Shown: positions 1 through 64,000 of the stretch, piece by piece | Layout: every line of letters starts with the position of its first letter | How positions within the stretch are numbered: position 1 is the first letter of the stretch | From: an uncultured Leptospiraceae bacterium | Lineage (GTDB): Bacteria; Spirochaetota; UBA4802; JAGODF01 | DNA length: 64,000 bases | Assembly (NCBI GenBank): GCA_964627815.1 | Contig: CAZVKE010000005.1 | Coordinates: forward strand, 270,083 to 334,082 | Direction: 5' to 3' | Position numbers and translations under genes: made by a program | The notes under the pieces: model-generated | Told to the model about the DNA's origin: nothing | Seen by the model: the letters and a program-made list of their open reading frames with translations, nothing else | Database searches by the model: none

Positions 1-1318
1 TGCCGCTGATACTGCCGGCATTATAGCTGTTGATCACCATGCACCCGTTTCCGGCTATACCGCCCGCGTTGAGCGTATCGACCTTTCCCGTCGATCTAAC
101 GGAAATCGAACCGGTGTTATATGTGTTGATGCATCCGTAGACCCCGCCGAAATCGACGGAATCGCCGAAACCCTTTTTATCCCCGCCGGTTATGCCGCCA
201 ACCGAGACAAGCCTGCCTGTTTGTACGGTTACGTCGATAGATCCTTTGTTATAGATATACCCCGAATCGATGTACCTGATAGGCCTTGTATAAATCTGCC
301 GATAGGTGAATCCGGATCCCAGCACGCCGCCGATATACGCGTTTTTGATATCCCCGGTGGCCAGGAATCTCAAGGTGCCAGTGTTGTACAGGTTGGTGTA
401 ATCGCTCTTGTTCGTTTCGATAGCGACACCGCCTATCTGCACATCCTCCCCCGACGCCTTCACGGTGATGGCCCCGGTGTTGTAACAGCCCGAAAAAGCC
501 GTCTGGGATATTACGCACACGCCGGCTACCTTCAGCTTACCCGGTCTGGCGATCTTCTGAACGTTGTGCGCCCGGGCATCGAGAATGTTCCCCTCGAATG
601 CAATTGACCCGCGGTTATAGGAATTGGTGATCCTCCCGCACGAGGTGACAACACCTGCCACCACCGCATCCCCGTTGCCCTTCACCGAAATGCTCGCATC
701 ACTGAAACAGTTATCTATCTCGTCCGCCTCAACAGCAATCGCCGCCGCGTTTACCACAAGCAGCTCTTTTGCCGTTGTGCCGTGATAGGTGATGGTTGAT
801 CCCTTTCCGATCCCGAGATTTTTTATTGTTGTGGCGCTCTGAAAAAGTGCCAGCTCAATTGAAGCAACACGCGCAACATCATCGTACGTCGGCCTGGTTA
901 ATGTATTGCTGATGCGCAGATTGGCAATCACATGCCCCCCGCCGTCAAAATGTGTATCTCTCAGCGCGATGGGAGTAAACTCAAACTTTGAACCGTTCAT
1001 ATCGAGGTCGGCGGTAAGTTTCAGATAAATGCGCGTAAGGTCGTAATTAAGCCCGTTGATCCCGTTAGTCCGGCCGTATTCAACAAAATCAAACTTCTGG
1101 GCCGAGAGCCAGGAAAAATACGCCAGCTTGCCCGCGGTATCGATGATAAACGGGTTGCTCTCGCTGTTTGTTTTCGATGGATCGAGAAGGCGGAACGGAT
1201 ATTTCTTACCGTCCCATTTTCTTCCGTCCGCGGCGTTGCCGGGGGAGAAGCTGAAAAGCAGTAACGCAGCAAGGACGATCAGAGATACAGCGCAGGACCG
1301 TAAAACAGAAGGATTCAT
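1..1318 (-). CDS. Secreted repeat protein (GLUG-like Gly/Asn-rich repeats). The C-terminal part of the protein is cut off by the window edge. Start codon ATG at 1318..1316.
   Basis: Minus-strand translation begins MNPSVLRSCAVSLIVLAALLLFSFSPGNAADG..., i.e. a signal peptide. The RBS GGAGAG lies 7 nt upstream. The body carries many reiterated 'N.G.I...G...GG(I/V)' segments typical of GLUG or beta-helix-type repeats. The ORF track shows only fragments because the frame runs off the window. Confidence 0.55.
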   Translation of the reverse strand, partial: MNPSVLRSCAVSLIVLAALLLFSFSPGNAADGRKWDGKKYPFRLLDPSKTNSESNPFIIDTAGKLAYFSWLSAQKFDFVEYGRTNGINGLNYDLTRIYLKLTADLDMNGSKFEFTPIALRDTHFDGGGHVIANLRISNTLTRPTYDDVARVASIELALFQSATTIKNLGIGKGSTITYHGTTAKELLVVNAAAIAVEADEIDNCFSDASISVKGNGDAVVAGVVTSCGRITNSYNRGSIAFEGNILDARAHNVQKIARPGKLKVAGVCVISQTAFSGCYNTGAITVKASGEDVQIGGVAIETNKSDYTNLYNTGTLRFLATGDIKNAYIGGVLGSGFTYRQIYTRPIRYIDSGYIYNKGSIDVTVQTGRLVSVGGITGGDKKGFGDSVDFGGVYGCINTYNTGSISVRSTGKVDTLNAGGIAGNGCMVINSYNAGSISG

Positions 1319-1522
1319 ATGTACTCTCCAATGCTCATTTGATTGATATTATCCCGCGGGAGCAGGAGAATACAGGCCTTGAATAAACGCATCGCCCTGG
1401 TTATCCGCGAATCTGTTCAGGGGACCGTGTGAGTAAGATACTATTAATACTATCACAGGGTCAATGACTTGAAAGAATGATCAGGAAAGCAACAATAAAA
1501 TAAGAGGATGATACGACTATGA

Positions 1523-2398
1523 TTACAATCCGAGATTGACCAGCAGTATGCCCGCAATAATAATTGTTATTGCGGCGAACTTCCCGGCCCTCAGTTCCTC
1601 CTTCAGAACAATCACTCCGAGCAGGACCGCGAAGATAATTGAAAACTGGCGTATCGGGACCGCCACACTGACGGCGACTTTCTGCAACGCCAGCCTGAAA
1701 AACAGAAATGAGAAAAACAAGCCGGTCCCCCCGATCAGAACTATCCTCCGGTTTTCACGGGCGTAGCGTATGACTTCGGATTTACGCGAAATGATCATGT
1801 ATACCATCATATTCAGGGACATGAACCCGATGATAAAGAAAAGATAGGTGGTGAGGGGGAATGCCGACACCACGTATTTATCGAAAATCGCCCCGAAAGA
1901 ATACACAAAAGACGCGGCAATCGCGAAACGGGCGCCGGCGGAATCCATTTTGAACCTGAAGACATTCAATATCTCTCCCATGGAAAAACCTTTCAACTGG
2001 ATCGCGATGGCGCCAAGGACCGTAATAACGATCCCGGCCGCCGTCAGCACCGATATCTTTTCCCCGAGCAGAAAGAAGGCCCAGATCGGGATGAACAACG
2101 GGCTCAGTACTGATAGCGGATAATTCGTGGAAATATTTCCCCCTTTCCGGTATGAAATATTCACGAATACCTGGTACAGGACATAAAACAGCGACGCGCC
2201 GTAGATATATGGGATCTTATCCCACTGAATATTCTTATATCCGCCCGTACCAAGAATGACAGGGAACGAGATCAGGGTCGCGACAATAAAAACCGCGGTC
2301 AGATAGAACTGATCGCCGTCTTTCTTGCGCATCAGGAAATTGTAAAACGCGTGAAGGAATGAAGACAGCACTATGAATGAAAAATATATGATGCTCAT
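1523..2398 (-). CDS. DMT-superfamily (EamA-like) permease, about 10 TM helices
   Basis: 291-aa protein made almost entirely of hydrophobic helices. It has the duplicated EamA-type arrangement, and the C-terminal half repeats the pattern of the N-terminal half. Confidence 0.6.
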   Translation of the reverse strand: MSIIYFSFIVLSSFLHAFYNFLMRKKDGDQFYLTAVFIVATLISFPVILGTGGYKNIQWDKIPYIYGASLFYVLYQVFVNISYRKGGNISTNYPLSVLSPLFIPIWAFFLLGEKISVLTAAGIVITVLGAIAIQLKGFSMGEILNVFRFKMDSAGARFAIAASFVYSFGAIFDKYVVSAFPLTTYLFFIIGFMSLNMMVYMIISRKSEVIRYARENRRIVLIGGTGLFFSFLFFRLALQKVAVSVAVPIRQFSIIFAVLLGVIVLKEELRAGKFAAITIIIAGILLVNLGL

Positions 2399-2764
2399 GG
2401 GGATATTGACTCTTTTGGATTCATAGATTTATATTTCTTTTAATCCGTTTTTCTCTGCGATATTACACGAAACTATCAACACACTTTCTTTTTGAAGATG
2501 AAAAAAAACCACGTCAATCTGATTTTATATTAAAATAGAGATGATTTTTTTCCACTTCAGGTCCTGAACTACTTTTCAAAAACCCACGCGAAAAAAATTG
2601 ACATACAACTATATGAGGTACACAATAGTACTATAAAATTAAAAGGAGTCACCCCATTCCGATGAAAAACGCTGACTGAAAAAGAAAGAGAGCCTTTTAA
2701 AAGATCCTCTCTTTCGCCGCAATCCCCGGCCGGCAGGCCGTAATATCATTACAGGGAGAGGACC

Positions 2765-4303
2765 ATGTCAGCAGCCAATCTGAAATTCATCGACGTAACC
2801 TTTTCATACCAGAGTTCCGAACCGATCATCTCATCGCTGAACCTTCATTTCGCCAGGGGCTGGACCGGCATCGTCGGTCCGAACGGGGCCGGTAAGTCCA
2901 CTGTCGCAAAGCTCGCCGCGGGAATACTCACGCCGACAGCCGGGACAGTCGTTCACACGGGCCCCCTTCGCGCCCTTTACTGCGAGCAGGATACCGCCGA
3001 ACTTCCGGACGGTGCGGACCGTTTCATGTCGGGCACAGGGGCGCATTCGGGGAAGCTCCGTTCACTCCTCGGCATAGAGGATGACTGGATAGAGCGATGG
3101 CGCACCCTGAGCCACGGCGAGCGGAAGCGCTTTCAGGCAGGAGTCGCGCTCTGGAGCGAGCCGGATATACTCGTCCTCGACGAGCCGGTAAACCATGTCG
3201 ACATGCGTACGAAGGACCTGCTTCTCACATCACTCCGGACCTTCAAAGGGATAGGGATCATCGTTTCCCATGAAAGGAGCTTTCTCGACGCGCTCTGCGA
3301 CACATGTCTCTTCATGCGGCCAGGCGAGGCCGTGCTGCGGCGCGGCAACTTCAGCAAAGGCTTCGAGCAGCAGGAGCTTGAGGACGAGGCACGCGAGCGG
3401 AAATACCTGAACGCGCGCGCGTACGCCCATGACATGAAGAAGAGGGCGAACCTCGTGAAACAGCGGGAAAGCGCAAAAGAGAACAGGCTCACCAAGCGGG
3501 GCATCGCGCGGCACGACCATGACGCGAAAGGCAGGATCGACGGCGCGCGTCTTACCGGGAAGGATAAAACAGGAAGCCGCAAGGCGAAACTTCTTGCAAA
3601 CAGGGCCGAGGAGTCCGCGGGTGAGGCCTCATCGCTCTACTTCAAACAGCGGAAGGTGGAGGGGATACTTTTCCGGGGAGAGCGTTCCATGCGTGACAGC
3701 CTGTTCCAGATGGATACACAGAGCATCCCGCTCGGGCCGGCAAAGCGGCTCTTCGTGCCCGATCTGCGGATACTCCCCGCCGACAGGATCGCGATCATCG
3801 GCGACAACGGTACCGGCAAAAGCACGCTCCTTAACTTCGTCGTTCGACGGATACACCTCGCGCCCGGACAGGTTGTGTACATACCTCAGGAGATCGACAC
3901 GGATCTGTGGGATAGCGTGAACACCGATATGATGTCGCTCGCCGGCAGGGATGCGGGGCTCGTCTACACCGCCGTGCACCGCCTCGGCTCGGAGCCCGAC
4001 CGCGTGATCGGATCACAAAACCCGAGTCCCGGCGAGAAACGGAAGATAATGCTCGCCCTCGGCCTGCTGAAGAAGCCGTCCATTCTCATCATGGACGAGC
4101 CGACCAACCATATGGATATGCCCTCGATCCGCTGCATAGAGGACGCACTCCGCCAGTTCACCGGCGCGCTTGTCGTGGTTAGCCACGATCCGGTGTTCAT
4201 ACGGAACACCTCGGAAACCGTCTGGGAACTTCGAAGCCGCGGGACGGATACGGAGCTGAGGATTGCGGATATTGAAATTTTCTCCGGTTACGGGATGAAG
4301 TGA
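2765..4303 (+). CDS. ABC-F family ATPase (two tandem ABC ATPase domains, no TM domain)
   Basis: First domain: Walker A GPNGAGKST, signature LSHGERKRF, Walker B ILVLDEP. Second domain: GDNGTGKST, SPGEKRKIMLALGL, ILIMDEPTNHMD. A charged linker lies between the domains. RBS GGGAGAGG precedes the ATG. Confidence 0.8.
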   Translation: MSAANLKFIDVTFSYQSSEPIISSLNLHFARGWTGIVGPNGAGKSTVAKLAAGILTPTAGTVVHTGPLRALYCEQDTAELPDGADRFMSGTGAHSGKLRSLLGIEDDWIERWRTLSHGERKRFQAGVALWSEPDILVLDEPVNHVDMRTKDLLLTSLRTFKGIGIIVSHERSFLDALCDTCLFMRPGEAVLRRGNFSKGFEQQELEDEARERKYLNARAYAHDMKKRANLVKQRESAKENRLTKRGIARHDHDAKGRIDGARLTGKDKTGSRKAKLLANRAEESAGEASSLYFKQRKVEGILFRGERSMRDSLFQMDTQSIPLGPAKRLFVPDLRILPADRIAIIGDNGTGKSTLLNFVVRRIHLAPGQVVYIPQEIDTDLWDSVNTDMMSLAGRDAGLVYTAVHRLGSEPDRVIGSQNPSPGEKRKIMLALGLLKKPSILIMDEPTNHMDMPSIRCIEDALRQFTGALVVVSHDPVFIRNTSETVWELRSRGTDTELRIADIEIFSGYGMK

Positions 4304-4350
4304 CCCCATCCGGATCTCCCGCCTCACCCCTGCCTCGCATAAGCTCGGTT

Positions 4351-4376
4351 CCCCCTCTCTTTAAAAAGAGAGGGGG
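4351..4376 (+). terminator. GC-rich perfect hairpin downstream of the ABC-F gene; no T-tract follows
   Basis: ccccctctctt-taaa-aagagaggggg forms an 11-bp perfect stem. Confidence 0.35.
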
Positions 4377-4886
4377 ATCGAGGAGGTGAGTTCGCTTCAT
4401 TCGCCCGCAGGCCAGAAGTGGTTTGCATCCATGTCCAGTGTCTCATAGCGATTTCTTCTTCGTCCTTCTTGTAACAACACAAAAAGGACGCAAAAAAGCC
4501 GCGGCTCATTCGTCTATGTGTATTGATACAGTATTCACCTGACACATTCCTCTGAAAGCTAATGTTCAAGCTACACTATTTGAGTTCATTTCGTCCGGAT
4601 CCCCCGACCGTATTCCAGCAACAAGTGCCTGTTGCCCCGTATAATCGGTCTGTATGTGACGCTCGCGGTATTCCGGATTAAATCGCTCCAGCAAGCGTAT
4701 CCGGTTCTCATTCAATAGACTGTTAAAAAATTTTTACGCTGTTTCGGAATGAATTTGCGATGGAGCGGCGGGATTGAACGATTGCCGGGCGGGGAATGCC
4801 TGCCCGGCGATGCTTATGTGAGAGGAATGTAAGGAGCGCGTGAACGCGGCGTAATCGCGAAATCACCCGCGTCCCGCGCCTGTGCG

Positions 4887-6128
4887 TCAGGCGGCTTTTT
4901 TCTCTTTGAGCTTCGGCGTGCCGATGAACGCGGTAATTGCGAGCGCCACAACCGCGATAATCAGCAGCAGCTTGATTCCGCCCGCATACGATCCTGACGC
5001 GTCGTAAAACTTGCCCAGCAGCACCGAGCCGATCGCAAGCCCCAGTATCTGGAAGAGCCCCGCGATGCCCACCAGCTTGCTGAAGTGCTCGATACCGAAC
5101 TTCTCGCCCAGAAACAGCGGGAAGAGCGTCGGGAACGATCCGAGTGCGATGCCGTAGAAGAGCACGAACGCCCAGACCAGCGCGCCGTGGGCCGCCAGGT
5201 AGAAGACCGTGCCCAGCCCGATGATGTGGAACACCCAGATCACCAGGAGCAGGAGCTTCTTGGATACCCTGTCGGCCAGCCCGCCGAACACCACGCGGCC
5301 TATCACGCTGGCGCCGAGCGTGAGGCTCCAGAACAGCCCCGCTCCCGCGACGCTCAGGCTGCCCAGCATCGCGATGGCGTGCTGCGTCATGCCGCCGAGG
5401 ATCACGCTGTAAAGCGCCATGATGAGGCAGGTGAGGAAGAAGGCGAGCGTGCCAAACGCCTGGCCGACCGTGAAGTTGACGCCCGATGCCGCGCTCTGCG
5501 CCGCGCCCGACGCGGCGCTTTCTCCGTCAGGCACCAGCCCCATGTCCTGCGGCCTGTCTTTTATTATCAGAAGAATCACCGGCACCACCAGTCCGAGCAC
5601 GATGAGCCCCAGCACGCGGTAGGCCCACCGCCAGTCCATGGCGGCCACGACCTGGCTCGCGATGAACACCATCGCCATTCCGCCGACGCCCACCCCTGTC
5701 ATGATGATGCCCATGGCGAGACCGCGCTTTTTCACGAACCAGTAAGAGATGGTGGTCTGCGAGGGCACAAGCCCCACCGACGCCAGGCCCACCGCCAGAA
5801 AGATGAAGACTGCGTAATACTGCCATAGATGCTGGATGGTGCTCAGCAGCAGAAGCCCGGTTCCCGTCAGCAGCGCGCCCGTGAGCTGAACCTTTTTGAT
5901 CCCGAGTTTGGCCACCGCGATTCCCACCACCGGGCTCAGAAGGCCCACCAGCAGCGCGGCGATGGTGAAGCCCAGCGACACCTGGGTTTTCGTCCAGCCG
6001 AACGCCGCCTGGAGCGGCTCCAGGAACACCGAGACGGTATAGAATCCCGAACACAGACCGGCGAACAGGACGATGAATGTTGCGACGACAATCCACCATC
6101 CGTAGAAAATTTTACCTTCCCTGCCCAT
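4887..6128 (-). CDS. MFS transporter (12 TM helices). The ORF extends to 6161, but the internal ATG at 6128 has the better RBS (AGGGGA).
   Basis: A hydrophobic 12-helix protein with a central cytoplasmic loop, as in MFS transporters. The ORF-track start is MRQIKQQGIGFMGREG...; the second Met is preceded by AGGGGA. Confidence 0.65.
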   Translation of the reverse strand: MGREGKIFYGWWIVVATFIVLFAGLCSGFYTVSVFLEPLQAAFGWTKTQVSLGFTIAALLVGLLSPVVGIAVAKLGIKKVQLTGALLTGTGLLLLSTIQHLWQYYAVFIFLAVGLASVGLVPSQTTISYWFVKKRGLAMGIIMTGVGVGGMAMVFIASQVVAAMDWRWAYRVLGLIVLGLVVPVILLIIKDRPQDMGLVPDGESAASGAAQSAASGVNFTVGQAFGTLAFFLTCLIMALYSVILGGMTQHAIAMLGSLSVAGAGLFWSLTLGASVIGRVVFGGLADRVSKKLLLLVIWVFHIIGLGTVFYLAAHGALVWAFVLFYGIALGSFPTLFPLFLGEKFGIEHFSKLVGIAGLFQILGLAIGSVLLGKFYDASGSYAGGIKLLLIIAVVALAITAFIGTPKLKEKKAA

Positions 6129-6349
6129 AAATCCAATCCCCTGTTGTTTTATTTGACGCATGTTAGCATGGTTCTTTTTTATTGATTATTTTCAAATAAT
6201 GTCAATCATAAAAATCCTGAATGCTAACCCCGGTGGTGATAACAGTTCACGGGAGTTTGTGATATGGAGATGATGGTGGGGGTTGTCATGCAATCAGCCG
6301 AGTTTTCACGGCGGAAGGCGACGATCATGACCGTCGCCTTCCACTCTGT

Positions 6350-6596
6350 GCTTGCCGTCGAGCCAGGGGGGCACATGCGTGATGAATAACTGGCTGCCGT
6401 TGGTCCGGGCACGGCGTTTGCCATCGAGAGGACGCCCGGGCGGCCATGCTTCAATGCCGGCGCGCTTGTCGTGGTAAGCCACGATCCGATGTTCATACAG
6501 AACACCTCGTAAACTATCTGGAAGCTACAAAGCAGCGGGAAGGATACGGAGCTGAGGATTGCGGGTACTGAAATCCTCTGCACTTACGGGATGAAG
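6350..6596 (+). pseudogene. Decayed duplicate of the 3' end of the upstream ABC-F gene
   Basis: 6457..6596 aligns base-for-base with 4161..4300, the last ~140 nt of the ABC-F CDS, at roughly 85% identity. In the ABC-F reading frame the copy reads VVVSHDPMFIQNTS*, i.e. it has a premature stop. Weaker similarity continues upstream to about 6350. Confidence 0.7.
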
Positions 6597-7002
6597 CCTC
6601 TCAGATGAGCGATGCAATGCCTGATGACCCGCGTGGCCTCATCACACGGGGGTTAGGATGACCGAATGTAATTAACTTTTTATTTTCACGGGTGAAAGGC
6701 TCCGCCCTTCCCCCGTGCACCCCCATCCCGCCGCTCAAGCGCCGCGTGGGCTTGGCCTTACTTCAATTATTCCATCCATCTGATGCGGCCTGCGAAACGG
6801 CATCCTGCCGTCTCGGCCGTGCTCGCTCGGCCTCCTGCCTCGCTCGTCGTGGTGTTCATGGTAAAATCCCGCAGAAAATTTTTGTAAGCAGATTACAGGC
6901 CACGATCAAATCTAATACTTTCGATGTGACTTTCTTCCTCCATCGCCGGTCACGATGACCGGCGGTTCAGCGTACCGCATGGATGCGGTTTACGTTGAAC
7001 GA

Positions 7003-7073
7003 AAGCCCCGCGCAGCGGCGGCTTTTTCTTTGGTACACCTTTCTTTTTCGCCGGTGAAAAAGAAAGGTGTAAT
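7003..7073 (+). terminator. Two consecutive strong hairpins; the first is followed by a T-tract
   Basis: agcc-ccgc-gca-gcgg-c-ggct is followed by ttttcttt. Immediately after comes the perfect 14-bp palindrome acacctttcttttt-cgccggtg-aaaaagaaaggtgt. Confidence 0.4.
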
Positions 7074-7188
7074 ATGCACGTTCATGCCATGAACAATTTT
7101 GCTCCTTTTCAAAAAAGTATAAGAAAAAAGTGTCATCCCCTTCGGAGAAACCGCACTACTATACATCACACCTTCCGGAGGAACAACA

Positions 7189-7656
7189 ATGACACGAATA
7201 ACTCTCGCAGACGAATTCGCATCACTCTACGGCCGCGTCGGGGACGTCGTTATAGTCAGAAGATGGAAAAGGCATTACATGCGCCCCTATGTCAAACCTG
7301 CAAATCCCGATACAGCGGCGCAGCGTGAAAGGCGGGGCGCGTTCAGGGAAGCGGTGAAAGCATGGCAGGCGCTCCCGGATGAGCAAAGACGGGTATGGAA
7401 TGCCCGCGCACGAAAGGATCAGAGGAGCGGCTACAACGCATTTCTATCCCACCGCCTGATTGAAAGAGGCGATACTTCTCCCGCCGCTGAGCGTCCGGTA
7501 GTGATTGAAGGAACGCGGAGCAGGGCGAGCTTCCTCATTCGTCCGGGGAACTGCCGCTCTTCCTTCGCTCCTCTCTCCCGGGGATCACGTTACTCCTCCG
7601 TTTGCGTCAAAATTCCTCGCAAAAAACGGAGCGGAGCGCCGAACAGGCGGGTGTAA
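7189..7656 (+). CDS. Hypothetical protein; the C-terminal third is low-complexity
   Basis: Good RBS GGAGGA 7 nt before the ATG. No recognisable motif. Confidence 0.35.
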   Translation: MTRITLADEFASLYGRVGDVVIVRRWKRHYMRPYVKPANPDTAAQRERRGAFREAVKAWQALPDEQRRVWNARARKDQRSGYNAFLSHRLIERGDTSPAAERPVVIEGTRSRASFLIRPGNCRSSFAPLSRGSRYSSVCVKIPRKKRSGAPNRRV

Positions 7657-7908
7657 GGGCCCGCTATCGCGGGATTTTCTTCGCAGTGTTTTCTTTTTAA
7701 GAAAGGTATCATGGGTCCGAGGGTTCCCCGGGCAGCGCGCATATTCCGCCCGGAGGCTATCTGTATCCCCCCTTTGAAAAAATCATTGACGTAATCGCCT
7801 CGCGGTTAAAAGTAAAGACCCGCGGCGCCAAAGGCCGCGACAAGACCAACGAAATCCGTTTCGCGCGCCCTGCCACAGGCCAGACGCGGAAAGGAGAGGA
7901 GAGAGGAC

Positions 7909-8865
7909 GTGCGGATACGCGAGCTTCAGAAAGCCCTTGAGGAGACGATATTTGCCGGCCAGGCGCACCGGGCCGGGGTATTTACCGAGCTGCACAAACA
8001 GCCGGACACGGCCGCCGGGCTTGCGAAGCGGATGGCGTTTGATGAGCGCTGCACCTTCGTGCTTCTCGAGGCGCTCGTCGAGATGGGCTACCTCACCTCC
8101 GACAGCGGCACCTACCGGGTAACGAAGGATACATTCGACCGCCTGGTGGACAGCCAGGGCGACGAATACGAGGGCGATTTCTGGAGCTTTCTCCTTTACC
8201 TTGTGAACCCCTGGCAGAGCCTTCCGTATGTCCTGAAGCACGGCGAGCCGAACAAGTCGAGCTATAAGGACTTCTCGATGAAGGATTTCATCGAGGGGAT
8301 GAACTCTCCCTGGAAGAAGAAAATAGCCCCCGAGATCGTGGATATATGCATCCGCTGTCACGGTCGCGATCCGAAGGTGGTCGCCGACATCGGCGGCGCG
8401 CCGGGAACGATGTCACTCGAGTTCGTGCGCAGGGGCATGAAAGCGATCGTCTTCGACCTGCCCGAATCGCTCGCCGTCACGAAGGATCGCCTTTCGAAAG
8501 TGAAGGGGATCGAGGTGGTCGGCGGCGACGCGACGAAGGAGCTTCCGGACGGAAAGTACGATATCGCCTTCCTCGGCAACATCTGCCACGGCCAGTCTCC
8601 CGAGGACAACGAGAAGATCATCCGCATGTGCTACGAGCACCTGAACGGGGACGGCATCGTCGTCGTCTTCGACAACCTTCGCGGCGAGAGCTACCTTGGA
8701 GCGACGGTCGCCCTGCACATGATCGTCCAGAGCCCCCGCGGCGATATCTACACCCGCGCTCAGTACGCGGAGTGGCTCACGAAGGCGGGCTTCACCAACA
8801 TAGCGGTTGAGCAGATCTCCGATAAGGCGTGGCAGCTCATGATCGGCTACAAACAGGGGAGGTGA
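7909..8865 (+). CDS. Class I SAM-dependent O-methyltransferase with an N-terminal winged-helix dimerisation domain
   Basis: SAM-binding motif VADIGGAPG, then DLP...GGD and a downstream acidic-loop motif, with an N-terminal helical/HTH domain. A GTG start is preceded by AGGAGAG. Confidence 0.7.
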   Translation: MRIRELQKALEETIFAGQAHRAGVFTELHKQPDTAAGLAKRMAFDERCTFVLLEALVEMGYLTSDSGTYRVTKDTFDRLVDSQGDEYEGDFWSFLLYLVNPWQSLPYVLKHGEPNKSSYKDFSMKDFIEGMNSPWKKKIAPEIVDICIRCHGRDPKVVADIGGAPGTMSLEFVRRGMKAIVFDLPESLAVTKDRLSKVKGIEVVGGDATKELPDGKYDIAFLGNICHGQSPEDNEKIIRMCYEHLNGDGIVVVFDNLRGESYLGATVALHMIVQSPRGDIYTRAQYAEWLTKAGFTNIAVEQISDKAWQLMIGYKQGR

Positions 8866-8867
8866 GT

Positions 8868-9185
8868 ATGGACTATATCCGTATCTGGACCGAGGTGGAT
8901 ATCAAGGACGTGCAGGAGCATATCATCATCGTCGATGACAGGTTCGGGTTCTGCCCGGGATGCAAGGAGATGGGCATGAGGATAGACAACCTGACCAAAT
9001 GCACCAAGTGCGGGCGCGAGTTCCGCTACGTCACCTCGCGCGAATCGGCGCAGGGTGGCGGCAAGGGCTTCGAGATCATGACGCGCATCAAAAAGAAGAT
9101 GCCGGGGCTGATCTTCGTCGACTATGCCGACTACGAGCGCACCACCGGCAAGAAGAAGGCGGAGACGCTTTTCGGGGGGATATAA
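8868..9185 (+). CDS. Small zinc-ribbon protein (CxxC...CxxC)
   Basis: Contains FCPGCKEMG...CTKCGREF. GGAGG RBS precedes the ATG at 8868. The longer ORF-track version would overlap the methyltransferase. Confidence 0.5.
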   Translation: MDYIRIWTEVDIKDVQEHIIIVDDRFGFCPGCKEMGMRIDNLTKCTKCGREFRYVTSRESAQGGGKGFEIMTRIKKKMPGLIFVDYADYERTTGKKKAETLFGGI

Positions 9186-9188
9186 CCC

Positions 9189-9749
9189 TCAGTAGTCGCT
9201 CCACGACTCGTGGATTTCCTTTATCAGGATCACCAGGTCGGCCCACTTTCCGTTCCTGTCTTCAAGGAAGTTTTTAAGCGTGGCCTGGGGGATAAAATTC
9301 GCGCGCTTCGCCGCGATGATCGCCGCGTCGTCCTTTCCCACGACAAGCTCAATCTTCAGCACCTCCAGCCCCAGGTGCGCGGCAACGGTCCCGAGCTCTA
9401 TCATCATCCACGACCCGAGGCGCCTGCTCTTGTGCGCCGGGTCCACGAGGACGGTGATCTCCCCGATATGCCGGCGCGCGCCGAACGGCGTGTAATGCAG
9501 GATCGCCATCCCTATGATCACCGCGCCCTCGAGCGCGACGATATGCACGTTCTCCTTCGGGTCCATGCACCGTATGAAGCTGTCAAGCGAGGCCGCGTCG
9601 GTCAGGTCCTTCGAAAGCACCCAGAGGTCGTCGCCCGACACGCGGGTGAAGAAATCGGCGATCGCCTCCCGGTCATCCTCGCGCGCCGGCCGGAGGACAC
9701 ATTCGCTCCGGTCCTTGAGTACTATCGTCTTGGGGTATTCTTCAAACAT
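9189..9749 (-). CDS. GNAT-family N-acetyltransferase
   Basis: Acetyl-CoA-binding-like segment VALEGAVIIGMAILH...RRLGSWMM. The likely start is MFEEYPKT at 9749; the ORF extends to 9827. Confidence 0.6.
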   Translation of the reverse strand: MFEEYPKTIVLKDRSECVLRPAREDDREAIADFFTRVSGDDLWVLSKDLTDAASLDSFIRCMDPKENVHIVALEGAVIIGMAILHYTPFGARRHIGEITVLVDPAHKSRRLGSWMMIELGTVAAHLGLEVLKIELVVGKDDAAIIAAKRANFIPQATLKNFLEDRNGKWADLVILIKEIHESWSDY

Positions 9750-9958
9750 CGCAGGGCCTCTCTTATGCCGGTGAACTGTATCCGCCGCATGGAAATTTGC
9801 AAATACTAAATCGGGCAAAAAATACAATTTTGCATACTCCGCGCGGCATATTTGTCTTGACTAAAAAGGCCTCGGGCCGTATACACTCTAACCGTGTACT
9901 TCGATCTCCGGGTCGCACTGTCGTACTGCCGCGCATTCCGACACGAGAAGAGAGGGTA

Positions 9959-10588
9959 ATGGTAAGGAAGCTCATAGTTTCGCTCGCGGTGTTTGCCTGT
10001 TTCTCGGCTTCCGCGGCCTCTGCCGAAGAGCATATCGGGCTTGGCGTCCACATCGGCGCGCATCACGATGTCGGCAATTTCTCCGACCAGAACCCTTCGG
10101 CCATGACCGATCCCCAGAACAGCCTCCTGCTCGGCTTCTCGTTCAAGGCCAATATCGGCTTCGTCTTCCTCCGCACCGGCTTCGATTATTCCTATGTGCT
10201 CAACAGGGGCAAGGTGCTCGAAAACTCTGACACAGTCGCCAGCTACTCGATCAAATATGTCTGCGTGCCCGGCTTCCTCGGCTTCCGCTTTCCCGTGAGG
10301 GAGCGCGGTGAGTTTTACATGGGAGCAGGGATGGCGTATTTCATCACCTCGGGCGACGTGAAGCTCGCCTCCGGCACCTCGGAGGACATCTCGGCGATCA
10401 GTTACGGCTACGGCTTTATCACCGGCATCGAGTTCAAGCTCCTCCCCGAAGTCAGGCTTTACATGGAGTGGGAATACTTTGACGCGCGCTCCGACGCGCA
10501 GGTGCAGACCACGGGATCGTGGAAGAACTATTACGTCGATTACACGGGACACCGCGTCCTCCTGGGCGTGATGTATTACCTTCTGTAG
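9959..10588 (+). CDS. Outer-membrane beta-barrel protein, paralog 1 (signal peptide; Y/F-rich amphipathic strands)
   Basis: Signal peptide MVRKLIVSLAVFACFSASAASAEE. Alternating aromatic beta-strand pattern. C-terminus ...LLGVMYYLL. Confidence 0.6.
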   Translation: MVRKLIVSLAVFACFSASAASAEEHIGLGVHIGAHHDVGNFSDQNPSAMTDPQNSLLLGFSFKANIGFVFLRTGFDYSYVLNRGKVLENSDTVASYSIKYVCVPGFLGFRFPVRERGEFYMGAGMAYFITSGDVKLASGTSEDISAISYGYGFITGIEFKLLPEVRLYMEWEYFDARSDAQVQTTGSWKNYYVDYTGHRVLLGVMYYLL

Positions 10589-10594
10589 GGTGCC

Positions 10595-11332
10595 ATGAAG
10601 CGAATACTGCTGACACTGCTCATCCTGCCGTTCCTCCTCGCGCCCGCGCTCGCCGCCGACGTGAATTACGCCGTGGGCGCCTATTTTGGCATCGCGCCGT
10701 CGCTCGGCGGAAACCTCTTCACCTACCAGCACGAGTCGGTCTTCGATTCGTCGACCGGCATCTACGGAATGAACCGCAAAGACGACGCGGTTTCAACAAC
10801 ACAGATCGAACCGCTTACCGGCTTTTCCGCGGGCGGCATGTTCAAGACGCTCCTCTATGACTATTTCCAGGTCCGTATCGCCTGCAACTATACCCGTTCC
10901 TATCTCGGGGGCACCGGCACGACCGTGTATCTCCAGGGCGGCGTGAATACCGCGCTTGACTGCGAATACTCCTTCTGGGCTATCGACGCGCCGCTGACGT
11001 TCGGGCTCGTGATCCCGTTCTGGAAGGACATAAAGATATCGTTCAACTGCGGCATCGCCTACGCGTACGGCCAGTACCAGTACAGCTTCGAATCCACCGC
11101 GGGCCAGTGGAAGGGGAGTTTCACGGGATACGGCCTGCCGGTGGTGATGCTGCTCGAGGGCGAATATTTCCTGACCGACCGCATCGCCATGGCCTCATCG
11201 CTCCTCTACTACCGGGGCACCTCGAAAGTGCTCTCCGATGGATCTAATACGGGCGGCAAGGACTTCGCGCGGCTTGATTTCAGCGGCTATCGCTTCAATC
11301 TCGGCGTGACATTCTACTTCTTATCGATATGA
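10595..11332 (+). CDS. Outer-membrane beta-barrel protein, paralog 2
   Basis: Signal peptide MKRILLTLLILPFLLAPALAAD. C-terminus NLGVTFYFLSI. Architecture similar to the neighbouring genes. Confidence 0.6.
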   Translation: MKRILLTLLILPFLLAPALAADVNYAVGAYFGIAPSLGGNLFTYQHESVFDSSTGIYGMNRKDDAVSTTQIEPLTGFSAGGMFKTLLYDYFQVRIACNYTRSYLGGTGTTVYLQGGVNTALDCEYSFWAIDAPLTFGLVIPFWKDIKISFNCGIAYAYGQYQYSFESTAGQWKGSFTGYGLPVVMLLEGEYFLTDRIAMASSLLYYRGTSKVLSDGSNTGGKDFARLDFSGYRFNLGVTFYFLSI

Positions 11333-12159
11333 TGACGGATATGAGGAACATGACAGGTAACATGCCTTCAGGCGGGCGGGGAATGAGGGGCTCTTCAGCG
11401 AAGCTCCTTCTCTGCGCGGCGGTATTCGCGCTCTTCTTCGCGCTTTCCGGCGTGCCGGCGTACGCGATCGGAGAGTTCGCGATCGGCGTGAACGGCGGAT
11501 TTACCTACGACCCGAACTGTCTTGAAAACACGATCAACCGGTTCAACCTCGAGATGGAAGGCTACCGGGAGGACAATGCCGGCGCCGATATCCAGCAGAT
11601 GTCCGTTCCGTACGCTCCCGTGTTCGGCTTCAACCTGCGCTACCAGTTCAACTTCTTCCTGTTCAGGATAGGGAACCACTACAGCGCCCCGATGCAGAAC
11701 ATCACCGGCAGCATTACGGCTTCCGGCGCCGAGAAGAACACGATCAGGATCAAGACGTACCAGAACTCGTTTCCTGCGACAATCGGCATCCTCGTGCCTC
11801 TGAATCGCCATACGCATTTTTATGTCGGCGCGGGACCGACGCTCCACCTCGCGAGCGTGTCGATAACGCAGTCGAACCCGGCCCCGACCGGTCCGCCCGC
11901 GTTCTACTTCGACTCGACGAACAAGCGTGACCGCTACACCGGCACGTTTGTCGGCTACCACTTCCTTGTCGGAGCCGAGATACCGGTACAGGACAAGTTC
12001 ACCTTCTCCGTTGAGTGGATCCACCAGGAAGGACGCTCCCAACCTATCGAGAACGACGGGGTGGATAAGAACGATGTCGAAATCACCACACCGATGAAGA
12101 GCATTCAGGTGCGGGGAGACTTCATCCTGTTCGGATTGAATTACTACATCTCCTTTTGA
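11329..12159 (+). CDS. Outer-membrane beta-barrel protein, paralog 3
   Basis: Signal peptide ...LLLCAAVFALFFALSGVPAYA. C-terminus FGLNYYISF ends in an aromatic residue. Overlaps the previous gene by 4 nt (ATGA). Confidence 0.6.
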   Translation: MMTDMRNMTGNMPSGGRGMRGSSAKLLLCAAVFALFFALSGVPAYAIGEFAIGVNGGFTYDPNCLENTINRFNLEMEGYREDNAGADIQQMSVPYAPVFGFNLRYQFNFFLFRIGNHYSAPMQNITGSITASGAEKNTIRIKTYQNSFPATIGILVPLNRHTHFYVGAGPTLHLASVSITQSNPAPTGPPAFYFDSTNKRDRYTGTFVGYHFLVGAEIPVQDKFTFSVEWIHQEGRSQPIENDGVDKNDVEITTPMKSIQVRGDFILFGLNYYISF

Positions 12160-12239
12160 GGCCGTACCGGCCGTTGAAACGCCTGCAGATCATGCGCGGT
12201 TGTCCGCCCGTCTGATATACTACTGAAATCCCGGGGACT

Positions 12240-13763
12240 ATGAAAAGCGTACATATAACTTTATTCGGAAGGATCGTTCTCTTCATCTTCGCGGGCCTGC
12301 TCCTCTGGGCCGTCTTCTACTTCACCGGCCGCAACTCGAGCAGATGCGGAGAGCAGGCGGTCATCGTTAATCCGTTCCACGGTTCCGGCGACACACACGA
12401 TCCCGAAAAACCTCTGCGGGTCGCCATCTACTACGGCGGCGGCTTTATCGGCGGCCTGGTCGAAAACAACGGCCTCAAGGCAAACCGCGACTGCAATTTT
12501 TTCAAAAACCACCGCATCCAGGTTGAGTTCGTTCCCGTCGAGGACTGGGACGACTGCCGCATGATGCTCTGCCGCGAAACCGGCGCCGATATCGTGTGGG
12601 CCGACGCGGCCACTTACGCCCGGGCGTATCCGTCCCTGACGGGAGCCAATCCGACAGCTTTTCTGCACTACGCGTGGTCTTACGGCGAAGAGGCAATCTA
12701 CGCACGGGAATCCCTCGCGGCGCCTGACCTCAAGAAGGCGGATATCGCCTGTGTCGAGGGGGGCAGGGGGCACTTCCTCTTACTCTACTGGCTGAACGCA
12801 AACGGCCTTAACGCCACCGATGTCCGCTGGCGTTTCACCAACTCCGATACCGACAGCATGACGCTCCTTCAAAAAGGCCGCGCCAGGGCCTGCGCGGTTT
12901 CAAAGGCCTTCATACATAATACGCAATCGGATTCAGGACAGTCCAGGATTATCCTTTCCACACGATATGCCCCCCGGCTGATGCCCGGTGTCTTTCTTGC
13001 CCGCGAGGGATTTATTGCAGCCAACCGGGAACTTATCACCTCGTTCATGAAGGGCTGGTTCGAGGGCGTGGCGCAGGCGAAGGAGAAGCGCGATGACGCG
13101 ATCAGGCTCATGGCAAACTCCTACGGCATTTCCGACGATGCCGCGAAGGACCTTTATGACAATGTACTCCTCGCCGATTTCTTCGAGAACCGCTCATTTT
13201 TCGAGCTCGATGGGGCGTCCCGCTCCGGGTTCACGCAGGTGTTTGAGCTCGCAGAGCAGACCTGGGACCGCCAGAAACGGCTCGCGCATAAAGGCAATGC
13301 CAATATCGCGAGAAACACCACGCCGCTTATCATGACCGCCGGCGACTACGCAAAAAAGAAGGCAGGGCCTCCCTTCGAGTTCGATTTCAAAACCGGTTCT
13401 GCGGGAGAGCTTGTTCCCGTCGCCGGCGCCCTCTCTATCGATTTCACGAAAGACGGCTCCGACATAGACTCAAAGACCGCCGATTCCCTCAAACGATTCG
13501 CCGCCACGGCCTCGGTGTTTGCGCCGCTGCCCATAGGCGTTGAGGGGTTCTCCGGATTTGCAAACGACTCGTTCGCCATCTACAAGTGGCAGGTCCGCCT
13601 CAAGAACGTGGCGGGAATCCTCCGCGACAGCGGCGTCTCCGACAAACGCATCATTGTCCGCGACGTCAAAACCTGGATTGAAAGCGACAGGGACAGGATG
13701 CGCCTGACGCTTCTCGGCCGGCCGGCCGCTGACGGCACGGCGCTTCCTTCGGCTTCGAAATAG
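12240..13763 (+). CDS. Membrane-anchored periplasmic binding-protein-like protein (tentatively NMT1/SsuA-type fold) with a long C-terminal extension
   Basis: N-terminal TM helix IVLFIFAGLLLWAVFYF. The central region resembles type-II solute-binding proteins. This call is inference only. Confidence 0.4.
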   Translation: MKSVHITLFGRIVLFIFAGLLLWAVFYFTGRNSSRCGEQAVIVNPFHGSGDTHDPEKPLRVAIYYGGGFIGGLVENNGLKANRDCNFFKNHRIQVEFVPVEDWDDCRMMLCRETGADIVWADAATYARAYPSLTGANPTAFLHYAWSYGEEAIYARESLAAPDLKKADIACVEGGRGHFLLLYWLNANGLNATDVRWRFTNSDTDSMTLLQKGRARACAVSKAFIHNTQSDSGQSRIILSTRYAPRLMPGVFLAREGFIAANRELITSFMKGWFEGVAQAKEKRDDAIRLMANSYGISDDAAKDLYDNVLLADFFENRSFFELDGASRSGFTQVFELAEQTWDRQKRLAHKGNANIARNTTPLIMTAGDYAKKKAGPPFEFDFKTGSAGELVPVAGALSIDFTKDGSDIDSKTADSLKRFAATASVFAPLPIGVEGFSGFANDSFAIYKWQVRLKNVAGILRDSGVSDKRIIVRDVKTWIESDRDRMRLTLLGRPAADGTALPSASK

Positions 13764-13775
13764 CGGTATCGGCAC

Positions 13776-14543
13776 GTGCACGCGGTATTCAATTTCCTGG
13801 TCTTTATCTTCGGCGCGGTGTGGGGAAGCTTCTTCTACACCCTTTCGGTGCGATTCGCAAACGGCGAATTCGCCCGCAGCGGCGCGCGTGCCCTTCTCGG
13901 GAGGTCGCGCTGCCCGCACTGCTCGACGCCGGTCGATCCGCTGCGGCTCCTTCCGCTCGCCGGCTACCTTATAGCCCGGGGCAGGTGCGCGTCATGCCGA
14001 AAGAGGATCTCCATCGGCTATCCGCTCGCGGAGCTTGTATACGGCGCCTGCGCCCTGCTGTGCGCCGTAAGGCTTGGCACCGGCGTGGAGGCATTCGTGC
14101 TCTTCCTTCTTCTCGCGACAGCCATTTCGCTTTCGACAGTCGATATCATGGTTTTCACCATCCCGAATCCGCTGCTTGTTGTATTCGGCCTGCTCGCGAT
14201 CTATCCGGTCGTGCTGCACAGCTCCATCCGCGACAGCGTATACGGATTCCTCCTGATGTTCGTCTTTTTTCTTGTGGTGATGTTCATCTTTCCGGGAAGC
14301 TTCGGCGGGGGTGACCTGAAGTTCGCTTCCCTGATCGGCCTGGTGTCGGGGATAGAATCCGCCATCCTCGTCCTCGAGGTCGCGCTCGTTTCCGGCTCGC
14401 TCATCGGGCTCGTTTACGCGCTCAGGAAAGGCAGGGGACTGCGGATACGGATACCGTTCGCGCCGTTCCTTACGGCGGGACTGGCGGTCTCCGTCCTGTG
14501 GGGAAGGGACATACTGCTCGTCTATTACCGGCTCTTTCTCTGA
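13776..14543 (+). CDS. pilD: Type IV prepilin peptidase (A24 family)
   Basis: N-terminal tetra-Cys motif CPHC...CASC. Polytopic membrane protein with the catalytic GGGDLKF motif and the PFAPFL motif. Confidence 0.8.
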   Translation: MHAVFNFLVFIFGAVWGSFFYTLSVRFANGEFARSGARALLGRSRCPHCSTPVDPLRLLPLAGYLIARGRCASCRKRISIGYPLAELVYGACALLCAVRLGTGVEAFVLFLLLATAISLSTVDIMVFTIPNPLLVVFGLLAIYPVVLHSSIRDSVYGFLLMFVFFLVVMFIFPGSFGGGDLKFASLIGLVSGIESAILVLEVALVSGSLIGLVYALRKGRGLRIRIPFAPFLTAGLAVSVLWGRDILLVYYRLFL

Positions 14544-14602
14544 ATCCTCGCGGCCGCACGGATTCAGAGTCATCACAAAAACTACCGTTTGTGTGACCGC
14601 CC

Positions 14603-15202
14603 TTATATCTTCATTCCTGAAAATCCCATGAACGCCAGTGCGAGAAGCCCGGTGGTGATGAAGGTGATGGGAAGGCCCTTCAGGTATTCAGGCACACGTG
14701 CCAGCTCCAGCCGCTCCCGTATCCCGGCCATTAGAAGCAGCGCCAGCAGGAATCCCACACCTCCGCCGACGCCCTGGAGGACGCTTTTGAGCAGGCCCAG
14801 GTTCGCGTTGTAAAAGCCAGCCTCGATGTTCAGGACCGTGACGCCAAGCACCGCGCAGTTGGTCGTGATGAGAGGCAGGAAGATGCCGAGCGCCTGATAA
14901 AGCTCCGGCGAGATGTTTTCAAGGATCATCTCGACGAGCTGCACCAGCCCCGCGATGATCAGGATGAAGGCGATGGTTTTGAGATAGGTGATCCCGAACG
15001 GCACGAGGACATATTTGTAAACAAAATAGGTGCAGAAGGAAGACATCCCCATGACGAAGATCACTGAAAGCCCCATCCCGATCGCGGAATCGATTTTCTT
15101 TGAAACGCCGAGGAACGGGCACAGTCCAAGTATCTGCGAAAGCACGTAATTATTGATGAAAATCGTCGATATGAGGATCGTGAAGAGCACGTTGAGTTCC
15201 AT
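14603..15202 (-). CDS. rnfA: Rnf electron-transport complex subunit A
   Basis: ...VLSQILGLCPFLGVSKK... matches the RnfA/NqrE family N-terminus. Six TM helices, about 199 aa. Confidence 0.8.
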   Translation of the reverse strand: MELNVLFTILISTIFINNYVLSQILGLCPFLGVSKKIDSAIGMGLSVIFVMGMSSFCTYFVYKYVLVPFGITYLKTIAFILIIAGLVQLVEMILENISPELYQALGIFLPLITTNCAVLGVTVLNIEAGFYNANLGLLKSVLQGVGGGVGFLLALLLMAGIRERLELARVPEYLKGLPITFITTGLLALAFMGFSGMKI

Positions 15203-15206
15203 TGGG

Positions 15207-15800
15207 CTATCCCTTCTTCCTTGATTTGATCCAGTTCATCGCGCACAGCATAAACCCGAGGATGAAGAACGCGCCCGGCGCCATGATCATTACCAGCGAA
15301 GGCTGCATCCCCGGTATCAGGGTGTACCCGAGAAGTTTGTTCGATCCGAGCAACTCCCTGAAAAAAGCGAGGACCGTAAGCGTGAAGCCGAACCCGAGCC
15401 CCATGCCCAGCCCGTCAAACGCCGAGTCCACGACGGGGTTCTTTGACGCGAACTCTTCCGACCTGCCGAGAATGATGCAGTTGACGACGATCAGGGGGAT
15501 ATAGATGCCGAGCGCCTTATCGACCTGCGGCTGGAACGCCTTGAGCGACAGCTCGACGATGGTGACGAACGAGGCGATGATCGTGATGAAGATCGGTATC
15601 CTGACATGCTCGGCCACCATTCGTTTGACCATGGAAACGAGCATGTTCGAGCAGATAAGCACAAAGGTGGTCGCCACGCACATCCAGAGCGCGTTCGAGA
15701 CGGAGGTGGACACGGCAAGCGTGGGACACATGCCGATCCCCAGGACGAGGATAGGGTTTCTGTTCCATACGCCGTCGGCGATGAGCTTCAGGTATTTCAT
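15207..15800 (-). CDS. rnfE: Rnf complex subunit E
   Basis: ...NPILVLGIGMCPTLAVSTS... is RnfE/NqrD-like. 197 aa. Confidence 0.8.
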   Translation of the reverse strand: MKYLKLIADGVWNRNPILVLGIGMCPTLAVSTSVSNALWMCVATTFVLICSNMLVSMVKRMVAEHVRIPIFITIIASFVTIVELSLKAFQPQVDKALGIYIPLIVVNCIILGRSEEFASKNPVVDSAFDGLGMGLGFGFTLTVLAFFRELLGSNKLLGYTLIPGMQPSLVMIMAPGAFFILGFMLCAMNWIKSRKKG

Positions 15801-16522
15801 TTCTTCTTCTCCCCGTTAGGCGGCGTTTCCATTTCGACGGCTTTCCTGAGCAGCCGCGCACCTTCCTCAACGCTGTCACGCACCGCCCTTGTGGTAATGG
15901 TTGCCCCGGTGATCGCGGAAACGGCGTTCTCGCCGAGAAGTCCCTGGCGAAGCGCCTCGTTGTCCGCCCGCCATTCTCCCTTTTTCGATATGGCGATCGA
16001 CCTGGCGGTATCAAGCCCGGAAAACTGCTGTTCAAACCATGGAGCAGAGGGCGCAGGCGCCGGTGCGCCGTTACGCAGGTTGCGTATATGCTGCAGGAAC
16101 GTTTCGTTGCTTGCCGCTTCCTTCGACCGCGCGCCGAGCCCCGGGGTCTCCGCCTGCTGGATGACCGTAAGCGCGATTATTTTTCCGGCCTCATCAACGC
16201 TTACCATTGAGCGCACCTGGCCGCTGTAGCCCGCTTTCGATGTTTCAAACGCATACGCCCGTACGGTCTTATCGCCTTCCTGCTTTTCGGCGATCGAGTA
16301 GACGAACTCCTTCCCGTCGATCGTAACCTTCTTTCCCTTTTCGATGATCCGGTATCCGAGCCCTTCGGGCAGAACGCGGCGGAGCGCCTCTTCCTTGCCG
16401 ATCTCGATGCGCGCCTCGATTTTCGCCTTCGTGATCTTATTGATATGAGAAAGGGCCATCGTGGCGACAAACCCTATTATCGCGAGGACGAGCGCCGGTT
16501 TTATGATATCGTTGAAGAGCAT
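15797..16522 (-). CDS. rnfG: Rnf complex subunit G (FMN-binding)
   Basis: N-terminal TM helix plus an FMN-binding domain with the conserved ...SAITGATITTRAV... (covalent-FMN Thr context). Confidence 0.75.
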   Translation of the reverse strand: MLFNDIIKPALVLAIIGFVATMALSHINKITKAKIEARIEIGKEEALRRVLPEGLGYRIIEKGKKVTIDGKEFVYSIAEKQEGDKTVRAYAFETSKAGYSGQVRSMVSVDEAGKIIALTVIQQAETPGLGARSKEAASNETFLQHIRNLRNGAPAPAPSAPWFEQQFSGLDTARSIAISKKGEWRADNEALRQGLLGENAVSAITGATITTRAVRDSVEEGARLLRKAVEMETPPNGEKKK

Positions 16523-16534
16523 CGCGTCATTGTC

Positions 16535-17665
16535 CTATTTTCCTGATATCGTGCCGAAAACACGCGGGCGTACATACCGGTCGATGAGCGGCACTGTGGC
16601 GTTCATGAGGAGGATGGAATAGGAAACCCCTTCAGGGTATCCACCCCAGAGGCGTATCACCGATGTGATGACACCGCAGCCGATCCCGAACAGGATCATG
16701 CCCTTTTTCGTTACGGGGGAAGTCACCATATCGGTCGCCATAAAAAACGCCCCGAGGACAAGCCCGCCTGAAAGGAGATGGTAGAGGGTCATTCTGTACT
16801 GGAAATACGGAACGTTCTCTCCCCCCGGAACGTATTTGAAGCTGTAATACGCCAGCATGATGATCGCGACGGTCCCGATATAGGAGAACGGGATATGCCA
16901 GGTAATAATCCGCCTGTAAAGGAGCAGCAGCGCGCCCGCAAGGAGCAGGAGAGCCGATGTTTCGCCGATGCAGCCGCCGATATTGCCGATTGCCAGGCTT
17001 TTAAGCATCCCCCTGGACAGTATCGTGTGATAGAGCGCGTCCGGGCTGAGGTTGTAGTCCGACAGCATTTTCGGAGCTTCCTTCAGGACGGCAAGCGGAG
17101 TGGCGGAAGTGATCGCGTCAAAAGCGCCCTGCGGGAGGCCTCCCGTGTTGGCGATAGAGCCTGACAGAATGTTTGCCGGCGAAAAGTGGTGCCATCCTGT
17201 CGTCATATAGACCGGCCATGAGGCCATGAGAAACGCCCTTCCGGCAAGCGCCGGATTGAAGATATTGAAACCGAGGCCGCCGAAAAGCTGCTTGGCGATA
17301 ACAATGGCGAACACCGATCCGATGCATACCATCCATACCGGGGCCTGCGGCGGAACATTCATTGCGAGCAGAAGCCCCGTCAGCACCGCCGATCCGTCCG
17401 CCGCGGTTATATCCTTCCTCATGATGAACTGGTAGGCGGCCTCCGCGGCGACTGAGGAGAGCACCGCGGCAGCGATGAGTTTAAGAGCGCTCAGTTTGAA
17501 AAGGAATACGGAGTATACAGCTGCCGGCATAAGGGCAATGACCACCAGCCACATGATGAACCTGACCGATTGCGTGTCCCTGATGTGGGGAGCGTTCGAG
17601 AGGACCAGTTGCGGGACCGGCGTTTCCTTGTTTTTTTCTTCCATACCTTGATAACCAGCTCTCAT
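16535..17665 (-). CDS. rnfD: Rnf complex subunit D. The alternative start MEEKNKE lies 21 nt inside.
   Basis: Polytopic NqrB/RnfD-like protein with the conserved TGGLP / SGGxxLGAFFMATD region. Confidence 0.8.
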   Translation of the reverse strand: MRAGYQGMEEKNKETPVPQLVLSNAPHIRDTQSVRFIMWLVVIALMPAAVYSVFLFKLSALKLIAAAVLSSVAAEAAYQFIMRKDITAADGSAVLTGLLLAMNVPPQAPVWMVCIGSVFAIVIAKQLFGGLGFNIFNPALAGRAFLMASWPVYMTTGWHHFSPANILSGSIANTGGLPQGAFDAITSATPLAVLKEAPKMLSDYNLSPDALYHTILSRGMLKSLAIGNIGGCIGETSALLLLAGALLLLYRRIITWHIPFSYIGTVAIIMLAYYSFKYVPGGENVPYFQYRMTLYHLLSGGLVLGAFFMATDMVTSPVTKKGMILFGIGCGVITSVIRLWGGYPEGVSYSILLMNATVPLIDRYVRPRVFGTISGK

Positions 17666-17684
17666 TTAAATGGCGCGGCAGCGC

Positions 17685-19004
17685 CTATTTCCTGCCGCGA
17701 TTCACCTGCTGCGCGATCCTGATGAACTGACTCAGTGGCCGCTTCGAGGGACACACGTAACTGCATGAACCGCACATGATACAGTCGAACGGCTGAAATT
17801 CCTGCACGACATCGAACCGGTTTATTTCAACGGCATTTCCCATTTCACAGGGGATAAGGCCCGCGGGGCAGACCGCAACGCACCGGCCGCATCGGATACA
17901 AGGCCTGATAGGCTCGAGTTTCACCTCCTTTGCGGTCAGGAAGAGAATGCCATTGGTTCCTTTTATCACCGGGACTTCCATCGTATCGAGGCTTATCCCG
18001 CACATCGGCCCGCCCATGATGATCTTCGCCGGCTCTTCCGCAAGGCCCCCTATTTCCTCCACGATGTCAGCAATCCGCGCGCCAAGCCTGATTTTGTAGT
18101 TGCCGGGCTTCCTGACACTGGAACCGGTTATGGTAACGTAACGTTCGAAAAGCGGTTTTCCGTACAGGACGGCCTCATAGATCGCGTATATTGTGCTCAC
18201 GTTCTGGACGACGACCCGCGCGTCCATCGGCAGTCCGCGTGAGGGGACCTCCCTGCGTACTATGCTTTTTATAAGCTGTTTTTCCGCGCCCTGGGGATAT
18301 TTTGTCCTGAGAGGGACTACCTCTATTGATTCGGGTATCGAAAGACTTTTGATCGATTCACGGAGGGCTTTTATCGCTTCCGGCTTGTTCTTTTCTATCC
18401 CTATGAACGCGCGGCTTATCCCGAGGATTTTCAGGGCTATGCGGATACCTTCTATTATCTGCAGGGGGAAGGTACGCATGAGCATGTCGTCGGCGGTGAT
18501 ATACGGCTCGCACTCGGCGCCGTTGACGATAAGCGTGTCGATCTTCTTTATTTCGGGAGGGGAAAGCTTGACCGGCGTCGGAAACGCGGCGCCGCCAAGG
18601 CCGACGATACCGGCGTTTTTGACCATCATGAGGAGATCCCCGGGCTCCGTTGCTGACCAGTCTCTCCTGGCGCTGGTGCCGTAGGTGGAGAAAGCGCCTT
18701 CGGCCTCGATGACGATGCACTTTCCTCTTGTGGCGTAGGCGGTCGGGTGATCGAGGATATTTACGACCTTGCCGGAAATGGAAGCATGAATATCCGAACT
18801 AATAAAACCGTCCGCCGCCCCGATCATTTGCCCTTCCACTACGGCATCGCCGACTTCGACCACGGGCCTCGCCGGCTTGCCGATATGCTGCTGAAGCGGA
18901 ATGTAGCAGGCATGGGGTACGGACAGGTTCGCAAAATTCTGATGCCTGGTCAGGCCTTTATTTTCGGGCGGATGTATCCCTCCCTTGAAACCCCTGAATG
19001 GCAT
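17685..19004 (-). CDS. rnfC: Rnf complex subunit C (NADH-binding, 2x[4Fe-4S])
   Basis: Two ferredoxin motifs, CIRCGRCVAVCP and CIMCGSCSYVCP. RnfC-type N-terminal barrel-sandwich and NADH-binding domains. Confidence 0.85.
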   Translation of the reverse strand: MPFRGFKGGIHPPENKGLTRHQNFANLSVPHACYIPLQQHIGKPARPVVEVGDAVVEGQMIGAADGFISSDIHASISGKVVNILDHPTAYATRGKCIVIEAEGAFSTYGTSARRDWSATEPGDLLMMVKNAGIVGLGGAAFPTPVKLSPPEIKKIDTLIVNGAECEPYITADDMLMRTFPLQIIEGIRIALKILGISRAFIGIEKNKPEAIKALRESIKSLSIPESIEVVPLRTKYPQGAEKQLIKSIVRREVPSRGLPMDARVVVQNVSTIYAIYEAVLYGKPLFERYVTITGSSVRKPGNYKIRLGARIADIVEEIGGLAEEPAKIIMGGPMCGISLDTMEVPVIKGTNGILFLTAKEVKLEPIRPCIRCGRCVAVCPAGLIPCEMGNAVEINRFDVVQEFQPFDCIMCGSCSYVCPSKRPLSQFIRIAQQVNRGRK

Positions 19005-19006
19005 TC

Positions 19007-19285
19007 TTACCCTTTAATCGAGTATATTTCGTCCTTAATGGGAAGCTCTTTTCTCAGGTTCTTTATATAGGGGAAGAGTTCGCCTGACTCGGTGAATTCA
19101 TCGCAGTCGTCCATGATCCGTCTGGCGACCGTAAAGTATTTATACAGCTTCTCTTCGCCTGACCTCTTCACCCATTTTTTCTTGAGGCACTTTACCCTGA
19201 GCACATACCGGTCGGGCTCCGACTCATACTGGCGGATTACAATACAATTAAGGCAATTCGCGCAGAATATTTTTTCCTTAACCAT
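19007..19285 (-). CDS. Small Cys-containing hypothetical protein encoded immediately upstream of rnfC. It is AT-richer than the rnf genes.
   Basis: 92-aa ORF with CANCLNC...C...C. Its stop abuts the rnfC start, suggesting translational coupling. Confidence 0.4.
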   Translation of the reverse strand: MVKEKIFCANCLNCIVIRQYESEPDRYVLRVKCLKKKWVKRSGEEKLYKYFTVARRIMDDCDEFTESGELFPYIKNLRKELPIKDEIYSIKG

Positions 19286-19562
19286 TACCTTCTCCTGAAG
19301 TAGTTGTTATTATCAGATAAGATTATTCCAGTTCAGACTGTCCTTATCGGGGCATACGACATTTTTTAGCAAACAAAAAAATTGTATATTTCAAAAAAAT
19401 ATACTCGCTCGCACCGCTAACGTGTCTGGATTTCGATCTGATGAGGACCTGGGAATTTCCTTATCAATTAAGCAGTGATTTCCCAATTAGTCAAGAAAAT
19501 TTTTCCCGGGAGGGTAGTTACCTCACGGCATACGGGCGGATAGAGGGCTGAGCACACTATCA

Positions 19563-21128
19563 TCAGGCACGCCTGACCAGCCGCTTCACGATCCTTTCAT
19601 ACATAAACCTTATCTCCCGGACCCCGAGAAGCATGCAGGCTGCAAAATAGGTGGCGCTGCCGGCTATCACGAGCACCATGAGGTAGATCAGCCTCTTGCT
19701 GAACGGATCGGCGAACCAGTTGACGCGCGACGAGATCAGATAGAGCACCAGCCACATCACAAGGCCCGCGGCAAGAAATTTGAGCGGCGTAACGATGATC
19801 TCCTTCGCGCCTATCCTTCCTATTTTGCGGTGCAGCAGGTAGAGGAGGATGAACACCTGCAGCGTAACCGCTATTGAGTTGGCAAGCGAAAGTCCGCCGT
19901 GCAGAAGGGGCGTTTTCATAAGGATATATCCCGCCCCGATGTTGACCACGAACGCGATCGCTGAAGTAATAACTGGAGTCCTGGTGTCCTTGAGCGAATA
20001 GAAGGTCGGCGTGGTGATACGGAGGACGGCGATCGCCGATATCCCCATGCTCGAATAAAAGAGCGCCTTCTCGGTCATGAGGGCATGATGCGCCGTGAAC
20101 TGCCCCCGCATGAAGAGCACCGAAAGGATCGGGATGCCGATGGTCATGAGGGCGATACTCGCCGGCACCGCGAGGAAGAGCGCGGCGTTAACGGCAGTTC
20201 GGTATATCTCACGCAGCCTGTCGATATCGTCCCTGGCGGTTACACGCGACATCTCGGGCAGGATAACATTGCCGATCGAAACGATGAATACGCCAAGAAC
20301 GATCTCGGTAAGCCTGTCGGAATAGAAAAGGTACGAAATGCTTCCGGACGGCAGGACCGAAGCGAGCATCGTGCTCATCAGGATATTGATCTGGTAAATA
20401 GCTATCCCGAAGGTCGCCGGCGCCAGAAGACTGAATATCTTGCGTATGCCGGGGTGCTTGAAATCGATCGATATCTTCATCCGAAAGCCGGATTTTATCA
20501 GCGTCGGGATCTGCGTGATGACCTGCAGCAGGCCTCCGAAGAGCGCGCCCAGGGCCAGCCCGTAGAGCGGCTCGCTGAAGAAAGCGCTGAAGCCGAATGC
20601 GCCGACGATGAATCCGACGTTGAGGAGCACGGGGGAGAACGCCGGGGTGAAGAAGTATCCGTGCGAATTGAGCACTCCCATCGCGAAAGCGACAATACCT
20701 ATCAGGAAAAGATAGGGGAACATTATCTGGTTGAGTCTCACGGTCAGGTCGATCTTGGATGGATCGTCAAAACCGACCGCGAAGACGCCCACAATCTCCC
20801 TTGAAAACACAACCCCGAGCACCACAAGGATAAAAAGCGTCACCAGTAAGATCGATAAGGTCTTCTGCGCAAGTTTAAGCGCCTCTTCCCGGTCGTGTTT
20901 GACGAGGTATTCGGTGTAGACGGGGATAAAGGATATGGTGAGCGCCCCTTCGCCGACAAGCCGCCGGAAAAGGTTCGGTATCCGGTAGGCAACGAAAAAA
21001 CCGTCGAGCGAGCCCGAAGCGCCGAAGTAGTTGGCAATGATCATGTCGCGGATAAAACCCGTGATACGGCTCAGGAGCGTCGAGAGCGCGACAACGCCGG
21101 TCGAACGCACGAGGGATTGCTTTTTCAT
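19563..21128 (-). CDS. murJ: Lipid II flippase MurJ (MviN)
   Basis: N-terminus ...VVALSTLLSRITGFIRDMIIANYFGAS...FFVAYRIPNLFRRL is the canonical MurJ signature. 14 TM helices, 521 aa. Confidence 0.85.
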   Translation of the reverse strand: MKKQSLVRSTGVVALSTLLSRITGFIRDMIIANYFGASGSLDGFFVAYRIPNLFRRLVGEGALTISFIPVYTEYLVKHDREEALKLAQKTLSILLVTLFILVVLGVVFSREIVGVFAVGFDDPSKIDLTVRLNQIMFPYLFLIGIVAFAMGVLNSHGYFFTPAFSPVLLNVGFIVGAFGFSAFFSEPLYGLALGALFGGLLQVITQIPTLIKSGFRMKISIDFKHPGIRKIFSLLAPATFGIAIYQINILMSTMLASVLPSGSISYLFYSDRLTEIVLGVFIVSIGNVILPEMSRVTARDDIDRLREIYRTAVNAALFLAVPASIALMTIGIPILSVLFMRGQFTAHHALMTEKALFYSSMGISAIAVLRITTPTFYSLKDTRTPVITSAIAFVVNIGAGYILMKTPLLHGGLSLANSIAVTLQVFILLYLLHRKIGRIGAKEIIVTPLKFLAAGLVMWLVLYLISSRVNWFADPFSKRLIYLMVLVIAGSATYFAACMLLGVREIRFMYERIVKRLVRRA

Positions 21129-21132
21129 TGCG

Positions 21133-22695
21133 TCAGCTCCATCGAAGGAGCGCTGCCCCGGCGGACACCTCCACCTTCAGGCAGCCGATATCAATAAGCC
21201 TTGAGACTTCGTACGAAATGTCGTCGGCTGGATGGTCCATTCTGTCGCGCAGATATGAGGCGAAGTTGCCTCGCACCGATCCCGGATCGGTACTGCCGTC
21301 GCCCGGATACTTCTCCACGAGCTCTTTCTGGATCAGATCCGCGGTGAAGACAAACGATTTGAGGCTCTGGTACATCACTCGATCGCCTTCGGGCACCGCT
21401 TCACCGCTGGCAAGCTTATCGGCGATTGAGAGCATCTTTTCACGCGTTCGCTCATTGAATTCCGCGGCGATCGTGTCCACCATTTCAGCGGTGATGTCAC
21501 GCGTCACCGAAACGGCCCTGTTGGCGTCATAGAGGTCCCAGTCGCTGGTAAGGATAGTGATGCCGTACTCGTCAGCCTTCTCTCGCACTTCTGTGCCGGG
21601 CATCGGCGCCAGTATATGGTAGCCGTAATAGGGGCTCAGGCGCTTCGAGAACTCGAGCGTGTTTTTAATCGTCTGCGGCGTCTCGCCCGGAAGGCCGAGG
21701 ATATAGGATGTCATCGGCGTTATTCCGGCGGCCTGGCACATCGCTATCGCGCTTTCGCACTTTGCGAGCGTAATCTTCTTTTTTACTGTATCGAGTATTT
21801 CCTGGTTCGCGCTTTCGATGCCGAAACAGAGCGTGGTGCATCCGGCTTTTTTCATCGAATCGAGGAGCTCGGGAGAGACTGTATCAACCCGCGCGAACGC
21901 CGTCCAAGGATGCTTTATGCCGCGGCGGATGATCTCATCGCAGACCGCCATGCAGCGCGTCTTATTCGAGGTAAAGAGGTCATCGACGATATTGATCTGC
22001 TTGAACCCCATCTTCGAAAGCATCTCGAACTCATCGACAACCCGGCTAACATCGAAGTAGCGGACCTTGCGCCCGACCATCTTGCTCCCGAGGCAGAAGA
22101 TGCATTTATGAGGGCAGCCGCGCGAGGTAACCATGTTGATCGGGAAGCCAAGCGCACGGTATTTGCTGAGCTTAACCAGATGGCGCGCGGGATACGGAAG
22201 AATATTTATGTCCTCGATGAACGGCCGCTGTTCATTGTGGACCGCGGCGCCGTTTTTCCTGAATGACAGTCCTGCAATGCCTTCCACGTCCTGCCGCGAC
22301 GCGATCGCATCAAGAAGTTCGACGAATGTTAGTTCTCCCTCGCCGCGCACAATGTAGTCAATGAACGGATTGTCGCGGAGGATGTTATCGGCATCGAAAG
22401 TGACATGGGGCCCTCCCATGACGAACACCGCTTCGGGCTTCAGTTCCCTGTACTTCGAGAGGATCGCAAGTCCCTTCTTTATATTCATGGTAACCCCGGT
22501 CGCCCCGATGACGTCAGGATTGAAATCACTGATGGTGGCCTTCATGTTTTCTTCGGTGCATGGTGTTATGATGAAGTCATCGATCCGCACTTCAAATCCT
22601 TTTTCGATGAGAAACGCCGCAAGCGACATGAGCCCGAAGGGAGGGGTCGGCGATTCTTCAAACGGGTAGGGGGGATTTATCAATAGTACTTTCAT
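21133..22695 (-). CDS. B12-binding-domain radical SAM enzyme (class B-like)
   Basis: N-terminal cobalamin-binding Rossmann-like domain. Radical SAM CxxxCxxC motif CPHKCIFC. 4 nt upstream of murJ on the same strand. Confidence 0.75.
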   Translation of the reverse strand: MKVLLINPPYPFEESPTPPFGLMSLAAFLIEKGFEVRIDDFIITPCTEENMKATISDFNPDVIGATGVTMNIKKGLAILSKYRELKPEAVFVMGGPHVTFDADNILRDNPFIDYIVRGEGELTFVELLDAIASRQDVEGIAGLSFRKNGAAVHNEQRPFIEDINILPYPARHLVKLSKYRALGFPINMVTSRGCPHKCIFCLGSKMVGRKVRYFDVSRVVDEFEMLSKMGFKQINIVDDLFTSNKTRCMAVCDEIIRRGIKHPWTAFARVDTVSPELLDSMKKAGCTTLCFGIESANQEILDTVKKKITLAKCESAIAMCQAAGITPMTSYILGLPGETPQTIKNTLEFSKRLSPYYGYHILAPMPGTEVREKADEYGITILTSDWDLYDANRAVSVTRDITAEMVDTIAAEFNERTREKMLSIADKLASGEAVPEGDRVMYQSLKSFVFTADLIQKELVEKYPGDGSTDPGSVRGNFASYLRDRMDHPADDISYEVSRLIDIGCLKVEVSAGAALLRWS

Positions 22696-23007
22696 GTTGA
22701 TTTCCTGAAATTAAGAATAGCATTTCCACCGGTGACGACAAATGCCCTTTATACGGCCGTCCCGATCCGGCAGCGGGGATCAGATATCGGCCCGGCCTTT
22801 CGAGTTCTGATGGATAATCGGTGAATCACTCACGAGCGGGATGGCAATGATTCCGCTGATCGGAACAGGGGTTTACATGTACGCGCGCGAGATGTTTTTG
22901 TAAATAAAAATATCGCCGGCAGTCGAATTTATTTTATCCTCCTGCGACGGGACAGCTCCGATGCCGGAAATCCTCACTTATAAATTTGTTATATTCCCGG
23001 AAGAGCC

Positions 23008-23036
23008 GACGTAAGATATTTGACAAAGCCGACCGC
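23008..23036 (+). promoter_or_regulatory. Sigma70-like promoter (TTGACA-17-ATATAA) upstream of the 972-aa gene
   Basis: TTGACA at 23008..23013, a 17-nt spacer, ATATAA at 23031..23036. The leader would be very short. Confidence 0.35.
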
Positions 23037-23056
23037 TGTGTAATATAAAGCAGACT

Positions 23057-25975
23057 ATGCGTAAAGGATATGTCATCATTATAATGATCGCGGCGTGCCT
23101 GTTTTTGAGGGCGCTGCACGCGGCTACCCTGTTCGACCCCCGGCTGCGCTGGCAATCCCTGAAGACCGAACACTTCTGGATCCATTACCACCAGGGACTT
23201 GAGGATATCGCCCGCCGCATGGCGGTTATATCCGAAAGGACACACGCGAGGCTCACCGGTGAAACCGGCTGGCAGCCTTTCCTGAGGACCGATCTGATAC
23301 TGGTGGACAATATGGACCTTGCCAACGGATTCGCGACACCGTTCCCCTACAACAGGGTCCAGATTTTCATCAACAGGGCCGATTTCGACAGTGTGCTGGG
23401 CAACTTCGATGACTGGCTCGAGCTTGTTTTCACGCATGAATACGTCCACATCCTCAACCTCGATATGATCAACGGTATTCCGGCCGTTACGCGCTATACC
23501 TGCGGAAGGGTCTGCTTTCCCAATATGTTTCTTCCCATCTGGGCGCTCGAAGGAAACGCGGTGTACGCCGAATCCCGCAACCACATCTACGGACGGAACA
23601 ACAGCACCTACGTCGACATGATGATGCGCATGGACGTCGCGCGCGATTCGCTTAAAGGGATCGCGGAAGCATCCCACTACCCGAGAAGCTGGCCAATGGG
23701 CAACGTACCGTATATCTACGGAGGCCGTTTCATTGAATATCTTGAGCAGAGATACGGACGCGACCGGTTTCGCGACACAATGATCGAAAATTCAGATAAC
23801 ATACTCCCGTATCTGGTCAACCGGAACGCCTGGATGGTATACGGCGTTTCGTTCAATTACCTCTGGAACGAATGGCAGAATTTCGAAACGGCTAAATTCC
23901 GCGGGCATCTGCGGCAGATACAAAAAGAAGGCGTTACTCCAGCACAAAGGATCACGAAAAGCGGTTACTTCACGACGCTGCCGCGATTCGCCAAAGACGG
24001 AAAAAGCCTCTACTATGTTCGAATCACCGGATACTCCAGACCGGTCCTGGCTCGCTCTTCTCTCGACGGGAATGACCAATCTGAGCTCTCGCTCGTTAAT
24101 GAGCCGAACAGCCTTGCCGTAACGGGCAGGGGAGATCTCTATCTTTCTGATATCGAGTATTACCGTTCCTTTTCGCTTTACAACGAAGCGTTCCGTTACG
24201 ATTCGGGAATGCGCCGTCTTACCGGCAGACTGCGGGGCCGGCATATCGATGTCACCGCCGACGGATCGCGCTCCGTCTGTGTGCACAACGACCGTGATCG
24301 ATATTCCCTCCTGGTCGGCGACACCGGATTTCAGGAGTTCAGTACACTTATCGAAAAATCACCGGTACAGATCGCCTTCCCGAAAATTTCTCCCGACGGG
24401 AAGCGGATCGCCTTTTCCTTCCGGGAAGGGAAGGGCAGTTCCAATCTTGCGCTCATCGAAGTCAATTCGAAGAAAATCGAAAGGCTGACGACCGGAGCGT
24501 TCAACGATATCCACCCGACCTGGCATCCCGACGGCACGAGACTCGTTTTTTCATCCGACAGGAACGGCGTGTATAATCTCTACGAACTGAACCTGTCCGC
24601 GAAAAAACTTGCCCGTATAACAAATATTGAGGGAGGGGCGTTCTCGCCCGACATTTCTCCCGATGGCAGCCGTATCGCGTTTGCAGATTACGACGCGGGC
24701 GGGTTTAATATCGCGCTCATCAATTATCCGTCGGAACCGAGGGACCGTGCGCAGATCGCTCCCGCGGTGATGGATCCTGGCTTTTTTGCCGATACCACGG
24801 CTTTACTCCCGGAGCGGGCCGATATCCCCCCGTCCCCGTACAGGATCTGGCGCTCGATCCTTCCTCCGCTCTGGATACCGATGCTCGGCTCTGAAGAAAT
24901 CTACGACAACAAGTATGACACCTACCTGGGCCTTTACACGATGGGATCGGACACACTCTTCTTCAACCAGTACAGCCTCATGTGTTTCGCCTATAACGAA
25001 CAGAAACGGGCCGTGGTCGATTTTACCTACGCCCTGTCACGGTTTTATCCGGATTTCATTGTGCACTATCGCGACGAAACGCTTTTTTACGGTGAAGATG
25101 GATTCCCCTGGGCTGACTCCAACATGACGGCAACTCGAAGGACCCTTGAAAAACAAGGCAGTTTCGGAGTATCTGTTCCGGTCAATTATTATCAATCTTC
25201 ACATCTGTTTTACCTATCCTATATCTACGAAAAAGATCGCACCTCCGTGTATATACCGGGTTATGAGGTCACCGAATATACTGACATTCTTGCCCGCTTG
25301 CGTTTCGTCTATTATTATACAAACGCTCAGATGTATCCGTTTTCAATCAGCGCAGAAGACGGGAGAACGATGTATATTATCTCGGATTACTACAGCGTCA
25401 ACCTGGGGTCCGATCTCTCTTACCGAAAGGTCCGGGGCGAGTACGCCGAGTACCTGCCGGGATTCGCAAGCAACAACGTCATCATGCTCCGTCTTCGCGG
25501 CGGGGGAGCGTTCAACGCTCCGGATTATATCGCCCCTTTCAACCTCGGTCGGTTCGAGAAAGGCAAGCGCGGATCCGTCGCAACAGATGAGGATGAGTTC
25601 GGAATGCGGGGATACCCCTCGGGTCTGATCTACGGCACCCGCCTCGCGGTCGCCACTATAGAATACCGGTTTCCACTCTTCCAGGTTGACTGGGGATACA
25701 GGACAGTACCACTCATGTTCCGCGATCTCTGGCTCCAGGTCTTCGCCGAATACGGCAACGTGTGGAACGGGGAAGCCGATTATGGCGCGTTCCGGTCCAG
25801 CGCCGGCGCGGAACTCCACGCGAACATCACACTCGGCTACTATGTGGCGCTTGAAGGATATATCGGCTTTTCCCGCGGATTCAACGAATCAGGAGAAAAT
25901 CAGGTCTATTTCGGCATAGGAACATTTTACGAGGGCGCTCTTAAAAACAGAAATAAATGGTTTGATTTTTTATAA
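23057..25975 (+). CDS. Large outer-membrane protein with three parts: signal peptide + HExxH metallopeptidase-like domain; TolB-type (PD40) beta-propeller; C-terminal Omp85/D15-family beta-barrel
   Basis: Signal peptide MIAACLFLRALHAATLF. FTHEYVHILN (HExxH) with a downstream ALEGNAVYAE. PD40 repeats PDGKRIAFSF, HPDGTRLVFSSDRNG, SPDGSRIAFADYD. C-terminal RGYPSG...ATIEYRFPLFQ...LQVFAEYGNVW resembles the Omp85 barrel signature. Confidence 0.6.
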   Translation: MRKGYVIIIMIAACLFLRALHAATLFDPRLRWQSLKTEHFWIHYHQGLEDIARRMAVISERTHARLTGETGWQPFLRTDLILVDNMDLANGFATPFPYNRVQIFINRADFDSVLGNFDDWLELVFTHEYVHILNLDMINGIPAVTRYTCGRVCFPNMFLPIWALEGNAVYAESRNHIYGRNNSTYVDMMMRMDVARDSLKGIAEASHYPRSWPMGNVPYIYGGRFIEYLEQRYGRDRFRDTMIENSDNILPYLVNRNAWMVYGVSFNYLWNEWQNFETAKFRGHLRQIQKEGVTPAQRITKSGYFTTLPRFAKDGKSLYYVRITGYSRPVLARSSLDGNDQSELSLVNEPNSLAVTGRGDLYLSDIEYYRSFSLYNEAFRYDSGMRRLTGRLRGRHIDVTADGSRSVCVHNDRDRYSLLVGDTGFQEFSTLIEKSPVQIAFPKISPDGKRIAFSFREGKGSSNLALIEVNSKKIERLTTGAFNDIHPTWHPDGTRLVFSSDRNGVYNLYELNLSAKKLARITNIEGGAFSPDISPDGSRIAFADYDAGGFNIALINYPSEPRDRAQIAPAVMDPGFFADTTALLPERADIPPSPYRIWRSILPPLWIPMLGSEEIYDNKYDTYLGLYTMGSDTLFFNQYSLMCFAYNEQKRAVVDFTYALSRFYPDFIVHYRDETLFYGEDGFPWADSNMTATRRTLEKQGSFGVSVPVNYYQSSHLFYLSYIYEKDRTSVYIPGYEVTEYTDILARLRFVYYYTNAQMYPFSISAEDGRTMYIISDYYSVNLGSDLSYRKVRGEYAEYLPGFASNNVIMLRLRGGGAFNAPDYIAPFNLGRFEKGKRGSVATDEDEFGMRGYPSGLIYGTRLAVATIEYRFPLFQVDWGYRTVPLMFRDLWLQVFAEYGNVWNGEADYGAFRSSAGAELHANITLGYYVALEGYIGFSRGFNESGENQVYFGIGTFYEGALKNRNKWFDFL

Positions 25976-25989
25976 CTTGGTCGGATACT

Positions 25990-27585
25990 ATGGGTTCCGG
26001 CCGGGGAGGCAACAGTCAGCCAGCAAGAGAACCTGCCGCCGGTCAGTGTATTCTGGATCGAGAGAAAAGGGGTATCGCCTTGGATGAAAGAAAGGAAGAT
26101 TTCATCATCAAACCCGCCAATTACAAGGAAGCGGTCAAAGAATCGAAAGAGCTTTACATACAGTTTTACTTCCTCACGCCGGAAGTAGAATCAAACCTCA
26201 TGAGAATACTGCATCGTTTTCTTGAGCGATATGATCTGCTCTACATGAAAGACGTGCTGTATACGGTATTAAAAGAGCTTGTCAACAACGCGATCAAAGC
26301 CAACCTGAAACGGGTCTATTTCAGCAAACGGGGCATGGATATTGATGACAAGACCAGCTATCGCAACGGGATGGAAACTTTCAAAGACGAAACGTACGGT
26401 GTTGAGAATAACGAGTTCGAAGAATTAAAGACAAACAAAAAGATCGTCAGAGTCTCATTCATCGCGCACTCGGACAAAATGATTATCCATGTCATCAACA
26501 ACTCGCCGATCCTTGATGAAGAGCTGACAAAGGTGGACGCACGGTCTAAAAAAGCTTACAAATACGATGACATTTCAGAAGCGTTCAACGACGTCCTCGA
26601 CGACTCAGAGGGCGCGGGGCTCGGCCTGATAATGGCCATGATGCTCTTCAAAAGCATAGGGCTTCCCCGTGAGACCTTCAGAATCGCCAAAAAAAATGAT
26701 CTCACCATTGCGGCTATAAATGTACCGCAGATGATCGATCGGACAGTCATTCATTCAATGATCGCCGATGAAATCATGAAGGAAGTCGAAAGCATCCCGG
26801 CTTTTCCGGCAAGCATACGCGAAATTCAGCGCATACTCGCCAATCCCGATTCAACAATCAAAGAGATCGCCGACTCCATCAAGCGTGACCCGTCTCTCAC
26901 CGCTAACCTGATGAAGATAGCAAACTCGGCAGGATACCTGACGATCAACCGTGTCGAGACCATTGAGGACGCCATAAAAAAGATCGGGATCAAGGGGATA
27001 AACTCGCTCGTCATAGCAAGCGGCGTGCAGGACATCATAGAGGCGAGGTATAAAAAATTCGAATCCCTCTGGAAGAACTCCTATAAAACAGCGTTTTACG
27101 CCCAGAAGCTTGCCATGACCTTTAAAATACATAATATCGTTGAATTCGTGTATCTGTCCGCGCTTCTCACCGACATAGGCAGCATGGTGCTTCTTGCGGT
27201 GAAACCGGAAAACGCCGAGAAAGTCAAAGAACTGGTCGGCTACAAAGGAATTAATGACGCAAACCTGCTCGAGGAAATCGGGCTGGGGATGAGCCACAGT
27301 ACGCTCGGGAGTGCCATTCTGAAAAAATGGAATTTCAATGAAGCACTGGTGAAAAGCGTAGAGTTCCATCACCGCCCCCATATGGCCCCCGAAAAATACC
27401 GGGAGTTGATATACTGCGTGTATCTGGCGTCATCCTTCATCGATATCGAAGACAGAAAGAACAGATACGAATTTCTCGATGAGGACGTGCTGGACTATTT
27501 CAAAATCAGCAACCGCGAGAACTATGAGAAACTGCACAACGCTATCAAGGATGCGTATCAACAGCAGGTTAATTCAGTAGCGTAA
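25990..27585 (+). CDS. Signalling protein: GHKL-type ATPase-like domain fused to an HDOD domain. The exact start is uncertain.
   Basis: LKELVNNAIKAN...DSEGAGLGLIMAMMLFK is HATPase_c-like. The C-terminal HDOD-like region is IPAFPASIREIQRIL...HSTLGSAILKKWNFNEALVKSVEFHH. Confidence 0.6.
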   Translation: MGSGRGGNSQPAREPAAGQCILDREKRGIALDERKEDFIIKPANYKEAVKESKELYIQFYFLTPEVESNLMRILHRFLERYDLLYMKDVLYTVLKELVNNAIKANLKRVYFSKRGMDIDDKTSYRNGMETFKDETYGVENNEFEELKTNKKIVRVSFIAHSDKMIIHVINNSPILDEELTKVDARSKKAYKYDDISEAFNDVLDDSEGAGLGLIMAMMLFKSIGLPRETFRIAKKNDLTIAAINVPQMIDRTVIHSMIADEIMKEVESIPAFPASIREIQRILANPDSTIKEIADSIKRDPSLTANLMKIANSAGYLTINRVETIEDAIKKIGIKGINSLVIASGVQDIIEARYKKFESLWKNSYKTAFYAQKLAMTFKIHNIVEFVYLSALLTDIGSMVLLAVKPENAEKVKELVGYKGINDANLLEEIGLGMSHSTLGSAILKKWNFNEALVKSVEFHHRPHMAPEKYRELIYCVYLASSFIDIEDRKNRYEFLDEDVLDYFKISNRENYEKLHNAIKDAYQQQVNSVA

Positions 27586-27621
27586 AGCATTATATACATA
27601 ATAAGTAAAAGGATAGAGTTC

Positions 27622-29988
27622 ATGGACAACGATTCAACCGTAAAAGACGCGCAACTCATTATCCCTGAAGAGATAATTCCCGATGTAATACCGATTATCC
27701 CCATATCGCACAGACCGATATTTCCCGGAATGATGATCCCGCTTGTTCTGACCGGTGAGAAGATGCTGGCGACTATCAACGCGATACTGGAAACCGAAAG
27801 CAAGATCGGCGGCGCTGTTCTTCTTAAGGAACAGACAGAACTTTCGAGCACCTCAGAATCGCTGTATACCGTCGGCGTCTCCGTGAAAGTCCTCAAAATC
27901 GCTCCAATCGATGAGCGCACAGTGCAGGTCATGGTTAGCGCCATGCGACGTTTTGTACTGGTAAAGGTAATAGGTGACGATCCTATCGTCCGGTGGCGCG
28001 TTTCGCACTACTATGAGGACTCCAAACAGTCGACTGAGATGAAAGCATACGCCATGGCGATCATCTCGATGGTAAAAGAGCTCATCAAATCGAATTCTCT
28101 CTTTCATGAGGAACTGAAGCTTTTTCTGAGCCGCTTTACCGTGGAGGACACGGGAAAGCTGGCTGATTTTGTTGCATCCATGACATCAGCGGAACCGCAC
28201 GAGCTTCAGGACATTCTTGAACTGATCGATGTAAAACAGCGTGTCGAAAAAGTGCTTACTCTCCTGAAGAAAGAACTCGAAGTGAGCAAGCTCCAGAAGA
28301 AGATCACCAAACAGATCGAAGAGAGGATCGCCAAACATCAGAAGGAATTCTTCCTGAAAGAACAGCTCAAGGAAATCAAAAAAGAACTCGGACTCGAAAA
28401 GGACGAAAAGACCTCAGAAGTTGAAAGGTTCGAGGAGCGGGCCAGGGCGCTCAAATTCAGCGATGAAGCGAAGGCCCGTTTTGAGGAAGAGCTCGAAAAG
28501 ATAAAGATACTTGAGCCGCATTCTGCCGAATACGGTGTCAGCCGCAATTATCTCGACTGGCTCACGTCGCTTCCCTGGGGATTGTATTCCGAGGATAATT
28601 ACGATATACCAAAAGCCGCGAAAATCCTGAACAGAGACCACTATGGCCTTGATGATATCAAAGACCGCATACTTGAATTCATCAGCACGGGCAAAATGAA
28701 AGGCTCCCTGACCGGTTCGATAATATGCTTTATCGGCCCTCCGGGCGTCGGCAAGACTTCGATCGGGAAATCCGTCGCTGAAGCGCTCAACAGAAAATTC
28801 TATCGGTTTTCTCTGGGCGGAATGAGGGACGAGGCTGAGATAAAAGGCCACAGAAGGACTTATATCGGCGCCATGCCGGGCAAGTTCATTCAGAGCCTGA
28901 AGTCCGTGGGAACAGCAAACCCCGTTATCATGCTTGATGAGATAGACAAGATCGGCATGAGCTATCAGGGCGACCCCGCGTCCGCGCTCCTCGAAGTGCT
29001 CGATCCGGAACAGAATTCCCAGTTCCTGGACCACTATCTCGACGTGCGGTTTGATCTATCCAACATACTCTTCATCGCGACGGCCAATCAGATGGATACA
29101 ATTCCGCTGCCGCTCCTTGACCGGATGGAAGTGATGAAACTTTCGGGATATGTTCTCGAAGAAAAGCTTGAGATCGCCAAAAGATACCTCATCCCGAAAC
29201 AGCTTAAGGCGCATGGATTCAAAAAGGGAATGGTCACATTCAACAACCAGGTGCTGAAAAAAATAATTGACGGCTATGCCCGTGAGGCGGGCGTGCGAAG
29301 CCTCGAGAACAGCATACGCAAGATAATGCGAAAAGCGACCAGGCATTACGCGGAAGGGAAAACCGATACCGTTGAAATTACCGTCGATAACGTTGAGGAG
29401 TATCTCGGAAAACCGCGTTTCCTTGACGAATCCCTGTACGACAAGAGCATTCCCGGCGTAGTGCTCGGTCTGGCCTGGACGAGCATGGGAGGGGCCACTC
29501 TCTATATCGAATCAACCGCGATTTCCACTCAGACACGTGGTTTCAAGCAGACAGGACAGCTCGGCGATGTCATGAAAGAATCTTCTGAAATAGCCTACAC
29601 CTACATTTCATCACGGGCGAAGGAATACGGATTAAATGAAGATTTTTTCAATAAGAACGTTATCCATCTTCATGTGCCGGCAGGGGCAACACCAAAGGAC
29701 GGTCCTTCGGCGGGAATTACCATGGCGACATCCATCTATTCTCTTGCCAAGAATAAACCGATAAAAAAGCAGATTGCCATGACAGGAGAGCTTACTATTA
29801 CAGGGAAAGTACTTCCTATTGGTGGAGTAAAAGAAAAGACGCTTGCCGCAAAAAGGGCCAAGGTGAAAACGATCATTTTCCCGCTTGAAAACAAGAAAGA
29901 TTTTGATGAACTACCTGAAAATATAAGATCCGGCATAGAAGCACGGTTCGTTAATTATTTCGATGAGGTTCTCGGTATAGTATACTGA
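27622..29988 (+). CDS. lon: ATP-dependent Lon protease
   Basis: Lon N-terminal domain. AAA+ Walker A GPPGVGKTS. Catalytic Ser in PKDGPSAGITMATSIYS and catalytic Lys in the TGKVLPIGGVKEK region. Confidence 0.9.
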   Translation: MDNDSTVKDAQLIIPEEIIPDVIPIIPISHRPIFPGMMIPLVLTGEKMLATINAILETESKIGGAVLLKEQTELSSTSESLYTVGVSVKVLKIAPIDERTVQVMVSAMRRFVLVKVIGDDPIVRWRVSHYYEDSKQSTEMKAYAMAIISMVKELIKSNSLFHEELKLFLSRFTVEDTGKLADFVASMTSAEPHELQDILELIDVKQRVEKVLTLLKKELEVSKLQKKITKQIEERIAKHQKEFFLKEQLKEIKKELGLEKDEKTSEVERFEERARALKFSDEAKARFEEELEKIKILEPHSAEYGVSRNYLDWLTSLPWGLYSEDNYDIPKAAKILNRDHYGLDDIKDRILEFISTGKMKGSLTGSIICFIGPPGVGKTSIGKSVAEALNRKFYRFSLGGMRDEAEIKGHRRTYIGAMPGKFIQSLKSVGTANPVIMLDEIDKIGMSYQGDPASALLEVLDPEQNSQFLDHYLDVRFDLSNILFIATANQMDTIPLPLLDRMEVMKLSGYVLEEKLEIAKRYLIPKQLKAHGFKKGMVTFNNQVLKKIIDGYAREAGVRSLENSIRKIMRKATRHYAEGKTDTVEITVDNVEEYLGKPRFLDESLYDKSIPGVVLGLAWTSMGGATLYIESTAISTQTRGFKQTGQLGDVMKESSEIAYTYISSRAKEYGLNEDFFNKNVIHLHVPAGATPKDGPSAGITMATSIYSLAKNKPIKKQIAMTGELTITGKVLPIGGVKEKTLAAKRAKVKTIIFPLENKKDFDELPENIRSGIEARFVNYFDEVLGIVY

Positions 29989-30019
29989 CATGGTGTCATT
30001 TACCCGGTTATATTCAATT

Positions 30020-30059
30020 AAGAACACCCCTTTTATAATGCAGGGGTGTTCTTTTATTG
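30020..30059 (+). terminator. Rho-independent terminator after lon
   Basis: aagaacacccct-tttataatgc-aggggtgttctt is a 12-bp stem, followed by ttattg. Confidence 0.65.
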
Positions 30060-30086
30060 AGAATGACCAGATATATTAAAAAAAAT

Positions 30087-30115
30087 TTGACAAACCGGCA
30101 ATGTGTTAGTATATT
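30087..30115 (+). promoter_or_regulatory. Near-consensus sigma70 promoter (TTGACA-17-TATATT) for the HesB-like gene
   Basis: TTGACA at 30087..30092, a 17-nt spacer, TATATT at 30110..30115. This lies about 30 nt before GGGAG-ATG. Confidence 0.55.
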
Positions 30116-30147
30116 ATAAAATATTAAAATACCTGAGGGAGAACTAT

Positions 30148-30450
30148 ATGAATATTACTATTACGGATCAGGCACGAGATAAGATAATTGAGGCATTCAA
30201 AAATTCCGAATTTCTCAGCCCTGCACTGAGAATGATTTTTTCAGGAGTAGGGTGAGGAGGGCCCCGTATAGGGCTCGCTCTGGATGAGCGGGAAAACTCG
30301 ACTGAATACATCTATAGAACAAATGATATCGACGTCATTCTGGGGGATGATATAAAACGATTCGCCGAATCAGGAACGTCGATAAAGGTAGATTACAGAG
30401 AATCGAAGTTCGGTTCTGGGTTTGTAGTGTATGGCGGAAGCTCATGCTGA
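30148..30450 (+). CDS. HesB/IscA-like protein with an in-frame TGA (30253..30255); a candidate selenoprotein (Sec replaces the first conserved Cys)
   Basis: Translation: MNITITDQARDKIIEAFKNSEFLSPALRMIFSGVG-U-GGPRIGLALDERENSTEYIYRTNDIDVILGDDIKRFAESGTSIKVDYRESKFGSGFVVYGGSSC*. The TGA aligns with the first Cys of the IscA family (GGGCSG). The ORF is bisected by the TGA, which is why it is absent from the ORF track; both halves share one frame and one RBS (GGGAG). Hairpin cgctc-tggat-gagcg lies about 20 nt downstream of the TGA. Confidence 0.6.
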
Positions 30451-30560
30451 AGAATATCGATTACGATAAGGTTAAACTCATAGCCTTCATATCCACGCTC
30501 CTTGCGGGATGGATTTTTTTAAACCTGTGGATACTTCCAAAGCTTGGCGTAAGGACCTGA
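30444..30560 (+). CDS. Possible 38-aa single-TM peptide overlapping the end of the HesB-like gene
   Basis: MLKNIDYDKVKLIAFISTLLAGWIFLNLWILPKLGVRT. The ATG sits inside ...GGAAGCTCATGCTGA. Speculative. Confidence 0.2.
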   Translation: MLKNIDYDKVKLIAFISTLLAGWIFLNLWILPKLGVRT

Positions 30561-30605
30561 CTCTCGCAGGCCTGTTCCCTGGATGGAGAACATGAAACAA
30601 GCATA

Positions 30606-30644
30606 GAAAATAGACGGTAACAACCGTCTATTTTCTATTATTCC
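30606..30644 (+). terminator. Rho-independent terminator (perfect 13-bp stem + T-rich tail)
   Basis: gaaaatagacggt-aaca-accgtctattttc, followed by tattattcc. Confidence 0.65.
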
Positions 30645-30804
30645 GCTTCCCGTGAAACATCTATCCAGACAGGATAGAAGTCTTATAAGATAGTAACCCA
30701 TAAATTTATATTGACACTGAAATACTTCCCCTGCTCAATGAGAATCGGAAACAAAATGATCAAAATCATCTCTCATTGTATATCATCTATTTTTTGAGGT
30801 TGCC

Positions 30805-31326
30805 ATGAAACGTATCTTGCCGGTTCTGTTATTGTTTTTCATGATTTCACGGTGCGGAAGTTCAAGCTCTAGCGGTACTTCAGGATACGTGCTGCAACCC
30901 AATGAGGCGACGACGTTTACGACTGGATTAACGAGTTATTCCGTAAATACCGGTTCTGCAAAATCCGGGACGTATGCTGTACTATTCAATAACACCGTCA
31001 ATGGGACAGACTATGTAGGCATAGGAATTTCCTCCGATCCATCGAGTACCACCGCATTCACCATGAGAATTTATTTCCCCTCACCAACAATTCCGGCCAG
31101 TGTTACATTGAGCCCGACGAATTGTACTTTTTACTACAGGGAAAGCGGTTCAACAGTAACTTTGAACGATACCGTCACTTTGAATATTTCCGGCCCTGAT
31201 GGCAATGGTGTATATACGATAACGACAAATCCGGCGCTCGATTCGATAGCAATGTCGAGCGGGACATTTACCATAACTTCGATAAACGCGTTACTCGTAA
31301 GCTCAAGTCTTACGAGCAGCGACTGA
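30805..31326 (+). CDS. Ser/Thr-rich secreted (possibly lipo-)protein
   Basis: Signal peptide MKRILPVLLLFFMISRCGSSSSSG with a Cys after the hydrophobic core. Low-complexity S/T-rich body. Confidence 0.5.
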   Translation: MKRILPVLLLFFMISRCGSSSSSGTSGYVLQPNEATTFTTGLTSYSVNTGSAKSGTYAVLFNNTVNGTDYVGIGISSDPSSTTAFTMRIYFPSPTIPASVTLSPTNCTFYYRESGSTVTLNDTVTLNISGPDGNGVYTITTNPALDSIAMSSGTFTITSINALLVSSSLTSSD

Positions 31327-31353
31327 GTTACTCATATTTCTTAAGGAGGAAGC

Positions 31354-31686
31354 ATGAATCAGAACGATTCAATATTCAAGAAGCTTGAAAACATTACCTA
31401 TCTCATGGAGCTCGTCAGGGCTGAGATTGAAAGGGCCACAGAGGACAGCTTCTACGAGTTCACTGATGATAGCTGTGACAGGATAGAGGTCAAGGACTTG
31501 AAAGAGGATGACGGCACGACGCTGGAGGGATTTTTTGTGACAATCGACGATGAGGACGGGCTCATCATAGAATTCAAGGACGGGACCAAAACACCGTTCC
31601 ATTCATTCGAGACCGATAACATGTATGACCTTTTCGTCAGGATACACTCCGCTTTCCTTGACGATACCGTATCTCTCTGTAATTAG
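31354..31686 (+). CDS. Acidic hypothetical protein (110 aa)
   Basis: AGGAGG RBS. Followed by a strong terminator. Confidence 0.5.
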   Translation: MNQNDSIFKKLENITYLMELVRAEIERATEDSFYEFTDDSCDRIEVKDLKEDDGTTLEGFFVTIDDEDGLIIEFKDGTKTPFHSFETDNMYDLFVRIHSAFLDDTVSLCN

Positions 31687-31701
31687 CCGAATGTAAGAAG
31701 T

Positions 31702-31737
31702 AAAAAAACCCGCTTCAGTGAAGCGGGTTTTTTTATT
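31702..31737. terminator. Bidirectional rho-independent terminator
   Basis: aaaaaaa-cccgcttc-agtg-aagcgggt-ttttttatt. It has an A-run on one side and a T-run on the other, so it can serve the convergent genes on both strands. Confidence 0.8.
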
Positions 31738-31754
31738 ATCTATTGCAAATCCTT

Positions 31755-32531
31755 TTATTTCTGGAACTGGTTGAAGTAGATATTCAGTATCAGATTGATC
31801 TCACGGTCTGACGCCTTGATCTTATCCTTCTCCAGTGACTTTGATATCTCATCTACTGAGATCTTGGGATTGCTTATCCGCATATTCACGATCTGACTGA
31901 TGGTGTCGCGATTTATCTGTTCGGGTCCGCTGAATACTCCCTTGTTGTGAAGGGCAAGCACGGCATACCGCAACTTTTGAAATTCATCCTCAAGCCGCTC
32001 GATCTGCATCAGGAGATACTCCGGTTCTCTTCGCTTAACGTATTCCTGGGGATTCTGGATCGCGTCGACGATCTTATCCGAAAGCTTGTTTTCATCTTTA
32101 AAATCACCGACGATCCTTACGAAAAGACGGCTGACGTTTATTCTGAAATTATACTGAAGCTGTGTCGTATAGGTGAAAAGCATCCCCGACGGGAGATACT
32201 GATTGATATCCACATTCTTATACTGGTATTGCTTGGGCACAACCGCAATCTGAAGGCCGCCTTCCGAGGAAGTAAAGTTAAGATTATCAACCTTCATGTT
32301 CTGCCAGCCGTAAAAATCGCTCTTAAGCCGGAGAATCGTTTTGGCGGTCTGTTCTTCAAGAGTGTTGTAATACTGAACGCTGAAAATGTTTCCTCCCTGG
32401 TCTTTCAGCGTTACCGATGTTCTATCCTCATCCTGGGTTTTGCTTACTATAGTGATGTTGTCATTGCTCCATTCATACGCAAACAGCGACGTGTTGAAGA
32501 GCAGAAGAAAGAGCAGAATATATCGTTTCAT
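31755..32531 (-). CDS. Secreted hypothetical protein (signal peptide)
   Basis: MKRYILLFLLLFNTSLFAYEW... Last gene of the minus-strand operon 35559->31755. Confidence 0.5.
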   Translation of the reverse strand: MKRYILLFLLLFNTSLFAYEWSNDNITIVSKTQDEDRTSVTLKDQGGNIFSVQYYNTLEEQTAKTILRLKSDFYGWQNMKVDNLNFTSSEGGLQIAVVPKQYQYKNVDINQYLPSGMLFTYTTQLQYNFRINVSRLFVRIVGDFKDENKLSDKIVDAIQNPQEYVKRREPEYLLMQIERLEDEFQKLRYAVLALHNKGVFSGPEQINRDTISQIVNMRISNPKISVDEISKSLEKDKIKASDREINLILNIYFNQFQK

Positions 32532-32533
32532 AC

Positions 32534-33886
32534 TTACTCCTTATTCTCCTTTTGAATTTTAAGAAGTATCTTGTCAAACGGCTGTATTCTCTTGAATTGG
32601 GCGACTTCAATTGTTTTGCCGACTATCATGAACGGCTTCTTAACGAACTGTATTTTGCCGATGTATTCGTCCTCACTGCGGAAGATGAGGCCTATATCAC
32701 CGTTATTGATAGACTGTATTGTGCTGAGATGGATCCTTATGCTGTTCGGATCGCGAGGGTCGATAACGAACCCTGTTTCCGGAAACTGCTTTGAATGGAA
32801 ATCAAAGGCATACTGATAGTTGGATATGATCGAATTCTTCTGCCGGATAACTTCGATCAGATCATACCAGAGGTTTTCATAATCATAAATGATCCTGTTA
32901 GTCAGCTGTGCCATCTGGTTGAGCGCGTCAGGCACAGAATTCTCATACGGGATCCGCTGCATTCTGGATATAAGAATGGAGTTGTCGTCGATACTCTTCC
33001 GCAATGAAGAGAATTTGTCTTTCGCCATGACGCCTTCACGGCGGAGCTCCGTCTGATAATCCTTCAGGGCCGGCATAGAAGCGTATTCTTTGCGCATCGG
33101 TGCCTTGAGGATCGGCGTCAACTGCGCAGCGAAAATAGGATTGTACTTGAGAATCAGCGTATCGATATACCGCTTATAATAGTTCTTGAGATTCTCAATT
33201 TCTCCCTCGTAAAACGCCTTCTGCTTCTCCATCCGTATATTATGAAGTTTCTGGAAGTTATTCAGGATATTTTCGGCTTTCTGGACTCCGGCTTTCATGT
33301 TCTGATCGTAGCTGTCAACCTTCGCCTTAAGCCCGGTAATTTCTATCTCCTTTTCATCTATTTTCCTCTGATACTGGGCTTTTACCTGATTTATACGCTG
33401 CTCTTCACGCGCCTGAATGCGTTTAAGCTGACGGTCTGTCTCGTCGTTCGAAAGGTTCTTTGACAGTACAGCGTCGCGATCACGAGATGAGGCGTCCTTA
33501 ACGCTTAAAATCTCTTTCTGCATCTGAAGCTTTATATCCTCGAGCGCGTCTCTCGCGGAATTCAACTCACCCTGGAATTTATTAGATGACTCGAGCAGTT
33601 CTCTGAGCTTGAGGTCCTCAAAATCGCTGATTCCTATATCGATCAGTCGCTGCTTATGCTGAATATACTGGGTAACAAGTATTGACGCGACGACGATAGA
33701 GGTCACAAATCCAAGAACGATAAAGAAGAAAGCGAAACTGCGGTTCTTCCGTGTCTTGGCAAACTCATCGGCAAGCGAGTACACCTGAGTGGTTTCATCA
33801 GGTCGCAGTTCATCAGGGAGGAATACCTCCTTGCTCCTCTGTATGATATCTGTTACTTTGTTTTCATTTCCCATATGCCGTTCCAT
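32534..33886 (-). CDS. Membrane-anchored coiled-coil protein
   Basis: One TM helix, FAFFFIVLGFVTSIVVASILV, followed by long heptad-rich E/K/Q segments. Confidence 0.5.
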   Translation of the reverse strand: MERHMGNENKVTDIIQRSKEVFLPDELRPDETTQVYSLADEFAKTRKNRSFAFFFIVLGFVTSIVVASILVTQYIQHKQRLIDIGISDFEDLKLRELLESSNKFQGELNSARDALEDIKLQMQKEILSVKDASSRDRDAVLSKNLSNDETDRQLKRIQAREEQRINQVKAQYQRKIDEKEIEITGLKAKVDSYDQNMKAGVQKAENILNNFQKLHNIRMEKQKAFYEGEIENLKNYYKRYIDTLILKYNPIFAAQLTPILKAPMRKEYASMPALKDYQTELRREGVMAKDKFSSLRKSIDDNSILISRMQRIPYENSVPDALNQMAQLTNRIIYDYENLWYDLIEVIRQKNSIISNYQYAFDFHSKQFPETGFVIDPRDPNSIRIHLSTIQSINNGDIGLIFRSEDEYIGKIQFVKKPFMIVGKTIEVAQFKRIQPFDKILLKIQKENKE

Positions 33887-35559
33887 CTCTTAGGACATTC
33901 ATTATTCTTGGTTCTCTCTTTAAAAACCTCGGCAAGAGGAAGCGTACATTTGCTGAAACTGCGATAGGCCTTCTTCCAGTCGCCATTATAATAGAGTTCA
34001 AGGCCTTCGGAGAAATCTTTGATCTCCGTATGTAGTTTTTTATCGATGATTTTCGCCGGGATCGGCCAGAACACTTTCTTGCCGATTGTCTTCCCTTTGA
34101 CCATAACCGTATCGAGTTCCAGGAACTCCATACCATGATCCGGAACATTCTTCTCTATATCGGTTTTTACATATTCTGAACAGATAACCGGAACCTTGTA
34201 TATCCGCGTCAATCCCTCGAGTCGGGAGGCGGCATTGACATTATCCCCGATCACGGTATTGGTCATACGAACATAGGAGCCGATCGTCCCGTAGAAGACC
34301 TCGCCTCCGTCAATTCCAACGCCGACCTCAAGCAACACCGCTTTGAATACGGCCTCTTCCTCGGGCTGCAGCTTGCCCTGGCGGCGGATAACATCTTCAC
34401 GACGCTTCTGCATTTTATTGCGTAGCGACTCGGCGACCTGCTGTATGCTGTAGGCTGCCTGTATGGCCTGAAACGATTTATTATCCGTCTGCTCCTCGAA
34501 TACGCCGAATACCGCGAGGAGGGCGTCTCCGATAATCGATCCTATAACACCGTCATACCGCACTATTTCCCGAATGGCTTTATCATAATGCAGGTTGAGC
34601 AGCTTGATAATATCCGTACCCAGCGTTTCAGTGATATAGGTAAAGCTTTTAATATCGGAGAAAAGCACCGTAAGCTGGCGCTGCGTACCCTCGAGCTTTA
34701 TCTGCCTTTCGCGATACGCTTTCATCGCCACGTCTTTATTTGCGAACTTTCTGAATATCGTGACAAGATTATTGATCGTGCTGGATAGAGAGTTAAACGC
34801 GACGCCAAGATAGGTGATGTCATCATTAGGCGCCTTGTCGAGCGGGATTATCTCGAGTTGCTGGTCCTGAACCATCTTCATGATACTGTTGGTGATGATA
34901 CCGATATAGCGCAGCAGGAACCGGACAAAGAAGACCCCCACGATCGCGCTGATCAGGGTCACGATGATCACGATGATACTGATGTAAATAAAAATCATCC
35001 GGGATCGCGCGTAAAACTCATTGTTTTCCTCGCCGCGCAGCAGGAACACATCCCATTTCTGATTATACTTGTAGATGGCCAGATACGGCTCATTATTATA
35101 TACGATATTTATGAATCCTTCGCTCACGTTCCGCTGCTTTTTATCAAGCATCTCGCGAAGGGACTTTGCGTCATTGAACTGATCATACTGTTTAATTCGT
35201 GATGATTGGAAGAGAAGCTTGCCGTCCGGCTTGATGCCAAGCACGATGGCCTTTTTGTTCTTTAACTCGTGAAGCCCTTTTTCCTGAATAGCCTGAAGCG
35301 ATCCCCGCATATCACGGTTGTAGGTGTAGATTTCATGCTGCGTGTTGCAGAAACCGTAGATATCGCGAAGGTCTTTCCCGAGCAACTGCTGCATCAGGTG
35401 AATCTGCTCCGTCCGGTTAAACATGAGATTGATGTAATTCGAGGTAAGGTTCGACACGAGGATGATCAGGGTAAAGATGAGGATAATCTTTATGGTGACC
35501 GGAAATACCCTCGTATCATTGACCTTTTTCCCGAGAAGGGTTTCGATTATTTTTATCAT
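33853..35559 (-). CDS. Class III adenylate/guanylate cyclase with an N-terminal sensor region, TM and HAMP-like linker
   Basis: Cyclase catalytic domain LTVLFSDIKSFTYITETLG...IGDALLAVFG...NAASRLEGLT. Two TM helices flank a putative periplasmic sensor region. Confidence 0.7.
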   Translation of the reverse strand: MIKIIETLLGKKVNDTRVFPVTIKIILIFTLIILVSNLTSNYINLMFNRTEQIHLMQQLLGKDLRDIYGFCNTQHEIYTYNRDMRGSLQAIQEKGLHELKNKKAIVLGIKPDGKLLFQSSRIKQYDQFNDAKSLREMLDKKQRNVSEGFINIVYNNEPYLAIYKYNQKWDVFLLRGEENNEFYARSRMIFIYISIIVIIVTLISAIVGVFFVRFLLRYIGIITNSIMKMVQDQQLEIIPLDKAPNDDITYLGVAFNSLSSTINNLVTIFRKFANKDVAMKAYRERQIKLEGTQRQLTVLFSDIKSFTYITETLGTDIIKLLNLHYDKAIREIVRYDGVIGSIIGDALLAVFGVFEEQTDNKSFQAIQAAYSIQQVAESLRNKMQKRREDVIRRQGKLQPEEEAVFKAVLLEVGVGIDGGEVFYGTIGSYVRMTNTVIGDNVNAASRLEGLTRIYKVPVICSEYVKTDIEKNVPDHGMEFLELDTVMVKGKTIGKKVFWPIPAKIIDKKLHTEIKDFSEGLELYYNGDWKKAYRSFSKCTLPLAEVFKERTKNNECPKRWNGIWEMKTK

Positions 35560-35696
35560 GTAGATAACATTGAATATCTAAATTTTAGTCGGATCACATA
35601 ATTGATTTTAAAAAAATGAGTTTCATTTTGCAAGAAAAATTTACAAAATACTCATATTTTTATATCATTATTTAGCCTCAAAATTGAATTTATATA

Positions 35697-36449
35697 CTAT
35701 CCTGTTTTTTTATCCATAAAAGGTTTCAATATATCCATCGGTATGGGAAACACTGTCGTCGAGCTGTTCTCGGTCGCGATCTCCCGCAGTGTCTGAAGAT
35801 AGCGCAACTGAAGGGCGATCGGATGGTCTTCCATGAGCTGGGCGGCCTCGATGAGCTTTGCGGCAGCCTGGAATTCGCCCTCAGCATTGATAACTTTCGC
35901 CCGGCGCTCCCGTTCAGCTTCGGCCTGTTTTGCCATCGCCCGCTGCATATCCTGCGGCAAATCGACATGCTTGACTTCAACCAGCGATACCTTTATTCCC
36001 CACGGATCGGTCTGCGTATCGAGGATGTTCTGCAGTTCGACATTGATCCGCTCCCGGTCGCTCAGCAGGTCATCAAGCTCAACCATTCCGAGCGTGCTTC
36101 TAAGGGTGGTCTGCGCAAGCTGCGAAGTCGCGTAATTGAACTCCTCGACCTCGGTGATCGCTTTGTTCGGCTCGAGCACTCTGAAATACACAACGGCGTT
36201 CACCTTGATCGATACGTTATCGCGGGTGATCACATCCTGGGGCGGAACGTCAAGAACGATCGTGCGGAGGCTCACGCGCACCCATTTGTCGATGATCGGG
36301 ATTATAATGATAATGCCGGGGCCTTTCGGGTTCGCAAGGAGCCTTCCGAGCCTGAACACCACCGCGCGCTCGTATTCTCGTATGATTTTAATCGAGGAAA
36401 CGACAAAAAGAACAAAAAGAATTATCAACGTCATCATCGCGCTGTTCAT
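35697..36449 (-). CDS. SPFH/band-7 (stomatin-like) protein
   Basis: N-terminal TM helix. SPFH core ...[17 protein letters not shown]... and a C-terminal coiled coil [13 protein letters not shown]. Confidence 0.8.
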
Positions 36450-36468
36450 GGCACTGCCTCCTGTTTCT

Positions 36469-37806
36469 TTATTGATTCTGACTGGTTTTTTCTTTTTCCA
36501 CTATCAGGACCATTCCCTCCGATCCTGTAACATTTACCTCATCATTTTTTCTGATATCACCATCCCTGATCAGGGCATTCCATATTTCACCATGGACTGA
36601 TATCTTGCCCCTGTTGTTGACAAAATCGCCGAGCGCCATGCCCGTTTCGCCGATCATTCCGGCAAAACCTGTCGTTATCTTTCCCCTATGAGCTTTGAGT
36701 ACCGCGCGAAGAACTATAAATATGAAAGCAATGATCGACACAACAACGGTCATGATTGTGGATAGAGGAAGCGAGAAACCTGGAAGCGGCGAATCAAAAA
36801 GAATCATGGAACCGATGATAAAGGATGCAAGCCCTCCCGCGGTCAGGAGGCCGTAACTGGTGAATTTGAGCTCAAGGATAAAAAGGACAATGGCAAGGAT
36901 GATCAGCGCAACTCCCGCGAAATTCACCGGTAATATCCTGACCGCCATGAGAAAGACAAAGAGGGAGATGCCGCCGATCACACCGGGGAAGATGAGCCCC
37001 GGGCTCTTGACTTCCATTCCGATCCCGATTATCGCTATAATAAAGAGGAAGAAAACTATCTGAGGATCGGCCACAAAATTGAGGAACCGCTGTTTCCAGT
37101 CCATCGGGAAGTCAATTGCCCTGATTGAAGCCGTCTGAAGCGTAACCGTTGTTCCGTTCATCGCGACACGGCGGCCGTCGAGCTGGCGGAGCAGGTCATC
37201 CATGTCCTCGGCGACAATGTCGATGACTCGCTGCCGGAGCGCTTCCGAGTAGGTGCTTGAGATCGCGTCGCGGACCGCTGCTTCCGCCCACGCGGTATTG
37301 CGGTTCCTCCGCTGGGCAAGGCTGCGCGCGTAGGCTATTGAATCATTCAGGAGCTTGATGTTCATGATGCTCGTGCCGCCTTTTTCTCCTTCATCGCGCT
37401 TTGAAAACTGTTCAAGTACATTGACCGGATGCATCGCGCCGATCCTCGTTCCGGGCGCCATGGCGGCGATATTGGCGGAAAGCATGATATATCCACCCGC
37501 CGATGCCGCCTGCGCTCCACGGGGATAAGTATAGACAACGACAGGAACCTTTGACTCCATGATGCCTTCGATGATCTCCTGCATCGATGTCATGAGGCCG
37601 CCGGGAGTATCCATCTGAAGCACGATGAATTGAAGATGCCGCTCTCCCGCCGTTTTGATCGATTTGACGATGTGCTCGGCAATGATCGGATTGACCGTTC
37701 CATCGAGCCTGATGACAGCGTAATCGCCGGCGCCGTACACACGTGAGCCGGAAAGGAGCGCCAGAACAGCAAGAGTTATAAATAAATATTTCTTCATTAT
37801 GATCAC
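36469..37806 (-). CDS. NfeD-family membrane-bound ClpP-class serine protease (stomatin operon partner)
   Basis: Signal peptide, a ClpP-like domain (GGLMTS..., AASAGGYI), a multi-TM segment and a C-terminal OB-fold. Confidence 0.75.
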
Positions 37807-38420
37807 GCTATGTTAAGGATAGCATTGAAAATATCGCGCGAGTCGCCGCTGCCGTCTATTCTATACAGCACACCTTTCTTCGCGTAGAATTCCTTTATCG
37901 AGTTTATCTCCCGGAAATACTCCTGTATTCTCAGGATGATTTTTTCATTTGAGTCGCCCTTGCGCTTCGAAAGCGGCCCGCCGCATACGTCGCAGGTTTC
38001 ACTTTTTTTCGAAGGGTGGTCAATCTGGTATTTTTTATTGCACCGGGGACAGACACGAAGGCCGGTCAGGCGGCGGATGATTTCTTTCTCAGGAACATCG
38101 AGCAGTATTGCGGCAACAATCGCATGCGCTTCCTGCAGCCGCTCAGCCTGGTAGACCGTTTTCGGGAAACCATCAAGAGTGAAACCCGATGGGCAGTGTG
38201 AATCGATATAAGCAAGAATGATGTCTGTATAGAGGGTTTCAGGAATTTCTTTTTCCTGTTCACGCAGGCTTTTTAATTTTTTACCATACGCCGTTGAATT
38301 AGAAATCTCCTCGGCTATGACGTTTTCAGGTTTGATATGGGGAATATCAAATTTCTGATTAAGGAATTCCGCCTGAGTTCCTTTTCCTGACCCCGGAGGT
38401 CCTATCAAGACGAATTTCAT
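37803..38420 (-). CDS. adk: Adenylate kinase (zinc-lid type)
   Basis: P-loop GPPGSGKGTQ. LID Zn motif CPRCNKKY...CDVCGG. Confidence 0.9.
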   Translation of the reverse strand: MKFVLIGPPGSGKGTQAEFLNQKFDIPHIKPENVIAEEISNSTAYGKKLKSLREQEKEIPETLYTDIILAYIDSHCPSGFTLDGFPKTVYQAERLQEAHAIVAAILLDVPEKEIIRRLTGLRVCPRCNKKYQIDHPSKKSETCDVCGGPLSKRKGDSNEKIILRIQEYFREINSIKEFYAKKGVLYRIDGSGDSRDIFNAILNIA

Positions 38421-38657
38421 GTCCCGTCACCTGATAACTTTTTATCCTCAATCTTCCGCACCCATACTTACCTGAAAGAGACGGATACACAATCCACTGC
38501 AAATAATTATACTATTATGGACTATACTCTTATCAAATTGTCAATAAAAAATGTTGTTATACAATGAAAAGGGTAGAGTGACATAAAAAAGGCAGGTGCG
38601 GGCATAAAAAAACCCCATGCGGTCGCATGAGGTTTTTTCCTTCCATCCTGTAGCGGT

Positions 38658-39947
38658 TTATCTGCCGCGTTTGGTTCCGAACATATAGTTTCCGGAATCA
38701 GCATCGTTGATGGATCCATCCTGGTTATATACTTTCCACTGGCCGTTTTTCCTGTTGACCATGTACTCGCCTTCCGCCATCAGCCTGCCGTTGGGGAAGT
38801 ACTCCTTCCATTGCCCCTGTTTTTTCGGCGCGTCCCATTCTCCGGTCCAGCGGTACATGGTGCTCTTTTCCGGCTCGTCAGGGGGAGCGCTTGATGACGG
38901 CATGGTGCCGATCTTTTTATTATCCTTCATTATATCATAAACGCCCTTGACAAGACCGATCTGGAGCGGGCCAGTCCCAGCCAGTTTCCCGTTCTGATAC
39001 AGTTTGCTGGCGCTGTTGCTGTCGATCATGCTGTTTGCCAGCGCGACCTCCATAACCAGCTCCCGGCGTCCGCCCGGATATCTGTAAAACTTCCAGAGCC
39101 CGTCCTCAATACTGCGCTTCTCAACCTTTCCCTTGACAGTCGCGTCGATCAGTTTGAAATCTCCTTCTTTCTGCAAGAGCCCTTCAGCTGAGAAGTGCTG
39201 CCACCTGCCAACCATAAGGTTGTTGTTGTAGTTTCCCTTCATGCTTACAAGGCCGTTGTTGTGATAATACTCCCAGAAGCCGGTACGCTTGCCGTTCGAA
39301 TAGGAACCCTTTTCCTTGTGCTTACCGTTCGGCCAGAAAATATTGGAGCTTCCGTCATTCAGATCGTTTCTGAAGGATGACCTCTCTTTCGGCCGTCCGT
39401 CTTCATAATACTCGCTGACAATACCGTTCTTTTTGCCCTCAACGTATTTTTCTTCACGCTGGGGCTTTCCATCTTTATGGTAGGTGGTTTTTGCTCCGGA
39501 AAGTACACCGACCTTTTCCCGTATCGTTTCGCCTATGCCTTCAATCGACTGGGTGATTATGGTATAATTCAGGTCAGCCTGCTTCTGGCCGGTCTCGTAA
39601 TACTGTACCCACGCGCCATTGCGATTTCCCTCTGAGAAATCGCCTTCGGCCATTTTCTGTCCGTTTTTGTGGTAGAAAACCCACCGGCCATCCTGTTTAT
39701 CTTCCTTATAACTTCCTTCGCCCTGTTTTGTCTTGGTATCCATATAAGTATGGACCCACGGGCCGTCCTTTAATCCCTTCTTGAAATTACCCTTTGCAAG
39801 TACGGTTCCCCCGCCGATAACAACCTGCCCCGGACCGTCCTTGACCTTCTGCGCCTGACTGCTTGCCGCCGGCTGCTGCTGCGACGAAGCGCAGGAGAGG
39901 TAGATCACCGAAAGGGCTATACAGCTGATCACAATCCATCGTTTCAT
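38658..39947 (-). CDS. MORN-variant-repeat lipoprotein
   Basis: Lipobox ...IYLSCASS. More than 10 copies of G.W..Y..NG....EG.Y..G..+G.W repeats. Confidence 0.65.
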   Translation of the reverse strand: MKRWIVISCIALSVIYLSCASSQQQPAASSQAQKVKDGPGQVVIGGGTVLAKGNFKKGLKDGPWVHTYMDTKTKQGEGSYKEDKQDGRWVFYHKNGQKMAEGDFSEGNRNGAWVQYYETGQKQADLNYTIITQSIEGIGETIREKVGVLSGAKTTYHKDGKPQREEKYVEGKKNGIVSEYYEDGRPKERSSFRNDLNDGSSNIFWPNGKHKEKGSYSNGKRTGFWEYYHNNGLVSMKGNYNNNLMVGRWQHFSAEGLLQKEGDFKLIDATVKGKVEKRSIEDGLWKFYRYPGGRRELVMEVALANSMIDSNSASKLYQNGKLAGTGPLQIGLVKGVYDIMKDNKKIGTMPSSSAPPDEPEKSTMYRWTGEWDAPKKQGQWKEYFPNGRLMAEGEYMVNRKNGQWKVYNQDGSINDADSGNYMFGTKRGR

Positions 39948-40327
39948 AGTATTCTCCTCACATTTTTCGTTTCATCGGGTTGCAGTAAACGTTTTAGAGA
40001 AAAGGCTTATTACTACACCTGTAGTATCTTGAGTTAATTGCGCAAAATCAGAAAAATCGAAAACCGATCATCAATAAATGCTTAAATTACAAGTGCTGTA
40101 TATAGATAATTTAATATTTGAATACGCATCTTAGTTTATTTATAAGTCGATCTTTTGCATTTTGTCAATATAATATTTATTTTTTTTCCGAAAGTGTAAG
40201 TTTTATTTTTTATCAAAAGTAACCCGACATAATAATCACGCAATTTTCATTTAAAGAGGATCGTGAATTCTTCCGAAATTACTGTATACGAGTGAGTCTG
40301 AAATATCTATTCTCCGAGGTGAGCGTC

Positions 40328-41122
40328 ATGATGCGATCTCTCTGGACCGCGGCATCGGGCATGGTCAGCCAGCAATTCAATATAGACACGATATCCAACA
40401 ATCTTTCCAACGTCAACACTACCGGATTTAAAAAGAACAGGGCCGAATTCGAGGACCTGATATACCAGACGGTGCTGATGGCGGGCACGCCGGCGACCGA
40501 AGTATCGGAAGTTCCCACCGGTATCCAGGTAGGGCACGGTGTGCGCACCTCGGCGACACAGAAGATGTTCACCCAGGGAAGCCTGCAATCCACAGAAAAC
40601 CGTCTCGATCTCGCCCTCGAAGGGGAAGGCTTTTTCAAAATACAGCTTTATGACGGGACAATGGCATACACCCGCGACGGATCGTTTAAAATAGACTCTA
40701 ACCGGCAAATCGTTACATCGAACGGCTATCTGCTGGAACCGCCGATCGTGCTGCCCGAGAATTTTGTTGAAAGTTCCCTGAGCATCAGCCAGGACGGGAG
40801 GATCACCGTGCAGGTAGTCGGCGACGATAATCCTGTCGATGTCGGACAGCTCGAGATATACCGATTTGTAAATCCCGCCGGCCTTCAGAACATCGGACAG
40901 AACCTCTACAAGACGACGCCCGCTTCCGGCGAAGAGATACCGGGCCAGCCCGGCCTCAACGGCATGGCGAAAACGCACCAGGGGTTCCTTGAAATGTCGA
41001 ACGTGAAAGTGGTTGAGGAGATGGTCAACATGATCGTAGCGCAGAGGGCCTACGAAATCAACTCCAAGGCGATACAGACGTCCGACTCAATGCTTGGAAC
41101 GGCCATCGGATTGAAACGCTGA
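40328..41122 (+). CDS. flgG: Flagellar basal-body rod protein FlgG
   Basis: MMRSLWTAASGMVSQQFNIDTISNNLSNVNTTGFKK is the canonical rod N-terminus. The C-terminus ...VNMIVAQRAYEINSKAIQTSD is the rod C-terminal motif. RBS GAGGTGA. Confidence 0.85.
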   Translation: MMRSLWTAASGMVSQQFNIDTISNNLSNVNTTGFKKNRAEFEDLIYQTVLMAGTPATEVSEVPTGIQVGHGVRTSATQKMFTQGSLQSTENRLDLALEGEGFFKIQLYDGTMAYTRDGSFKIDSNRQIVTSNGYLLEPPIVLPENFVESSLSISQDGRITVQVVGDDNPVDVGQLEIYRFVNPAGLQNIGQNLYKTTPASGEEIPGQPGLNGMAKTHQGFLEMSNVKVVEEMVNMIVAQRAYEINSKAIQTSDSMLGTAIGLKR

Positions 41123-41667
41123 TGAGAATTGATCCCCGTTCGATCATCACGGCGATAGCGCTGTTCGCGGTCCTCTCCGCGGCCCACGCGGCGGGTGATG
41201 TCACGATTTATCTTCATCCTAACGCAGAGCTCGGGGAGCGCGCAATCAGGGTTGGTGATCTCGGCGGTATCGAAGGGGATGAAGCAAGAACGGAAGGAAT
41301 TTCCGCAATTACCGTCGATCCACGGTTTCTCGAGGATGGCCTTATCGACCGGAGCGAAATCCGCGAGATGCTTAAGGAACGCCGGGAAGATTCGGTGCGC
41401 ATTATCGGCAACGCGGTAAGGATCACGGCAAAACGCGATGGGAAAACGCCTGAACAAAAGGACACTCAGGCGGCAGTCACTGACGGAAGCGTGAAATCAG
41501 GCGATAAAGTCACTATCATGATAAACAGGAAAGGCATCAGCCTTCAGACAGGCGCGACGGCGCTCGAAGACGGAAAAACGGGGGATACTATCCGCATGAG
41601 GCTTAAAAACGCCCGTGAGGTCCGCGGCCGCGTGTCTGGGACCGGCGACGTCGAGGTGTGGATGTGA
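41122..41667 (+). CDS. flgA: Flagellar P-ring assembly chaperone FlgA-like protein
   Basis: Signal peptide and SAF-like domain. Sits between flgG and flgH/flgI with 1-nt overlaps. Confidence 0.6.
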   Translation: MRIDPRSIITAIALFAVLSAAHAAGDVTIYLHPNAELGERAIRVGDLGGIEGDEARTEGISAITVDPRFLEDGLIDRSEIREMLKERREDSVRIIGNAVRITAKRDGKTPEQKDTQAAVTDGSVKSGDKVTIMINRKGISLQTGATALEDGKTGDTIRMRLKNAREVRGRVSGTGDVEVWM

Positions 41668-42311
41668 GGTCTCTCGGGAAAATTACGGCCGCCGCGATCC
41701 TGATACTCGGATTCGGGTGGATAACCGGCCACGCGGAAAATCTCTGGCGCGACAGGAACCTCTATTCGACGGGCCAGAGCCTCAAGGTCGGGGATATACT
41801 TCTCGTCGCAATCAATGATATATCCAAAATGAAATTCACCATGTCGGTCAACAGCGATAATTCTTTCAACTTCACCACCAATCCCGATACCTCGCTGACC
41901 TCTTTTCTGCCGAAAGCGACGGCAAGCAAATCATCGACAAACAAGGGCGGCACGAAAGTGAGCGAACAGGGCGACCTGAAGATTTCCATTCCCGCGACGG
42001 TAACCGCGGAACTCAAGTACGGGAAATTCAAAGTAGAGGGAGCGCGGCAGTATTCCTTCAACGGCGTGGTGAGCCTTTTCAACGTATCCGGAACGGTCGA
42101 CCCGGTGTTCGTGAAGGGGCGGCAGGTTGAATCGCGCGATGTTGCCGACCTTCGTCTGAGCATCACCGGCCTTCGCGAAGGTGCGGGGGTCGATATCAAA
42201 CGCCCTGCGCTTAAAGAGAACGAATCCGCGAGCGCGACGCTCACCGAAGCCGAGAAGCAGAAGATCATCGTGAACTATCTCAACAAAATCATAAACGAGC
42301 TGACCCAGTAA
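41658..42311 (+). CDS. flgH: Flagellar L-ring protein FlgH (GTG start)
   Basis: ENLWRD...LYSTGQSLKVGDILLVAINDIS matches the FlgH N-terminal conserved block. Signal peptide present. Confidence 0.75.
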   Translation: MDVRSLGKITAAAILILGFGWITGHAENLWRDRNLYSTGQSLKVGDILLVAINDISKMKFTMSVNSDNSFNFTTNPDTSLTSFLPKATASKSSTNKGGTKVSEQGDLKISIPATVTAELKYGKFKVEGARQYSFNGVVSLFNVSGTVDPVFVKGRQVESRDVADLRLSITGLREGAGVDIKRPALKENESASATLTEAEKQKIIVNYLNKIINELTQ

Positions 42312-43345
42312 TGAAAAAGACCGCGAAACAACTGACTCTCGCGCTGCTCCTGGTGCTCATCACCGGCGTCACGAGCCGTACCGCGGTCACGGTGAAAGTG
42401 CGCGATCTCGTGTATATCGACGGTTTCAGGGAAAACCAGGTGCTCGGCTTCGGCCTCGTGGTGGGACTTCCCGGGACCGGGGACACAAAATCGGTGCTCA
42501 CCGACTCGTCGCTGAAAAATGTCCTGAAGAACCTCGGACTCAACAGCGACGACGCGATGTCGTCGAAAAACACCGCCGCGGTGCTGCTGACCGCGAAACT
42601 GCCTCCGTTCGCAAGGATCGGGGACAGGGTGGAGATCGTGGTATCCTCCGTCGGCAACGCCAAATCGCTTGAAGGCGGCATTCTCGTGCAATCGCCGCTC
42701 CGCGCCGCCGATGACAAGATATACATCGTGGCTCAGGGGCCTCTCACGATGTCGAAAGCGGGAAAGAACAGCACCGGGGTAAAGACCGTTGCGACGGTGG
42801 TCAACGGCGGTCTCGTAGAGCGCAATATTGAGCCCGACTTCATCACCGAAAACACAGTGAATATCGTGCTCAGGGAATGGGACTTTTCCGTGGCAAATCA
42901 GATCATCACGGCGGTGAAAGACCTGTATCCCCAGTCAAACCCTGAGATCGCCAAGGGCGGGAAGATCAAGCTTGCGATCCCGCGCGATGTGCTTCTCACC
43001 GAATTCATCTCGAAGATTGAGGATATCGACGTAACGCCGCTCTACCGCTCAAGAGTGGTGATTAACGAGCGCGACGGCACGATCGTGACCGGCGGCGACG
43101 TCAAGATTTCGGAAGCGATGGTGAGCCGTGAAGGGCTCGTGATACAGATAAAGTCGAAGGGGGGATCGGAGATCGATTCGGGCGAAAGCAAAAAGGGGAG
43201 CGCGGTTCACATGAAGGACACCGCAACGATCAAGGACCTGGTAGACACGCTCAACTTCGCCGGCGCTTCGACGCGCGACACGATCTCGATACTCAGGGCG
43301 CTCAAGGACTCTGGAGCGTTGCACGCTGAACTGGTAATAAAGTGA
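42311..43345 (+). CDS. flgI: Flagellar P-ring protein FlgI
   Basis: ...GFGLVVGLPGTGDT... is the FlgI signature. Signal peptide. 344 aa. Confidence 0.85.
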   Translation: MKKTAKQLTLALLLVLITGVTSRTAVTVKVRDLVYIDGFRENQVLGFGLVVGLPGTGDTKSVLTDSSLKNVLKNLGLNSDDAMSSKNTAAVLLTAKLPPFARIGDRVEIVVSSVGNAKSLEGGILVQSPLRAADDKIYIVAQGPLTMSKAGKNSTGVKTVATVVNGGLVERNIEPDFITENTVNIVLREWDFSVANQIITAVKDLYPQSNPEIAKGGKIKLAIPRDVLLTEFISKIEDIDVTPLYRSRVVINERDGTIVTGGDVKISEAMVSREGLVIQIKSKGGSEIDSGESKKGSAVHMKDTATIKDLVDTLNFAGASTRDTISILRALKDSGALHAELVIK

Positions 43346-43352
43346 GGTAATC

Positions 43353-43742
43353 ATGGAAAACATACAGACCGTAACCAGCACATTCACCAACCACCGCCAC
43401 AACCGCCAGGTGAACATCATGGAGCGCAACAGCGGTAGTCGCTCGTTCAACCAGGTGCTTCAGGAGAACCTGAACGAGCAGGGCACACCCGCGACGGGAA
43501 CACACCGTCGTCCGATAAACACGGCGCTCATGAACGCGAGCATCGAGATGGAATCGCTCCTGGTGGGAAACATGCTCAAGGCGATGCGCAAGACCGTGCC
43601 GAAAAACGAATGGCTCCACGGCGGACAGGCGGAGGAGATATTCGAGGACATGCTGTACGATGAATACGCGATGTCCCTTTCCCGCAACTCAAATCTCGGT
43701 ATCGCCCGCATGATCTACGATCAGCTTGATACTCGAAGATAA
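43353..43742 (+). CDS. Flagellar rod-binding protein (FlgJ N-terminal-domain-like)
   Basis: ESLLVGNMLKAMRKT matches the rod-binding-domain motif. No muramidase domain. Confidence 0.55.
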   Translation: MENIQTVTSTFTNHRHNRQVNIMERNSGSRSFNQVLQENLNEQGTPATGTHRRPINTALMNASIEMESLLVGNMLKAMRKTVPKNEWLHGGQAEEIFEDMLYDEYAMSLSRNSNLGIARMIYDQLDTRR

Positions 43743-43762
43743 TATCGCTTCGAAATTTATTA

Positions 43763-43791
43763 TTGACAGGTATGCCGGGCGACATTAATTT
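43763..43791 (+). promoter_or_regulatory. Sigma70-like promoter for the tRNA-Pro/tRNA-Arg pair
   Basis: TTGACA (43763..43768), a 17-nt spacer, TAATTT (43786..43791), about 12 nt before tRNA-Pro. Confidence 0.5.
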
Positions 43792-43803
43792 GTCATTCCG
43801 TTT

Positions 43804-43878
<75 letters not shown>

Positions 43879-43882
43879 ATAT

Positions 43883-43956
43883 GCGCCCGTAGCTCAGTTG
43901 GACAGAGCAACGGCCTTCTAAGCCGTGGGTCAGAGGTTCGAATCCTCTCGGGCGTG
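43883..43956 (+). tRNA. tRNA-Arg (anticodon TCT); integration target of the downstream element
   Basis: Acceptor GCGCCCG/CGGGCGT. Anticodon stem ACGGC/GCCGT with loop CT-TCT-AA. T-loop TTCGAAT. Confidence 0.8.
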
Positions 43957-43959
43957 CAT
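43915..43959 (+). repeat. attL core: direct repeat, intact tRNA-Arg 3' half
   Basis: Identical to 54985..55029. Confidence 0.85.
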
Positions 43960-44001
43960 AAAAACCGTGCATTTTTCAAAAGAAGAGCAAACCGATCCGC
44001 C

Positions 44002-44020
44002 GGTAGCACTCGGTAGCAAA
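44002..44020 (+). promoter_or_regulatory. Tandem CGGTAGCA(C/A) motifs; candidate integrase arm-type sites (attL side)
   Basis: cggtagcac-t-cggtagcaa. The same tandem pair recurs at 54861..54880, and a single copy at 54977..54985. Confidence 0.4.
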
Positions 44021-44044
44021 ACGGCGATAAATTGGAGGCTCAGT

Positions 44045-45202
44045 ATGAAAGAATCCTCTGACTTTTACCTCTATAAACGGCACACCAAAGACGGCGAATT
44101 CACCTACCACGCCAAAATTAAAACCCTAAATGGATACAGGTCGTTCTCAACCGGAACAGATGACGAGATGAAGGCGACGCGATGGGCCGCAAAGAAGCAT
44201 GCCGAAATTCAGTTGAACCCCGAGATTCTCCCCATACCAAAAAGATCGAAAACACTTTTCCGGAATTACGCGGCCGATTTCTTTTCCTCCTCCGGCAGAT
44301 GGGCGCAGGATCGACGAGCGACAGGAAGGCGGTTGTCTCAGCGCCAATGTGACGAGAAAGAAAGAATACTGAATACACACGTCATCCCGGCTATGGGGGA
44401 TAAGTCACTCTCCGATATTGATAGACGGTATCTGAAGGATTACAGAAACACTCTTCATGGCAAAGGGTACGCCGGAAGCACAATAAACCATATTTTATCG
44501 TGCATTAAAACTATCCTTGAATATGCAGAGGAGGAAGGATTGATATCCGGCCTCCCGAAGATCGAACGGGCATCAGATCGGGTTGTCAAACCTCGCGGAA
44601 TATTGACCCCGGAAGAAATGCGGGATCTCTTCAATGCGCAATGGGACGACCACCGGGCTTACGTGATGAGTATGCTCGCCGCGGCGTCCGGGTTGCGGAT
44701 GGGTGAATGTCTCGCCTTGCGCCATGCAGACCTGAAAGATGGATATATATGTATTGAAAAAACCTGGGACCACATATCCCGAAAGGTGATCAACTCAACG
44801 AAAACAGGCAGGGCGCGCACAATCATTATCCCCCGGCGTGTGCAATATGAGCTTGAGAGACTTATCACCCTGAATCCGTTCCCAGGCGGAGACGGTGAAA
44901 GATTTATATTTTTCGGAAAAACACTGGACGCACCCCTCGATGGAAAGTCAATCCTCAAGTATTTCAAGAGGGCGCTGCGCTCGATTGGAATAACCGAACC
45001 AATAAGGCAGGAGCGTGTGATTGTATGGCACAGCTTCCGGCACTTTTTCAACAGTTTATTATTAAACGAGAAAATCCCCGTCGCAAAAGTCCAGCAACTC
45101 ACCGGCCATTTATCTGATGAAATGACAGAGAATTACTATCACCTCGACGATCTCCACGATATCCGCGATATACAGGAGCGATTATTCCCCCCGATTGAAT
45201 AA
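44045..45202 (+). CDS. int: Tyrosine site-specific integrase (phage integrase family)
   Basis: Sits immediately 3' of the tRNA. Catalytic residues are LRHADL (Arg), WHSFRHFF (His-x-x-Arg, His) and ENYYHL (Tyr). An N-terminal SAM-like domain is present. The true start MKESSDFY is preceded by GGAGG; the ORF-track start would overlap the tRNA. Confidence 0.85.
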   Translation: MKESSDFYLYKRHTKDGEFTYHAKIKTLNGYRSFSTGTDDEMKATRWAAKKHAEIQLNPEILPIPKRSKTLFRNYAADFFSSSGRWAQDRRATGRRLSQRQCDEKERILNTHVIPAMGDKSLSDIDRRYLKDYRNTLHGKGYAGSTINHILSCIKTILEYAEEEGLISGLPKIERASDRVVKPRGILTPEEMRDLFNAQWDDHRAYVMSMLAAASGLRMGECLALRHADLKDGYICIEKTWDHISRKVINSTKTGRARTIIIPRRVQYELERLITLNPFPGGDGERFIFFGKTLDAPLDGKSILKYFKRALRSIGITEPIRQERVIVWHSFRHFFNSLLLNEKIPVAKVQQLTGHLSDEMTENYYHLDDLHDIRDIQERLFPPIE

Positions 45203-45460
45203 ATTTAAAAAAATCAGGCACCTCGAATTTATGGCCGATTTTTTTCTTGATCTTCATATATAAATAAATATTATATCAATAATCACGCTGATGCTCCTCT
45301 AAATATTTGTAGGCGTGGTTCCTTACTTCATTGTTTCTGCAGTGCGGCGTATTCATCAGGAGTTCCCACATAATTTAAAAAACCCGTTCGTTTTCGTGTT
45401 GCGCCCATATATTGCCGTGCGGTTACGCACGTCGAGAGCGCATAATTTTTTCAGGGGGAG

Positions 45461-45649
45461 GTGTGTCCCGTGGAAAATAGCAATTTAGCCAGGGATGACT
45501 TTTATCGTTTGCTACGGGTTTACGAGACGCCGGTATATCACCAGTTTTCCGAACTATGCCGCGAATCTCACTCGAACGTCACAGCGGAGTTGAACCGCTT
45601 CATGCGACGTTGCGCGAAACAGGGACGCCTGATAGGGAGGGTTGATTGA
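45461..45649 (+). CDS. Hypothetical small protein
   Basis: 62-aa ORF. RBS GGGGAGG. Confidence 0.35.
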   Translation: MCPVENSNLARDDFYRLLRVYETPVYHQFSELCRESHSNVTAELNRFMRRCAKQGRLIGRVD

Positions 45650-45867
45650 TGATAAAGATCGATGATGTTCCTATTTCGGGGAATGTTTTCGAGCCTCTAC
45701 AGGATACAAGATGGTTGTCGCATCGACTCAAGGTGTCCGAAAAACAGGCCCGAAAGCTCGCCGGTGCTGGCGTAGTTCCATCAATTAGAATCGGTAGACA
45801 ATATCGGTTTTTGCCGTCTCGCGTCGAGTCGTGGATAATTGACTCGATGGATACGGGGATCAAATAA
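45646..45867 (+). CDS. xis: Excisionase/AlpA-like HTH DNA-binding protein
   Basis: ...WLSHRLKVSEKQARKLAGAGVVPSIRIGRQYRFLPSRVESWI matches the HTH_17/Xis pattern. Confidence 0.55.
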   Translation: MMIKIDDVPISGNVFEPLQDTRWLSHRLKVSEKQARKLAGAGVVPSIRIGRQYRFLPSRVESWIIDSMDTGIK

Positions 45868-45876
45868 GGGGGGAAT

Positions 45877-46080
45877 ATGAAAAAAAATCCTTTTCTACAC
45901 CTTTCGTCACAAAGATACCGTCAGTCACTTGCACTTCGCGAACGTTTCGCGGATCGTATGAGGCCATCCTCGAAATCAGAGAAGGACGAAAAGCCGAAAG
46001 AAGTCAGCGTCGGCGGAGTGGTTTTCGTGAATTCAATCTCGGAGCTCGTCGGCGGCAAGGGGGCGGAAAATGAGCGATAG
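45877..46080 (+). CDS. Hypothetical small protein
   Basis: ORF with a GGGGGGA RBS. Confidence 0.3.
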   Translation: MKKNPFLHLSSQRYRQSLALRERFADRMRPSSKSEKDEKPKEVSVGGVVFVNSISELVGGKGAENER

Positions 46081-46306
46081 AACCACATGGGATAACATCC
46101 CCGATGAACTGTTGGCGCGCTCGCTCGTCATGATGAAGAAATATACAAATCGCTCTGACGAGGAGCTTCGGAAGTTCAACAGGCTCCATGATATCGTGCA
46201 GGCCGACGATATTGACGAACTGATTAAATTCATGGCGCAGTATGAGCCGGGGGCGGGGAGTGGCACGGTTGGATCGCAAAGAAGAACGAGCCGACGCGGG
46301 CACTGA
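46070..46306 (+). CDS. Hypothetical protein; possibly the N-terminal part of a frameshifted gene continuing in 46242..46472
   Basis: Overlaps the next ORF by 65 nt across a gggggcgggg homopolymer tract. Confidence 0.3.
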   Translation: MSDRTTWDNIPDELLARSLVMMKKYTNRSDEELRKFNRLHDIVQADDIDELIKFMAQYEPGAGSGTVGSQRRTSRRGH

Positions 46307-46472
46307 GATCGACGACGATCTCACAATAAGGGCAATCGCCGAATTGGAGCGGTTGTTCATCGAGTCAAGCCGGGCGCACTTTCAATTCGAAAGACTCCGC
46401 GACGCGATGGCGTCCGACGACCGCGAACTCGTCGCGGTAATTTTATCACAACTGAAGGAGAATCAATCATGA
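46242..46472 (+). CDS. Hypothetical protein (see the preceding feature)
   Basis: ORF only. Confidence 0.25.
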   Translation: MSRGRGVARLDRKEERADAGTEIDDDLTIRAIAELERLFIESSRAHFQFERLRDAMASDDRELVAVILSQLKENQS

Positions 46473-47131
46473 GTCAAGAAATATTATTCGCAACACCGAA
46501 AAATACACCTGATTTAAGGAGCCCCGAGCCGATCACGGGGGAATTAAATGATACAGCGGTCGCCGAAATCCGCCGCCTCGACTCCGAGGAGATGGAACTT
46601 ACACAACGTCGTGCTGATATATATCAGAAAAGAAACGCCATACGATATGCGATGGAGAACAGAAGCGCCGACGGTATTCGCGAAGCCGTGAAGGCCGCGC
46701 GGGAGGGAGATGACATATTCGCAGTACTTAAAAACATCAAATTTGATATGGTACAATCCGCCAACGTGGTTATAAACGTTTCCTCACAGATGCCGGACGC
46801 GCTCAAAAAGCTCGAAGAAATTCAAAATGCATATCCCGGAGAGGTTTCAATTCATGAGCCATTTGCACGAAGGGTTCGGCTTCTACGTGAGGATGCAAAA
46901 AACCACGCGATGAATTGCGCGTCAACCGAGACGCGATTCCGTTCGGCGATCTCGTTGATCATGGAGAAATATCGCACGGAATACGAAGCCGCAAAGAGCA
47001 AGTATGAAGTACTCGAAGAAAGAGCAACCGCCATCGAAAAGGACTTTTTCGATAAATTAAAATCAACCTCTGGCGATATCAAAAAGGCTCTGGCCGCAAT
47101 CGAGCCGGGCGGTGCGAATGGCAAACATTAG
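46469..47131 (+). CDS. Hypothetical island protein (220 aa)
   Basis: The ORF start overlaps the previous stop. No motif recognised. Confidence 0.45.
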   Translation: MSQEILFATPKNTPDLRSPEPITGELNDTAVAEIRRLDSEEMELTQRRADIYQKRNAIRYAMENRSADGIREAVKAAREGDDIFAVLKNIKFDMVQSANVVINVSSQMPDALKKLEEIQNAYPGEVSIHEPFARRVRLLREDAKNHAMNCASTETRFRSAISLIMEKYRTEYEAAKSKYEVLEERATAIEKDFFDKLKSTSGDIKKALAAIEPGGANGKH

Positions 47132-49442
47132 CCTGACAATCAAATCTGATTTCGCGCAAGCCGAGCGGGATTTTAGATCATTGGTCGGAACATCTGAGGA
47201 TCTTCGCGGTAAGATTGAAAAGTTGCAATCCACATTCAAGACGGAACAAATAGATAAGTTCATCGCAAAAAACAAGCTCAATGCCGTCGCCATCCAAGCC
47301 ACTCAGGGGCCGACGGCATCTCTTGCGGCAGAGACTCGTGGGTTACAACGTGAAATTCAACGCCTTATCAACGCCGGTATTTCACCGCAGGACGCGGAGT
47401 TAAAGCGGCTCACCACTACTTACAATTCCTTAATTGCTCAACAGTCCCGAGCGCAAGCAGTCAATCAGTCCGGAACGTCGTCACTCATGAACTATGCGGC
47501 AGCGACTGCGGCGTTCTATGGAGCTATGCGCGCAGGACGCACCGTATGGGACAGCTTCATCGAACCGGCGATGAGGGCGCAGGAAGCCGCGTCGAAATTC
47601 GACACCATATTCGCGTCACAGGCTCCCGGCGTTCGGGCATGGGCTGACACATTGTCGGTATCGATAGGCCGGTCATCTCGCGAGCTTCAGGGCATGGCGG
47701 CTGACATGATGGCGGTACTACAGCCTATGCCGGGAATCGGTGCGGCCGCGACATCGATGTCGGAGAGGCTCGTACAGGTCGCGCAGGATATATCCTCCTT
47801 TCACGACGTAGACGCGAGGGAGGCATTCAACGCCGTACGATCCGGTATACTCGGAGAAACGGAACCGCTTCGCCGGTTTTCTATCGATCTCACCGATGCG
47901 TCAATGAAGGAATACGCTCTCGCGCAAGGCATCAGAAAGCGCGTCGAGGATATGTCCTCCGCCGAAAAAGCGCAGCTCAGATACAATATCATACTTGCGC
48001 GCATGGGTGAGGCAAGCGGTGACGCAGAGCGCACCAGCGGATCATTGACAAATAAAATCCGCGCACTTGAAGCGGCTCTCTCTGATCAATCGGTGGCTCT
48101 CGGAAGCAGGGTTATTCCTGGGATGACGACGCTGGTTTCCGCGATGACCGATGCGACGAGAAACGGCGGCGGATTCAGTGAAATGCTCAAGACGATGGCC
48201 GACGACGTGAATGTTATCATCGAGAGCATCGGGAATCTTGTCACGTTATACAACAGGTTAAACGGATCATCATCTCCCGAGTGGATCAAGAATATTAACG
48301 AGGGCCTGTCTGCAATGATCAACATCCTCGCTCCCGCAAAGGCCCTGTGGGATTATTCGACGGTTGTTCTCAGTGCATTCAATAATGAGATGCGAAGCAA
48401 TGCCCCGTCGGAAATGGAGAACAAGCAGAGGCAATTATTCACGCTCTCGACACAGTTGACGACTGTTTATGGGAGCATGGAGATTGCTCTCAGGAATACC
48501 GGAGACGCTGGCGTTCAGGCTTTCAACCGGATCACAAGGGAGTTGAACATCCTGAAGATCGAAGCCGCCGCCGCCGCTGATCCGACGGGAACGCTTGCGA
48601 GAATTGCAACCGTATTACGTCAGGGGATGACATCGACTGTTGCGGCTGGCGCATCTACGAGACAGCAGTTACTCGAACAGCGCCAAAAATTCGACGAGGA
48701 GTGGTTAAAGAAAGACGCAGAACTCGCCATAGCAGAGGAGGCGAACGGTGAACGCCGCCTCGCGATGCGACTCGATCAGCTCGCGCGCGAATACAAACAA
48801 ACTATCGACCAGGCAATTCGTCTCGGAGCCGACCTGACGGCGATTGATGCGTATTACTCCGGTCAGCGGGTCAAGGTTGAACGGGATGAGACACAGAAGC
48901 GCCAGAGGGAGATTGTCGAGTATTGCCGCACGATGGTTTCCAATATGCACTCCGCTTTCTCCGACCTCCTGACGACAATGCAGAATTTCGGGCATCAGGC
49001 AAAGGCGCTTGTCATCACGGTCAAAGTCCTCGCGATGGCGGAGGCGGCGATCAACTCATATCTGGCGTTTACTCAGGTTCTTCAGGATCACACCATCTGG
49101 CCGACGTGGGCAAGGATACCGATCGCGTCAACCATTCTCGCCGCGGGTCTTGCCAAACAAGCCGCGATTGCCTCAACGCCTATTTCGGCCGAGACAGGTA
49201 TCACGCAGTATACCGTGCCGGAGATCAGGGCGAACCGTAATGATAAAGCCCCGGTCATGGCATCTGCCGGCGAGCGCGTGACGATCGAGCCGAGGGGGGA
49301 GACGGCAGATCGGACAGCAACTTATCAATTCCAAGTAGACTCGTCGACGATATGGCGGGTCGTGCAGAAGGGTCTCGACAGCGGTCATGTTCATGTTCGT
49401 GTAAATCCGCGAAACGTCGGGAGGAGTGCATTTGCATCATAG
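47112..49442 (+). CDS. Large alpha-helical protein resembling phage tail tape-measure proteins
   Basis: Long coiled-coil and Ala-rich protein. ...DAREAFNAVRSGILGETEPLRRFSIDLTDASMKEYALAQG resembles the tape-measure core motif. Hydrophobic segment IPIASTILAAGLAKQAAIA near the C-terminus. No other tail genes are present. Confidence 0.45.
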   Translation: MRMANISLTIKSDFAQAERDFRSLVGTSEDLRGKIEKLQSTFKTEQIDKFIAKNKLNAVAIQATQGPTASLAAETRGLQREIQRLINAGISPQDAELKRLTTTYNSLIAQQSRAQAVNQSGTSSLMNYAAATAAFYGAMRAGRTVWDSFIEPAMRAQEAASKFDTIFASQAPGVRAWADTLSVSIGRSSRELQGMAADMMAVLQPMPGIGAAATSMSERLVQVAQDISSFHDVDAREAFNAVRSGILGETEPLRRFSIDLTDASMKEYALAQGIRKRVEDMSSAEKAQLRYNIILARMGEASGDAERTSGSLTNKIRALEAALSDQSVALGSRVIPGMTTLVSAMTDATRNGGGFSEMLKTMADDVNVIIESIGNLVTLYNRLNGSSSPEWIKNINEGLSAMINILAPAKALWDYSTVVLSAFNNEMRSNAPSEMENKQRQLFTLSTQLTTVYGSMEIALRNTGDAGVQAFNRITRELNILKIEAAAAADPTGTLARIATVLRQGMTSTVAAGASTRQQLLEQRQKFDEEWLKKDAELAIAEEANGERRLAMRLDQLAREYKQTIDQAIRLGADLTAIDAYYSGQRVKVERDETQKRQREIVEYCRTMVSNMHSAFSDLLTTMQNFGHQAKALVITVKVLAMAEAAINSYLAFTQVLQDHTIWPTWARIPIASTILAAGLAKQAAIASTPISAETGITQYTVPEIRANRNDKAPVMASAGERVTIEPRGETADRTATYQFQVDSSTIWRVVQKGLDSGHVHVRVNPRNVGRSAFAS

Positions 49443-49523
49443 CGCACAAACGACGACGCGCCCGGGATTGGGTCCGAGCGCGAAGCGATAGGGAAACAAA
49501 ATTTATCTTGAGAGGTTTAAAAC

Positions 49524-51590
49524 ATGCATTACCAACAAATCACAACTGACGCAATTTGTCAACAAAAAAATCATGATTTAAAATTTTATTTCGATATTGA
49601 AAAAGAATGCATCGATCTACTGGCGAAAGAACAGCTCCTCGAATGGGCAATCTCCCCGGAGTTCGGGTTCAGGGAGACGGGAGACGATACGGGTGATCCG
49701 TTCTCTGACGGCGTGTGGTCAGATGATGGCGGTTTCATGCTTCACGACGGCACACTCATAGACGAGGCCGGCATCTGCCATCGTATCGGTGAAAGTTTCC
49801 CGGTGACTCAGCTCATAGCCGGGTGGATCAAAGTCACACCTGAAGAAGTCGCCGAGCGTCTGCTGAAGAAATTCGCTGGCGACGGAATCCCTGGCGCACT
49901 CGATATACTACGAGATCACCGAAGCGGAAGGGAGGAATGGGAACAGCTCGGAAAGCCTGTTCCGGGAGAGCGCGGTCTGGTGTTCAATTCGGTCATGGGG
50001 TATGGCATCGACGAAAATCTCGAACCCGGTTCTCCGGCATGGATAGAAGCCGACCTGAGGAATGCGCAGATCGCCGATGAGGATATGGATGTTGTGAGAA
50101 AACATCATGAGCGGCTGAAGCGTGATCTCGCGACTGAAGAATTACAAGGGGTTGGTATGAATGTGACGCATGCCGAGAGTGGCCCGAAGCTTCCCACGAT
50201 ATCGGGCGGAGTTCCCATGCCGGAGAGCTGGCAATTCAGGCCGAGCGATCTTTCGAATACAGAGATATTCGCGGCGCTGGCACGCGGTCGCGTACTTTAT
50301 ATCCCGGAGCTGAAAACATGGCACTATTGGAGCGGAAAGAGGTGGCAGGCCGATCCCCAACGCATCCAGGTCGAGAAGATAGTCGTTGAAACCATTCAAA
50401 GCATATATGCTCTTTCGGCTGATGCGGCGAGCGAGAGCGAGCGAAAGCTTTACGCGGCATGGGCGCTAAAATCCGAAGATGAGTCGAAACGGCGCGCCAT
50501 TGTTTCGGGAGCAGAGCGTCACTCCGATCTCGTCAAGTCATTATCAGAATTCGACACAGATCCATATATCCTCAACTGTCAAAATGGCGTTATTGATTTA
50601 AGGACGGGGAGGTTTCACGGGCACGAATCCGATGATTATCTTATAAAGATGATCCCGGTCAATTATGACAGAAAAGCAGAGTGCCCCTTGTGGCTCGACA
50701 CTGTATCGAAAATCTTTAACAACGATGCTCCCCTCATGGAATACTTCCAGAGGATCGCAGGTTATACCCTTACCGGAAGCACGAAGGAACAGGCGCTCTT
50801 TTTCGCTTATGGCCGGGGCCGGAATGGAAAATCGACGGTACTCGAAACGCTGTTTCACATCATGGGCGATTATTCGCGGCGCATCGAGACAAACTCCCTG
50901 ATGGCAAAAACAGCGCGAGCGGCAGGATCGGCGAGCGAGGATATCGCGAAATTGAACGGAATACGGATGATTCTCTCATCGGAAGTCGAGGACGGACACA
51001 GAATAAACGAAAGCCTCATAAAAGACCTGACGGGCACCGATACGGTCACGGCGCGGCATCTGTATTCGCGATCATTCGATTTCCAGGTAATAGGAAAGAT
51101 TTTCATGTTCGGGAATTACAGGCCGCGCGTAAAGGGACAGGATGAGGGTATCAGACGGCGCGTGAAAATGATTCCCTTTTCTCATACGTTCACCTCACCC
51201 GATAAGGACATGCCCGAAAAGCTAAAGTCCGAGCTCCCTGGTATATTGAATTGGATGATAGAGGGGTGTATCAAGTGGCGGTCTGCCGGACTCATGGAAC
51301 CGGAGGCCGTAACAGTGGAAACCAAAAAATATTTTTTGGACAACAATGATCTGCAACTCTATTTCAATGATAATTTCGAAATATGCGAAGGTTCCGCGAT
51401 CCTGTTTTCCGACTTCTATGAAGGATTTATGGAATACACCGGAAAGGGGAAAGTATCGAAAATCAAATTTTCGCAGATGATGTCCGACATACTCGACCTT
51501 CATGTCGAACCGGGTGCCGGAAACAGGAAATATGTACAAGGAATAAGGCGTATTATTCAAGAATATGATGAAATTCCATTCATGGAATAG
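49524..51590 (+). CDS. Primase-helicase of the phage/plasmid P4-alpha / D5 NTPase family
   Basis: The C-terminal half carries the D5_N/primase-C region: NGVIDLRTG..., the Walker A GRGRNGKST and ...IRMILSSEVEDG.... Confidence 0.75.
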   Translation: MHYQQITTDAICQQKNHDLKFYFDIEKECIDLLAKEQLLEWAISPEFGFRETGDDTGDPFSDGVWSDDGGFMLHDGTLIDEAGICHRIGESFPVTQLIAGWIKVTPEEVAERLLKKFAGDGIPGALDILRDHRSGREEWEQLGKPVPGERGLVFNSVMGYGIDENLEPGSPAWIEADLRNAQIADEDMDVVRKHHERLKRDLATEELQGVGMNVTHAESGPKLPTISGGVPMPESWQFRPSDLSNTEIFAALARGRVLYIPELKTWHYWSGKRWQADPQRIQVEKIVVETIQSIYALSADAASESERKLYAAWALKSEDESKRRAIVSGAERHSDLVKSLSEFDTDPYILNCQNGVIDLRTGRFHGHESDDYLIKMIPVNYDRKAECPLWLDTVSKIFNNDAPLMEYFQRIAGYTLTGSTKEQALFFAYGRGRNGKSTVLETLFHIMGDYSRRIETNSLMAKTARAAGSASEDIAKLNGIRMILSSEVEDGHRINESLIKDLTGTDTVTARHLYSRSFDFQVIGKIFMFGNYRPRVKGQDEGIRRRVKMIPFSHTFTSPDKDMPEKLKSELPGILNWMIEGCIKWRSAGLMEPEAVTVETKKYFLDNNDLQLYFNDNFEICEGSAILFSDFYEGFMEYTGKGKVSKIKFSQMMSDILDLHVEPGAGNRKYVQGIRRIIQEYDEIPFME

Positions 51591-51688
51591 TTACCGAGTT
51601 ACCGAGTTACTCATTTTTTAGGAATTTCACTACGCGAGGCCATTCAAGGAAAAGTCTTATAAAATGAGTAACTGAGTAACTGAGTAAC
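51590..51688. repeat. Inverted arrays of AGTTAC-type iterons; candidate replication origin or primase-binding site
   Basis: gttaccgagttaccgagttactcat ... 50 nt ... atgagtaactgagtaactgagtaac. The arms are imperfectly complementary and each contains 3 direct 8-nt repeats. It lies immediately 3' of the primase gene. Confidence 0.6.
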
Positions 51689-51706
51689 TTTTATAGGGGG
51701 GCAATC

Positions 51707-52117
51707 ATGCGATTTATTCAATATCGATCGATTGACAATAACGTCTATCACTTCGATTTTTCGGGTTTTGAGGTCGACGAATCGCTCCTGCCGACAGGAC
51801 GACACGCGCGAGACGCTCTTTCCCCTGACGACCGGATCAGGTTCGCCGACGAGCTGCGGGGCGCGGCCGATCGCTGGCAACGCGGGGCGGCTCCTCAACC
51901 GGAACCGGAGACGAACGGGAGGAGGATCATATACGACGCGCTCGCGCCTGGGGAGCCTCTTTTCATCGGACAGGTAGTCGAGAGGACGGGATTGCCTTAC
52001 AATAGGGTAAAATTTTCATTGTTTGATATGCATAGAGCTGGAAAAATAGAAAAAGTTGGTCGCGGGAAGTACAGAAAGTTGGTGCCGCAGGATGGGCAAC
52101 TTTCAGACCAACTTTGA
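51707..52117 (+). CDS. Hypothetical protein with a C-terminal winged-helix-like segment
   Basis: ...LFIGQVVERTGLPYNRVKFSLFDMHRAGKIEKVGRGKYRKL. Followed by a terminator hairpin at about 52190..52225. Confidence 0.45.
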   Translation: MRFIQYRSIDNNVYHFDFSGFEVDESLLPTGRHARDALSPDDRIRFADELRGAADRWQRGAAPQPEPETNGRRIIYDALAPGEPLFIGQVVERTGLPYNRVKFSLFDMHRAGKIEKVGRGKYRKLVPQDGQLSDQL

Positions 52118-52474
52118 CGGCCTTTTTATAGGCGCTGAAGGTTCATTCTCCATGGAAAAATAGACTTTTGCCGGCGTGGAGGCGTCGGTTCGCTCGCCCT
52201 GGGTAAAACCGGGGCTTTTTTATCAAGTAAAGTTAACACTTTATGTAAACCGGTTTTTCAAAACCTCATAGAAATCGTCGCGCGGGCGCTTGCACCTGAT
52301 GTCGAGAGGGGCTCCGGTCAGGACCCGTTGACTATTAAAAATAATGAAATGGATTATTATTTTTCTTGCCCCCTGGCGGGGGTGGGGGGAGGGTATACCC
52401 GTATACAGGTGAGGAGCAAGAGGGTGCCGTCCTCTTTGATGATTGATGCATGATGATTTCAATAATAGGTTGGT

Positions 52475-52684
52475 GTGCGTGCCATGAGGCGCAGAACTTT
52501 ATTTATAATAACAATAGCGTTATTCCTGTCCTGCTCGGATAGGACACCGAAATTCTGTCATAAGGAATTCAAATTATGTATAGATCGTGGTAATGAAGCC
52601 AGCGCATGCTTTTCGAGGGTGAATGCGTGCCTTAAGTTTGTTGAAAGATATCGCCCTACATCGGAGCAGGGCGAAGGGAGGTAA
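52475..52684 (+). CDS. Small Cys-rich putative lipoprotein
   Basis: MRAMRRRTLFIITIALFLSCSD has a lipobox-like LSC. There are six Cys in 69 aa. AT-rich. Confidence 0.35.
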   Translation: MRAMRRRTLFIITIALFLSCSDRTPKFCHKEFKLCIDRGNEASACFSRVNACLKFVERYRPTSEQGEGR

Positions 52685-52686
52685 AA

Positions 52687-53589
52687 CTATATTGACTTTA
52701 AAGTGTTATAAAAATCATCTTCATTGATTATTGGAATATAAATACCATCGTTTCTCAATCTCATCACTTTCTCAATTTTCCTTCCATACGTAGAATAGAT
52801 CCAACATGGATTAGAAAGCGCTCCGACAACAAGATAATTTAATCCCTTAATAACACTATTGGCAACGAAACCACCCTTCAAAACCAAAAGAGATTGAATA
52901 TCTTTTCTTGTTCCATATTTCATTTGTCCAGTTAAGCAAAAATGTTTTCGGTGAATAATTATATCTATATCTTTATCAACAATTCTATCAATCGTTTTCA
53001 ATACTGGCGCATTGGTATTCATCCAGTAGTCAACAAACATAGATGAATCTTTTGCTTGGTTATCTGATTTTTCTTCTGCAAAACATTTTGCAAATGAAAT
53101 AAAATCTTCCTTCTCTTTTTCTGTAATCTTGCCATCTTTTAAAATATTTCTAACTAAGTCATAACACTCGCTATATGGCCACAATCCTATATTGGAATTG
53201 TGATATGTTAACCATTTTTTAAGAGCCTCTAACTCCAACGTGTTTATTTCCCTATCGCACACTATCCCATGAAGAAACCCATGCAGATTCCTCATCTCTT
53301 TTGTCATTTGATCGATAGGGCCCTCCAGGGCCTGAAATTGATCACAGAAGTCAATTATCTCTTCTTTTTCATACTGGTCAATAATTCCATCTTCTAAAAT
53401 TCCATCGATGAAAGTATATGCTTCAGAAAAGGGATATATGTGACTAAAATTCTTATGGTTATCAAGCCATGTTTTTAATGATTCTATCTCTTTAATATTT
53501 ATTTCTCTATCGGCGGCTATACCCTTCAGTAATCCCTCTAATGTGTGAATGGCTCTTGATGCTTCAGTAATTTTCCCGGTAATAGCCAT
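52687..53589 (-). CDS. Protein with an N-terminal tandem ~85-aa helical repeat and a C-terminal BRCT domain
   Basis: The repeats are REINIKEIESLKTWLDNHKNF..YPFSEAYTFIDGILEDGIIDQYEKEEIIDF and REINTLELEALKKWLTYHNSN..WPYSECYDLVRNILKDGKITEKEKEDFISF. The C-terminal FCLTG...RKDIQSLLVLKGGFVANSV.KGLNYLVVG...GRKIEKV is a ligase-type BRCT. RBS GGGAGG. Distinctly AT-rich. Confidence 0.6.
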   Translation of the reverse strand: MAITGKITEASRAIHTLEGLLKGIAADREINIKEIESLKTWLDNHKNFSHIYPFSEAYTFIDGILEDGIIDQYEKEEIIDFCDQFQALEGPIDQMTKEMRNLHGFLHGIVCDREINTLELEALKKWLTYHNSNIGLWPYSECYDLVRNILKDGKITEKEKEDFISFAKCFAEEKSDNQAKDSSMFVDYWMNTNAPVLKTIDRIVDKDIDIIIHRKHFCLTGQMKYGTRKDIQSLLVLKGGFVANSVIKGLNYLVVGALSNPCWIYSTYGRKIEKVMRLRNDGIYIPIINEDDFYNTLKSI

Positions 53590-53673
53590 GTCAATCCTCC
53601 CTTTAAATGATATTCAAAACATATGCATATTCATAATAAGGTCAATCATAAAATGATAAGACGTGGAATGAAT

Positions 53674-54345
53674 CTAAAGAACATCTATGCCGAAGGGGAA
53701 GTCTGGTTCATCATCATCGTTGTAGATGTCATAACTGGATAATGAACCAAATTTATTACCCTCACGTCTATGAAATCCGATATACTTTCCGCCGTCCTTG
53801 TGATTCGCCTTAATGAATTTATAAGTAACGATCGTGGATGTGTGGTCTTCCATATTTGCACATTTATGTGAATTATTCTTGAGGGGGTTTTTCTCTTCAT
53901 CATCACAAACCGAAAACCTAAAACCGGATCTACAATATTTATTAAATATGTATGTTGGCTGTGATAGAATTATCTCTTGATACTTGGGGCGCTTATGAAA
54001 AACAATAAGTGAATTCCGCGGGATTACATTATCTTCAATTATTGTATCTTGTGCGAGTCTGCCGCGAACTATTTCTCCCGTTCTATAAAATTCTACTTCA
54101 TGTTCATGGCTCAATTTGAAACCATTGTAATATTCATCATTCTTCAGGAAGGCTATCTTTGTTTCACCGGCCTTGAAAACAAATCTTGTATTATGATTTT
54201 TGCCAAAGTGGTTAAGTGCGTAATTCAAATCCTCAATCTTTTCTATTATTTTCTTTTGACCGAGTGTTTTATGTGGGAAGAGTCTGACAATTCTCGATAA
54301 TTCAAAATACTTCTCATCATTCATTTTGTGAATTACCGAGAACAT
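53674..54345 (-). CDS. Hypothetical 223-aa protein (no recognisable family), co-operonic with the BRCT protein
   Basis: AT-rich ORF. Contains a Cys/His cluster, CRSGFRFSVCDDEEKNPLKNNSHKC. Its start is 18 nt after the RHH stop. Confidence 0.5.
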   Translation of the reverse strand: MFSVIHKMNDEKYFELSRIVRLFPHKTLGQKKIIEKIEDLNYALNHFGKNHNTRFVFKAGETKIAFLKNDEYYNGFKLSHEHEVEFYRTGEIVRGRLAQDTIIEDNVIPRNSLIVFHKRPKYQEIILSQPTYIFNKYCRSGFRFSVCDDEEKNPLKNNSHKCANMEDHTSTIVTYKFIKANHKDGGKYIGFHRREGNKFGSLSSYDIYNDDDEPDFPFGIDVL

Positions 54346-54363
54346 TAAAGACGCACCATGTGG

Positions 54364-54534
54364 GCTAATTTTTAGATTTTGGCAATATTCGTTTTTCTAT
54401 GGCGTGTTTAATCGCATTCCCTACAAAATCTTGAATACTTATCCCATTCTCTGCGCAAAAAACCTTTAAAGCTCGCATTTCTTCGGAGGGAAGTCTGAGG
54501 GTTGTTTTTGATAATCCTTCGTTCATTTTATTCA
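54364..54534 (-). CDS. Ribbon-helix-helix (CopG/ParD-like) DNA-binding protein, 56 aa
   Basis: Not in the ORF track (under 60 aa). Hand translation: MNKMNEGLSKTTLRLPSEEMRALKVFCAENGISIQDFVGNAIKHAIEKRILPKSKN, with a TLRLPSE beta-strand followed by two helices. The upstream intergenic region carries the inverted repeat ctgtcaag...cttgacac.ttgacag. Confidence 0.55.
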
Positions 54535-54642
54535 TGATTTAATATACACATGGTATTTTTTTCTGTCAAGACAAAAATATCTCTTGACACTTTGACAGCA
54601 AGGTGTCATTGTTCTTATATATTAACAATTGGAGGTTTTAAA

Positions 54643-54795
54643 ATGAATATACTGCTCGAAACACTTAACGAACGCGAACGCGAATTGGATGAGAGGGAAG
54701 CTCGCATAATAAATAATCACCGGAACATTGTTTGCATGCTCAAAGTGGTTAAAGAGCTGCTGGACGAAGCCATTTACGGCAAGAAAGTGGCGTGA
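54643..54795 (+). CDS. Small coiled-coil protein (50 aa), divergent from the RHH operon
   Basis: GGAGGT RBS. MNILLETLNERERELDEREARIINNHRNIVCMLKVVKELLDEAIYGKKVA. Confidence 0.35.
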   Translation: MNILLETLNERERELDEREARIINNHRNIVCMLKVVKELLDEAIYGKKVA

Positions 54796-54860
54796 GTTTA
54801 TCGGTATATGGGTACATATAACCCCGCAAAAACTGCGGGGATTTTTTTATCATATCTCAC

Positions 54861-54880
54861 CGGTAGCACCCGGTAGCAAA
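54861..54880 (+). promoter_or_regulatory. Tandem CGGTAGCA(C/A) motifs (attR-side arm-type sites)
   Basis: cggtagcac-c-cggtagcaaaaa. A third copy at 54977..54985 abuts the attR core. Confidence 0.4.
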
Positions 54881-54984
54881 AATAGACATTTTTTGCGGGT
54901 CGTATGGTCTTTTTCTTGACAGAATGGGGCGTAAAAGTACATAAAAGTATATCGAATCGCTTAACGGGCGTTTATTCGGTAGCA

Positions 54985-55029
54985 CTTCTAAGCCGTGGGT
55001 CAGAGGTTCGAATCCTCTCGGGCGTGCAT
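54985..55029 (+). repeat. attR core: duplicated 3' half of tRNA-Arg(TCT)
   Basis: Identical 45-mer to 43915..43959. No 5' tRNA half is present here. Confidence 0.85.
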
Positions 55030-55435
55030 TTCCTTCCCTGTTTCCAGCAATACCGATTTCCCGGCACATATATCAACACATATCCAATCTTCCGATTCTG
55101 AAACAGCCGTGCCGGTCAGGCATGATCGATTATTATAATATGCATACTTATATATAAAAATTATCAGCGTAACACTTTTATTGTATTGACGCTGATTTCA
55201 CCCAAACCTATTGTTTTGCACGAATCGTGAATTCGTTATCCGGAAACTGCGATGAAAAGGAAAGAACTCATACTGATACCTTATGAGTTCTCACAGAGCG
55301 CAGGGCACGCTTCGCAGTTGATTTTTAATGTGAAAGGCGGAACTCATGAAGTATGACTAATATCCTTCCATCGCATTCCCCCAAAGCACATTTGCGTCAA
55401 CTGCATACAATTAAGGATTGTATCGGGAGGACATC

Positions 55436-55633
55436 ATGACAAAAATACCGCTTGGGGAACTGCTTGTAGAAGATGGTATACTTACCCCGGATCAGCTTCA
55501 AACGGCCATGGACATTCAGAAAAAAGAAGGCGGCCTTATTGGAGTTATCCTCATCAACCTCGGTCATATCGACGAGAAGACACTTATTAAATATCTGGCC
55601 CTTCAAACAGAAAGCGTGATCAACTCAAAATAA
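55436..55633 (+). CDS. Stand-alone MshEN-type (GspE N-terminal-like) domain protein; putative c-di-GMP receptor
   Basis: MTKIPLGELLVEDGILTPDQLQTAMDIQ-KKEGG-LIGVILINLGHIDEKTLIKYLALQ. This gives two 24-residue (R/P)LGxxLVxxGhhxxxxLxxxLxxQ motifs separated by 5 residues. RBS GGGAGGA. Confidence 0.55.
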   Translation: MTKIPLGELLVEDGILTPDQLQTAMDIQKKEGGLIGVILINLGHIDEKTLIKYLALQTESVINSK

Positions 55634-55686
55634 TCTGTCGTCCCTGACGATTATCTTTCCTGATCGCCGCTTATTACGCTTCCGCG

Positions 55687-56178
55687 TCAGCGCTCAGCAG
55701 GCGTCCGGGAATCGTTCTGTTTGATCATTTGTTCAAGCTCGCCGACCAGAGACTCATAATAGGCGTTTGAGAAGAAACGATAGATATCAATCCTGTCATT
55801 TTCAAATGTCCGGAGTATCTGCCTGTACTGGCTCGCGCCCTCGGTATGGTCGGCGCATATACCGTGCCGTTTTCCGTATCCGCACAGGAGGCAGCTCGGG
55901 TTGTTTGTGGCCCTGCCGCACCCTTCATGTTTGTATTCGTATTTATGGCAGAAGGGGCAGAACTCGTAGCGGAGGCCTGAGCATTTATGATGAAACACAT
56001 TGTATTTTATCTTGCCCCAGACATCCTGTGCCTCCTTCTCCTCCCAGCTCATTATATCATCGCGGTCGCCATCGTTGAAATACCACTCGGAGGGAATGGT
56101 AAGTTCCTCCTGCATCCAGGCGGCTTTTTTTTCCATAAACTGAACAAGGGCGCTGTTGTAGGCTTTCATGGCGGTCAC
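55687..56178 (-). CDS. Cys/His-rich hypothetical protein (putative metal-binding)
   Basis: HHKCSGLRYEFCPFCHKYEYKHEGCGRATNNPSCLLCGYGKRHGICADH. Confidence 0.45.
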   Translation of the reverse strand: MTAMKAYNSALVQFMEKKAAWMQEELTIPSEWYFNDGDRDDIMSWEEKEAQDVWGKIKYNVFHHKCSGLRYEFCPFCHKYEYKHEGCGRATNNPSCLLCGYGKRHGICADHTEGASQYRQILRTFENDRIDIYRFFSNAYYESLVGELEQMIKQNDSRTPAER

Positions 56179-56467
56179 ACTCCGGAAATATAGATCGGTA
56201 TGAGATGGATAATTGCTGTTTAAAGCTAATCTTGATACTCTTTACCTGTCAATTTTTTTTCATCATTTATGTTTGCATCCGGAAATATTGTTCTCAGGTC
56301 CTCGCTTCAGCAGCATAAGGGGGATATATCCCCTGATCAGATAAAAAATGTATCGACATCTACCGGTATGGCGTCGCACTGTTGTTGTCATGCGAAAAAG
56401 CGGCATTGTCCGCAAAGGCCCGGAGATGTGCCTTTATCAACGGCATCAGTGTGATATAATTACGGAT

Positions 56468-58747
56468 ATGGCGCAATGTGTTGAAATCCGCGTGAGAGGG
56501 ATAGTGCAGGGAGTGGGATTCCGCCCCTTCATCTTCCGGATCGCGCATGACTTCCGCATCAACGGAATGGTGTGGAACGACACCTGGGGCGTGCTCATCC
56601 ATGCCGAAGGGGCGGCCGGCGACATCGAAGGATTTATCCGCGAGATAGAGAACAATCCGCCGCCGCTGGCGATCGTTCAGTCCGTCGAAGCGACGGATAC
56701 AGGACCGCGTGGATACGATTCCTTCACCATCGACCAGAGCAGGGTCCTTGAATCGCGGTCGACTTTTATCCCCCCCGACACCTGCCTGTGCGAAGAATGC
56801 CGCCGGGAGCTCTTTGACCCGGCAAATCCGCGGTTCCGTTATCCGTTCATCACCTGCACCCACTGCGGGCCGCGCTTCAGCATCGTCGATGACATACCGT
56901 ACGACCGCTCGCGCACCTCGATGGCCGGTTTCGAGATGTGCCCGCTCTGCAGGCGCGAGTATGAAGACCCGCGCGACCGGCGCTTCCACACGCAGCCGAC
57001 CGCGTGCCCTGTCTGCGGCCCGCGGCTTTCGCTTCACCGCACCGACGGATCGCTCATCTCCGGAGAGATCGAGGAGATCCTCGACCTGACCATGAAAGGT
57101 ATCGGTGAGGGAAAGATTTTCGCGATCAAGGGCACAGGCGGATATCTCCTCGCCGCCGACGCGAGGAACGACGCGGCCGTCATCGAGCTCCGGCGCAGAA
57201 AGGGAAGGCCGTTCAAGCCATTCGCGCTCATGGCCGGTTCCATCGAAGCGATTGAATCATTCCTTGAAATTTCAGAGGCAGAGCGCGACCTCCTGCTTTC
57301 AAAAGAACGTCCGATCGTGCTCCTGAAAGAGAAGCGGCCGTTCGTGAGCCCGCATGTCGCGCCGTCGATACCGTTCCACGGCATCATGCTGCCGTACATG
57401 CCGTTCCACTACCAGCTTTTTGAGCGCAATCCGGAGATGGTGCTCATCATGACGAGCGGCAACGTGTCCGACGAGCCGATCATATTCCGCGACGAGGACG
57501 CGTTCAGCCACCTCGCGCCGATAGCCGACTATATCATCTCATACAACCGCGAGATCGTGTCCCAGACCGACGACAGCGTCATTTTCGTCGAGAACGAAAG
57601 GCCGTATTTTATCCGCCGCTCGCGCGGCTACGTGCCGGTCCCGTTCCACAGCGACGCCTCGAAGCACCAGATACTGGCGACGGGCGGCGACCTGAAAAAC
57701 AGCTTCGCGCTTTCAAGGCGCGATACCGTTATCATGAGCCAGTATCTGGGCGATCTCGCGACACCTTCGGGCAACCGGCTTTATCGGGATACCGTCGATC
57801 GATTTCAGAAGATCTACGATTTCGCCCCGGAGGTGGTTGTATCCGACATGCACCCCGGCTACTTCACGACCGCGATCGCCGACGAGTTCGAGAAGAAAGG
57901 CCTTGCGCGCATGAAGGTCCAGCACCACCACGCCCATATCGCCTCGGTGCTCGAGGACCGCGGCATACGCGGACCGGTCATCGGCATCGCCTTCGACGGC
58001 ACCGGCTACGGGACAGACGGGGCGCTCTGGGGAAGCGAATTCCTGGTCGCCGACAGGCGCGACTTCCGGCGCGCCGCGCATTTCTCGTATTTTCCCCTGC
58101 CAGGCGGAGAGCGCGCGATCAGAGAGGTATGGAAGATCGGCGTCTCGCTCCTTCACCTGCGGTACGGGCGGGATATCCCCCTGTTGAAAGAAAAGCCGCA
58201 GAACCCGATGCTCTTCGAGATCATGGAGAAGGGTATCAACTCTCCGCTCACGTGCAGCATCGGGCGCATCTTTGACGGCGTCGCGGCGATCCTCGGCATC
58301 GCCGACACCATCAGCACGGAAGCTGAAGCCGCGCAGTTACTCGAAATCGCGGCGATGAGAGGAGCGCACGATCCTCGGGAAGCGTTCATAGTTCCGTTCG
58401 AAGGCACGGAGCCGATGGTGCTCGATACCGGCGCCCTGATCGACTATATCGTCGGCCTCACGCGGCAGGGGGAAAGCGTCGAGCGGACCGCATGGCTCTT
58501 CCATTATGCGCTCGCGAAAACCACGGAAAAAATTGTTGAAATAATAAGCGCCGGGACTGAAATACGCACTGTTGCCTTGAGCGGTGGGGTGTTCCACAAC
58601 CGTCTTCTGCTGAAAATGCTTCTTTCAATGCTCGGCGACAGCGGATACGAGGTCTGCCTGCCCGAAAAGGTCCCGGTCAACGACGAAGGCATCGCGCTCG
58701 GGCAGATCGCGGTGGCAAAGGAACGATTACGATATGAACCAGACTGA
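56468..58747 (+). CDS. hypF: [NiFe]-hydrogenase maturation carbamoyltransferase HypF
   Basis: Acylphosphatase domain VRGIVQGVGFRPF. Two Zn-finger CxxC pairs (CLCEEC...CTHCGPRF and CPLC...CPVCGPR). YrdC-like and Kae1-like domains. The start was moved to MAQCVEI (ATG 56468); the ORF extends to 56348. Confidence 0.85.
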   Translation: MAQCVEIRVRGIVQGVGFRPFIFRIAHDFRINGMVWNDTWGVLIHAEGAAGDIEGFIREIENNPPPLAIVQSVEATDTGPRGYDSFTIDQSRVLESRSTFIPPDTCLCEECRRELFDPANPRFRYPFITCTHCGPRFSIVDDIPYDRSRTSMAGFEMCPLCRREYEDPRDRRFHTQPTACPVCGPRLSLHRTDGSLISGEIEEILDLTMKGIGEGKIFAIKGTGGYLLAADARNDAAVIELRRRKGRPFKPFALMAGSIEAIESFLEISEAERDLLLSKERPIVLLKEKRPFVSPHVAPSIPFHGIMLPYMPFHYQLFERNPEMVLIMTSGNVSDEPIIFRDEDAFSHLAPIADYIISYNREIVSQTDDSVIFVENERPYFIRRSRGYVPVPFHSDASKHQILATGGDLKNSFALSRRDTVIMSQYLGDLATPSGNRLYRDTVDRFQKIYDFAPEVVVSDMHPGYFTTAIADEFEKKGLARMKVQHHHAHIASVLEDRGIRGPVIGIAFDGTGYGTDGALWGSEFLVADRRDFRRAAHFSYFPLPGGERAIREVWKIGVSLLHLRYGRDIPLLKEKPQNPMLFEIMEKGINSPLTCSIGRIFDGVAAILGIADTISTEAEAAQLLEIAAMRGAHDPREAFIVPFEGTEPMVLDTGALIDYIVGLTRQGESVERTAWLFHYALAKTTEKIVEIISAGTEIRTVALSGGVFHNRLLLKMLLSMLGDSGYEVCLPEKVPVNDEGIALGQIAVAKERLRYEPD

Positions 58748-59801
58748 ACTGAAACAGCTCGCCGAAAGGCTTAAAACTTTCAGGCTCGACCGCGAAGCGC
58801 GGATCATGGAAGTGTGCGGCACGCACACCACCGAGTTTTTCCGCACCGGCGTCAAGGACATCTTCCCGAAAGGCCTCTCGCTCGTAAGCGGCCCCGGCTG
58901 CCCCGTGTGCGTGACGCCGAACGAGTACCTCGACCGCGTAATTGAGATCGGCAGGAAATACCGCCCGATTATTGCGACGTTCGGGGATATGATCCATGTG
59001 CCCTCATCGTACAGCTCGCTTAAAAATGAAAAGGCCGAAGGCCTGGATGTCGAGATAGTCTACTCGCCGCTCCAGGCGCTCGATATCGCCGAAAAGCACG
59101 CCGACCGCGAAGTGATGTTCCTGAGCGTCGGATTCGAGACCACCGCGCCCACGGAGGCGATCACCATCCTCGAAGCGAAGAAGCGCAACCTCGGCAACTT
59201 TTCGCTCTGTCCCGGCAACAAGCTCACTCCGCCGGCGGTGCGGGCGCTCCTCGATTCCGGAGAGGCCAACATCGACGGGTTCATCATCCCCGGACACGTG
59301 AGCGCCATTATCGGCGCGAAGGGATGGCGATTCATCGCCGACGAATATAAAAAGCCGTGCGTTGTCGCCGGTTTCGCAAGCCACGACCTCATTACAGGCT
59401 CGCTCGTCCTCGCCCAGCTCATCGCCGCGTCGCGCCCCGAGATGCGGAACGAATACACGCGCGTGGTGAAGGAGGAGGGCAACCTCAAGGCGCAGGAGAT
59501 CCTCGAACAGGTCTTCACGACCGGCGACTCTGTCTGGCGCGGCATCGGCTCTATACCAAAAAGCGCATACGTCATCCGCGACGGGTACGCCGACTTTGAC
59601 GCGTTCAGGAAATTCCCGGTCGAACCGCCGGAACCGCGCGAGCCGAAAGGATGCAAATGCGGCGAAGTCCTGAAAGGGCTCATGCTGCCGCCGCAATGCC
59701 AGCTCTTCGCGAAGGCATGCTCTCCGGAACATCCCGTCGGGCCGTGCATGGTATCCACCGAGGGATCGTGCTCCGCATATTACAAGTACGGGAGGCGCTG
59801 A
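58734..59801 (+). CDS. hypD: Hydrogenase maturation factor HypD
   Basis: IMEVCGTHTT (CGxH motif), GPGCPVC, GFETTAP, PGHVSAI, and C-terminal CxxxC...C motifs. Confidence 0.85.
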   Translation: MNQTELKQLAERLKTFRLDREARIMEVCGTHTTEFFRTGVKDIFPKGLSLVSGPGCPVCVTPNEYLDRVIEIGRKYRPIIATFGDMIHVPSSYSSLKNEKAEGLDVEIVYSPLQALDIAEKHADREVMFLSVGFETTAPTEAITILEAKKRNLGNFSLCPGNKLTPPAVRALLDSGEANIDGFIIPGHVSAIIGAKGWRFIADEYKKPCVVAGFASHDLITGSLVLAQLIAASRPEMRNEYTRVVKEEGNLKAQEILEQVFTTGDSVWRGIGSIPKSAYVIRDGYADFDAFRKFPVEPPEPREPKGCKCGEVLKGLMLPPQCQLFAKACSPEHPVGPCMVSTEGSCSAYYKYGRR

Positions 59802-60802
59802 TGTCAGGCAAAATTCTCGCCGGCCACGGAAGCGGCGGCAAGCTCATGAACGAAATGATCGACTCGGTCATCCGTAAGACCCTCGGGCCCGAATCGATCC
59901 AGCTCGACGACTCAGCGGTGCTCCCGATCGGCTCGGAGCGGATCGTATTCACGACCGATTCCTACACGATCACACCGCTCTTTTTTCCGGGTGGGGATAT
60001 AGGCTCGCTCGCCGTGAACGGCACCGTGAACGACCTCTCCGTAATGGGTGCAAAGCCGCTCTTCATCTCGTGCGCGCTTATCATCGAGGAAGGGCTTGAC
60101 ATGGAGCTCTTCGACCGCATTCTCGGTTCGATGAAAACGGCCGCGGACCGCGCGGGCGTACAGATCGTCACCGGAGACACCAAGGTGGTGCAGAAAGGCG
60201 CGGCTGACGGCATTTTCATCAACACGTCAGGGATCGGATATCTACCCCACGGCCTGCAGCGCCGGGAGATCGTACCGGGCGACGCGATCATCGTGAGCGG
60301 CCACATCGGCGATCACGGAGTCGCGGTAATGGCCGAGCGCAACAAACTCACGTTCACGAAAGGCCTACTATCCGACTGCCAGCCGCTGAACGGCCTCATT
60401 CAGCGCGTGGTGAAGGAGTTCCCGTCATCAATCAAGTTCATGCGCGATCCCACCCGCGGAGGCGTCGCCTCGGTGCTCAACGAGATCGTGAAGGATAGAA
60501 ATTTCAGCGCGCGCCTCTTCGAGGAAGAGCTTCCCGTGAAAGACGAGGTGCGCGGCGTCTGCGAGATACTCGGCATCGAGCCGCTCTACGTCGCCAACGA
60601 AGGCAAGGTGGTCATGATCGTGAGCGCCGCCGACGCGAAGGCGGTCTGCGAGCTCATGCGGACCACGGAGGAAGGCAGGGACGCGCGCGTTATCGGCGAC
60701 ATCACCGGTGAATACGCCGGAAAGGCATACCTGAGTACAGCGGTCGGCGGGGAGAGGATCCTTCCGCTTCTGATCGACGAGCAGCTTCCGCGGATATGCT
60801 GA
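59801..60802 (+). CDS. hypE: Hydrogenase maturation factor HypE
   Basis: AIR-synthase-like fold. The C-terminus ...PRIC carries the conserved terminal Cys. The ATG overlaps the hypD stop. Confidence 0.85.
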   Translation: MSGKILAGHGSGGKLMNEMIDSVIRKTLGPESIQLDDSAVLPIGSERIVFTTDSYTITPLFFPGGDIGSLAVNGTVNDLSVMGAKPLFISCALIIEEGLDMELFDRILGSMKTAADRAGVQIVTGDTKVVQKGAADGIFINTSGIGYLPHGLQRREIVPGDAIIVSGHIGDHGVAVMAERNKLTFTKGLLSDCQPLNGLIQRVVKEFPSSIKFMRDPTRGGVASVLNEIVKDRNFSARLFEEELPVKDEVRGVCEILGIEPLYVANEGKVVMIVSAADAKAVCELMRTTEEGRDARVIGDITGEYAGKAYLSTAVGGERILPLLIDEQLPRIC

Positions 60803-60852
60803 AAATCATGCGCTACAATGGATAGTATCCCACATCAGCAAGGAGAAGATCA

Positions 60853-61101
60853 ATGTGTCTGGCAATACCGATGACGATCGTAAAAATAAACGGGAACAGG
60901 GCCGTCGCCGAGCTTAAAGGCGTCGAACAGGAAGTCGATGTCACGCTCATTCCGGATATTCAGCTTAACGAGAAGGTGCTGGTGCACGCGGGCTTTGCCA
61001 TCGAGAAGGTGGATGAGGAAACCGCGAGGGAGATAACCGAACTGCTGGATGAGCTGAACGAACACGCCGACGAGCTCATCAACCAGGGGCCGACGTTGTA
61101 A
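60853..61101 (+). CDS. hypC: Hydrogenase maturation factor HypC
   Basis: The N-terminus MCLAIP is the canonical HypC/HupF signature. 82 aa. Confidence 0.85.
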   Translation: MCLAIPMTIVKINGNRAVAELKGVEQEVDVTLIPDIQLNEKVLVHAGFAIEKVDEETAREITELLDELNEHADELINQGPTL

Positions 61102-61122
61102 CGCCAGGGGCGGCAGCGCGCT

Positions 61123-61635
61123 TCAGACGGCGCACTGCTCCCGGTAGTCCATATACCATGCCAGCTCGGCCTGGGTGAAGTTCCCGTTGATACCGAGGTT
61201 TACGTAGTAATCCAGCAGTATTTTAAGGTGCAGTGCTTCTTCCTTCTCCTCGTCGGTCATTTCGGACGGATGTGAGATGCACGCCATGAAGTTCCTCTCG
61301 ACCCATTCAAAAAATGCCGTGTCTTTCTCAGAGAAGATCGTATGGCTCGATATGATATCGAATTTCACCGTGCTTGAGGCGGACACCAGGTCAGGCTCAC
61401 CTGAGCGGACTTTTTCGAACGCGAGCTCGGTCTGGAAATAATCCCCCCACGTCGTCACCGTCGGCACACTGCCGAAACGCTCCTGAATAGAGTTGATGGC
61501 GCTTTTATGCATATATTCCTTCGAAGAGACCCTGTTGATGAAGTCCCGTATCGATATCAGCGCGTGTAGTTCCTGCATCGATATCGTCCCGTCATTGATG
61601 TGCGGAACAAGTGATTCATTTATGATATATTCCAT
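61123..61635 (-). CDS. Hypothetical protein (170 aa)
   Basis: ORF with moderate composition. No motif recognised. Confidence 0.45.
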   Translation of the reverse strand: MEYIINESLVPHINDGTISMQELHALISIRDFINRVSSKEYMHKSAINSIQERFGSVPTVTTWGDYFQTELAFEKVRSGEPDLVSASSTVKFDIISSHTIFSEKDTAFFEWVERNFMACISHPSEMTDEEKEEALHLKILLDYYVNLGINGNFTQAELAWYMDYREQCAV

Positions 61636-61804
61636 CGATATCTCCCTTTTGCGATAGCTGTGTCGTTACTTATTTTTCGGTTAGCGGAGTAAACGGATTG
61701 ATACTTTTTTAGGCAAACAGGGATGCCGGCGGAATAAAAAATCGTTGAATATATCTGACCATTTTTATATATTCATTTCACCATATGACAAGGGAGGGTT
61801 CACT

Positions 61805-61960
61805 ATGGCAATTCAAACAATAACGGGGCCGGACGCGATGCCCCAGGGGCCGCTTGAGAATTCGCGGGTGCAGACCGAACAGGAAAACACGGAAAAACCG
61901 AAAAACACCGAGAGAGTCAACGAGGAAAACAAAGGGAGGACCATCGATACCACTGCCTGA
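61805..61960 (+). CDS. Small hydrophilic hypothetical protein (51 aa), followed by a terminator hairpin
   Basis: RBS AGGGAGGG, then MAIQTITGPDAMPQGPLEN.... Hairpin aagctccg-tattat-cggggctt plus a T-run at about 61996..62030. Confidence 0.3.
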   Translation: MAIQTITGPDAMPQGPLENSRVQTEQENTEKPKNTERVNEENKGRTIDTTA

Positions 61961-62136
61961 AACCCGCTTTCTGATTGCGCTGATGAATGGGTATGAAAAG
62001 CTCCGTATTATCGCGGGGCTTTTTTATTTCAGGCGGGCAGCCTGATAGAAATCATCATCCCCCTCTTATTTTTTTATTGAAATTCTATCCGCTGAAAAAT
62101 AGCTTTGGATTCCTTAAAATCTACAAATAATTTTTA

Positions 62137-63021
62137 TTGCACATATCGGATAGAACTATCATGGCTACGAAATCTCCTTTCTCGTCAGTTGTATTCGCCG
62201 GTGGCGGAAGCCGCTGTCTCTGGCAGGTCGGGTTCTGGTCGGTTGTCGCTCCCGGACTGAAACTGAAGCCTGAGACCGTCACAGGCGTGAGCGCCGGCGC
62301 TTCCATGGCATGCCTGATCTTCGCCGGTACCGCGGAATCGACGCTTGAGTTTTTCAAGGCCCTGACGGCCGCGAATAAAAAGAACTGCTATCCTTCGAAC
62401 CTTTTCAACGGCGAGCCGGTATTTCCACATTACCGTATGTACCGCGCGGGGATACTCCACGGCATTGACCGGAAGGGGCTTGCGCGAATCAAAAAAGGCC
62501 CTGACATCAGGATCATGATAAGCAGGATACCGAAATGGCTCGGGCCGCGAAGCGCGACTTTTGTCGGCACGGGGATATACCTGGTCGAACGGTGCATACG
62601 AAAATCAGTCCATCCTGTCGGCGGGACGCGCTTCGGCTACGCTCCTGAGGTATTCTCTGTCCGCGACTGCGCCACGCCGGAAGAGCTTGCCGACCTGATC
62701 ATCGCCTCGTCCTGCACGCCGCCGTTCACCCCGATCCAGACCTGGAATGGAAGGCCGTCGCTCGACGGAGGATTTGTTGACAACGTACCGGTGCGCGCCC
62801 TGCCGGAAAAACCGGGCAGGACGCTTGTGCTGCTGTCAAGGCCGTATCCGGAGAGCTCCATTCCGCAAATCGAGGGCCGTGTCTATGTGCAGCCGTCGCA
62901 AAAGACCCCGATCACCAAATGGGACTATACGAGCCCCCGGGGACTCCAGGGAGCCTACGATCTGGGCCGGAAAGACGGCGAGTCGTTTCTCCGTTCGTAC
63001 GGGAAGGACGGCAGGAGGTAA
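62137..63021 (+). CDS. Patatin-like phospholipase
   Basis: Oxyanion-hole region FAGGGSRCLWQVGF. Nucleophile motif GVSAGASMA (GxSxG). Catalytic Asp in SLDGGFVDNVP (DGG). Confidence 0.7.
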   Translation: MHISDRTIMATKSPFSSVVFAGGGSRCLWQVGFWSVVAPGLKLKPETVTGVSAGASMACLIFAGTAESTLEFFKALTAANKKNCYPSNLFNGEPVFPHYRMYRAGILHGIDRKGLARIKKGPDIRIMISRIPKWLGPRSATFVGTGIYLVERCIRKSVHPVGGTRFGYAPEVFSVRDCATPEELADLIIASSCTPPFTPIQTWNGRPSLDGGFVDNVPVRALPEKPGRTLVLLSRPYPESSIPQIEGRVYVQPSQKTPITKWDYTSPRGLQGAYDLGRKDGESFLRSYGKDGRR

Positions 63022-63132
63022 GCTGCATATCAACTGCCGCAGCCCTAATTGTATTTGACAAAAGGCGACCCGCTTAGTAGAGGTTTCCATCCATAAACAG
63101 TTATCATTTACCACTTTTTCAGGAGAGCAAAC

Positions 63133-63339
63133 ATGGACCATGTGTACAGAGTGATCGAGCTTATCGGCACAAGTAAAAAATCGTGGGAAGACGCCGCGCG
63201 AAACGCGGTCGAAAGCCACGCGAAAACGCTCCGGGATCTGAGGGTCGCCGAAATCAAGGAACTTGACATGCGCGTAGAAGACGGCAAAGTGATCCTGTAT
63301 CGGGCAAAAGTCAGCGTTTCTTTCAAGTATAACCAGTAG
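63133..63339 (+). CDS. Dodecin-family flavin-binding protein
   Basis: 68 aa. MDHVYRVIELIGTSKKSWEDAARNAVESHAKTLRDLRVAEIKELDMRVEDGKVILYRAKVSVSFKY matches the dodecin pattern throughout. Confidence 0.75.
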   Translation: MDHVYRVIELIGTSKKSWEDAARNAVESHAKTLRDLRVAEIKELDMRVEDGKVILYRAKVSVSFKYNQ

Positions 63340-63441
63340 TTCCTTTTAGTTTCTGAAAGCTTCACATCCTCTTTTTAACGGGGGATATTTCCGTCCTGAC
63401 GAACCGTATGTACCGTTTTTATTAAGAAAGTGAACCGCCGA

Positions 63442-64000
63442 ATGGCATTTATCGCGAAAAAGATCGTTTCAGCCTTTATCCTGCCTCCCGGCATTTTTAT
63501 TCCCGCGCTGATCGCGATGGCGGTATTCTTTCTCCGCAGGAAGCGGCGCCTGCCGGCCGTCGCTCATCTTGTTATGGCGCTTTTTATCTGGCTTTCAGCT
63601 ATCGCACCTGTCGCACACGCCCTGCTGGTCCCGCTTGAACACGCTTTTCAAATCCCGGTCAATCCGCGGGGGGATGTCATCGTTGTCCTGGGAGGGGGCG
63701 CCTACCGGGGCGTTCCCGATCCCTCGGGCACCGGCGCGCCCAACGCCGAATCAATGATCCGTATGGTGGCCGCGATGCGTCTGCACCGCGCTTCGGGCCT
63801 TCCCCTCATCGTGTCGGGAGGGAAGGCGTTCGCTCAAGATGAAACCGAGGCGCGCCTCATGCGGCGCTGCCTCGTGGAATCGGGCATTCCGTCAGGTAAA
63901 ATCATTACGGAGGAAGCGAGCAGGGATACGCGTGAAAACGCGGTGAACGTATCCCGCATCTGCCGCGAAAGGAATTTCCGCAGGCCTATCCTTGTTACAT
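63442..64000 (+). CDS. YdcF/ElyC (DUF218) family protein, 3'-truncated by the window end
   Basis: MAFIAKKIVSAFILPPGIFIPALIAMAVFFL...DVIVVLGGG...PLIVSGGKA...SRDTRENAV gives the DUF218 GGG/SGG motifs. The frame runs off the window. Confidence 0.6.
   Translation, partial: MAFIAKKIVSAFILPPGIFIPALIAMAVFFLRRKRRLPAVAHLVMALFIWLSAIAPVAHALLVPLEHAFQIPVNPRGDVIVVLGGGAYRGVPDPSGTGAPNAESMIRMVAAMRLHRASGLPLIVSGGKAFAQDETEARLMRRCLVESGIPSGKIITEEASRDTRENAVNVSRICRERNFRRPILVT

What the first reader, a model, noticed from the sequence alone, without database searches (positions are those of the whole stretch)
23057..25975. Unusual fusion: HExxH metallopeptidase-like domain + TolB-type beta-propeller + C-terminal Omp85-family beta-barrel
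Seen in sequence:
- A signal peptide, HEYVHIL with downstream Glu residues (gluzincin-like).
- At least three PD40/TolB repeats.
- A C-terminal ~350 aa with the Omp85/D15 barrel signature (RGYPSG...EYRFPLFQ...VFAEYGNVW).

Established knowledge: Omp85 barrels normally carry POTRA domains (BamA/TamA/TpsB) or, in type Vd, a patatin passenger.

Inference: a peptidase + propeller in front of an Omp85 barrel suggests a surface-exposed or self-exported protease of an undescribed type V-like architecture.
Basis: partly seen in the sequence, partly recalled or inferred. Interest (0 to 1): 0.55.

Follow-up and report, generated by a model that had tools for sequence, protein, structure and literature searches.

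The report
Zinc protease–propeller fused to Omp85 barrel
This gene encodes an outer-membrane protein in which a zinc protease and a TolB-like propeller are fused to a BamA-type barrel; the layout is real but was catalogued in 2014 as the still-unstudied "WD40-like Omp85" subfamily, and the protease most likely works in the periplasm and is not exported to the cell surface.

Summary
ORF 23057..25975 (+) encodes a 972-aa protein. The AlphaFold2 model is confident (pLDDT 91.7, pTM 0.91) and shows:
- a Sec signal peptide;
- a ~40-aa linker with no POTRA;

The architecture is not undescribed. It matches the "WD40-like Omp85" subfamily of Heinz & Lithgow 2014, whose Table S3 already lists TolB plus aminopeptidase template hits. 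The family is large: 3,120 clusters at 50% identity, and at least 548 species genomes across many phyla. No experimental work on it was found.

"Self-export" is not supported. Loop-length variability puts beta1 at the periplasmic face. The type Vd prototype PlpD was shown in 2024 to keep its N-terminal domain in the periplasm.

Best reading: an outer-membrane-anchored, propeller-gated periplasmic zinc endopeptidase. Its substrates are unknown.

Verdict: new member of a known but uncharacterised kind; moderate-to-low interest.

The parts
23057..23125 (+). Sec signal peptide (aa 1-23), SPase I type, predicted cleavage after LHA
   Evidence: Hydrophobic N-terminus with pLDDT<50. Homologs all carry AxA-type signal peptides ending just before the conserved FDP start of the mature protein, with no conserved lipobox.
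23126..23950 (+). Gluzincin (clan MA(E)-type) metallopeptidase catalytic domain, aa 24-298: N-terminal beta-sheet subdomain plus helical subdomain
23435..23449 (+). HEYVH zinc-binding/catalytic motif (H127, E128, H131)
   Evidence: Invariant in 82/82 homologs. Lies in helix 120-136 of the model.
23549..23572 (+). E165-G-N-A-V-Y-A-E172 helix: predicted third zinc ligand (E165) and second invariant Glu
   Evidence: E165, G166 and E172 are invariant. The profile alignment to M1 aminopeptidase 3cia puts W162..E165-G166 on the M1 'WLNEGF' motif. Assignment as the ligand is inference.
23711..23713 (+). Y219, candidate transition-state-stabilising Tyr
   Evidence: Invariant 82/82. Aligned to the 'VPYVKG' Tyr of M1 aminopeptidase 3cia. 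The catalytic role in M1/LTA4H is recalled from memory.
23951..24754 (+). Six-bladed TolB/PD40-type beta-propeller (aa 299-566)
24755..24868 (+). Linker (aa 567-604) between propeller and barrel; no POTRA domain
   Evidence: 38 aa with only minimal secondary structure. The segment from the last long propeller strand to beta1 is 40-59 aa in 80/82 homologs, too short for a ~75-aa POTRA.
24869..25924 (+). 16-stranded Omp85-superfamily beta-barrel (aa 605-956)
25604..25615 (+). M-R-G-Y (aa 850-853): Omp85 loop-6 VRGY/F motif, in the 42-aa beta11-beta12 loop
   Evidence: R851 80/82, G852 81/82, Y/F853 81/82. Loop position.
25742..25756 (+). F-A-E-Y-G (aa 896-900): Omp85 beta13 (F/G)xDxG-type motif
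   Evidence: F896 65/82, D/E898 81/82, G900 74/82.
25925..25975 (+). C-terminal 16-aa extension after beta16 (YEGALKNRNKWFDFL) plus stop codon; specific to the Spirochaetota clade
   Evidence: pLDDT<50. Conserved as EGA[FL]KN..KW[LF]D[YF]L in Spirochaetota homologs, whereas other phyla end at beta16 with a terminal F/L.

Best explanation
The gene encodes a member of the POTRA-less 'WD40-like' subfamily of Omp85 outer-membrane proteins. [quoted passage not shown] The N-terminal ~540 residues stay in the periplasm, tethered by a ~40-aa linker to the periplasmic end of strand beta1. That periplasmic part is an active zinc endopeptidase of the gluzincin type (HExxH + Glu165, with Tyr219 as a likely transition-state stabiliser) packed against a six-bladed TolB-type propeller. 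By analogy with tricorn, prolyl oligopeptidase and DPP-IV, the propeller acts as a substrate-binding or gating module that restricts access to unfolded chains or peptides. The protein therefore works as an outer-membrane-anchored periplasmic protease for envelope protein processing or quality control, and not as a secretion system.

Shown: the three folds, the invariant catalytic residues, the absence of POTRA, the conserved Omp85 motifs, the barrel orientation, and the wide phyletic spread.

Inferred: periplasmic location of the passenger, endo- versus exopeptidase specificity, the gating role of the propeller, and the substrate class. It is also open whether the barrel is only an anchor or also docks substrates.
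For: Folds and domain order.
Catalytic residues invariant in 82 homologs at 25-56% identity, with the peptidase domain the most conserved region.
Gluzincin motif alignment to M1 (third ligand, Tyr).
Omp85 membership.
No POTRA.
Barrel orientation: variable-length connections (L3, L4, L6, L7, L8; sd 1.9-5.1) are on the L6 side, and constant turns (sd 0-0.9) are on the side of the termini.
Precedent: the N-terminal enzyme domain of the Omp85 protein PlpD is periplasmic (PMC11116518).
High pTM (0.91) implies a confidently packed inter-domain arrangement.
No partner gene is conserved across phyla, consistent with a self-contained enzyme.
Family catalogued with the same three template classes: PMC4104836 Table S3.
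Against: No experimental data exist for any family member.

I could not read the model coordinates. So the side of the barrel on which AF2 places the peptidase and propeller, and the geometry between active site and propeller, were not checked.

A 40-50-aa linker is long enough in principle to thread a barrel lumen, as in classical autotransporters.

The strict conservation of the Omp85 L6 and beta13 motifs suggests the barrel does more than anchor, and this explanation does not account for that.

Endopeptidase specificity is inferred only from the absence of a motif and from structural neighbours.
Confidence: 0.6

Rival explanations
1. Surface-exposed or self-exported protease. The Omp85 barrel, alone or as a hybrid with BAM during assembly, translocates the N-terminal peptidase and propeller to the cell surface in a type V-like way. 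There it degrades extracellular proteins for nutrition or defence.
For: An N-terminal passenger with a C-terminal barrel mimics classical autotransporter order. The linker of 40-59 aa could span a lumen. The structural neighbours M30 lugdulysin and M9 collagenases are extracellular enzymes. Many hosts are environmental degraders such as Myxococcota and Acidobacteriota.
Against: - There is no POTRA and no patatin domain, so it is not type Vd by definition.
- The type Vd prototype PlpD is periplasmic (PMC11116518).
- Beta1 starts at the periplasmic face.
- About 540 residues, including a closed six-bladed propeller, would have to cross unfolded without an energy source.
- The Omp85 lumen is occupied by the conserved L6.
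- TolB-type propellers are periplasmic modules.
- The passenger is the most conserved region, unlike typical surface-exposed domains.
Confidence: 0.12
2. Outer-membrane protein assembly or translocation factor. The Omp85 barrel is the working part, acting as a BamA/TamA-like insertase or a TpsB-like translocase for other substrates. The propeller replaces POTRA/BamB as a periplasmic docking platform (the 'BamA-BamB fusion' idea of Heinz & Lithgow). The peptidase only processes or clears clients.
Against: - No POTRA is present. POTRA is found in all characterised Omp85 insertases and translocases (PMC11116518).
- The barrel scores only 20.7 bits against the BamA equivalog cutoff of 297.
- The strongest purifying selection is on the peptidase domain and its catalytic residues.
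- No conserved neighbouring substrate gene exists, as a TpsA-like partner would be.
- The extracellular loops are very short.
Confidence: 0.15
3. Catalytically dead scaffold. The zincin-like domain is a pseudo-peptidase used only for binding, and the protein is a structural envelope component (a TolB/Pal-like tether).
For: No Pfam/NCBIfam peptidase model reaches threshold. The H131-E165 spacing (33 aa) differs from the M1 spacing of 18.
Confidence: 0.05

Closest known systems
WD40-like (WD40-Omp85) subfamily of the Omp85/TpsB superfamily (Heinz & Lithgow 2014, PMC4104836)
   Same: Same architecture: PD40/PF07676 repeats N-terminal to a PF01103 barrel. TolB is the best propeller template, with an extra N-terminal region hitting M1/M9-type peptidase templates (1z5h, 4kxd, 4fgm, 4ar1 there; 1z1w, 4kx7, 4fgm, 4ar8 here). 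No POTRA is listed. The taxonomic range overlaps (Myxococcota, Gallionellaceae and others).
   Different: Nothing architectural differs. The 2014 paper discusses only the propeller ('BamA-BamB fusion') and never the peptidase in its main text. The Spirochaetota clade studied here adds a ~15-aa tail after beta16. I could not do direct sequence clustering with their listed UniProt entries.
PlpD / patatin-like Omp85 (formerly 'type Vd secretion')
   Same: An Omp85 barrel with an N-terminal hydrolase domain on one polypeptide. The enzyme domain is (for PlpD, shown experimentally) periplasmic and packed under the barrel.
   Different: PlpD has a patatin lipase and one POTRA. This protein has a zinc peptidase plus propeller and no POTRA. 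Dimerisation, shown for PlpD, was not tested here.
BepA-BAM (M48 zinc protease docking on BamA for outer-membrane-protein quality control)
   Same: A periplasmic HExxH zinc protease positioned at an Omp85 barrel. This is a plausible functional analogue (protease plus protein-interaction module at the inner face of the outer membrane).
Propeller-gated peptidases (tricorn protease, prolyl oligopeptidase/DPP-IV, S9 family)
   Same: A PD40-type beta-propeller is combined with a peptidase domain. Tricorn (1k32) and S9 peptidases appear among the propeller matches.
   Different: Those are serine peptidases and are soluble. Here the catalytic domain is a zinc gluzincin, lies N-terminal to the propeller, and the whole is membrane-anchored.
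TolB (Tol-Pal system)
   Different: It lacks the TolB N-terminal alpha/beta domain. TIGR02800 scores 106 bits against a cutoff of 343. It is fused to other domains.
M1 aminopeptidases / M30 hyicolysin-lugdulysin / M9 collagenases (gluzincins)
   Different: No GxMEN motif. The H-to-E spacing is 33 and not 18. It lacks the M1 domains I, III and IV. No family HMM reaches threshold, so it is a distinct, unnamed gluzincin family.

Membership tests
Omp85/TpsB superfamily | [quoted passage not shown] | tested here: met
Omp85/TpsB superfamily | Loop 6 (beta11-beta12) carrying the VRGY/F motif | tested here: met
   [L/M]-R851-G852-[Y/F]853 in at least 80/82 homologs, inside a 42-aa beta11-beta12 loop.
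Omp85/TpsB superfamily | (F/G)xDxG motif on beta13 | tested here: met
   F896-x-[D/E]898-x-G900 (65, 81 and 74 of 82).
Omp85/TpsB superfamily | [quoted passage not shown] | tested here: not met
   The linker is 38 aa here and 40-59 aa in 80/82 homologs, with no beta-alpha-alpha-beta-beta unit in the model. Heinz & Lithgow define the superfamily by the barrel alone, so this does not exclude membership.
WD40-like Omp85 subfamily (Heinz & Lithgow 2014) | PF07676 (PD40) repeats N-terminal to the Omp85 barrel | tested here: met
   PD40 x4, E 6e-27, plus PF01103. Same Pfam combinations as in their Table S2.
WD40-like Omp85 subfamily (Heinz & Lithgow 2014) | Propeller most similar to TolB | tested here: met
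WD40-like Omp85 subfamily (Heinz & Lithgow 2014) | Additional N-terminal region with an aminopeptidase/collagenase-type template hit (their Table S3) | tested here: met
WD40-like Omp85 subfamily (Heinz & Lithgow 2014) | Sequence clustering with the listed UniProt members (e.g. D5CSQ4, A9FGN9, D0MEQ5) | not tested
Indirect support: full-length relatives in Gallionella and Sorangium genomes.
Type Vd secretion / patatin-like Omp85 (PlpD) | N-terminal patatin-like lipase domain | tested here: not met
   No PF01734 hit. The N-terminal fold is a gluzincin.
Type Vd secretion / patatin-like Omp85 (PlpD) | Single POTRA between passenger and barrel | tested here: not met
Type Vd secretion / patatin-like Omp85 (PlpD) | Passenger translocated to the cell surface | not testable with these tools
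   This needs protease-accessibility experiments. For PlpD itself the claim has been overturned (PMC11116518).
BamA / TamA (name used by NCBI for some homologs) | Score above the BamA equivalog cutoff, and 5 (BamA) or 3 (TamA) POTRA domains | tested here: not met
   TIGR03303 scores 20.7 bits against a cutoff of 297. There are no POTRA domains.
MEROPS M1 aminopeptidases | HExxH-x18-E zinc motif | tested here: not met
   HExxH is present, but the conserved Glu (E165) lies 33 residues after H131.
MEROPS M1 aminopeptidases | GxMEN exopeptidase motif | tested here: not met
   There is no GxMEN in the sequence. The conserved upstream strand reads D-x-A-N-G-F-A-T-P.
MEROPS M1 aminopeptidases | Pfam Peptidase_M1 hit above threshold | tested here: not met
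   Only sub-threshold hits to Peptidase_MA_2, M48, BSP and M61.
Gluzincins (clan MA(E)) | Thermolysin-like catalytic fold with HExxH helix plus a Glu-bearing helix | tested here: met
TolB (Tol-Pal) | Full-length TolB (N-terminal alpha/beta domain plus propeller) above the equivalog cutoff | tested here: not met
   TIGR02800 scores 106 bits against a cutoff of 343 and matches only profile positions 230-356.

The most novel reading that the evidence does not exclude
The fusion is a single-polypeptide counterpart of the BAM-BepA quality-control pair. The POTRA-less Omp85 barrel uses its beta1/beta16 seam and the conserved L6/beta13 motifs to capture beta-signal-bearing stalled or misassembled outer-membrane proteins. 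It hands them to the propeller-gated zinc protease directly beneath it. That would make it a dedicated outer-membrane-protein removal machine and the first Omp85 protein whose role is degradative and not assembly or translocation.
Probability: 0.15. Interest if true: 0.75.

Novelty: new member of a known kind. Interest (0 to 1): 0.35.

Why it matters
All characterised Omp85 proteins assemble or translocate other proteins, and they use POTRA domains to do so. This subfamily replaces POTRA with an apparently active zinc protease and a TolB-like propeller. It is very widespread in environmental diderm bacteria: thousands of sequence clusters and at least six phyla in this analysis. It has never been studied experimentally. 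The Bernstein laboratory explicitly lists such subfamilies as intriguing targets (PMC11116518). Showing what it degrades, and whether the barrel participates, would extend the functional range of the Omp85 scaffold, as the PlpD work did. For this particular window, however, the finding is one more member of a catalogued family and not a new architecture.

Tried and rejected
- Cryptic POTRA: rejected. The linker is too short and has no beta-alpha-alpha-beta-beta unit.
- Lipoprotein reading of 'IAAC' at aa 11-14: rejected. There is no conserved lipobox, and homologs have SPase I sites just before the conserved FDP.
- Chance HExxH or pseudo-enzyme: rejected, because of invariance and fold.
- Identity with the Heinz & Lithgow 'Metallo' Omp85 subfamily: rejected. 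That subfamily carries PF00149 and hits purple-acid-phosphatase/GAP50 templates, which is a phosphoesterase fold and not HExxH.
- Conserved operon partner: none found. The HDOD gene downstream is conserved only within Spirochaetota (10 loci). The cross-phylum 'recurring neighbours' are receiver domains and alpha/beta-hydrolases, which are promiscuous families.
- Promoter/terminator scan: nothing above the shuffled background.
- Source record look-up for the window protein and for P0001: nothing on record.
- Cluster look-up for UniProt accessions, to cross-check Table S1: none returned.
- AFDB fold search: library unavailable.
- Model coordinates: not exposed, so no geometric test of the passenger side or of active-site orientation.
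- The precomputed Pfam accessions PF26549/PF26550 attached to the homologs did not appear for this protein in the local Pfam scan. I believe from memory that they are tricorn-type propeller models, but this is unverified.
Full report
**1. What is at the coordinates**

The ORF lies exactly at 23057..25975 on the + strand and encodes 972 aa. It sits between two divergently transcribed genes upstream, a B12-binding radical SAM gene and murJ, and two genes downstream, an HDOD-domain gene that starts 15 bp after the stop codon and then lon. The closest relatives, at 46-56% identity, are all from Spirochaetota/Leptospirales metagenome-assembled genomes. The window therefore probably comes from an uncultured spirochaete. 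This is an inference, because the source record could not be retrieved.

**2. Domain anatomy**

An AlphaFold2 model built on an 82-sequence alignment is very confident: mean pLDDT 91.7, pTM 0.91. It shows the following modules.

| Residues | Module |
|---|---|
| 1-23 | Signal peptide |
| ~28-290 | Alpha/beta domain |
| 304-566 | 24 strands, i.e. six four-stranded blades |
| 567-604 | Linker |
| 605-956 | 16 long strands |
| 957-972 | Disordered tail |

**3. The peptidase domain**

- HEYVH (aa 127-131), E165, E172, R180 and Y219 are invariant in all 82 homologs, which go down to 25% identity. This domain is the most conserved part of the protein.
- No Pfam or NCBIfam model reaches threshold. 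Every weak hit is nevertheless a zincin family: Peptidase_MA_2, M48, BSP, M61.
- A profile of the domain aligns weakly (E 0.034) to the M1 aminopeptidase 3cia. The alignment places W162..E165-G166 on the M1 'WLNEGF' third-ligand motif and P218-Y219 on 'VPYVKG'.
- It is therefore a genuine gluzincin catalytic domain and forms its own unnamed family.
- It has no GxMEN motif, and the H131-to-E165 spacing is 33 residues and not 18, so it is not an M1 member. I infer endopeptidase or oligopeptidase specificity and not aminopeptidase specificity.

**4. The propeller**

- Pfam PD40 matches four times, E 6e-27. TolB models and TolB structures are the best sequence matches.
- The TolB N-terminal domain is absent, and the TolB equivalog cutoff is missed by a wide margin.

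**5. The barrel**

- The full-length Pfam scan missed PF01103. The C-terminal 412 aa scanned alone score 30.6 bits against a cutoff of 24.
- The 42-aa loop between beta11 and beta12 carries M-R-G-Y. R, G and Y/F are conserved in at least 80 of 82 sequences. Beta13 carries F-x-[D/E]-x-G.
- It is not a BamA orthologue: TIGR03303 scores 20.7 bits against a cutoff of 297.
- There is no POTRA. The segment from the last long propeller strand to beta1 is 40-59 aa in 80 of 82 homologs.

**6. Topology**

Across the family, the connections on the same side as L6 vary in length (L3, L4, L6, L7, L8; sd 1.9-5.1). Those on the side of the termini are almost invariant (T1-T7; sd 0-0.9). This is the standard outer-membrane-protein pattern of variable extracellular loops and constant periplasmic turns. 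Strand beta1, and hence the linker, therefore begins at the periplasmic face, as in BamA. Signal peptides are of the SPase I type throughout, with no conserved lipobox.

**7. Distribution**

| Search | Result |
|---|---|
| Word-index search | 1,427 hits, of which about 117 of the 120 listed are full length |
| Exhaustive HMM search, peptidase domain only | 3,120 clusters (50% identity) at E ≤ 1e-30; 6,937 at E ≤ 1e-10 |
| Scan of species-representative genomes | At least 548 genomes |

- In the best 150 hits of the exhaustive search, the domain always starts at residue ~20-45, and 113 of them are at least 900 aa long. The peptidase domain is therefore essentially tied to this architecture.
- The genome scan covers Spirochaetota, Nitrospirota, Gallionella, Geomonas (cultured), Thermoanaerobaculia, Vicinamibacteria, several Gammaproteobacteria and Myxococcota.
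- No neighbouring gene is conserved across phyla. The HDOD gene downstream is conserved only among Spirochaetota.

**8. Comparison with the literature**

- Heinz & Lithgow 2014 (PMC4104836) split the Omp85/TpsB superfamily into ten subfamilies, including 'WD40-like', defined by PF07676 repeats plus PF01103.
- Their separate 'Metallo' subfamily carries PF00149 and is unrelated to the HExxH domain here.
- Two 2024 papers mention the WD40-like subfamily as uncharacterised. I found no paper that characterises it.
- Hanson et al. 2024 (PMC11116518) showed that the patatin domain of PlpD, the prototype of 'type Vd secretion', stays in the periplasm.

**9. Mechanism**

The best-supported reading, with confidence about 0.6, is an outer-membrane-anchored periplasmic zinc endopeptidase. 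Access to its active site is controlled by the six-bladed propeller, as in tricorn and the S9 peptidases. The Omp85 barrel serves at least as the membrane anchor.

The strict conservation of the L6 and beta13 motifs hints that the barrel may do more. One possibility is that it docks beta-signal-bearing clients, which would make the protein a fused analogue of BAM-BepA quality control. I give this more novel reading about 0.15.

| Rival reading | Confidence |
|---|---|
| Surface exposure (type V-like export) | ~0.12 |
| Assembly or translocation factor | ~0.15 |
| Catalytically dead scaffold | ~0.05 |

**10. Verdict**

The protein is a new member of a known, large but experimentally untouched subfamily.

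What this analysis adds to the 2014 catalogue entry:
- family-wide invariance of a complete gluzincin active site;
- the six-blade count of the propeller;
- the systematic absence of POTRA;
- the topological argument for a periplasmic attachment point;
- a size estimate for the family.

Interest is moderate to low (0.35). A specialist would not be surprised that the family exists, but its function remains an open and tractable question.

Noticed in passing
window 25925-25972 (aa 957-972); Spirochaetota homologs P0004-P0060: Spirochaetota-clade members carry a conserved ~15-aa tail (EGA[FL]KN..KW[LF]D[YF]L) after the last barrel strand. Homologs from other phyla end directly at beta16 with a terminal F/L, like a classical outer-membrane-protein beta-signal. 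AF2 confidence for the tail is below 50. An extension beyond the beta-signal is unusual for outer-membrane proteins and is unexplained.
   Followed up: partly
window 25990-27585 (+): A 531-aa gene with an HDOD domain (E 2e-50) and a weak N-terminal HATPase-like region starts 15 bp after the stop codon, with no terminator between. The same gene is directly downstream in 10 Spirochaetota loci (L001-L009, L015) but not in other phyla. It may be co-transcribed with the Omp85 gene, which is odd for a cytoplasmic signalling protein paired with an outer-membrane protein.
   Followed up: partly
PMC4104836, Tables S2/S3 (literature, not the window): The 'Omp85-metalloprotease (Metallo)' subfamily of Heinz & Lithgow is defined by PF00149. 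Its template hits are purple acid phosphatase (d1xzwa2) and GAP50 (3tgh), which are metallophosphoesterases and not proteases. The label 'metalloprotease' is repeated in later papers. The only Omp85 subfamily with a real HExxH peptidase appears to be the WD40-like one.
   Followed up: partly
window 23057-25972 (annotation behaviour): A full-length Pfam scan does not report PF01103, but the C-terminal 412 aa alone pass the threshold. This probably explains the inconsistent public names for homologs: hypothetical protein, PD40 domain-containing, Tol biopolymer transport component, DPP IV N-terminal domain-containing, and BamA/TamA family.
   Followed up: yes
window aa 756-767 (24 barrel turn T4; nt ~25322-25357) and aa 780-788 (L5): The periplasmic turn between beta8 and beta9 is unusually long for a turn (12 aa) yet constant in length (12-14) across 82 homologs. 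L5 is exactly 9 aa in all of them. Such fixed lengths suggest structural contacts, perhaps with the linker or propeller.
   Followed up: no
window ~52000-56000: GC content drops to 0.38-0.41, against 0.50-0.60 in most of the window. This may be a horizontally acquired segment.
   Followed up: no
window 23020-23046: TTGACA, a 15-nt spacer, then TAATAT lies immediately upstream of the ATG at 23057. The spacer is one base short of the scan's 16-18 range, and the leader would be only ~10 nt with no obvious Shine-Dalgarno sequence. The significance is unclear.
   Followed up: no
window 19563-22695 (-); loci L003, L005, L006, L013: murJ and a B12-binding radical SAM gene lie upstream and divergent, and are syntenic in four Spirochaetota loci. 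This looks like clade-level synteny only.
   Followed up: partly

Follow-up and report, generated by a model that had tools for sequence, protein, structure and literature searches.

A HesB/IscA-like gene with an in-frame TGA and its small neighbour

The window analysed here, i.e. the whole 64-kb stretch of DNA from an uncultured Leptospiraceae bacterium, carries on its plus strand a candidate HesB/IscA-like selenoprotein gene of 100 codons (30148-30450), recognised from its translation, its family matches and its alignment with HI1723, followed by a second candidate selenoprotein gene of 58 codons (30444-30620, plus strand), supported by its ORF, its conservation and its homologues. The frame of the first gene reads MNITITDQARDKIIEAFKNSEFLSPALRMIFSGVG-TGA-GGPRIGLALDERENSTEYIYRTNDIDVILGDDIKRFAESGTSIKVDYRESKFGSGFVVYGGSSC-TGA. 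Its codon 36 is an in-frame TGA (30253-30255), proposed to encode Sec (U36, in the motif G-U-G-G-P) on the basis of conservation and of the alignment with Cys forms. The earlier note had described this TGA and the 64 open codons behind it, and all elements that it listed are found in the sequence, including the motifs GVG-*-GG, DIDVILGDD and GSGFVV and the C-terminal end ...GGSSC, whose last residue (Cys100) is directly followed by the stop codon TGA (30448-30450).

In the ORF list of the window, the upstream ORF closes at 30255, and no plus-strand ORF starts after TGA36 in the same frame. No in-frame ATG, GTG or TTG occurs for about 57 codons after TGA36, i.e. until near the gene end. That ORF calling misses the gene is borne out by public records: the GenBank assembly with the same sequence (GCA_030154545.1) has only a 35-aa stub at this position, and relatives appear in GenBank as "hypothetical proteins" of 61-66 aa.

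The start codon at 30148 is preceded at a distance of six nt by the ribosome binding site GAGGGAG (30135-30141, plus strand) on which the earlier note had based it, and is further supported by the conservation of the N-terminus MNITITD in homologues. The near-consensus sigma-70 promoter that had been pointed out is also present, as a promoter-like site TTGACA-17 nt-TATATT (30087-30115, plus strand) that matches at 11 of 12 positions and is assigned from the consensus match only. It lies 3' of the terminator hairpin of lon (~30020-30055), so that lon and the HesB-like gene have separate signals. In 18 loci of Spirochaetota (L007-L032), the gene immediately preceding the HesB-like gene is lon (27622-29988 in the window), a conserved arrangement. 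An intrinsic-terminator-like hairpin with a T-run is also found inside the HesB-like coding region, about 20 nt 5' of the UGA (30212-30232); we treated it as a chance occurrence rather than a real signal, since it is weakened in the close relative L001 (see below).

The second TGA-containing gene, directly downstream, was missed in the earlier note. Its ATG overlaps the stop codon of the HesB-like gene (tcATGcTGA), and its frame, MLKNIDYDKVKLIAFISTLLAGWIFLNLWILPKLGVRT-TGA-LSQACSLDGEHETSIENRR-TAA, encodes a single-pass membrane protein of 58 residues with an N-terminal transmembrane helix and the segment ...LPKLGVRT-U-LSQAC-SLDGE... The TAA sits in the loop of a hairpin with a 16-bp palindromic stem (30603-30638; called on the minus strand, palindromic), which is also present in L001 and is likely the terminator of a two-gene unit. 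The two genes would be co-transcribed and probably translationally coupled.

Affiliation and fold of the HesB-like protein

The affiliation with IscA/HesB proposed in the earlier note is supported by several profile matches. With Cys in place of TGA36, the protein matches the Pfam family Fe-S_biosyn (PF01521) with E = 4.7e-5 and 24 bits, the gathering score being 26.3, and the NCBIfam models IscA_HesB_Se (NF038090; E = 3.5e-14, score 52.9, below the cut-off of 85) and HesB_rel_seleno (TIGR01911; E = 1.3e-9, score 38.6, below the cut-off of 66.35). All nine clade members tested, i.e. that of the window plus eight others, fall below the NCBIfam cut-offs (the best reaching 82.3 against 85), and the clade is therefore a sister clade or an outlier relative to the curated models.

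Among solved structures, HI1723 (PDB 2apn) is matched with E = 2e-5, and U36 falls on its Cys. The same position corresponds to the first ligand Cys of GGGCSG...SCGC in Cys-containing IscA homologues, in agreement with the earlier placement of the TGA at the first conserved Cys. Moreover, for the homologue P0004, which shares 52% identity with the protein of the window, a structural model (pLDDT 80.6) matches 1r94, 1s98, 1x0g, 2d2a and 2apn at probability 1.00 and with TM-scores of 0.6-0.75, the matches comprising IscA of E. coli and T. elongatus, SufA, HI1723 and DsrR. According to this model, both halves around residue 36 jointly make one IscA fold.

The protein thus resembles the IscA/SufA/ErpA carriers (1r94, 1s98, 1x0g, 2d2a, and HI1723, 2apn) in the fold of the modelled homologue and in the location of Sec on the first ligand Cys, but it differs from them in its ligands and scores far under the cut-offs of the IscA, SufA and ErpA equivalog models. 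Whereas Cys homologues end in ...SCGC, the clade ends in a single ...SC with a nearly invariant C-terminal Cys, so that the canonical set of a Cys followed by C-x-C is reduced to Sec36 and Cys100 as the only cysteine/Sec ligands; the three invariant ligand cysteines (Cys ... C-x-C) were not found in the HesB-like clade.

The residues U-G-G-P at codons 36-39 fit the UxGP motif of the HesB-like selenoprotein family, which is classed as experimentally verified (PMC13188914, Table 1). A 2006 survey listed eleven bacterial members, with none from Spirochaetes (PMC1794560), and the HesB-like selenoprotein of M. maripaludis has been verified by 75Se labelling and mutagenesis, its function being unclear (PMC11097638). 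Given these reports, the view of the earlier note that HesB-like selenoproteins are rare and known mainly from metagenomes does not hold. The window protein shares with this family (e.g. M. maripaludis MMJJ_08070) a length of about 100 aa, the IscA/HesB relationship, one Sec located at the position of the first conserved Cys, the UxGP motif and, as in bacteria, a SECIS inside the coding region. However, its clade has a signature of its own (G-U-GGPR[LI]GLALDE ... GSGF ... C-COOH), is concentrated in Spirochaetota/Leptospirales metagenome-assembled genomes (MAGs), and is present in public records as fragments only. We conclude that the window gene is a new, unannotated clade member of the known HesB-like selenoprotein kind.

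Selection and conservation across codon 36

The closest relative, L001 (JGI metagenome contig Ga0496406_042563), has 89.6% DNA identity to the window over 2.4 kb and the same gene order, and keeps both TGA36 and the open frame behind it. Between the two sequences there are seven synonymous and two non-synonymous changes before TGA36, and 14 synonymous and two non-synonymous changes after it. The first synonymous changes past TGA36 fall at codons +2 and +4, where no start codon is present. This bias indicates that the 64 downstream codons are under protein-coding selection in the same frame, and, together with the lack of a downstream start codon, it supports the selenoprotein reading put forward in the earlier note. 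A 1-nt deletion directly after the ATG of the HesB-like gene (L001 1180-1195) puts the start codon of L001 out of frame; it may reflect an assembly error or be genuine, and the remaining gene is intact and under purifying selection.

A genome scan with the single window protein as query gave no matches. A later scan of one genome per species, with a four-sequence alignment as query and peptide patterns that flank codon 36 and exclude it, returned 151 relatives of the HesB-like gene. The 80 best of these come mostly from Spirochaetota/Leptospirales MAGs; a clade member (L064) is also found in the cultivable Pelovirga terrestris M08fum. Codon 36 is TGA in 79 of them and TGT in one, a proportion that may be inflated, as one of the two search patterns (GGPR[LI]GLA[LI][DE]) spans the peptide encoded by the hairpin described below and drifted Cys forms are possibly under-sampled. 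In the 79 loci, which belong to several phyla, the two halves lie next to each other in the same frame, and there is exactly one TGA. The combination of TGA36, downstream frame and hairpin recurs in 79 of the 80 related loci and is therefore more than chance.

When the C-terminal 64 aa were used as query in an exhaustive HMMER search, the matches were about 22 C-terminal fragments, each of roughly 60 aa and starting a few codons past the TGA position, one Cys form, and three entries of full length that have W at the site because the gene caller had read the TGA as Trp. The homologues end in TAA, TAG or TGA after the conserved C-terminal Cys.

The sole Cys (TGT) form among the 80 related loci is L051 (10001-10282). 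In this locus the SECIS loop is degraded (GCUAUAGAUGAG), with loss of the GG of the loop, and the protein diverges past ...DTGTN as if frameshifted. The sequence of L051 suggests that Sec was converted to Cys and that the element, and perhaps the gene too, decayed afterwards.

A covarying hairpin within the coding sequence

A SECIS-like hairpin (30274-30292, plus strand), identified by folding, covariation and codon freezing, consists of a 7-bp stem (CUCGCUC/GAGCGGG) and the loop UGGAU (30281-30285), which starts 25 nt after UGA36. Its core, cgctc-tggat-gagcg (30276-30290), is the SECIS candidate of the earlier note, and it indeed turns out to be a conserved and covarying element. The hairpin has a dG of -11.6 kcal/mol (z = -3.3), and none of 200 shuffled sequences was as stable. 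When 81 sequences are aligned without gaps starting from the TGA, nt 22-28 (numbered from the TGA) pair with nt 34-40 around the loop. Among the 79 distinct sequences used for covariation, 94.9% of the cells are paired, against at most 48% when the hairpin is slid to control positions, and the covariation score is 0.299 compared with 0.229 ± 0.009 in shuffles, none of 500 of which reached it. Pair 24-38 is never unpaired and occurs as GC (39), GU (29), AU (7), CG (2) and UA (2), the window having the rare C-G form.

The hairpin also leaves a trace in codon usage. Within it, Ala is GCT in 78/80 sequences, Leu CTG in 80/80, Glu GAG in 80/80 and Asp GAT in 67/74, and the codon entropy of Ala, Leu and Glu in stem and loop is about 0 bits, whereas it is about 2 bits for equally conserved upstream residues. 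Synonymous codons are therefore frozen in the hairpin only, the upstream residues using all their codons.

We also considered a hairpin right after the UGA (nt 7-12 with nt 18-23), which appears in the minimum-energy fold. We rejected it for lack of covariation support: its pair 9-21 is unpaired in 38 of the 79 sequences, and L001 breaks it. It is best explained by the GGN-CCC...GGG codons.

Bacterial SECIS elements are characterized by an apical loop that is small and includes a G, just downstream of the UGA (PMC1088965). With its small G-containing loop, its proximity to the UGA, its covariation and its codon constraint, the hairpin at 30274-30292 reads as a bacterial SECIS. It resembles the E. 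coli fdhF type and the consensus of Zhang and Gladyshev in being a stem-loop inside the ORF, shortly past the UGA, with a small G-containing apical loop. However, its stem has a length of only 7 bp, covariation gives no support to a possible lower helix (nt 7-12/18-23), and SelB binding is putative.

A second candidate selenoprotein gene

In the small gene, the proposed Sec codon is the in-frame TGA at codon 39 (30558-30560, plus strand), within the motif T-U-x4-C, as suggested by codon conservation and by the existence of Cys forms. A small ORF of this kind lies behind the HesB-like gene in 26 loci, all from Spirochaetota except one from SAR324. In these loci, the codon after an invariant Thr is TGA in 25 cases and TGC in one (L031), and the conserved sequence x-S-x-x-C-(S/P)-(L/V)-(D/E) comes next; the TGA is also found in L092.

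A SECIS-like hairpin (30573-30592, plus strand; -7.1 kcal/mol) with the loop UGGAU (30580-30584) and one bulged A in the window copy accompanies this codon. Hairpins with a UGGAN loop start 23-26 nt after the UGA of the small gene and occupy the same place in relatives, where the stems vary by genome (GUUCGC/GCGAAC, GCCCGU/ACGGGU, GUCCUG/CAGGAC, GCUCCC/GGGAGC), and the mean contiguous stem is 5.0 bp compared with 1.5 bp in shuffles. From sequence comparison, the small gene (30444-30620) thus looks like a second selenoprotein gene with the same type of SECIS loop. The presence next to the HesB-like gene of a gene with a TGA, Cys homologues and a UGGAU hairpin gives indirect support for Sec decoding by the organism.

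A profile search with the small protein retrieved 128 proteins. Among the 120 cluster representatives listed, 74 stop directly after ...G(I/V)xT, 45 have Cys at this position and one has W. The spacing C-x4-C is found in 40 of the 43 classified Cys forms. Searches against the Pfam and NCBIfam models gave no match even at E <= 10 for either the Sec or the Cys forms, and no corresponding entry is present among the 119 selenoprotein families of a 2026 review (PMC13188914, Table 1). Members of the family in databases are all unnamed or called "hypothetical protein", and have no Pfam domain.

We considered whether the small protein could be TsoA (LULAxC, NF045695), which is likewise a short protein with a Sec...Cys motif and with Sec and Cys forms in different genomes. 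However, the small protein has U-x4-C after an invariant Thr instead of the U-L-A-x-C of TsoA, it carries an N-terminal transmembrane helix, and it gives no match to NF045695 at E <= 10; because of the motif spacing and the missing HMM match, we rejected this identification.

We would give about even chances to the proposal that the small gene founds an undescribed selenoprotein family, forming with the HesB-like protein a two-selenoprotein module in the spirochaete lineage and in one SAR324 locus. Such a family would be defined by a length of about 50-60 residues, one transmembrane helix, an invariant ...LP(K/R)xG(I/V)xT-[U/C]-x4-C by the membrane, and a UGGAN-loop SECIS of its own.

Elsewhere, the small gene adjoins genes for thioredoxin, an ArsR-type regulator, HMA, DUF302 or DUF6132 proteins, or stands alone. 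These neighbours point to a role in thiol/selenol redox chemistry or with metals or metalloids. The partners of the small protein, i.e. the HesB-like protein here and thioredoxins and ArsR-type regulators elsewhere, suggest that it may be a membrane-tethered selenol/thiol relay or metal(loid) site served by a soluble Sec/Cys protein.

Search for the Sec machinery and genomic context

We searched for the Sec insertion machinery in the window and in about 1.4 Mb of related loci, and found no selA, selB, selD or tRNA-Sec in this sequence. ARAGORN and Rfam searches of the window returned only tRNA-Pro and tRNA-Arg, ARAGORN found no tRNA-Sec in 56 related loci, and tblastn with approximate probe sequences for E. 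coli SelA, SelB and SelD gave no match in the window or in the related loci. An ORF with an AIRS domain (59651-60802) was considered as SelD and rejected, as it is HypE (TIGR02124, 421 bits).

This ORF belongs to a hydrogenase maturation cluster, hypF-hypD-hypE (56348-60802), and an Rnf system is encoded at 14.6-19 kb of the window; together they indicate an anaerobic lifestyle. The window also encodes MurJ, FlgG and FlgI and has one match to a Leptospira-type adhesin, and its Lon is 77-85% identical to that of Spirochaetota/Leptospirales MAGs.

Two identical 45-nt copies of the 3' end of tRNA-Arg(tct), in direct orientation (43915-43959 and 54985-55029), flank a stretch of about 11 kb. A tyrosine integrase is encoded in this stretch at 43925-45202 and a P4-family primase at 49524-51590, and its last part is low in GC (0.40 at 52-56 kb). 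These features suggest an integrated mobile element bounded by attL and attR.

We scanned the window for further selenoprotein genes as a TGA followed by a UGGA-loop hairpin. The one other candidate, at 6956, was rejected on account of a low-complexity frame that is not protein-like, and a naive scan of TGA-joined ORFs was discarded as too noisy.

How UGA36 is read

Taken together, these data make it highly probable that 30148-30450 is an intact gene for a selenoprotein of HesB/IscA fold in which UGA36 is decoded as selenocysteine. In the proposed mechanism, UGA36 would be read as Sec during translation, and the hairpin located 21-39 nt downstream, within the coding sequence of L-A-L-D-E, would serve as a bacterial SECIS, bringing SelB-GTP-Sec-tRNA(Sec) to the ribosome.

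Read-through without Sec, through near-cognate insertion of Trp, Cys or Arg aided by the hairpin or through reassignment of TGA (codes 4 or 25), appears improbable. Such a reading could account for the fact that the Sec machinery of the organism was not seen in the sequence searched (window and related loci), and for the W that some pipelines gave at the TGA of homologues. However, the normal stop used most often in the window is TGA: it ends 15 of the 36 long ORFs, including lon and the HesB-like gene itself, which excludes a reassigned genetic code. Moreover, the sole alternative codon at the site encodes Cys, at the position of a metal-ligand Cys, the hairpin has the features of a bacterial SECIS (PMC1088965), and the HesB-like family has been labelled as a selenoprotein in M. 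maripaludis.

If TGA36 were instead a genuine stop, the gene would be split or decaying, and the downstream 64 codons would be untranslated or translated from an independent internal start. Gene callers do treat it in this way, as seen from the 35-aa ORF in the GenBank record and from the many relatives for which they give a fragment of about 60 aa with its start at an M/L codon, five codons past the TGA. In the window, however, that position is ATA (Ile), with no alternative start until near the gene end, and the synonymous-biased change already from codons +2 and +4, the single-TGA frame kept in loci of several phyla and the one IscA fold that the two halves are predicted to form together make this explanation very improbable.

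The probability that TGA36 arose in a normal Cys gene through a mistake in assembly or sequencing is negligible: TGA and TGY differ by a single base, but the identical TGA in three independent assemblies (Logan SRR9878565, NCBI GCA_030154545.1 and the window), as well as in the JGI relative L001 and 79 other genomes, refutes it.

With UGA36 decoded as selenocysteine, Sec36 would replace the first cluster-ligand Cys of A-type Fe-S carriers, and the single terminal Cys would stand for the C-x-C. Most likely, these residues would provide two ligands (Se,S) for iron or an Fe-S cluster bound across a dimer; alternatively, the protein may cycle through a selenenylsulfide. An interplay between the HesB-like protein and the membrane-anchored T-U-x4-C protein encoded next to it may also be envisaged.

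Implications

The novelty of the HesB-like gene itself is modest, as it represents a new, unannotated clade of a known family. This clade is present in at least 79 species-level genomes, mostly of uncultured Spirochaetota/Leptospirales, and is annotated in public records as stubs of 35 aa or about 60 aa only, while the curated NCBIfam cut-offs miss it. Counts of the Spirochaetota selenoproteome are therefore too low. The locus also provides a clear example of a SECIS constraining a protein motif, LALDE being encoded by one codon per residue in about 80 genomes. The small membrane protein is the more interesting lead and, if confirmed, would represent a selenoprotein family that is new as well as very short. 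Its genetic link with the HesB-like gene offers a handle on what the HesB-like protein does, two decades after its discovery.

Follow-up and report, generated by a model that had tools for sequence, protein, structure and literature searches.

The window, by which we mean the whole 64-kb stretch of DNA analysed, comes from a Leptospiraceae-like bacterium and carries an 11,070-bp integrative element placed in tRNA-Arg(TCT) by a tyrosine integrase. The element is most likely a member of a small phage-satellite lineage. A more specific reading, that of a helper-dependent satellite supplying its own tape measure, is given about an even chance here; the lineage has two known members, both from metagenome-assembled genomes, which counts against it.

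The initial annotation had proposed an element of ~11.1 kb in tRNA-Arg(TCT) between exact 45-bp direct repeats, and this is borne out. The two copies of CTTCTAAGCCGTGGGTCAGAGGTTCGAATCCTCTCGGGCGTGCAT are identical at 45/45 bp and are the only ones in the 64-kb window, even at 3 mismatches (0 in 100 shuffles); the unit between the att cores is 11,070 bp. Bases outside the two copies differ (left c versus a, right a versus t), and the repeat is therefore exactly 45 bp. Its description as the 3' 45 nt of the tRNA, repeated without the 5' half, stands as to the exact copy and the missing 5' part at attR, but the core in fact starts 2 nt 5' of the anticodon and comprises 43 nt of tRNA followed by 2 nt beyond the 3' end called by ARAGORN. 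Could it be a generic repeat, the finding named beforehand as fatal to the proposal? A degenerate core gave 8 matches in metagenome contigs, 8/8 of them complete tRNA genes, and the exact core had no match in viral contigs, and so the repeat is not of a generic, dispersed kind. The attL/attR structure with an adjoining tyrosine integrase also holds, as the 3' part of the tRNA is in both cores and the integrase ATG at 44045 lies 86 nt past the attL core. Upstream is a tRNA-Pro(TGG) gene (43803-43879, + strand; ARAGORN). Coordinates of the features are collected in Table 1.

Table 1. Features of the integrative element and its target, with positions in the 64-kb window
Feature	Position	Strand	Evidence or remark
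tRNA-Arg(TCT), integration target, intact at attL	43883..43957	+	ARAGORN; Rfam RF00005 71.3 bits at 43883-43956
attL core, 45-bp exact direct repeat CTTCTAAGCCGTGGGTCAGAGGTTCGAATCCTCTCGGGCGTGCAT	43915..43959		repeat search
Two CGGTAGCA copies, 10-bp phase, 42-59 nt inside attL	44001..44018	+	candidate arm-type integrase sites
Tyrosine integrase, 385 aa	44045..45202	+	PF00589 1.8e-22; phrog_1 3.8e-50
o62, small ORF	45461..45649	+	40% identity to L006 counterpart; possible small regulator
Excisionase/AlpA-like MerR-type HTH, 73 aa	45646..45867	+	HTH_17 1e-05; TIGR01764 'excise' 3.3e-04
Three small overlapping ORFs, 67, 78 and 76 aa	45877..46472	+	also called independently in L018
220-aa orphan protein	46469..47131	+	overlaps tape-measure start by 14 nt
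Tail tape measure protein	47112..49442	+	phrog_1535 1.5e-22; 776 aa from GTG, 774 aa from ATG 47118
D5_N + SF3 helicase (P4-family 'primase C-terminal' region), 688 aa	49524..51590	+	PF08706 1.9e-29; TIGR01613
Candidate replication origin	51589..51689		GTTACCGA GTTACCGA GTTACTCA, 51-bp spacer, inverted TGAGTAAC x3
p136, 136-aa protein, weak C-terminal winged-helix signal	51707..52117	+	DprA_WH 0.006; AbiEi N-terminus 0.009
Cargo, 300-aa protein, two internal repeats + BRCT domain	52687..53589	-	phrog_3989 9.2e-74
Cargo, 223-aa protein, MORN_2-like central repeat region	53674..54345	-	repeat resemblance
Arc-like ribbon-helix-helix protein, 56 aa	54365..54535	-	phrog_582 1.8e-05; weak RHH Pfam matches
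Three CGGTAGCA copies at 54861, 54871, 54977	54861..54984	+	candidate arm-type sites; last abuts attR core
attR core, exact second copy of CTTCTAAGCCGTGGGTCAGAGGTTCGAATCCTCTCGGGCGTGCAT, without tRNA 5' part	54985..55029		repeat search

Two relatives have the same flgH-I-J/tRNA-Pro/tRNA-Arg flank, and in both the site is occupied; no empty site was found. One, a Leptospiraceae MAG (L006), bears a related element at this tRNA, with one full-length tape-measure gene at a different position; its contig stops 5.7 kb past its integrase, and its content is seen up to there. The other (L016) has a serine-recombinase element in this tRNA, which together with the L006 element marks the site as an integration hot spot. 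Synteny of the genes between the repeats, named in the initial annotation as evidence against an element, was lacking in the relatives. The integrases of the window and L006 are 75% identical, a value that falls inside the range of the flanking host proteins (~55-90%); an old common ancestry of the integrase module is therefore possible, and this weighs against the satellite reading.

By the criterion of its sequence the integrase is intact, with R218, K253, H329, R332, H355 and Y364 aligned to the catalytic residues of XerA (4A8E), 6/6. Are its binding sites recognizable? The 8-mer CGGTAGCA occurs 5 times in 64 kb against 1.25 expected, at the element ends only and in a single orientation, and these copies are candidate arm-type integrase sites; L006 has a tandem CGGTAGAA x2 upstream of int, matching the position of the window's CGGTAGCA pair. 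There are 10 genes on the + strand, from the integrase to p136, the 9 from o62 on being tightly packed or overlapping, and the coding fraction of the element is 85%. Profile search gave no family match for o62. The Xis-like HTH protein that had been predicted is upheld by its two family matches, the HTH_17 score of 26.1 bits being slightly below the cut-off of 27, and it is 47% identical to its L006 counterpart. The C-terminus of L006 o126 has a homologue in the 67-aa ORF (o67). The 220-aa protein found itself as sole match among 5.8 billion proteins searched.

The 776-aa protein, called tape-measure-like from the letters alone, proved a stronger case than was claimed: its relationships identify it as a real tape measure, homologous over its full length to tape measures of complete phage tail modules. 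It is 60% identical from end to end to P0002, which lies within a complete siphovirus tail module, and homologues elsewhere are always in complete lambda-like siphovirus tail modules. The length of 776 aa compares with 775-802 aa in the closest full-length homologues. In both the window and L006 the phage homology spans exactly the ATG to the stop codon of the tape measure, though the neighbouring genes differ. The window and L006 tape measures have a higher identity to a phage counterpart (61% and 56%, respectively) than to each other (50%), and positions 48843-49300 of the window have 82% nucleotide identity to phage L002. The element gene has apparently been exchanged with phage tape measures. 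Beside it, no homologue of phage tail assembly chaperones was found, nor is the 220-aa protein similar to these, and the lack of a chaperone counts against the satellite reading.

A P4/D5 primase-helicase had also been proposed. The helicase part is well supported by D5_N, by TIGR01613 (247 bits against a cut-off of 108.7) and by PDB matches to D5/C962R helicases, but a primase domain was not found in the N-terminal 240 residues, which have no detectable homologue (the AF2 model of residues 1-245 has a pLDDT of 36.6). The predicted iteron region is present as 3+3 inverted copies that start at the helicase stop codon. The final gene of the + strand operon is p136, and a terminator-like hairpin lies at 52196-52215. 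D5/P4-type helicases are known in complete temperate phages too, e.g. phi105, and the replication module therefore does not discriminate between the readings.

In agreement with the initial annotation, which had listed no capsid, portal or terminase, profile searches of the element ORFs (Pfam, PHROGs, NCBIfam) turned up none of the genes for capsid, portal, terminase, tail tube or lysis. A tblastx search of the window with related phage loci, which carried portal, ClpP protease and major capsid protein (L004 also part of a large terminase), had the tape measure as sole phage gene match, in the element or elsewhere. The gene set is thus unlike that of a complete phage, as had been argued: of an intact temperate siphovirus, the terminase, portal, major capsid, tail-tube, tail-tip and lysis genes are all absent, and 11 kb is too small.

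How might such an element propagate? The integrase, aided by the excisionase/AlpA-like HTH protein, may excise it as a circle with an attP of ~230 bp, where the 45-bp core would be bordered by a pair of CGGTAGCA sites to one side and by three to the other. Replication of the circle would fall to the D5/P4-type helicase and start at the iteron origin that lies immediately past the helicase gene. Lacking capsid, portal, terminase, tail-tube and lysis genes, the element would depend for its packaging on particles made by a helper, presumably a lambda-like siphovirus of the same hosts, and its tape measure would replace that of the helper in the tails. Such a swap would be a chimeric-tail strategy of the kind recently demonstrated for Vibrio PLEs. 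A Logan contig has a length of 11,100 bp, which is 30 nt (k-1) more than the 11,070-bp unit and fits a circle or a repeat-bounded unitig. Neither a helper phage nor a packaging signal (cos/pac), small terminase or capsid-redirection gene came to light, and this speaks against the satellite reading.

The tape measure of Vibrio cholerae PLEs is encoded by the satellite itself and goes into chimeric tails that are otherwise helper-made, and putative tmp genes are present in other satellites (PMC12987554). A satellite-encoded tape measure is what the element would share with PLEs; PLEs add a tail assembly chaperone and baseplate hub, whereas the element has the tape measure alone, and the PLE tape measure is ~20% identical to that of the helper whereas the element's is 60% identical to phage ones. 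PLEs rely on a large serine recombinase together with a RepA_N initiator; the recombinase of the element, in contrast, belongs to the tyrosine integrases. EPIPs, small satellites of Mycolicibacterium, likewise have a tape measure and no tail-tube or lysis genes (PMC12822802, preprint). Unlike the element, which has none of these, EPIPs encode small terminase, head-to-tail adaptor and stopper, scaffold, major capsid protein and a serine integrase (PMC12822802).

Gram-negative PICIs and P4-like satellites are also among the nearest counterparts of the element. Shared with the former are a size of ~11 kb, the integrase at one end, then an AlpA/excisionase-type HTH and a primase/helicase-type gene, an iteron origin just 3' of the replication gene, accessory genes at the far end, and the absence of capsid, tail-tube and lysis genes. 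However, the PICI model of SatelliteFinder calls for at least 4/5 core components and forbids tail or holin genes, tail genes being forbidden for cfPICI as well (PMC10085698), and rules of this type count against the satellite reading. The element has 3/5, namely integrase, regulator (weak, with HTH_17 below cut-off) and primase-replicase (the 'primase' being the helicase part only); searches of all ORFs against Pfam, PHROGs and NCBIfam gave neither a small terminase nor a capsid-morphogenesis gene (ppi/cpm/rpp). It also carries a forbidden tail gene, the tape measure, and its host is a spirochaete, whereas Proteobacteria and Firmicutes account for >99.9% of the PICIs detected (PMC10085698). 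It differs from cfPICIs in that no capsid, portal, head-tail adaptor/connector or large terminase of its own was detected. With P4 and P4-like elements it shares the ~11 kb, a tyrosine integrase at a tRNA gene, an AlpA-like HTH, the TIGR01613 helicase signature and an accessory-gene hot spot near one end. The P4-like model has 7 core components, psu-delta-sid, epsilon, alpA, alpha and integrase (PMC10085698); of these, profile searches of the element recovered only the integrase, an AlpA-like HTH and an alpha-like protein in its C-terminal part, and not psu, delta, sid or epsilon. The N-terminal primase domain of P4 alpha is undetected in the element, and P4 itself has no tail gene.

The main rival to the satellite reading is an eroded (cryptic) prophage, a possible but doubtful history in which a lambda-like temperate siphovirus at tRNA-Arg lost its head, tail and lysis genes and kept integrase/excisionase, replication module, some morons and, by chance or domestication, the tape measure; it may still excise, yet would not be transmitted in particles. 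Cryptic or defective lambdoid prophages do share the tRNA site, the tyrosine integrase and excisionase, and a siphovirus-derived gene with morons. The tape measure is clearly phage-derived, D5-type helicases and BRCT Orf2-like genes are found in complete temperate phages, and no satellite-specific hijacking gene was recognised in the ORFs. L006 has in addition the beginning of another tail-module gene, with 83% identity to a 321-aa protein of phage L002, which would fit a patchwork of phage leftovers. Against these points, the sole structural gene is complete, with edges of homology at its start and stop codons in two elements with unlike neighbours, and neither pseudogene debris nor other phage gene fragments were detectable (tblastx). 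In the window the HTH gene is followed by o67-like and then the tape measure, in L006 by the tape measure and then o67-like; the two orders are therefore not both products of deletion from one colinear prophage. The att cores are identical at 45/45 positions, whereas the two hosts differ from each other by 6 positions over this tRNA segment, which argues for recent integration and not long decay. Nor is there a significant rate acceleration of the tape measure: with L008 as outgroup, the element and L002 phage sequences have 63 and 48 unique changes (p=0.15), a comparison confounded by mosaicism. Dense + strand genes, a complete tape measure and no other phage fragments are counted here for a satellite over a remnant. 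The initial annotation had left a satellite or mobilisable island and an eroded prophage side by side; comparison of the related elements favours a satellite over an eroded prophage without settling the matter.

An integrative plasmid-like or mobilisable island is improbable. Such an island would spread by conjugative mobilisation, transformation or vesicles, and the tape measure would be a passenger with no role in transfer. The core of integrase, HTH, helicase and iterons is typical of integrated replicons and in itself no sign of packaging, and a packaging gene or site was not found. On the other hand, relaxase, coupling protein and type IV secretion component had no family match in any ORF, and a 2.3-kb passenger that two diverged elements both keep whole, and that has apparently been exchanged with phage alleles, is hard to explain without a phage-linked function. 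Very improbable indeed is the notion of no mobile element at all, the repeat being a partial tRNA duplication or MAG assembly artefact around chromosomal genes: the genome is a metagenome assembly and the same sequencing run, assembled at k=31, gives contigs interrupted at the repeat, but an independent assembly has the same element sequence with 1 mismatch, the integrase abuts the repeat, end-specific motifs are present, GC is 51% in the core and 37% in the cargo (52200-54984) against 57% in the right flank, and relatives bear different elements at the same tRNA.

Under the satellite reading, the low-GC minus-strand operon by attR, with Arc-like repressor, MORN-like and BRCT proteins, would be accessory cargo expressed when the element is integrated, and may act in phage exclusion. 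The 223-aa protein had no match in Pfam, PADLOC or PDB. The 300-aa BRCT protein is 29.5% identical over 93% to Orf2 of Vibrio phage K139 and kp3 of Kappa. The gene for the 56-aa RHH protein is first in the operon, and the best sigma-70-like promoter of the region lies at 54569..54541.

Judged by its sequence, the 776-aa protein of the island in tRNA-Arg(TCT) is a genuine tape measure protein, as the initial annotation had suspected in calling it tape-measure-like. Full-length matches are rare, only about a dozen among 5.8 billion proteins. Contexts were retrieved for eight homologues, five of them full-length (P0002, P0003, P0004, P0005 and P0007) and three matching at most half of the query (P0009, P0012 and L007, an IMG/VR contig). 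Flanking genes were inspected for six (loci L002, L004/L005, L008, L009, L019 and L020-22), and all six lie in a canonical siphovirus tail module. The best resolved, L002, L004/L005, L008 and L009, have the order tail tube, two chaperone-like ORFs, tape measure and distal tail genes; upstream, most of them carry portal_2, a ClpP protease and a cap_E capsid gene, L004 with a GpA terminase as well. The nearest homologue, P0002, is 60% identical end to end (778 aa versus 776 aa).

How did a tail gene come to lie in this island? A related element offers a comparison. P0004 (loci L003 and L006) lies on a contig from a MAG labelled 'uncultured Leptospiraceae bacterium' (GCA_964591055.1), which shares its host flank with the window (Band_7, NfeD, adk, a MORN protein, flgG-A-H-I-J, tRNA-Pro and tRNA-Arg(TCT)), the flanking proteins being about 55-90% identical. 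Right after the tRNA, L006 has an integrase 75% identical to that of the window, with a tandem CGGTAGAA pair just upstream, and then counterparts of o62 (40% identity) and the HTH protein (47%). Its 775-aa tape measure directly follows the HTH homologue. Four small or medium ORFs come next, among them o126, a homologue of o67 in the window, so that the order HTH, o67-like gene, tape measure in the window is HTH, tape measure, o67-like gene in L006. At 15455-15701, where the L006 contig stops, a gene begins whose product has 83% identity to a 321-aa protein of phage L002; in the phage this gene is downstream of tail genes, and the three intervening tail genes are absent from L006.

The tape measures of the window and of L006 are, respectively, 61% and 56% identical to a phage allele, versus 50% to each other, and window positions 48843-49300 have 82% DNA identity to phage L002. 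Exchange with phages is thus indicated. In both elements DNA homology to phages runs from the tape-measure ATG to the stop codon, and the neighbouring genes differ. Scans of viral contigs found one distant phage only (L007) for the tape measure, no relative of the primase and a single distant relative, at 24% identity, for the integrase alignment; the element DNA showed no similarity to GenBank phages.

The element is very probably integrative, of the tyrosine-integrase/tRNA type. The 45-bp direct repeat first noticed at tRNA-Arg is exact and has two copies in the window, even with up to 3 mismatches tolerated, and none in shuffled sequence. It begins 2 nt 5' of the anticodon and ends 2 nt beyond the tRNA, the 5' part of which is missing from the right-hand (attR) copy. 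The bases flanking the repeat are unlike on either side, so identity extends over exactly 45 bp, which makes the unit 11,070 bp long. Nor is the repeat a generic one: a degenerate form of the core matched only complete tRNA-Arg genes among metagenome contigs, one of them with another element, and the exact core had no match in viral contigs. The two cores are identical at 45 of 45 bp, whereas the same tRNA segment differs at 6 positions between the window and L006 hosts, which argues for recent integration. The integrase gene does adjoin attL, as proposed. The 8-mer CGGTAGCA occurs 5 times in 64 kb (1.25 expected), always at the element ends and in a single orientation; the copies are interpreted as candidate arm-type integrase sites, and we infer an attP of ~230 bp. 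A separate short repeat, with no connection to the att sites, lies in the T-arms of the neighbouring tRNA-Pro and tRNA-Arg (43850-43872 and 43928-43950), which match at 22 of 23 nt.

Features of the element and its borders (window coordinates)
Feature	Position	Strand	Evidence or location
tRNA-Pro(TGG)	43803-43879	+	ARAGORN; Rfam concordant
tRNA-Arg(TCT)	43883-43957	+	ARAGORN; Rfam concordant
attL core	43915-43959		exact 45-mer
Tyrosine integrase, 385 aa	44045-45202	+	PF00589 1.8e-22; six catalytic residues all align to XerA
o62, 62 aa		+	downstream of integrase
MerR-type HTH, excisionase/AlpA kind, 73 aa		+	HTH_17 1e-05; TIGR01764 3e-04
Three small ORFs		+	between HTH and p220
p220, 220-aa orphan		+	before tape measure
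Tape measure protein, 776 aa		+	between p220 and helicase
D5_N/SF3 helicase, 688 aa		+	TIGR01613 247 bits (cut-off 108.7); PDB D5/C962R helicases match
p136, 136 aa		+	weak winged-helix signal; terminator-like hairpin 3' of the gene
BRCT protein, 300 aa	52687-53589	-	phrog_3989 9e-74
MORN_2-like protein, 223 aa	53674-54345	-	similarity to MORN_2 repeat proteins in central region
Arc-like RHH		-	phrog_582
CGGTAGCA copies			two 42-59 nt inside attL; two 107-124 nt before attR; one abutting attR core
attR core	54985-55029		exact 45-mer
71-aa ORF	55418-55633		between attR and hypF
163-aa Cys/His-rich ORF	55687-56178	-	no Pfam match

The search for an empty tRNA-Arg site in relatives, recommended at the outset, gave other elements in the site and no empty attB; a look-up of the right-flank genes by exact protein gave nothing. 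A genome-contig scan with the integrase returned the L006 MAG only, and a metagenome scan with the integrase alignment had no match. An activated-sludge contig (L016, ENA UPTA01007680) has the same flgH-I-J/tRNA-Pro/tRNA-Arg flank, with flgH, flgI and flgJ 61, 73 and 50% identical. It carries a different integrative element at the same tRNA (L016 5608-7244): a 529-aa large serine recombinase on the minus strand, whose 3' end overlaps that of tRNA-Arg. Beyond it come a 263-aa ORF of radical-SAM-like type and genes rich in AT. The site is therefore a hot spot with variable content.

From o62 onward the plus-strand genes mostly overlap or lie no more than ~10 nt apart. The larger gaps on this strand are integrase to o62 (258 nt), tape measure to helicase (81 nt) and helicase to p136 (116 nt, with the iterons inside). 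Non-coding stretches of the element include 45203-45460, 52216-52650 and 54536-54984. An Xis-like HTH protein and an iteron region had both been predicted, and both hold. The iterons begin at the helicase stop codon, as GTTACCGA GTTACCGA GTTACTCA, a 51-bp spacer and three inverted TGAGTAAC copies; we read the array as a candidate replication origin. PICI origins have a similar placement. The supposed P4/D5-type primase-helicase stands in its helicase part; the first 240 residues have no recognisable primase domain, as Pfam, NCBIfam, PHROGs and PDB match the protein only from residues ~220-240 onward, and an AF2 single-sequence model of the N-terminus was unusable (pLDDT 36.6). Protein searches found no homologue of p220 anywhere; it has no similarity to p210 of L006, and o78 and o76 have none to o79 of L006. 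Neither p220 nor the small ORFs were accepted as a tail assembly chaperone, since hhalign gave probabilities below 1% when they were compared with the 121-aa and 106-aa phage proteins. The ORFs o78 and o76 (46070-46472, plus strand), which precede the tape measure, have a 47-65 nt overlap in different frames. Their frame relation is +1, that of tail-chaperone frameshifts being typically -1, and no similarity to the chaperones was found.

What kind of element is this? From evidence that is computational throughout and drawn from metagenome assemblies, it is roughly an even call that the island is a helper-dependent satellite supplying its own tape measure. Searches turned up no helper phage and, in the element, no cos/pac site, no tail assembly chaperone and no gene for a small terminase or for capsid redirection. 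A blastn comparison (word size 9) with all phage loci, made for a common cos or pac site, returned the tape-measure gene only, these loci probably being without cos regions. An eroded prophage whose remaining tape measure is under selection or was newly acquired is rather unlikely. Random deletions would hardly trim a 2.3-kb gene so precisely twice, in the window and in L006, and no series of deletions in a shared colinear prophage can yield both orders of the HTH, o67-like and tape-measure genes. The alleles indicate exchange with phages, the att cores point to recent integration, and no other phage-module fragment is detectable in the element or the rest of the window. Nor is there a significant signal of pseudogenisation: in a relative-rate test with L008 as outgroup, a test weakened by mosaicism, the element tape measures do not evolve significantly faster than the L002 copy. 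Since L002 lies nearer to L009 and L004, tests that take either of these as outgroup are not valid. That the tape measure is a passenger on a plasmid-like or mobilisable island appears improbable.

Gram-negative PICIs and P4 resemble the element in size and in the integrase/HTH/helicase/origin core. With 3 of 5 PICI and 3 of 7 P4 core components, and a tail gene of the kind that the SatelliteFinder PICI and cfPICI models class as 'forbidden' and count against a satellite (PMC10085698), it lies outside both families as defined. During post-processing, a forbidden tail gene that stands alone can be rescued. Of the PICIs detected in the same survey, >99.9% came from Proteobacteria or Firmicutes (PMC10085698). 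The nearest functional precedent is the Vibrio cholerae PLEs: they have genes of their own for a tape measure, a chaperone and a baseplate hub, and they produce chimeric tails; putative tmp genes are present in PLE-like elements and some cfPICIs (PMC12987554), and Mycolicibacterium EPIPs carry a tape measure (PMC12822802). Three features set the element apart from all of these: its integrase is of the tyrosine type and uses a tRNA, it has no virion gene besides the tape measure, and this gene is closely related to alleles of the presumed helpers.

A fuller proposal is offered tentatively and with some doubt: the element might represent a previously undescribed spirochaete (Leptospiraceae) satellite lineage, tail-specialised and without capsid-redirection or packaging genes, with a single tape-measure gene as an exchangeable cassette, swapped time and again with helper siphovirus alleles. 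Satellite particles would then have their own tail interior and injection module, one member having a fibre-like gene alongside the tape measure. A speculative gain would be evasion of helper superinfection exclusion aimed at tape-measure-mediated DNA entry, which might let the satellite enter helper-carrying cells. It was only in 2025-2026 that satellites were shown, in the case of PLEs, or proposed, for EPIPs and some cfPICIs, to encode a tape measure of their own. The element bears on a question that satellite biology has taken up very recently. If the proposal is true, an independent Leptospiraceae lineage with a tape measure alone would support tail manipulation as a general satellite strategy, present detection rules would prove to throw such elements out, and a minimal one-gene system would be at hand for asking what its own tape measure gives a satellite. 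A mere prophage remnant would be an ordinary genomic island of little import.

The minus-strand operon lies in a 37%-GC block and has a strong promoter-like site. Its 300-aa protein is similar to the 'BRCT domain-containing protein' called Orf2 in Vibrio phage K139 and kp3 in Kappa (29.5% identity to K139 Orf2, located about 2-3 kb from one end of the phage record). NCBIfam PRK06195 matches it too, over the C-terminal two-thirds of that family but not the exonuclease part. PADLOC gave only marginal matches to defence systems in the cargo. A 429-aa MORN_2 protein is encoded in the host flank (38658-39947, minus strand) and is conserved in L003 and in L001, a chromosomal contig of SRR9878565.

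In the k=31 assembly of SRR9878565 the element forms a separate 11,100-bp contig (L018, Logan SRR9878565_24350; window 43930-55029), with 1 mismatch to the window and 30 identical nt at its ends; L001 stops inside tRNA-Pro, at window position 43876. An independent gene call on this assembly gave the same gene set, and a second run contains these contigs as well. The length, 11,070 bp plus k-1, is that expected of a circle; it is not counted as evidence, since a repeat-bounded unitig is equally long once its tRNA tip is clipped. The separate contig could reflect a circular form, a higher-copy form or a repeat effect only. Beyond attR, the 1.3 kb up to hypF (55030-56347) has a GC content of 45%, versus 57% in the hyp genes, and could be the leftovers of an older insertion.
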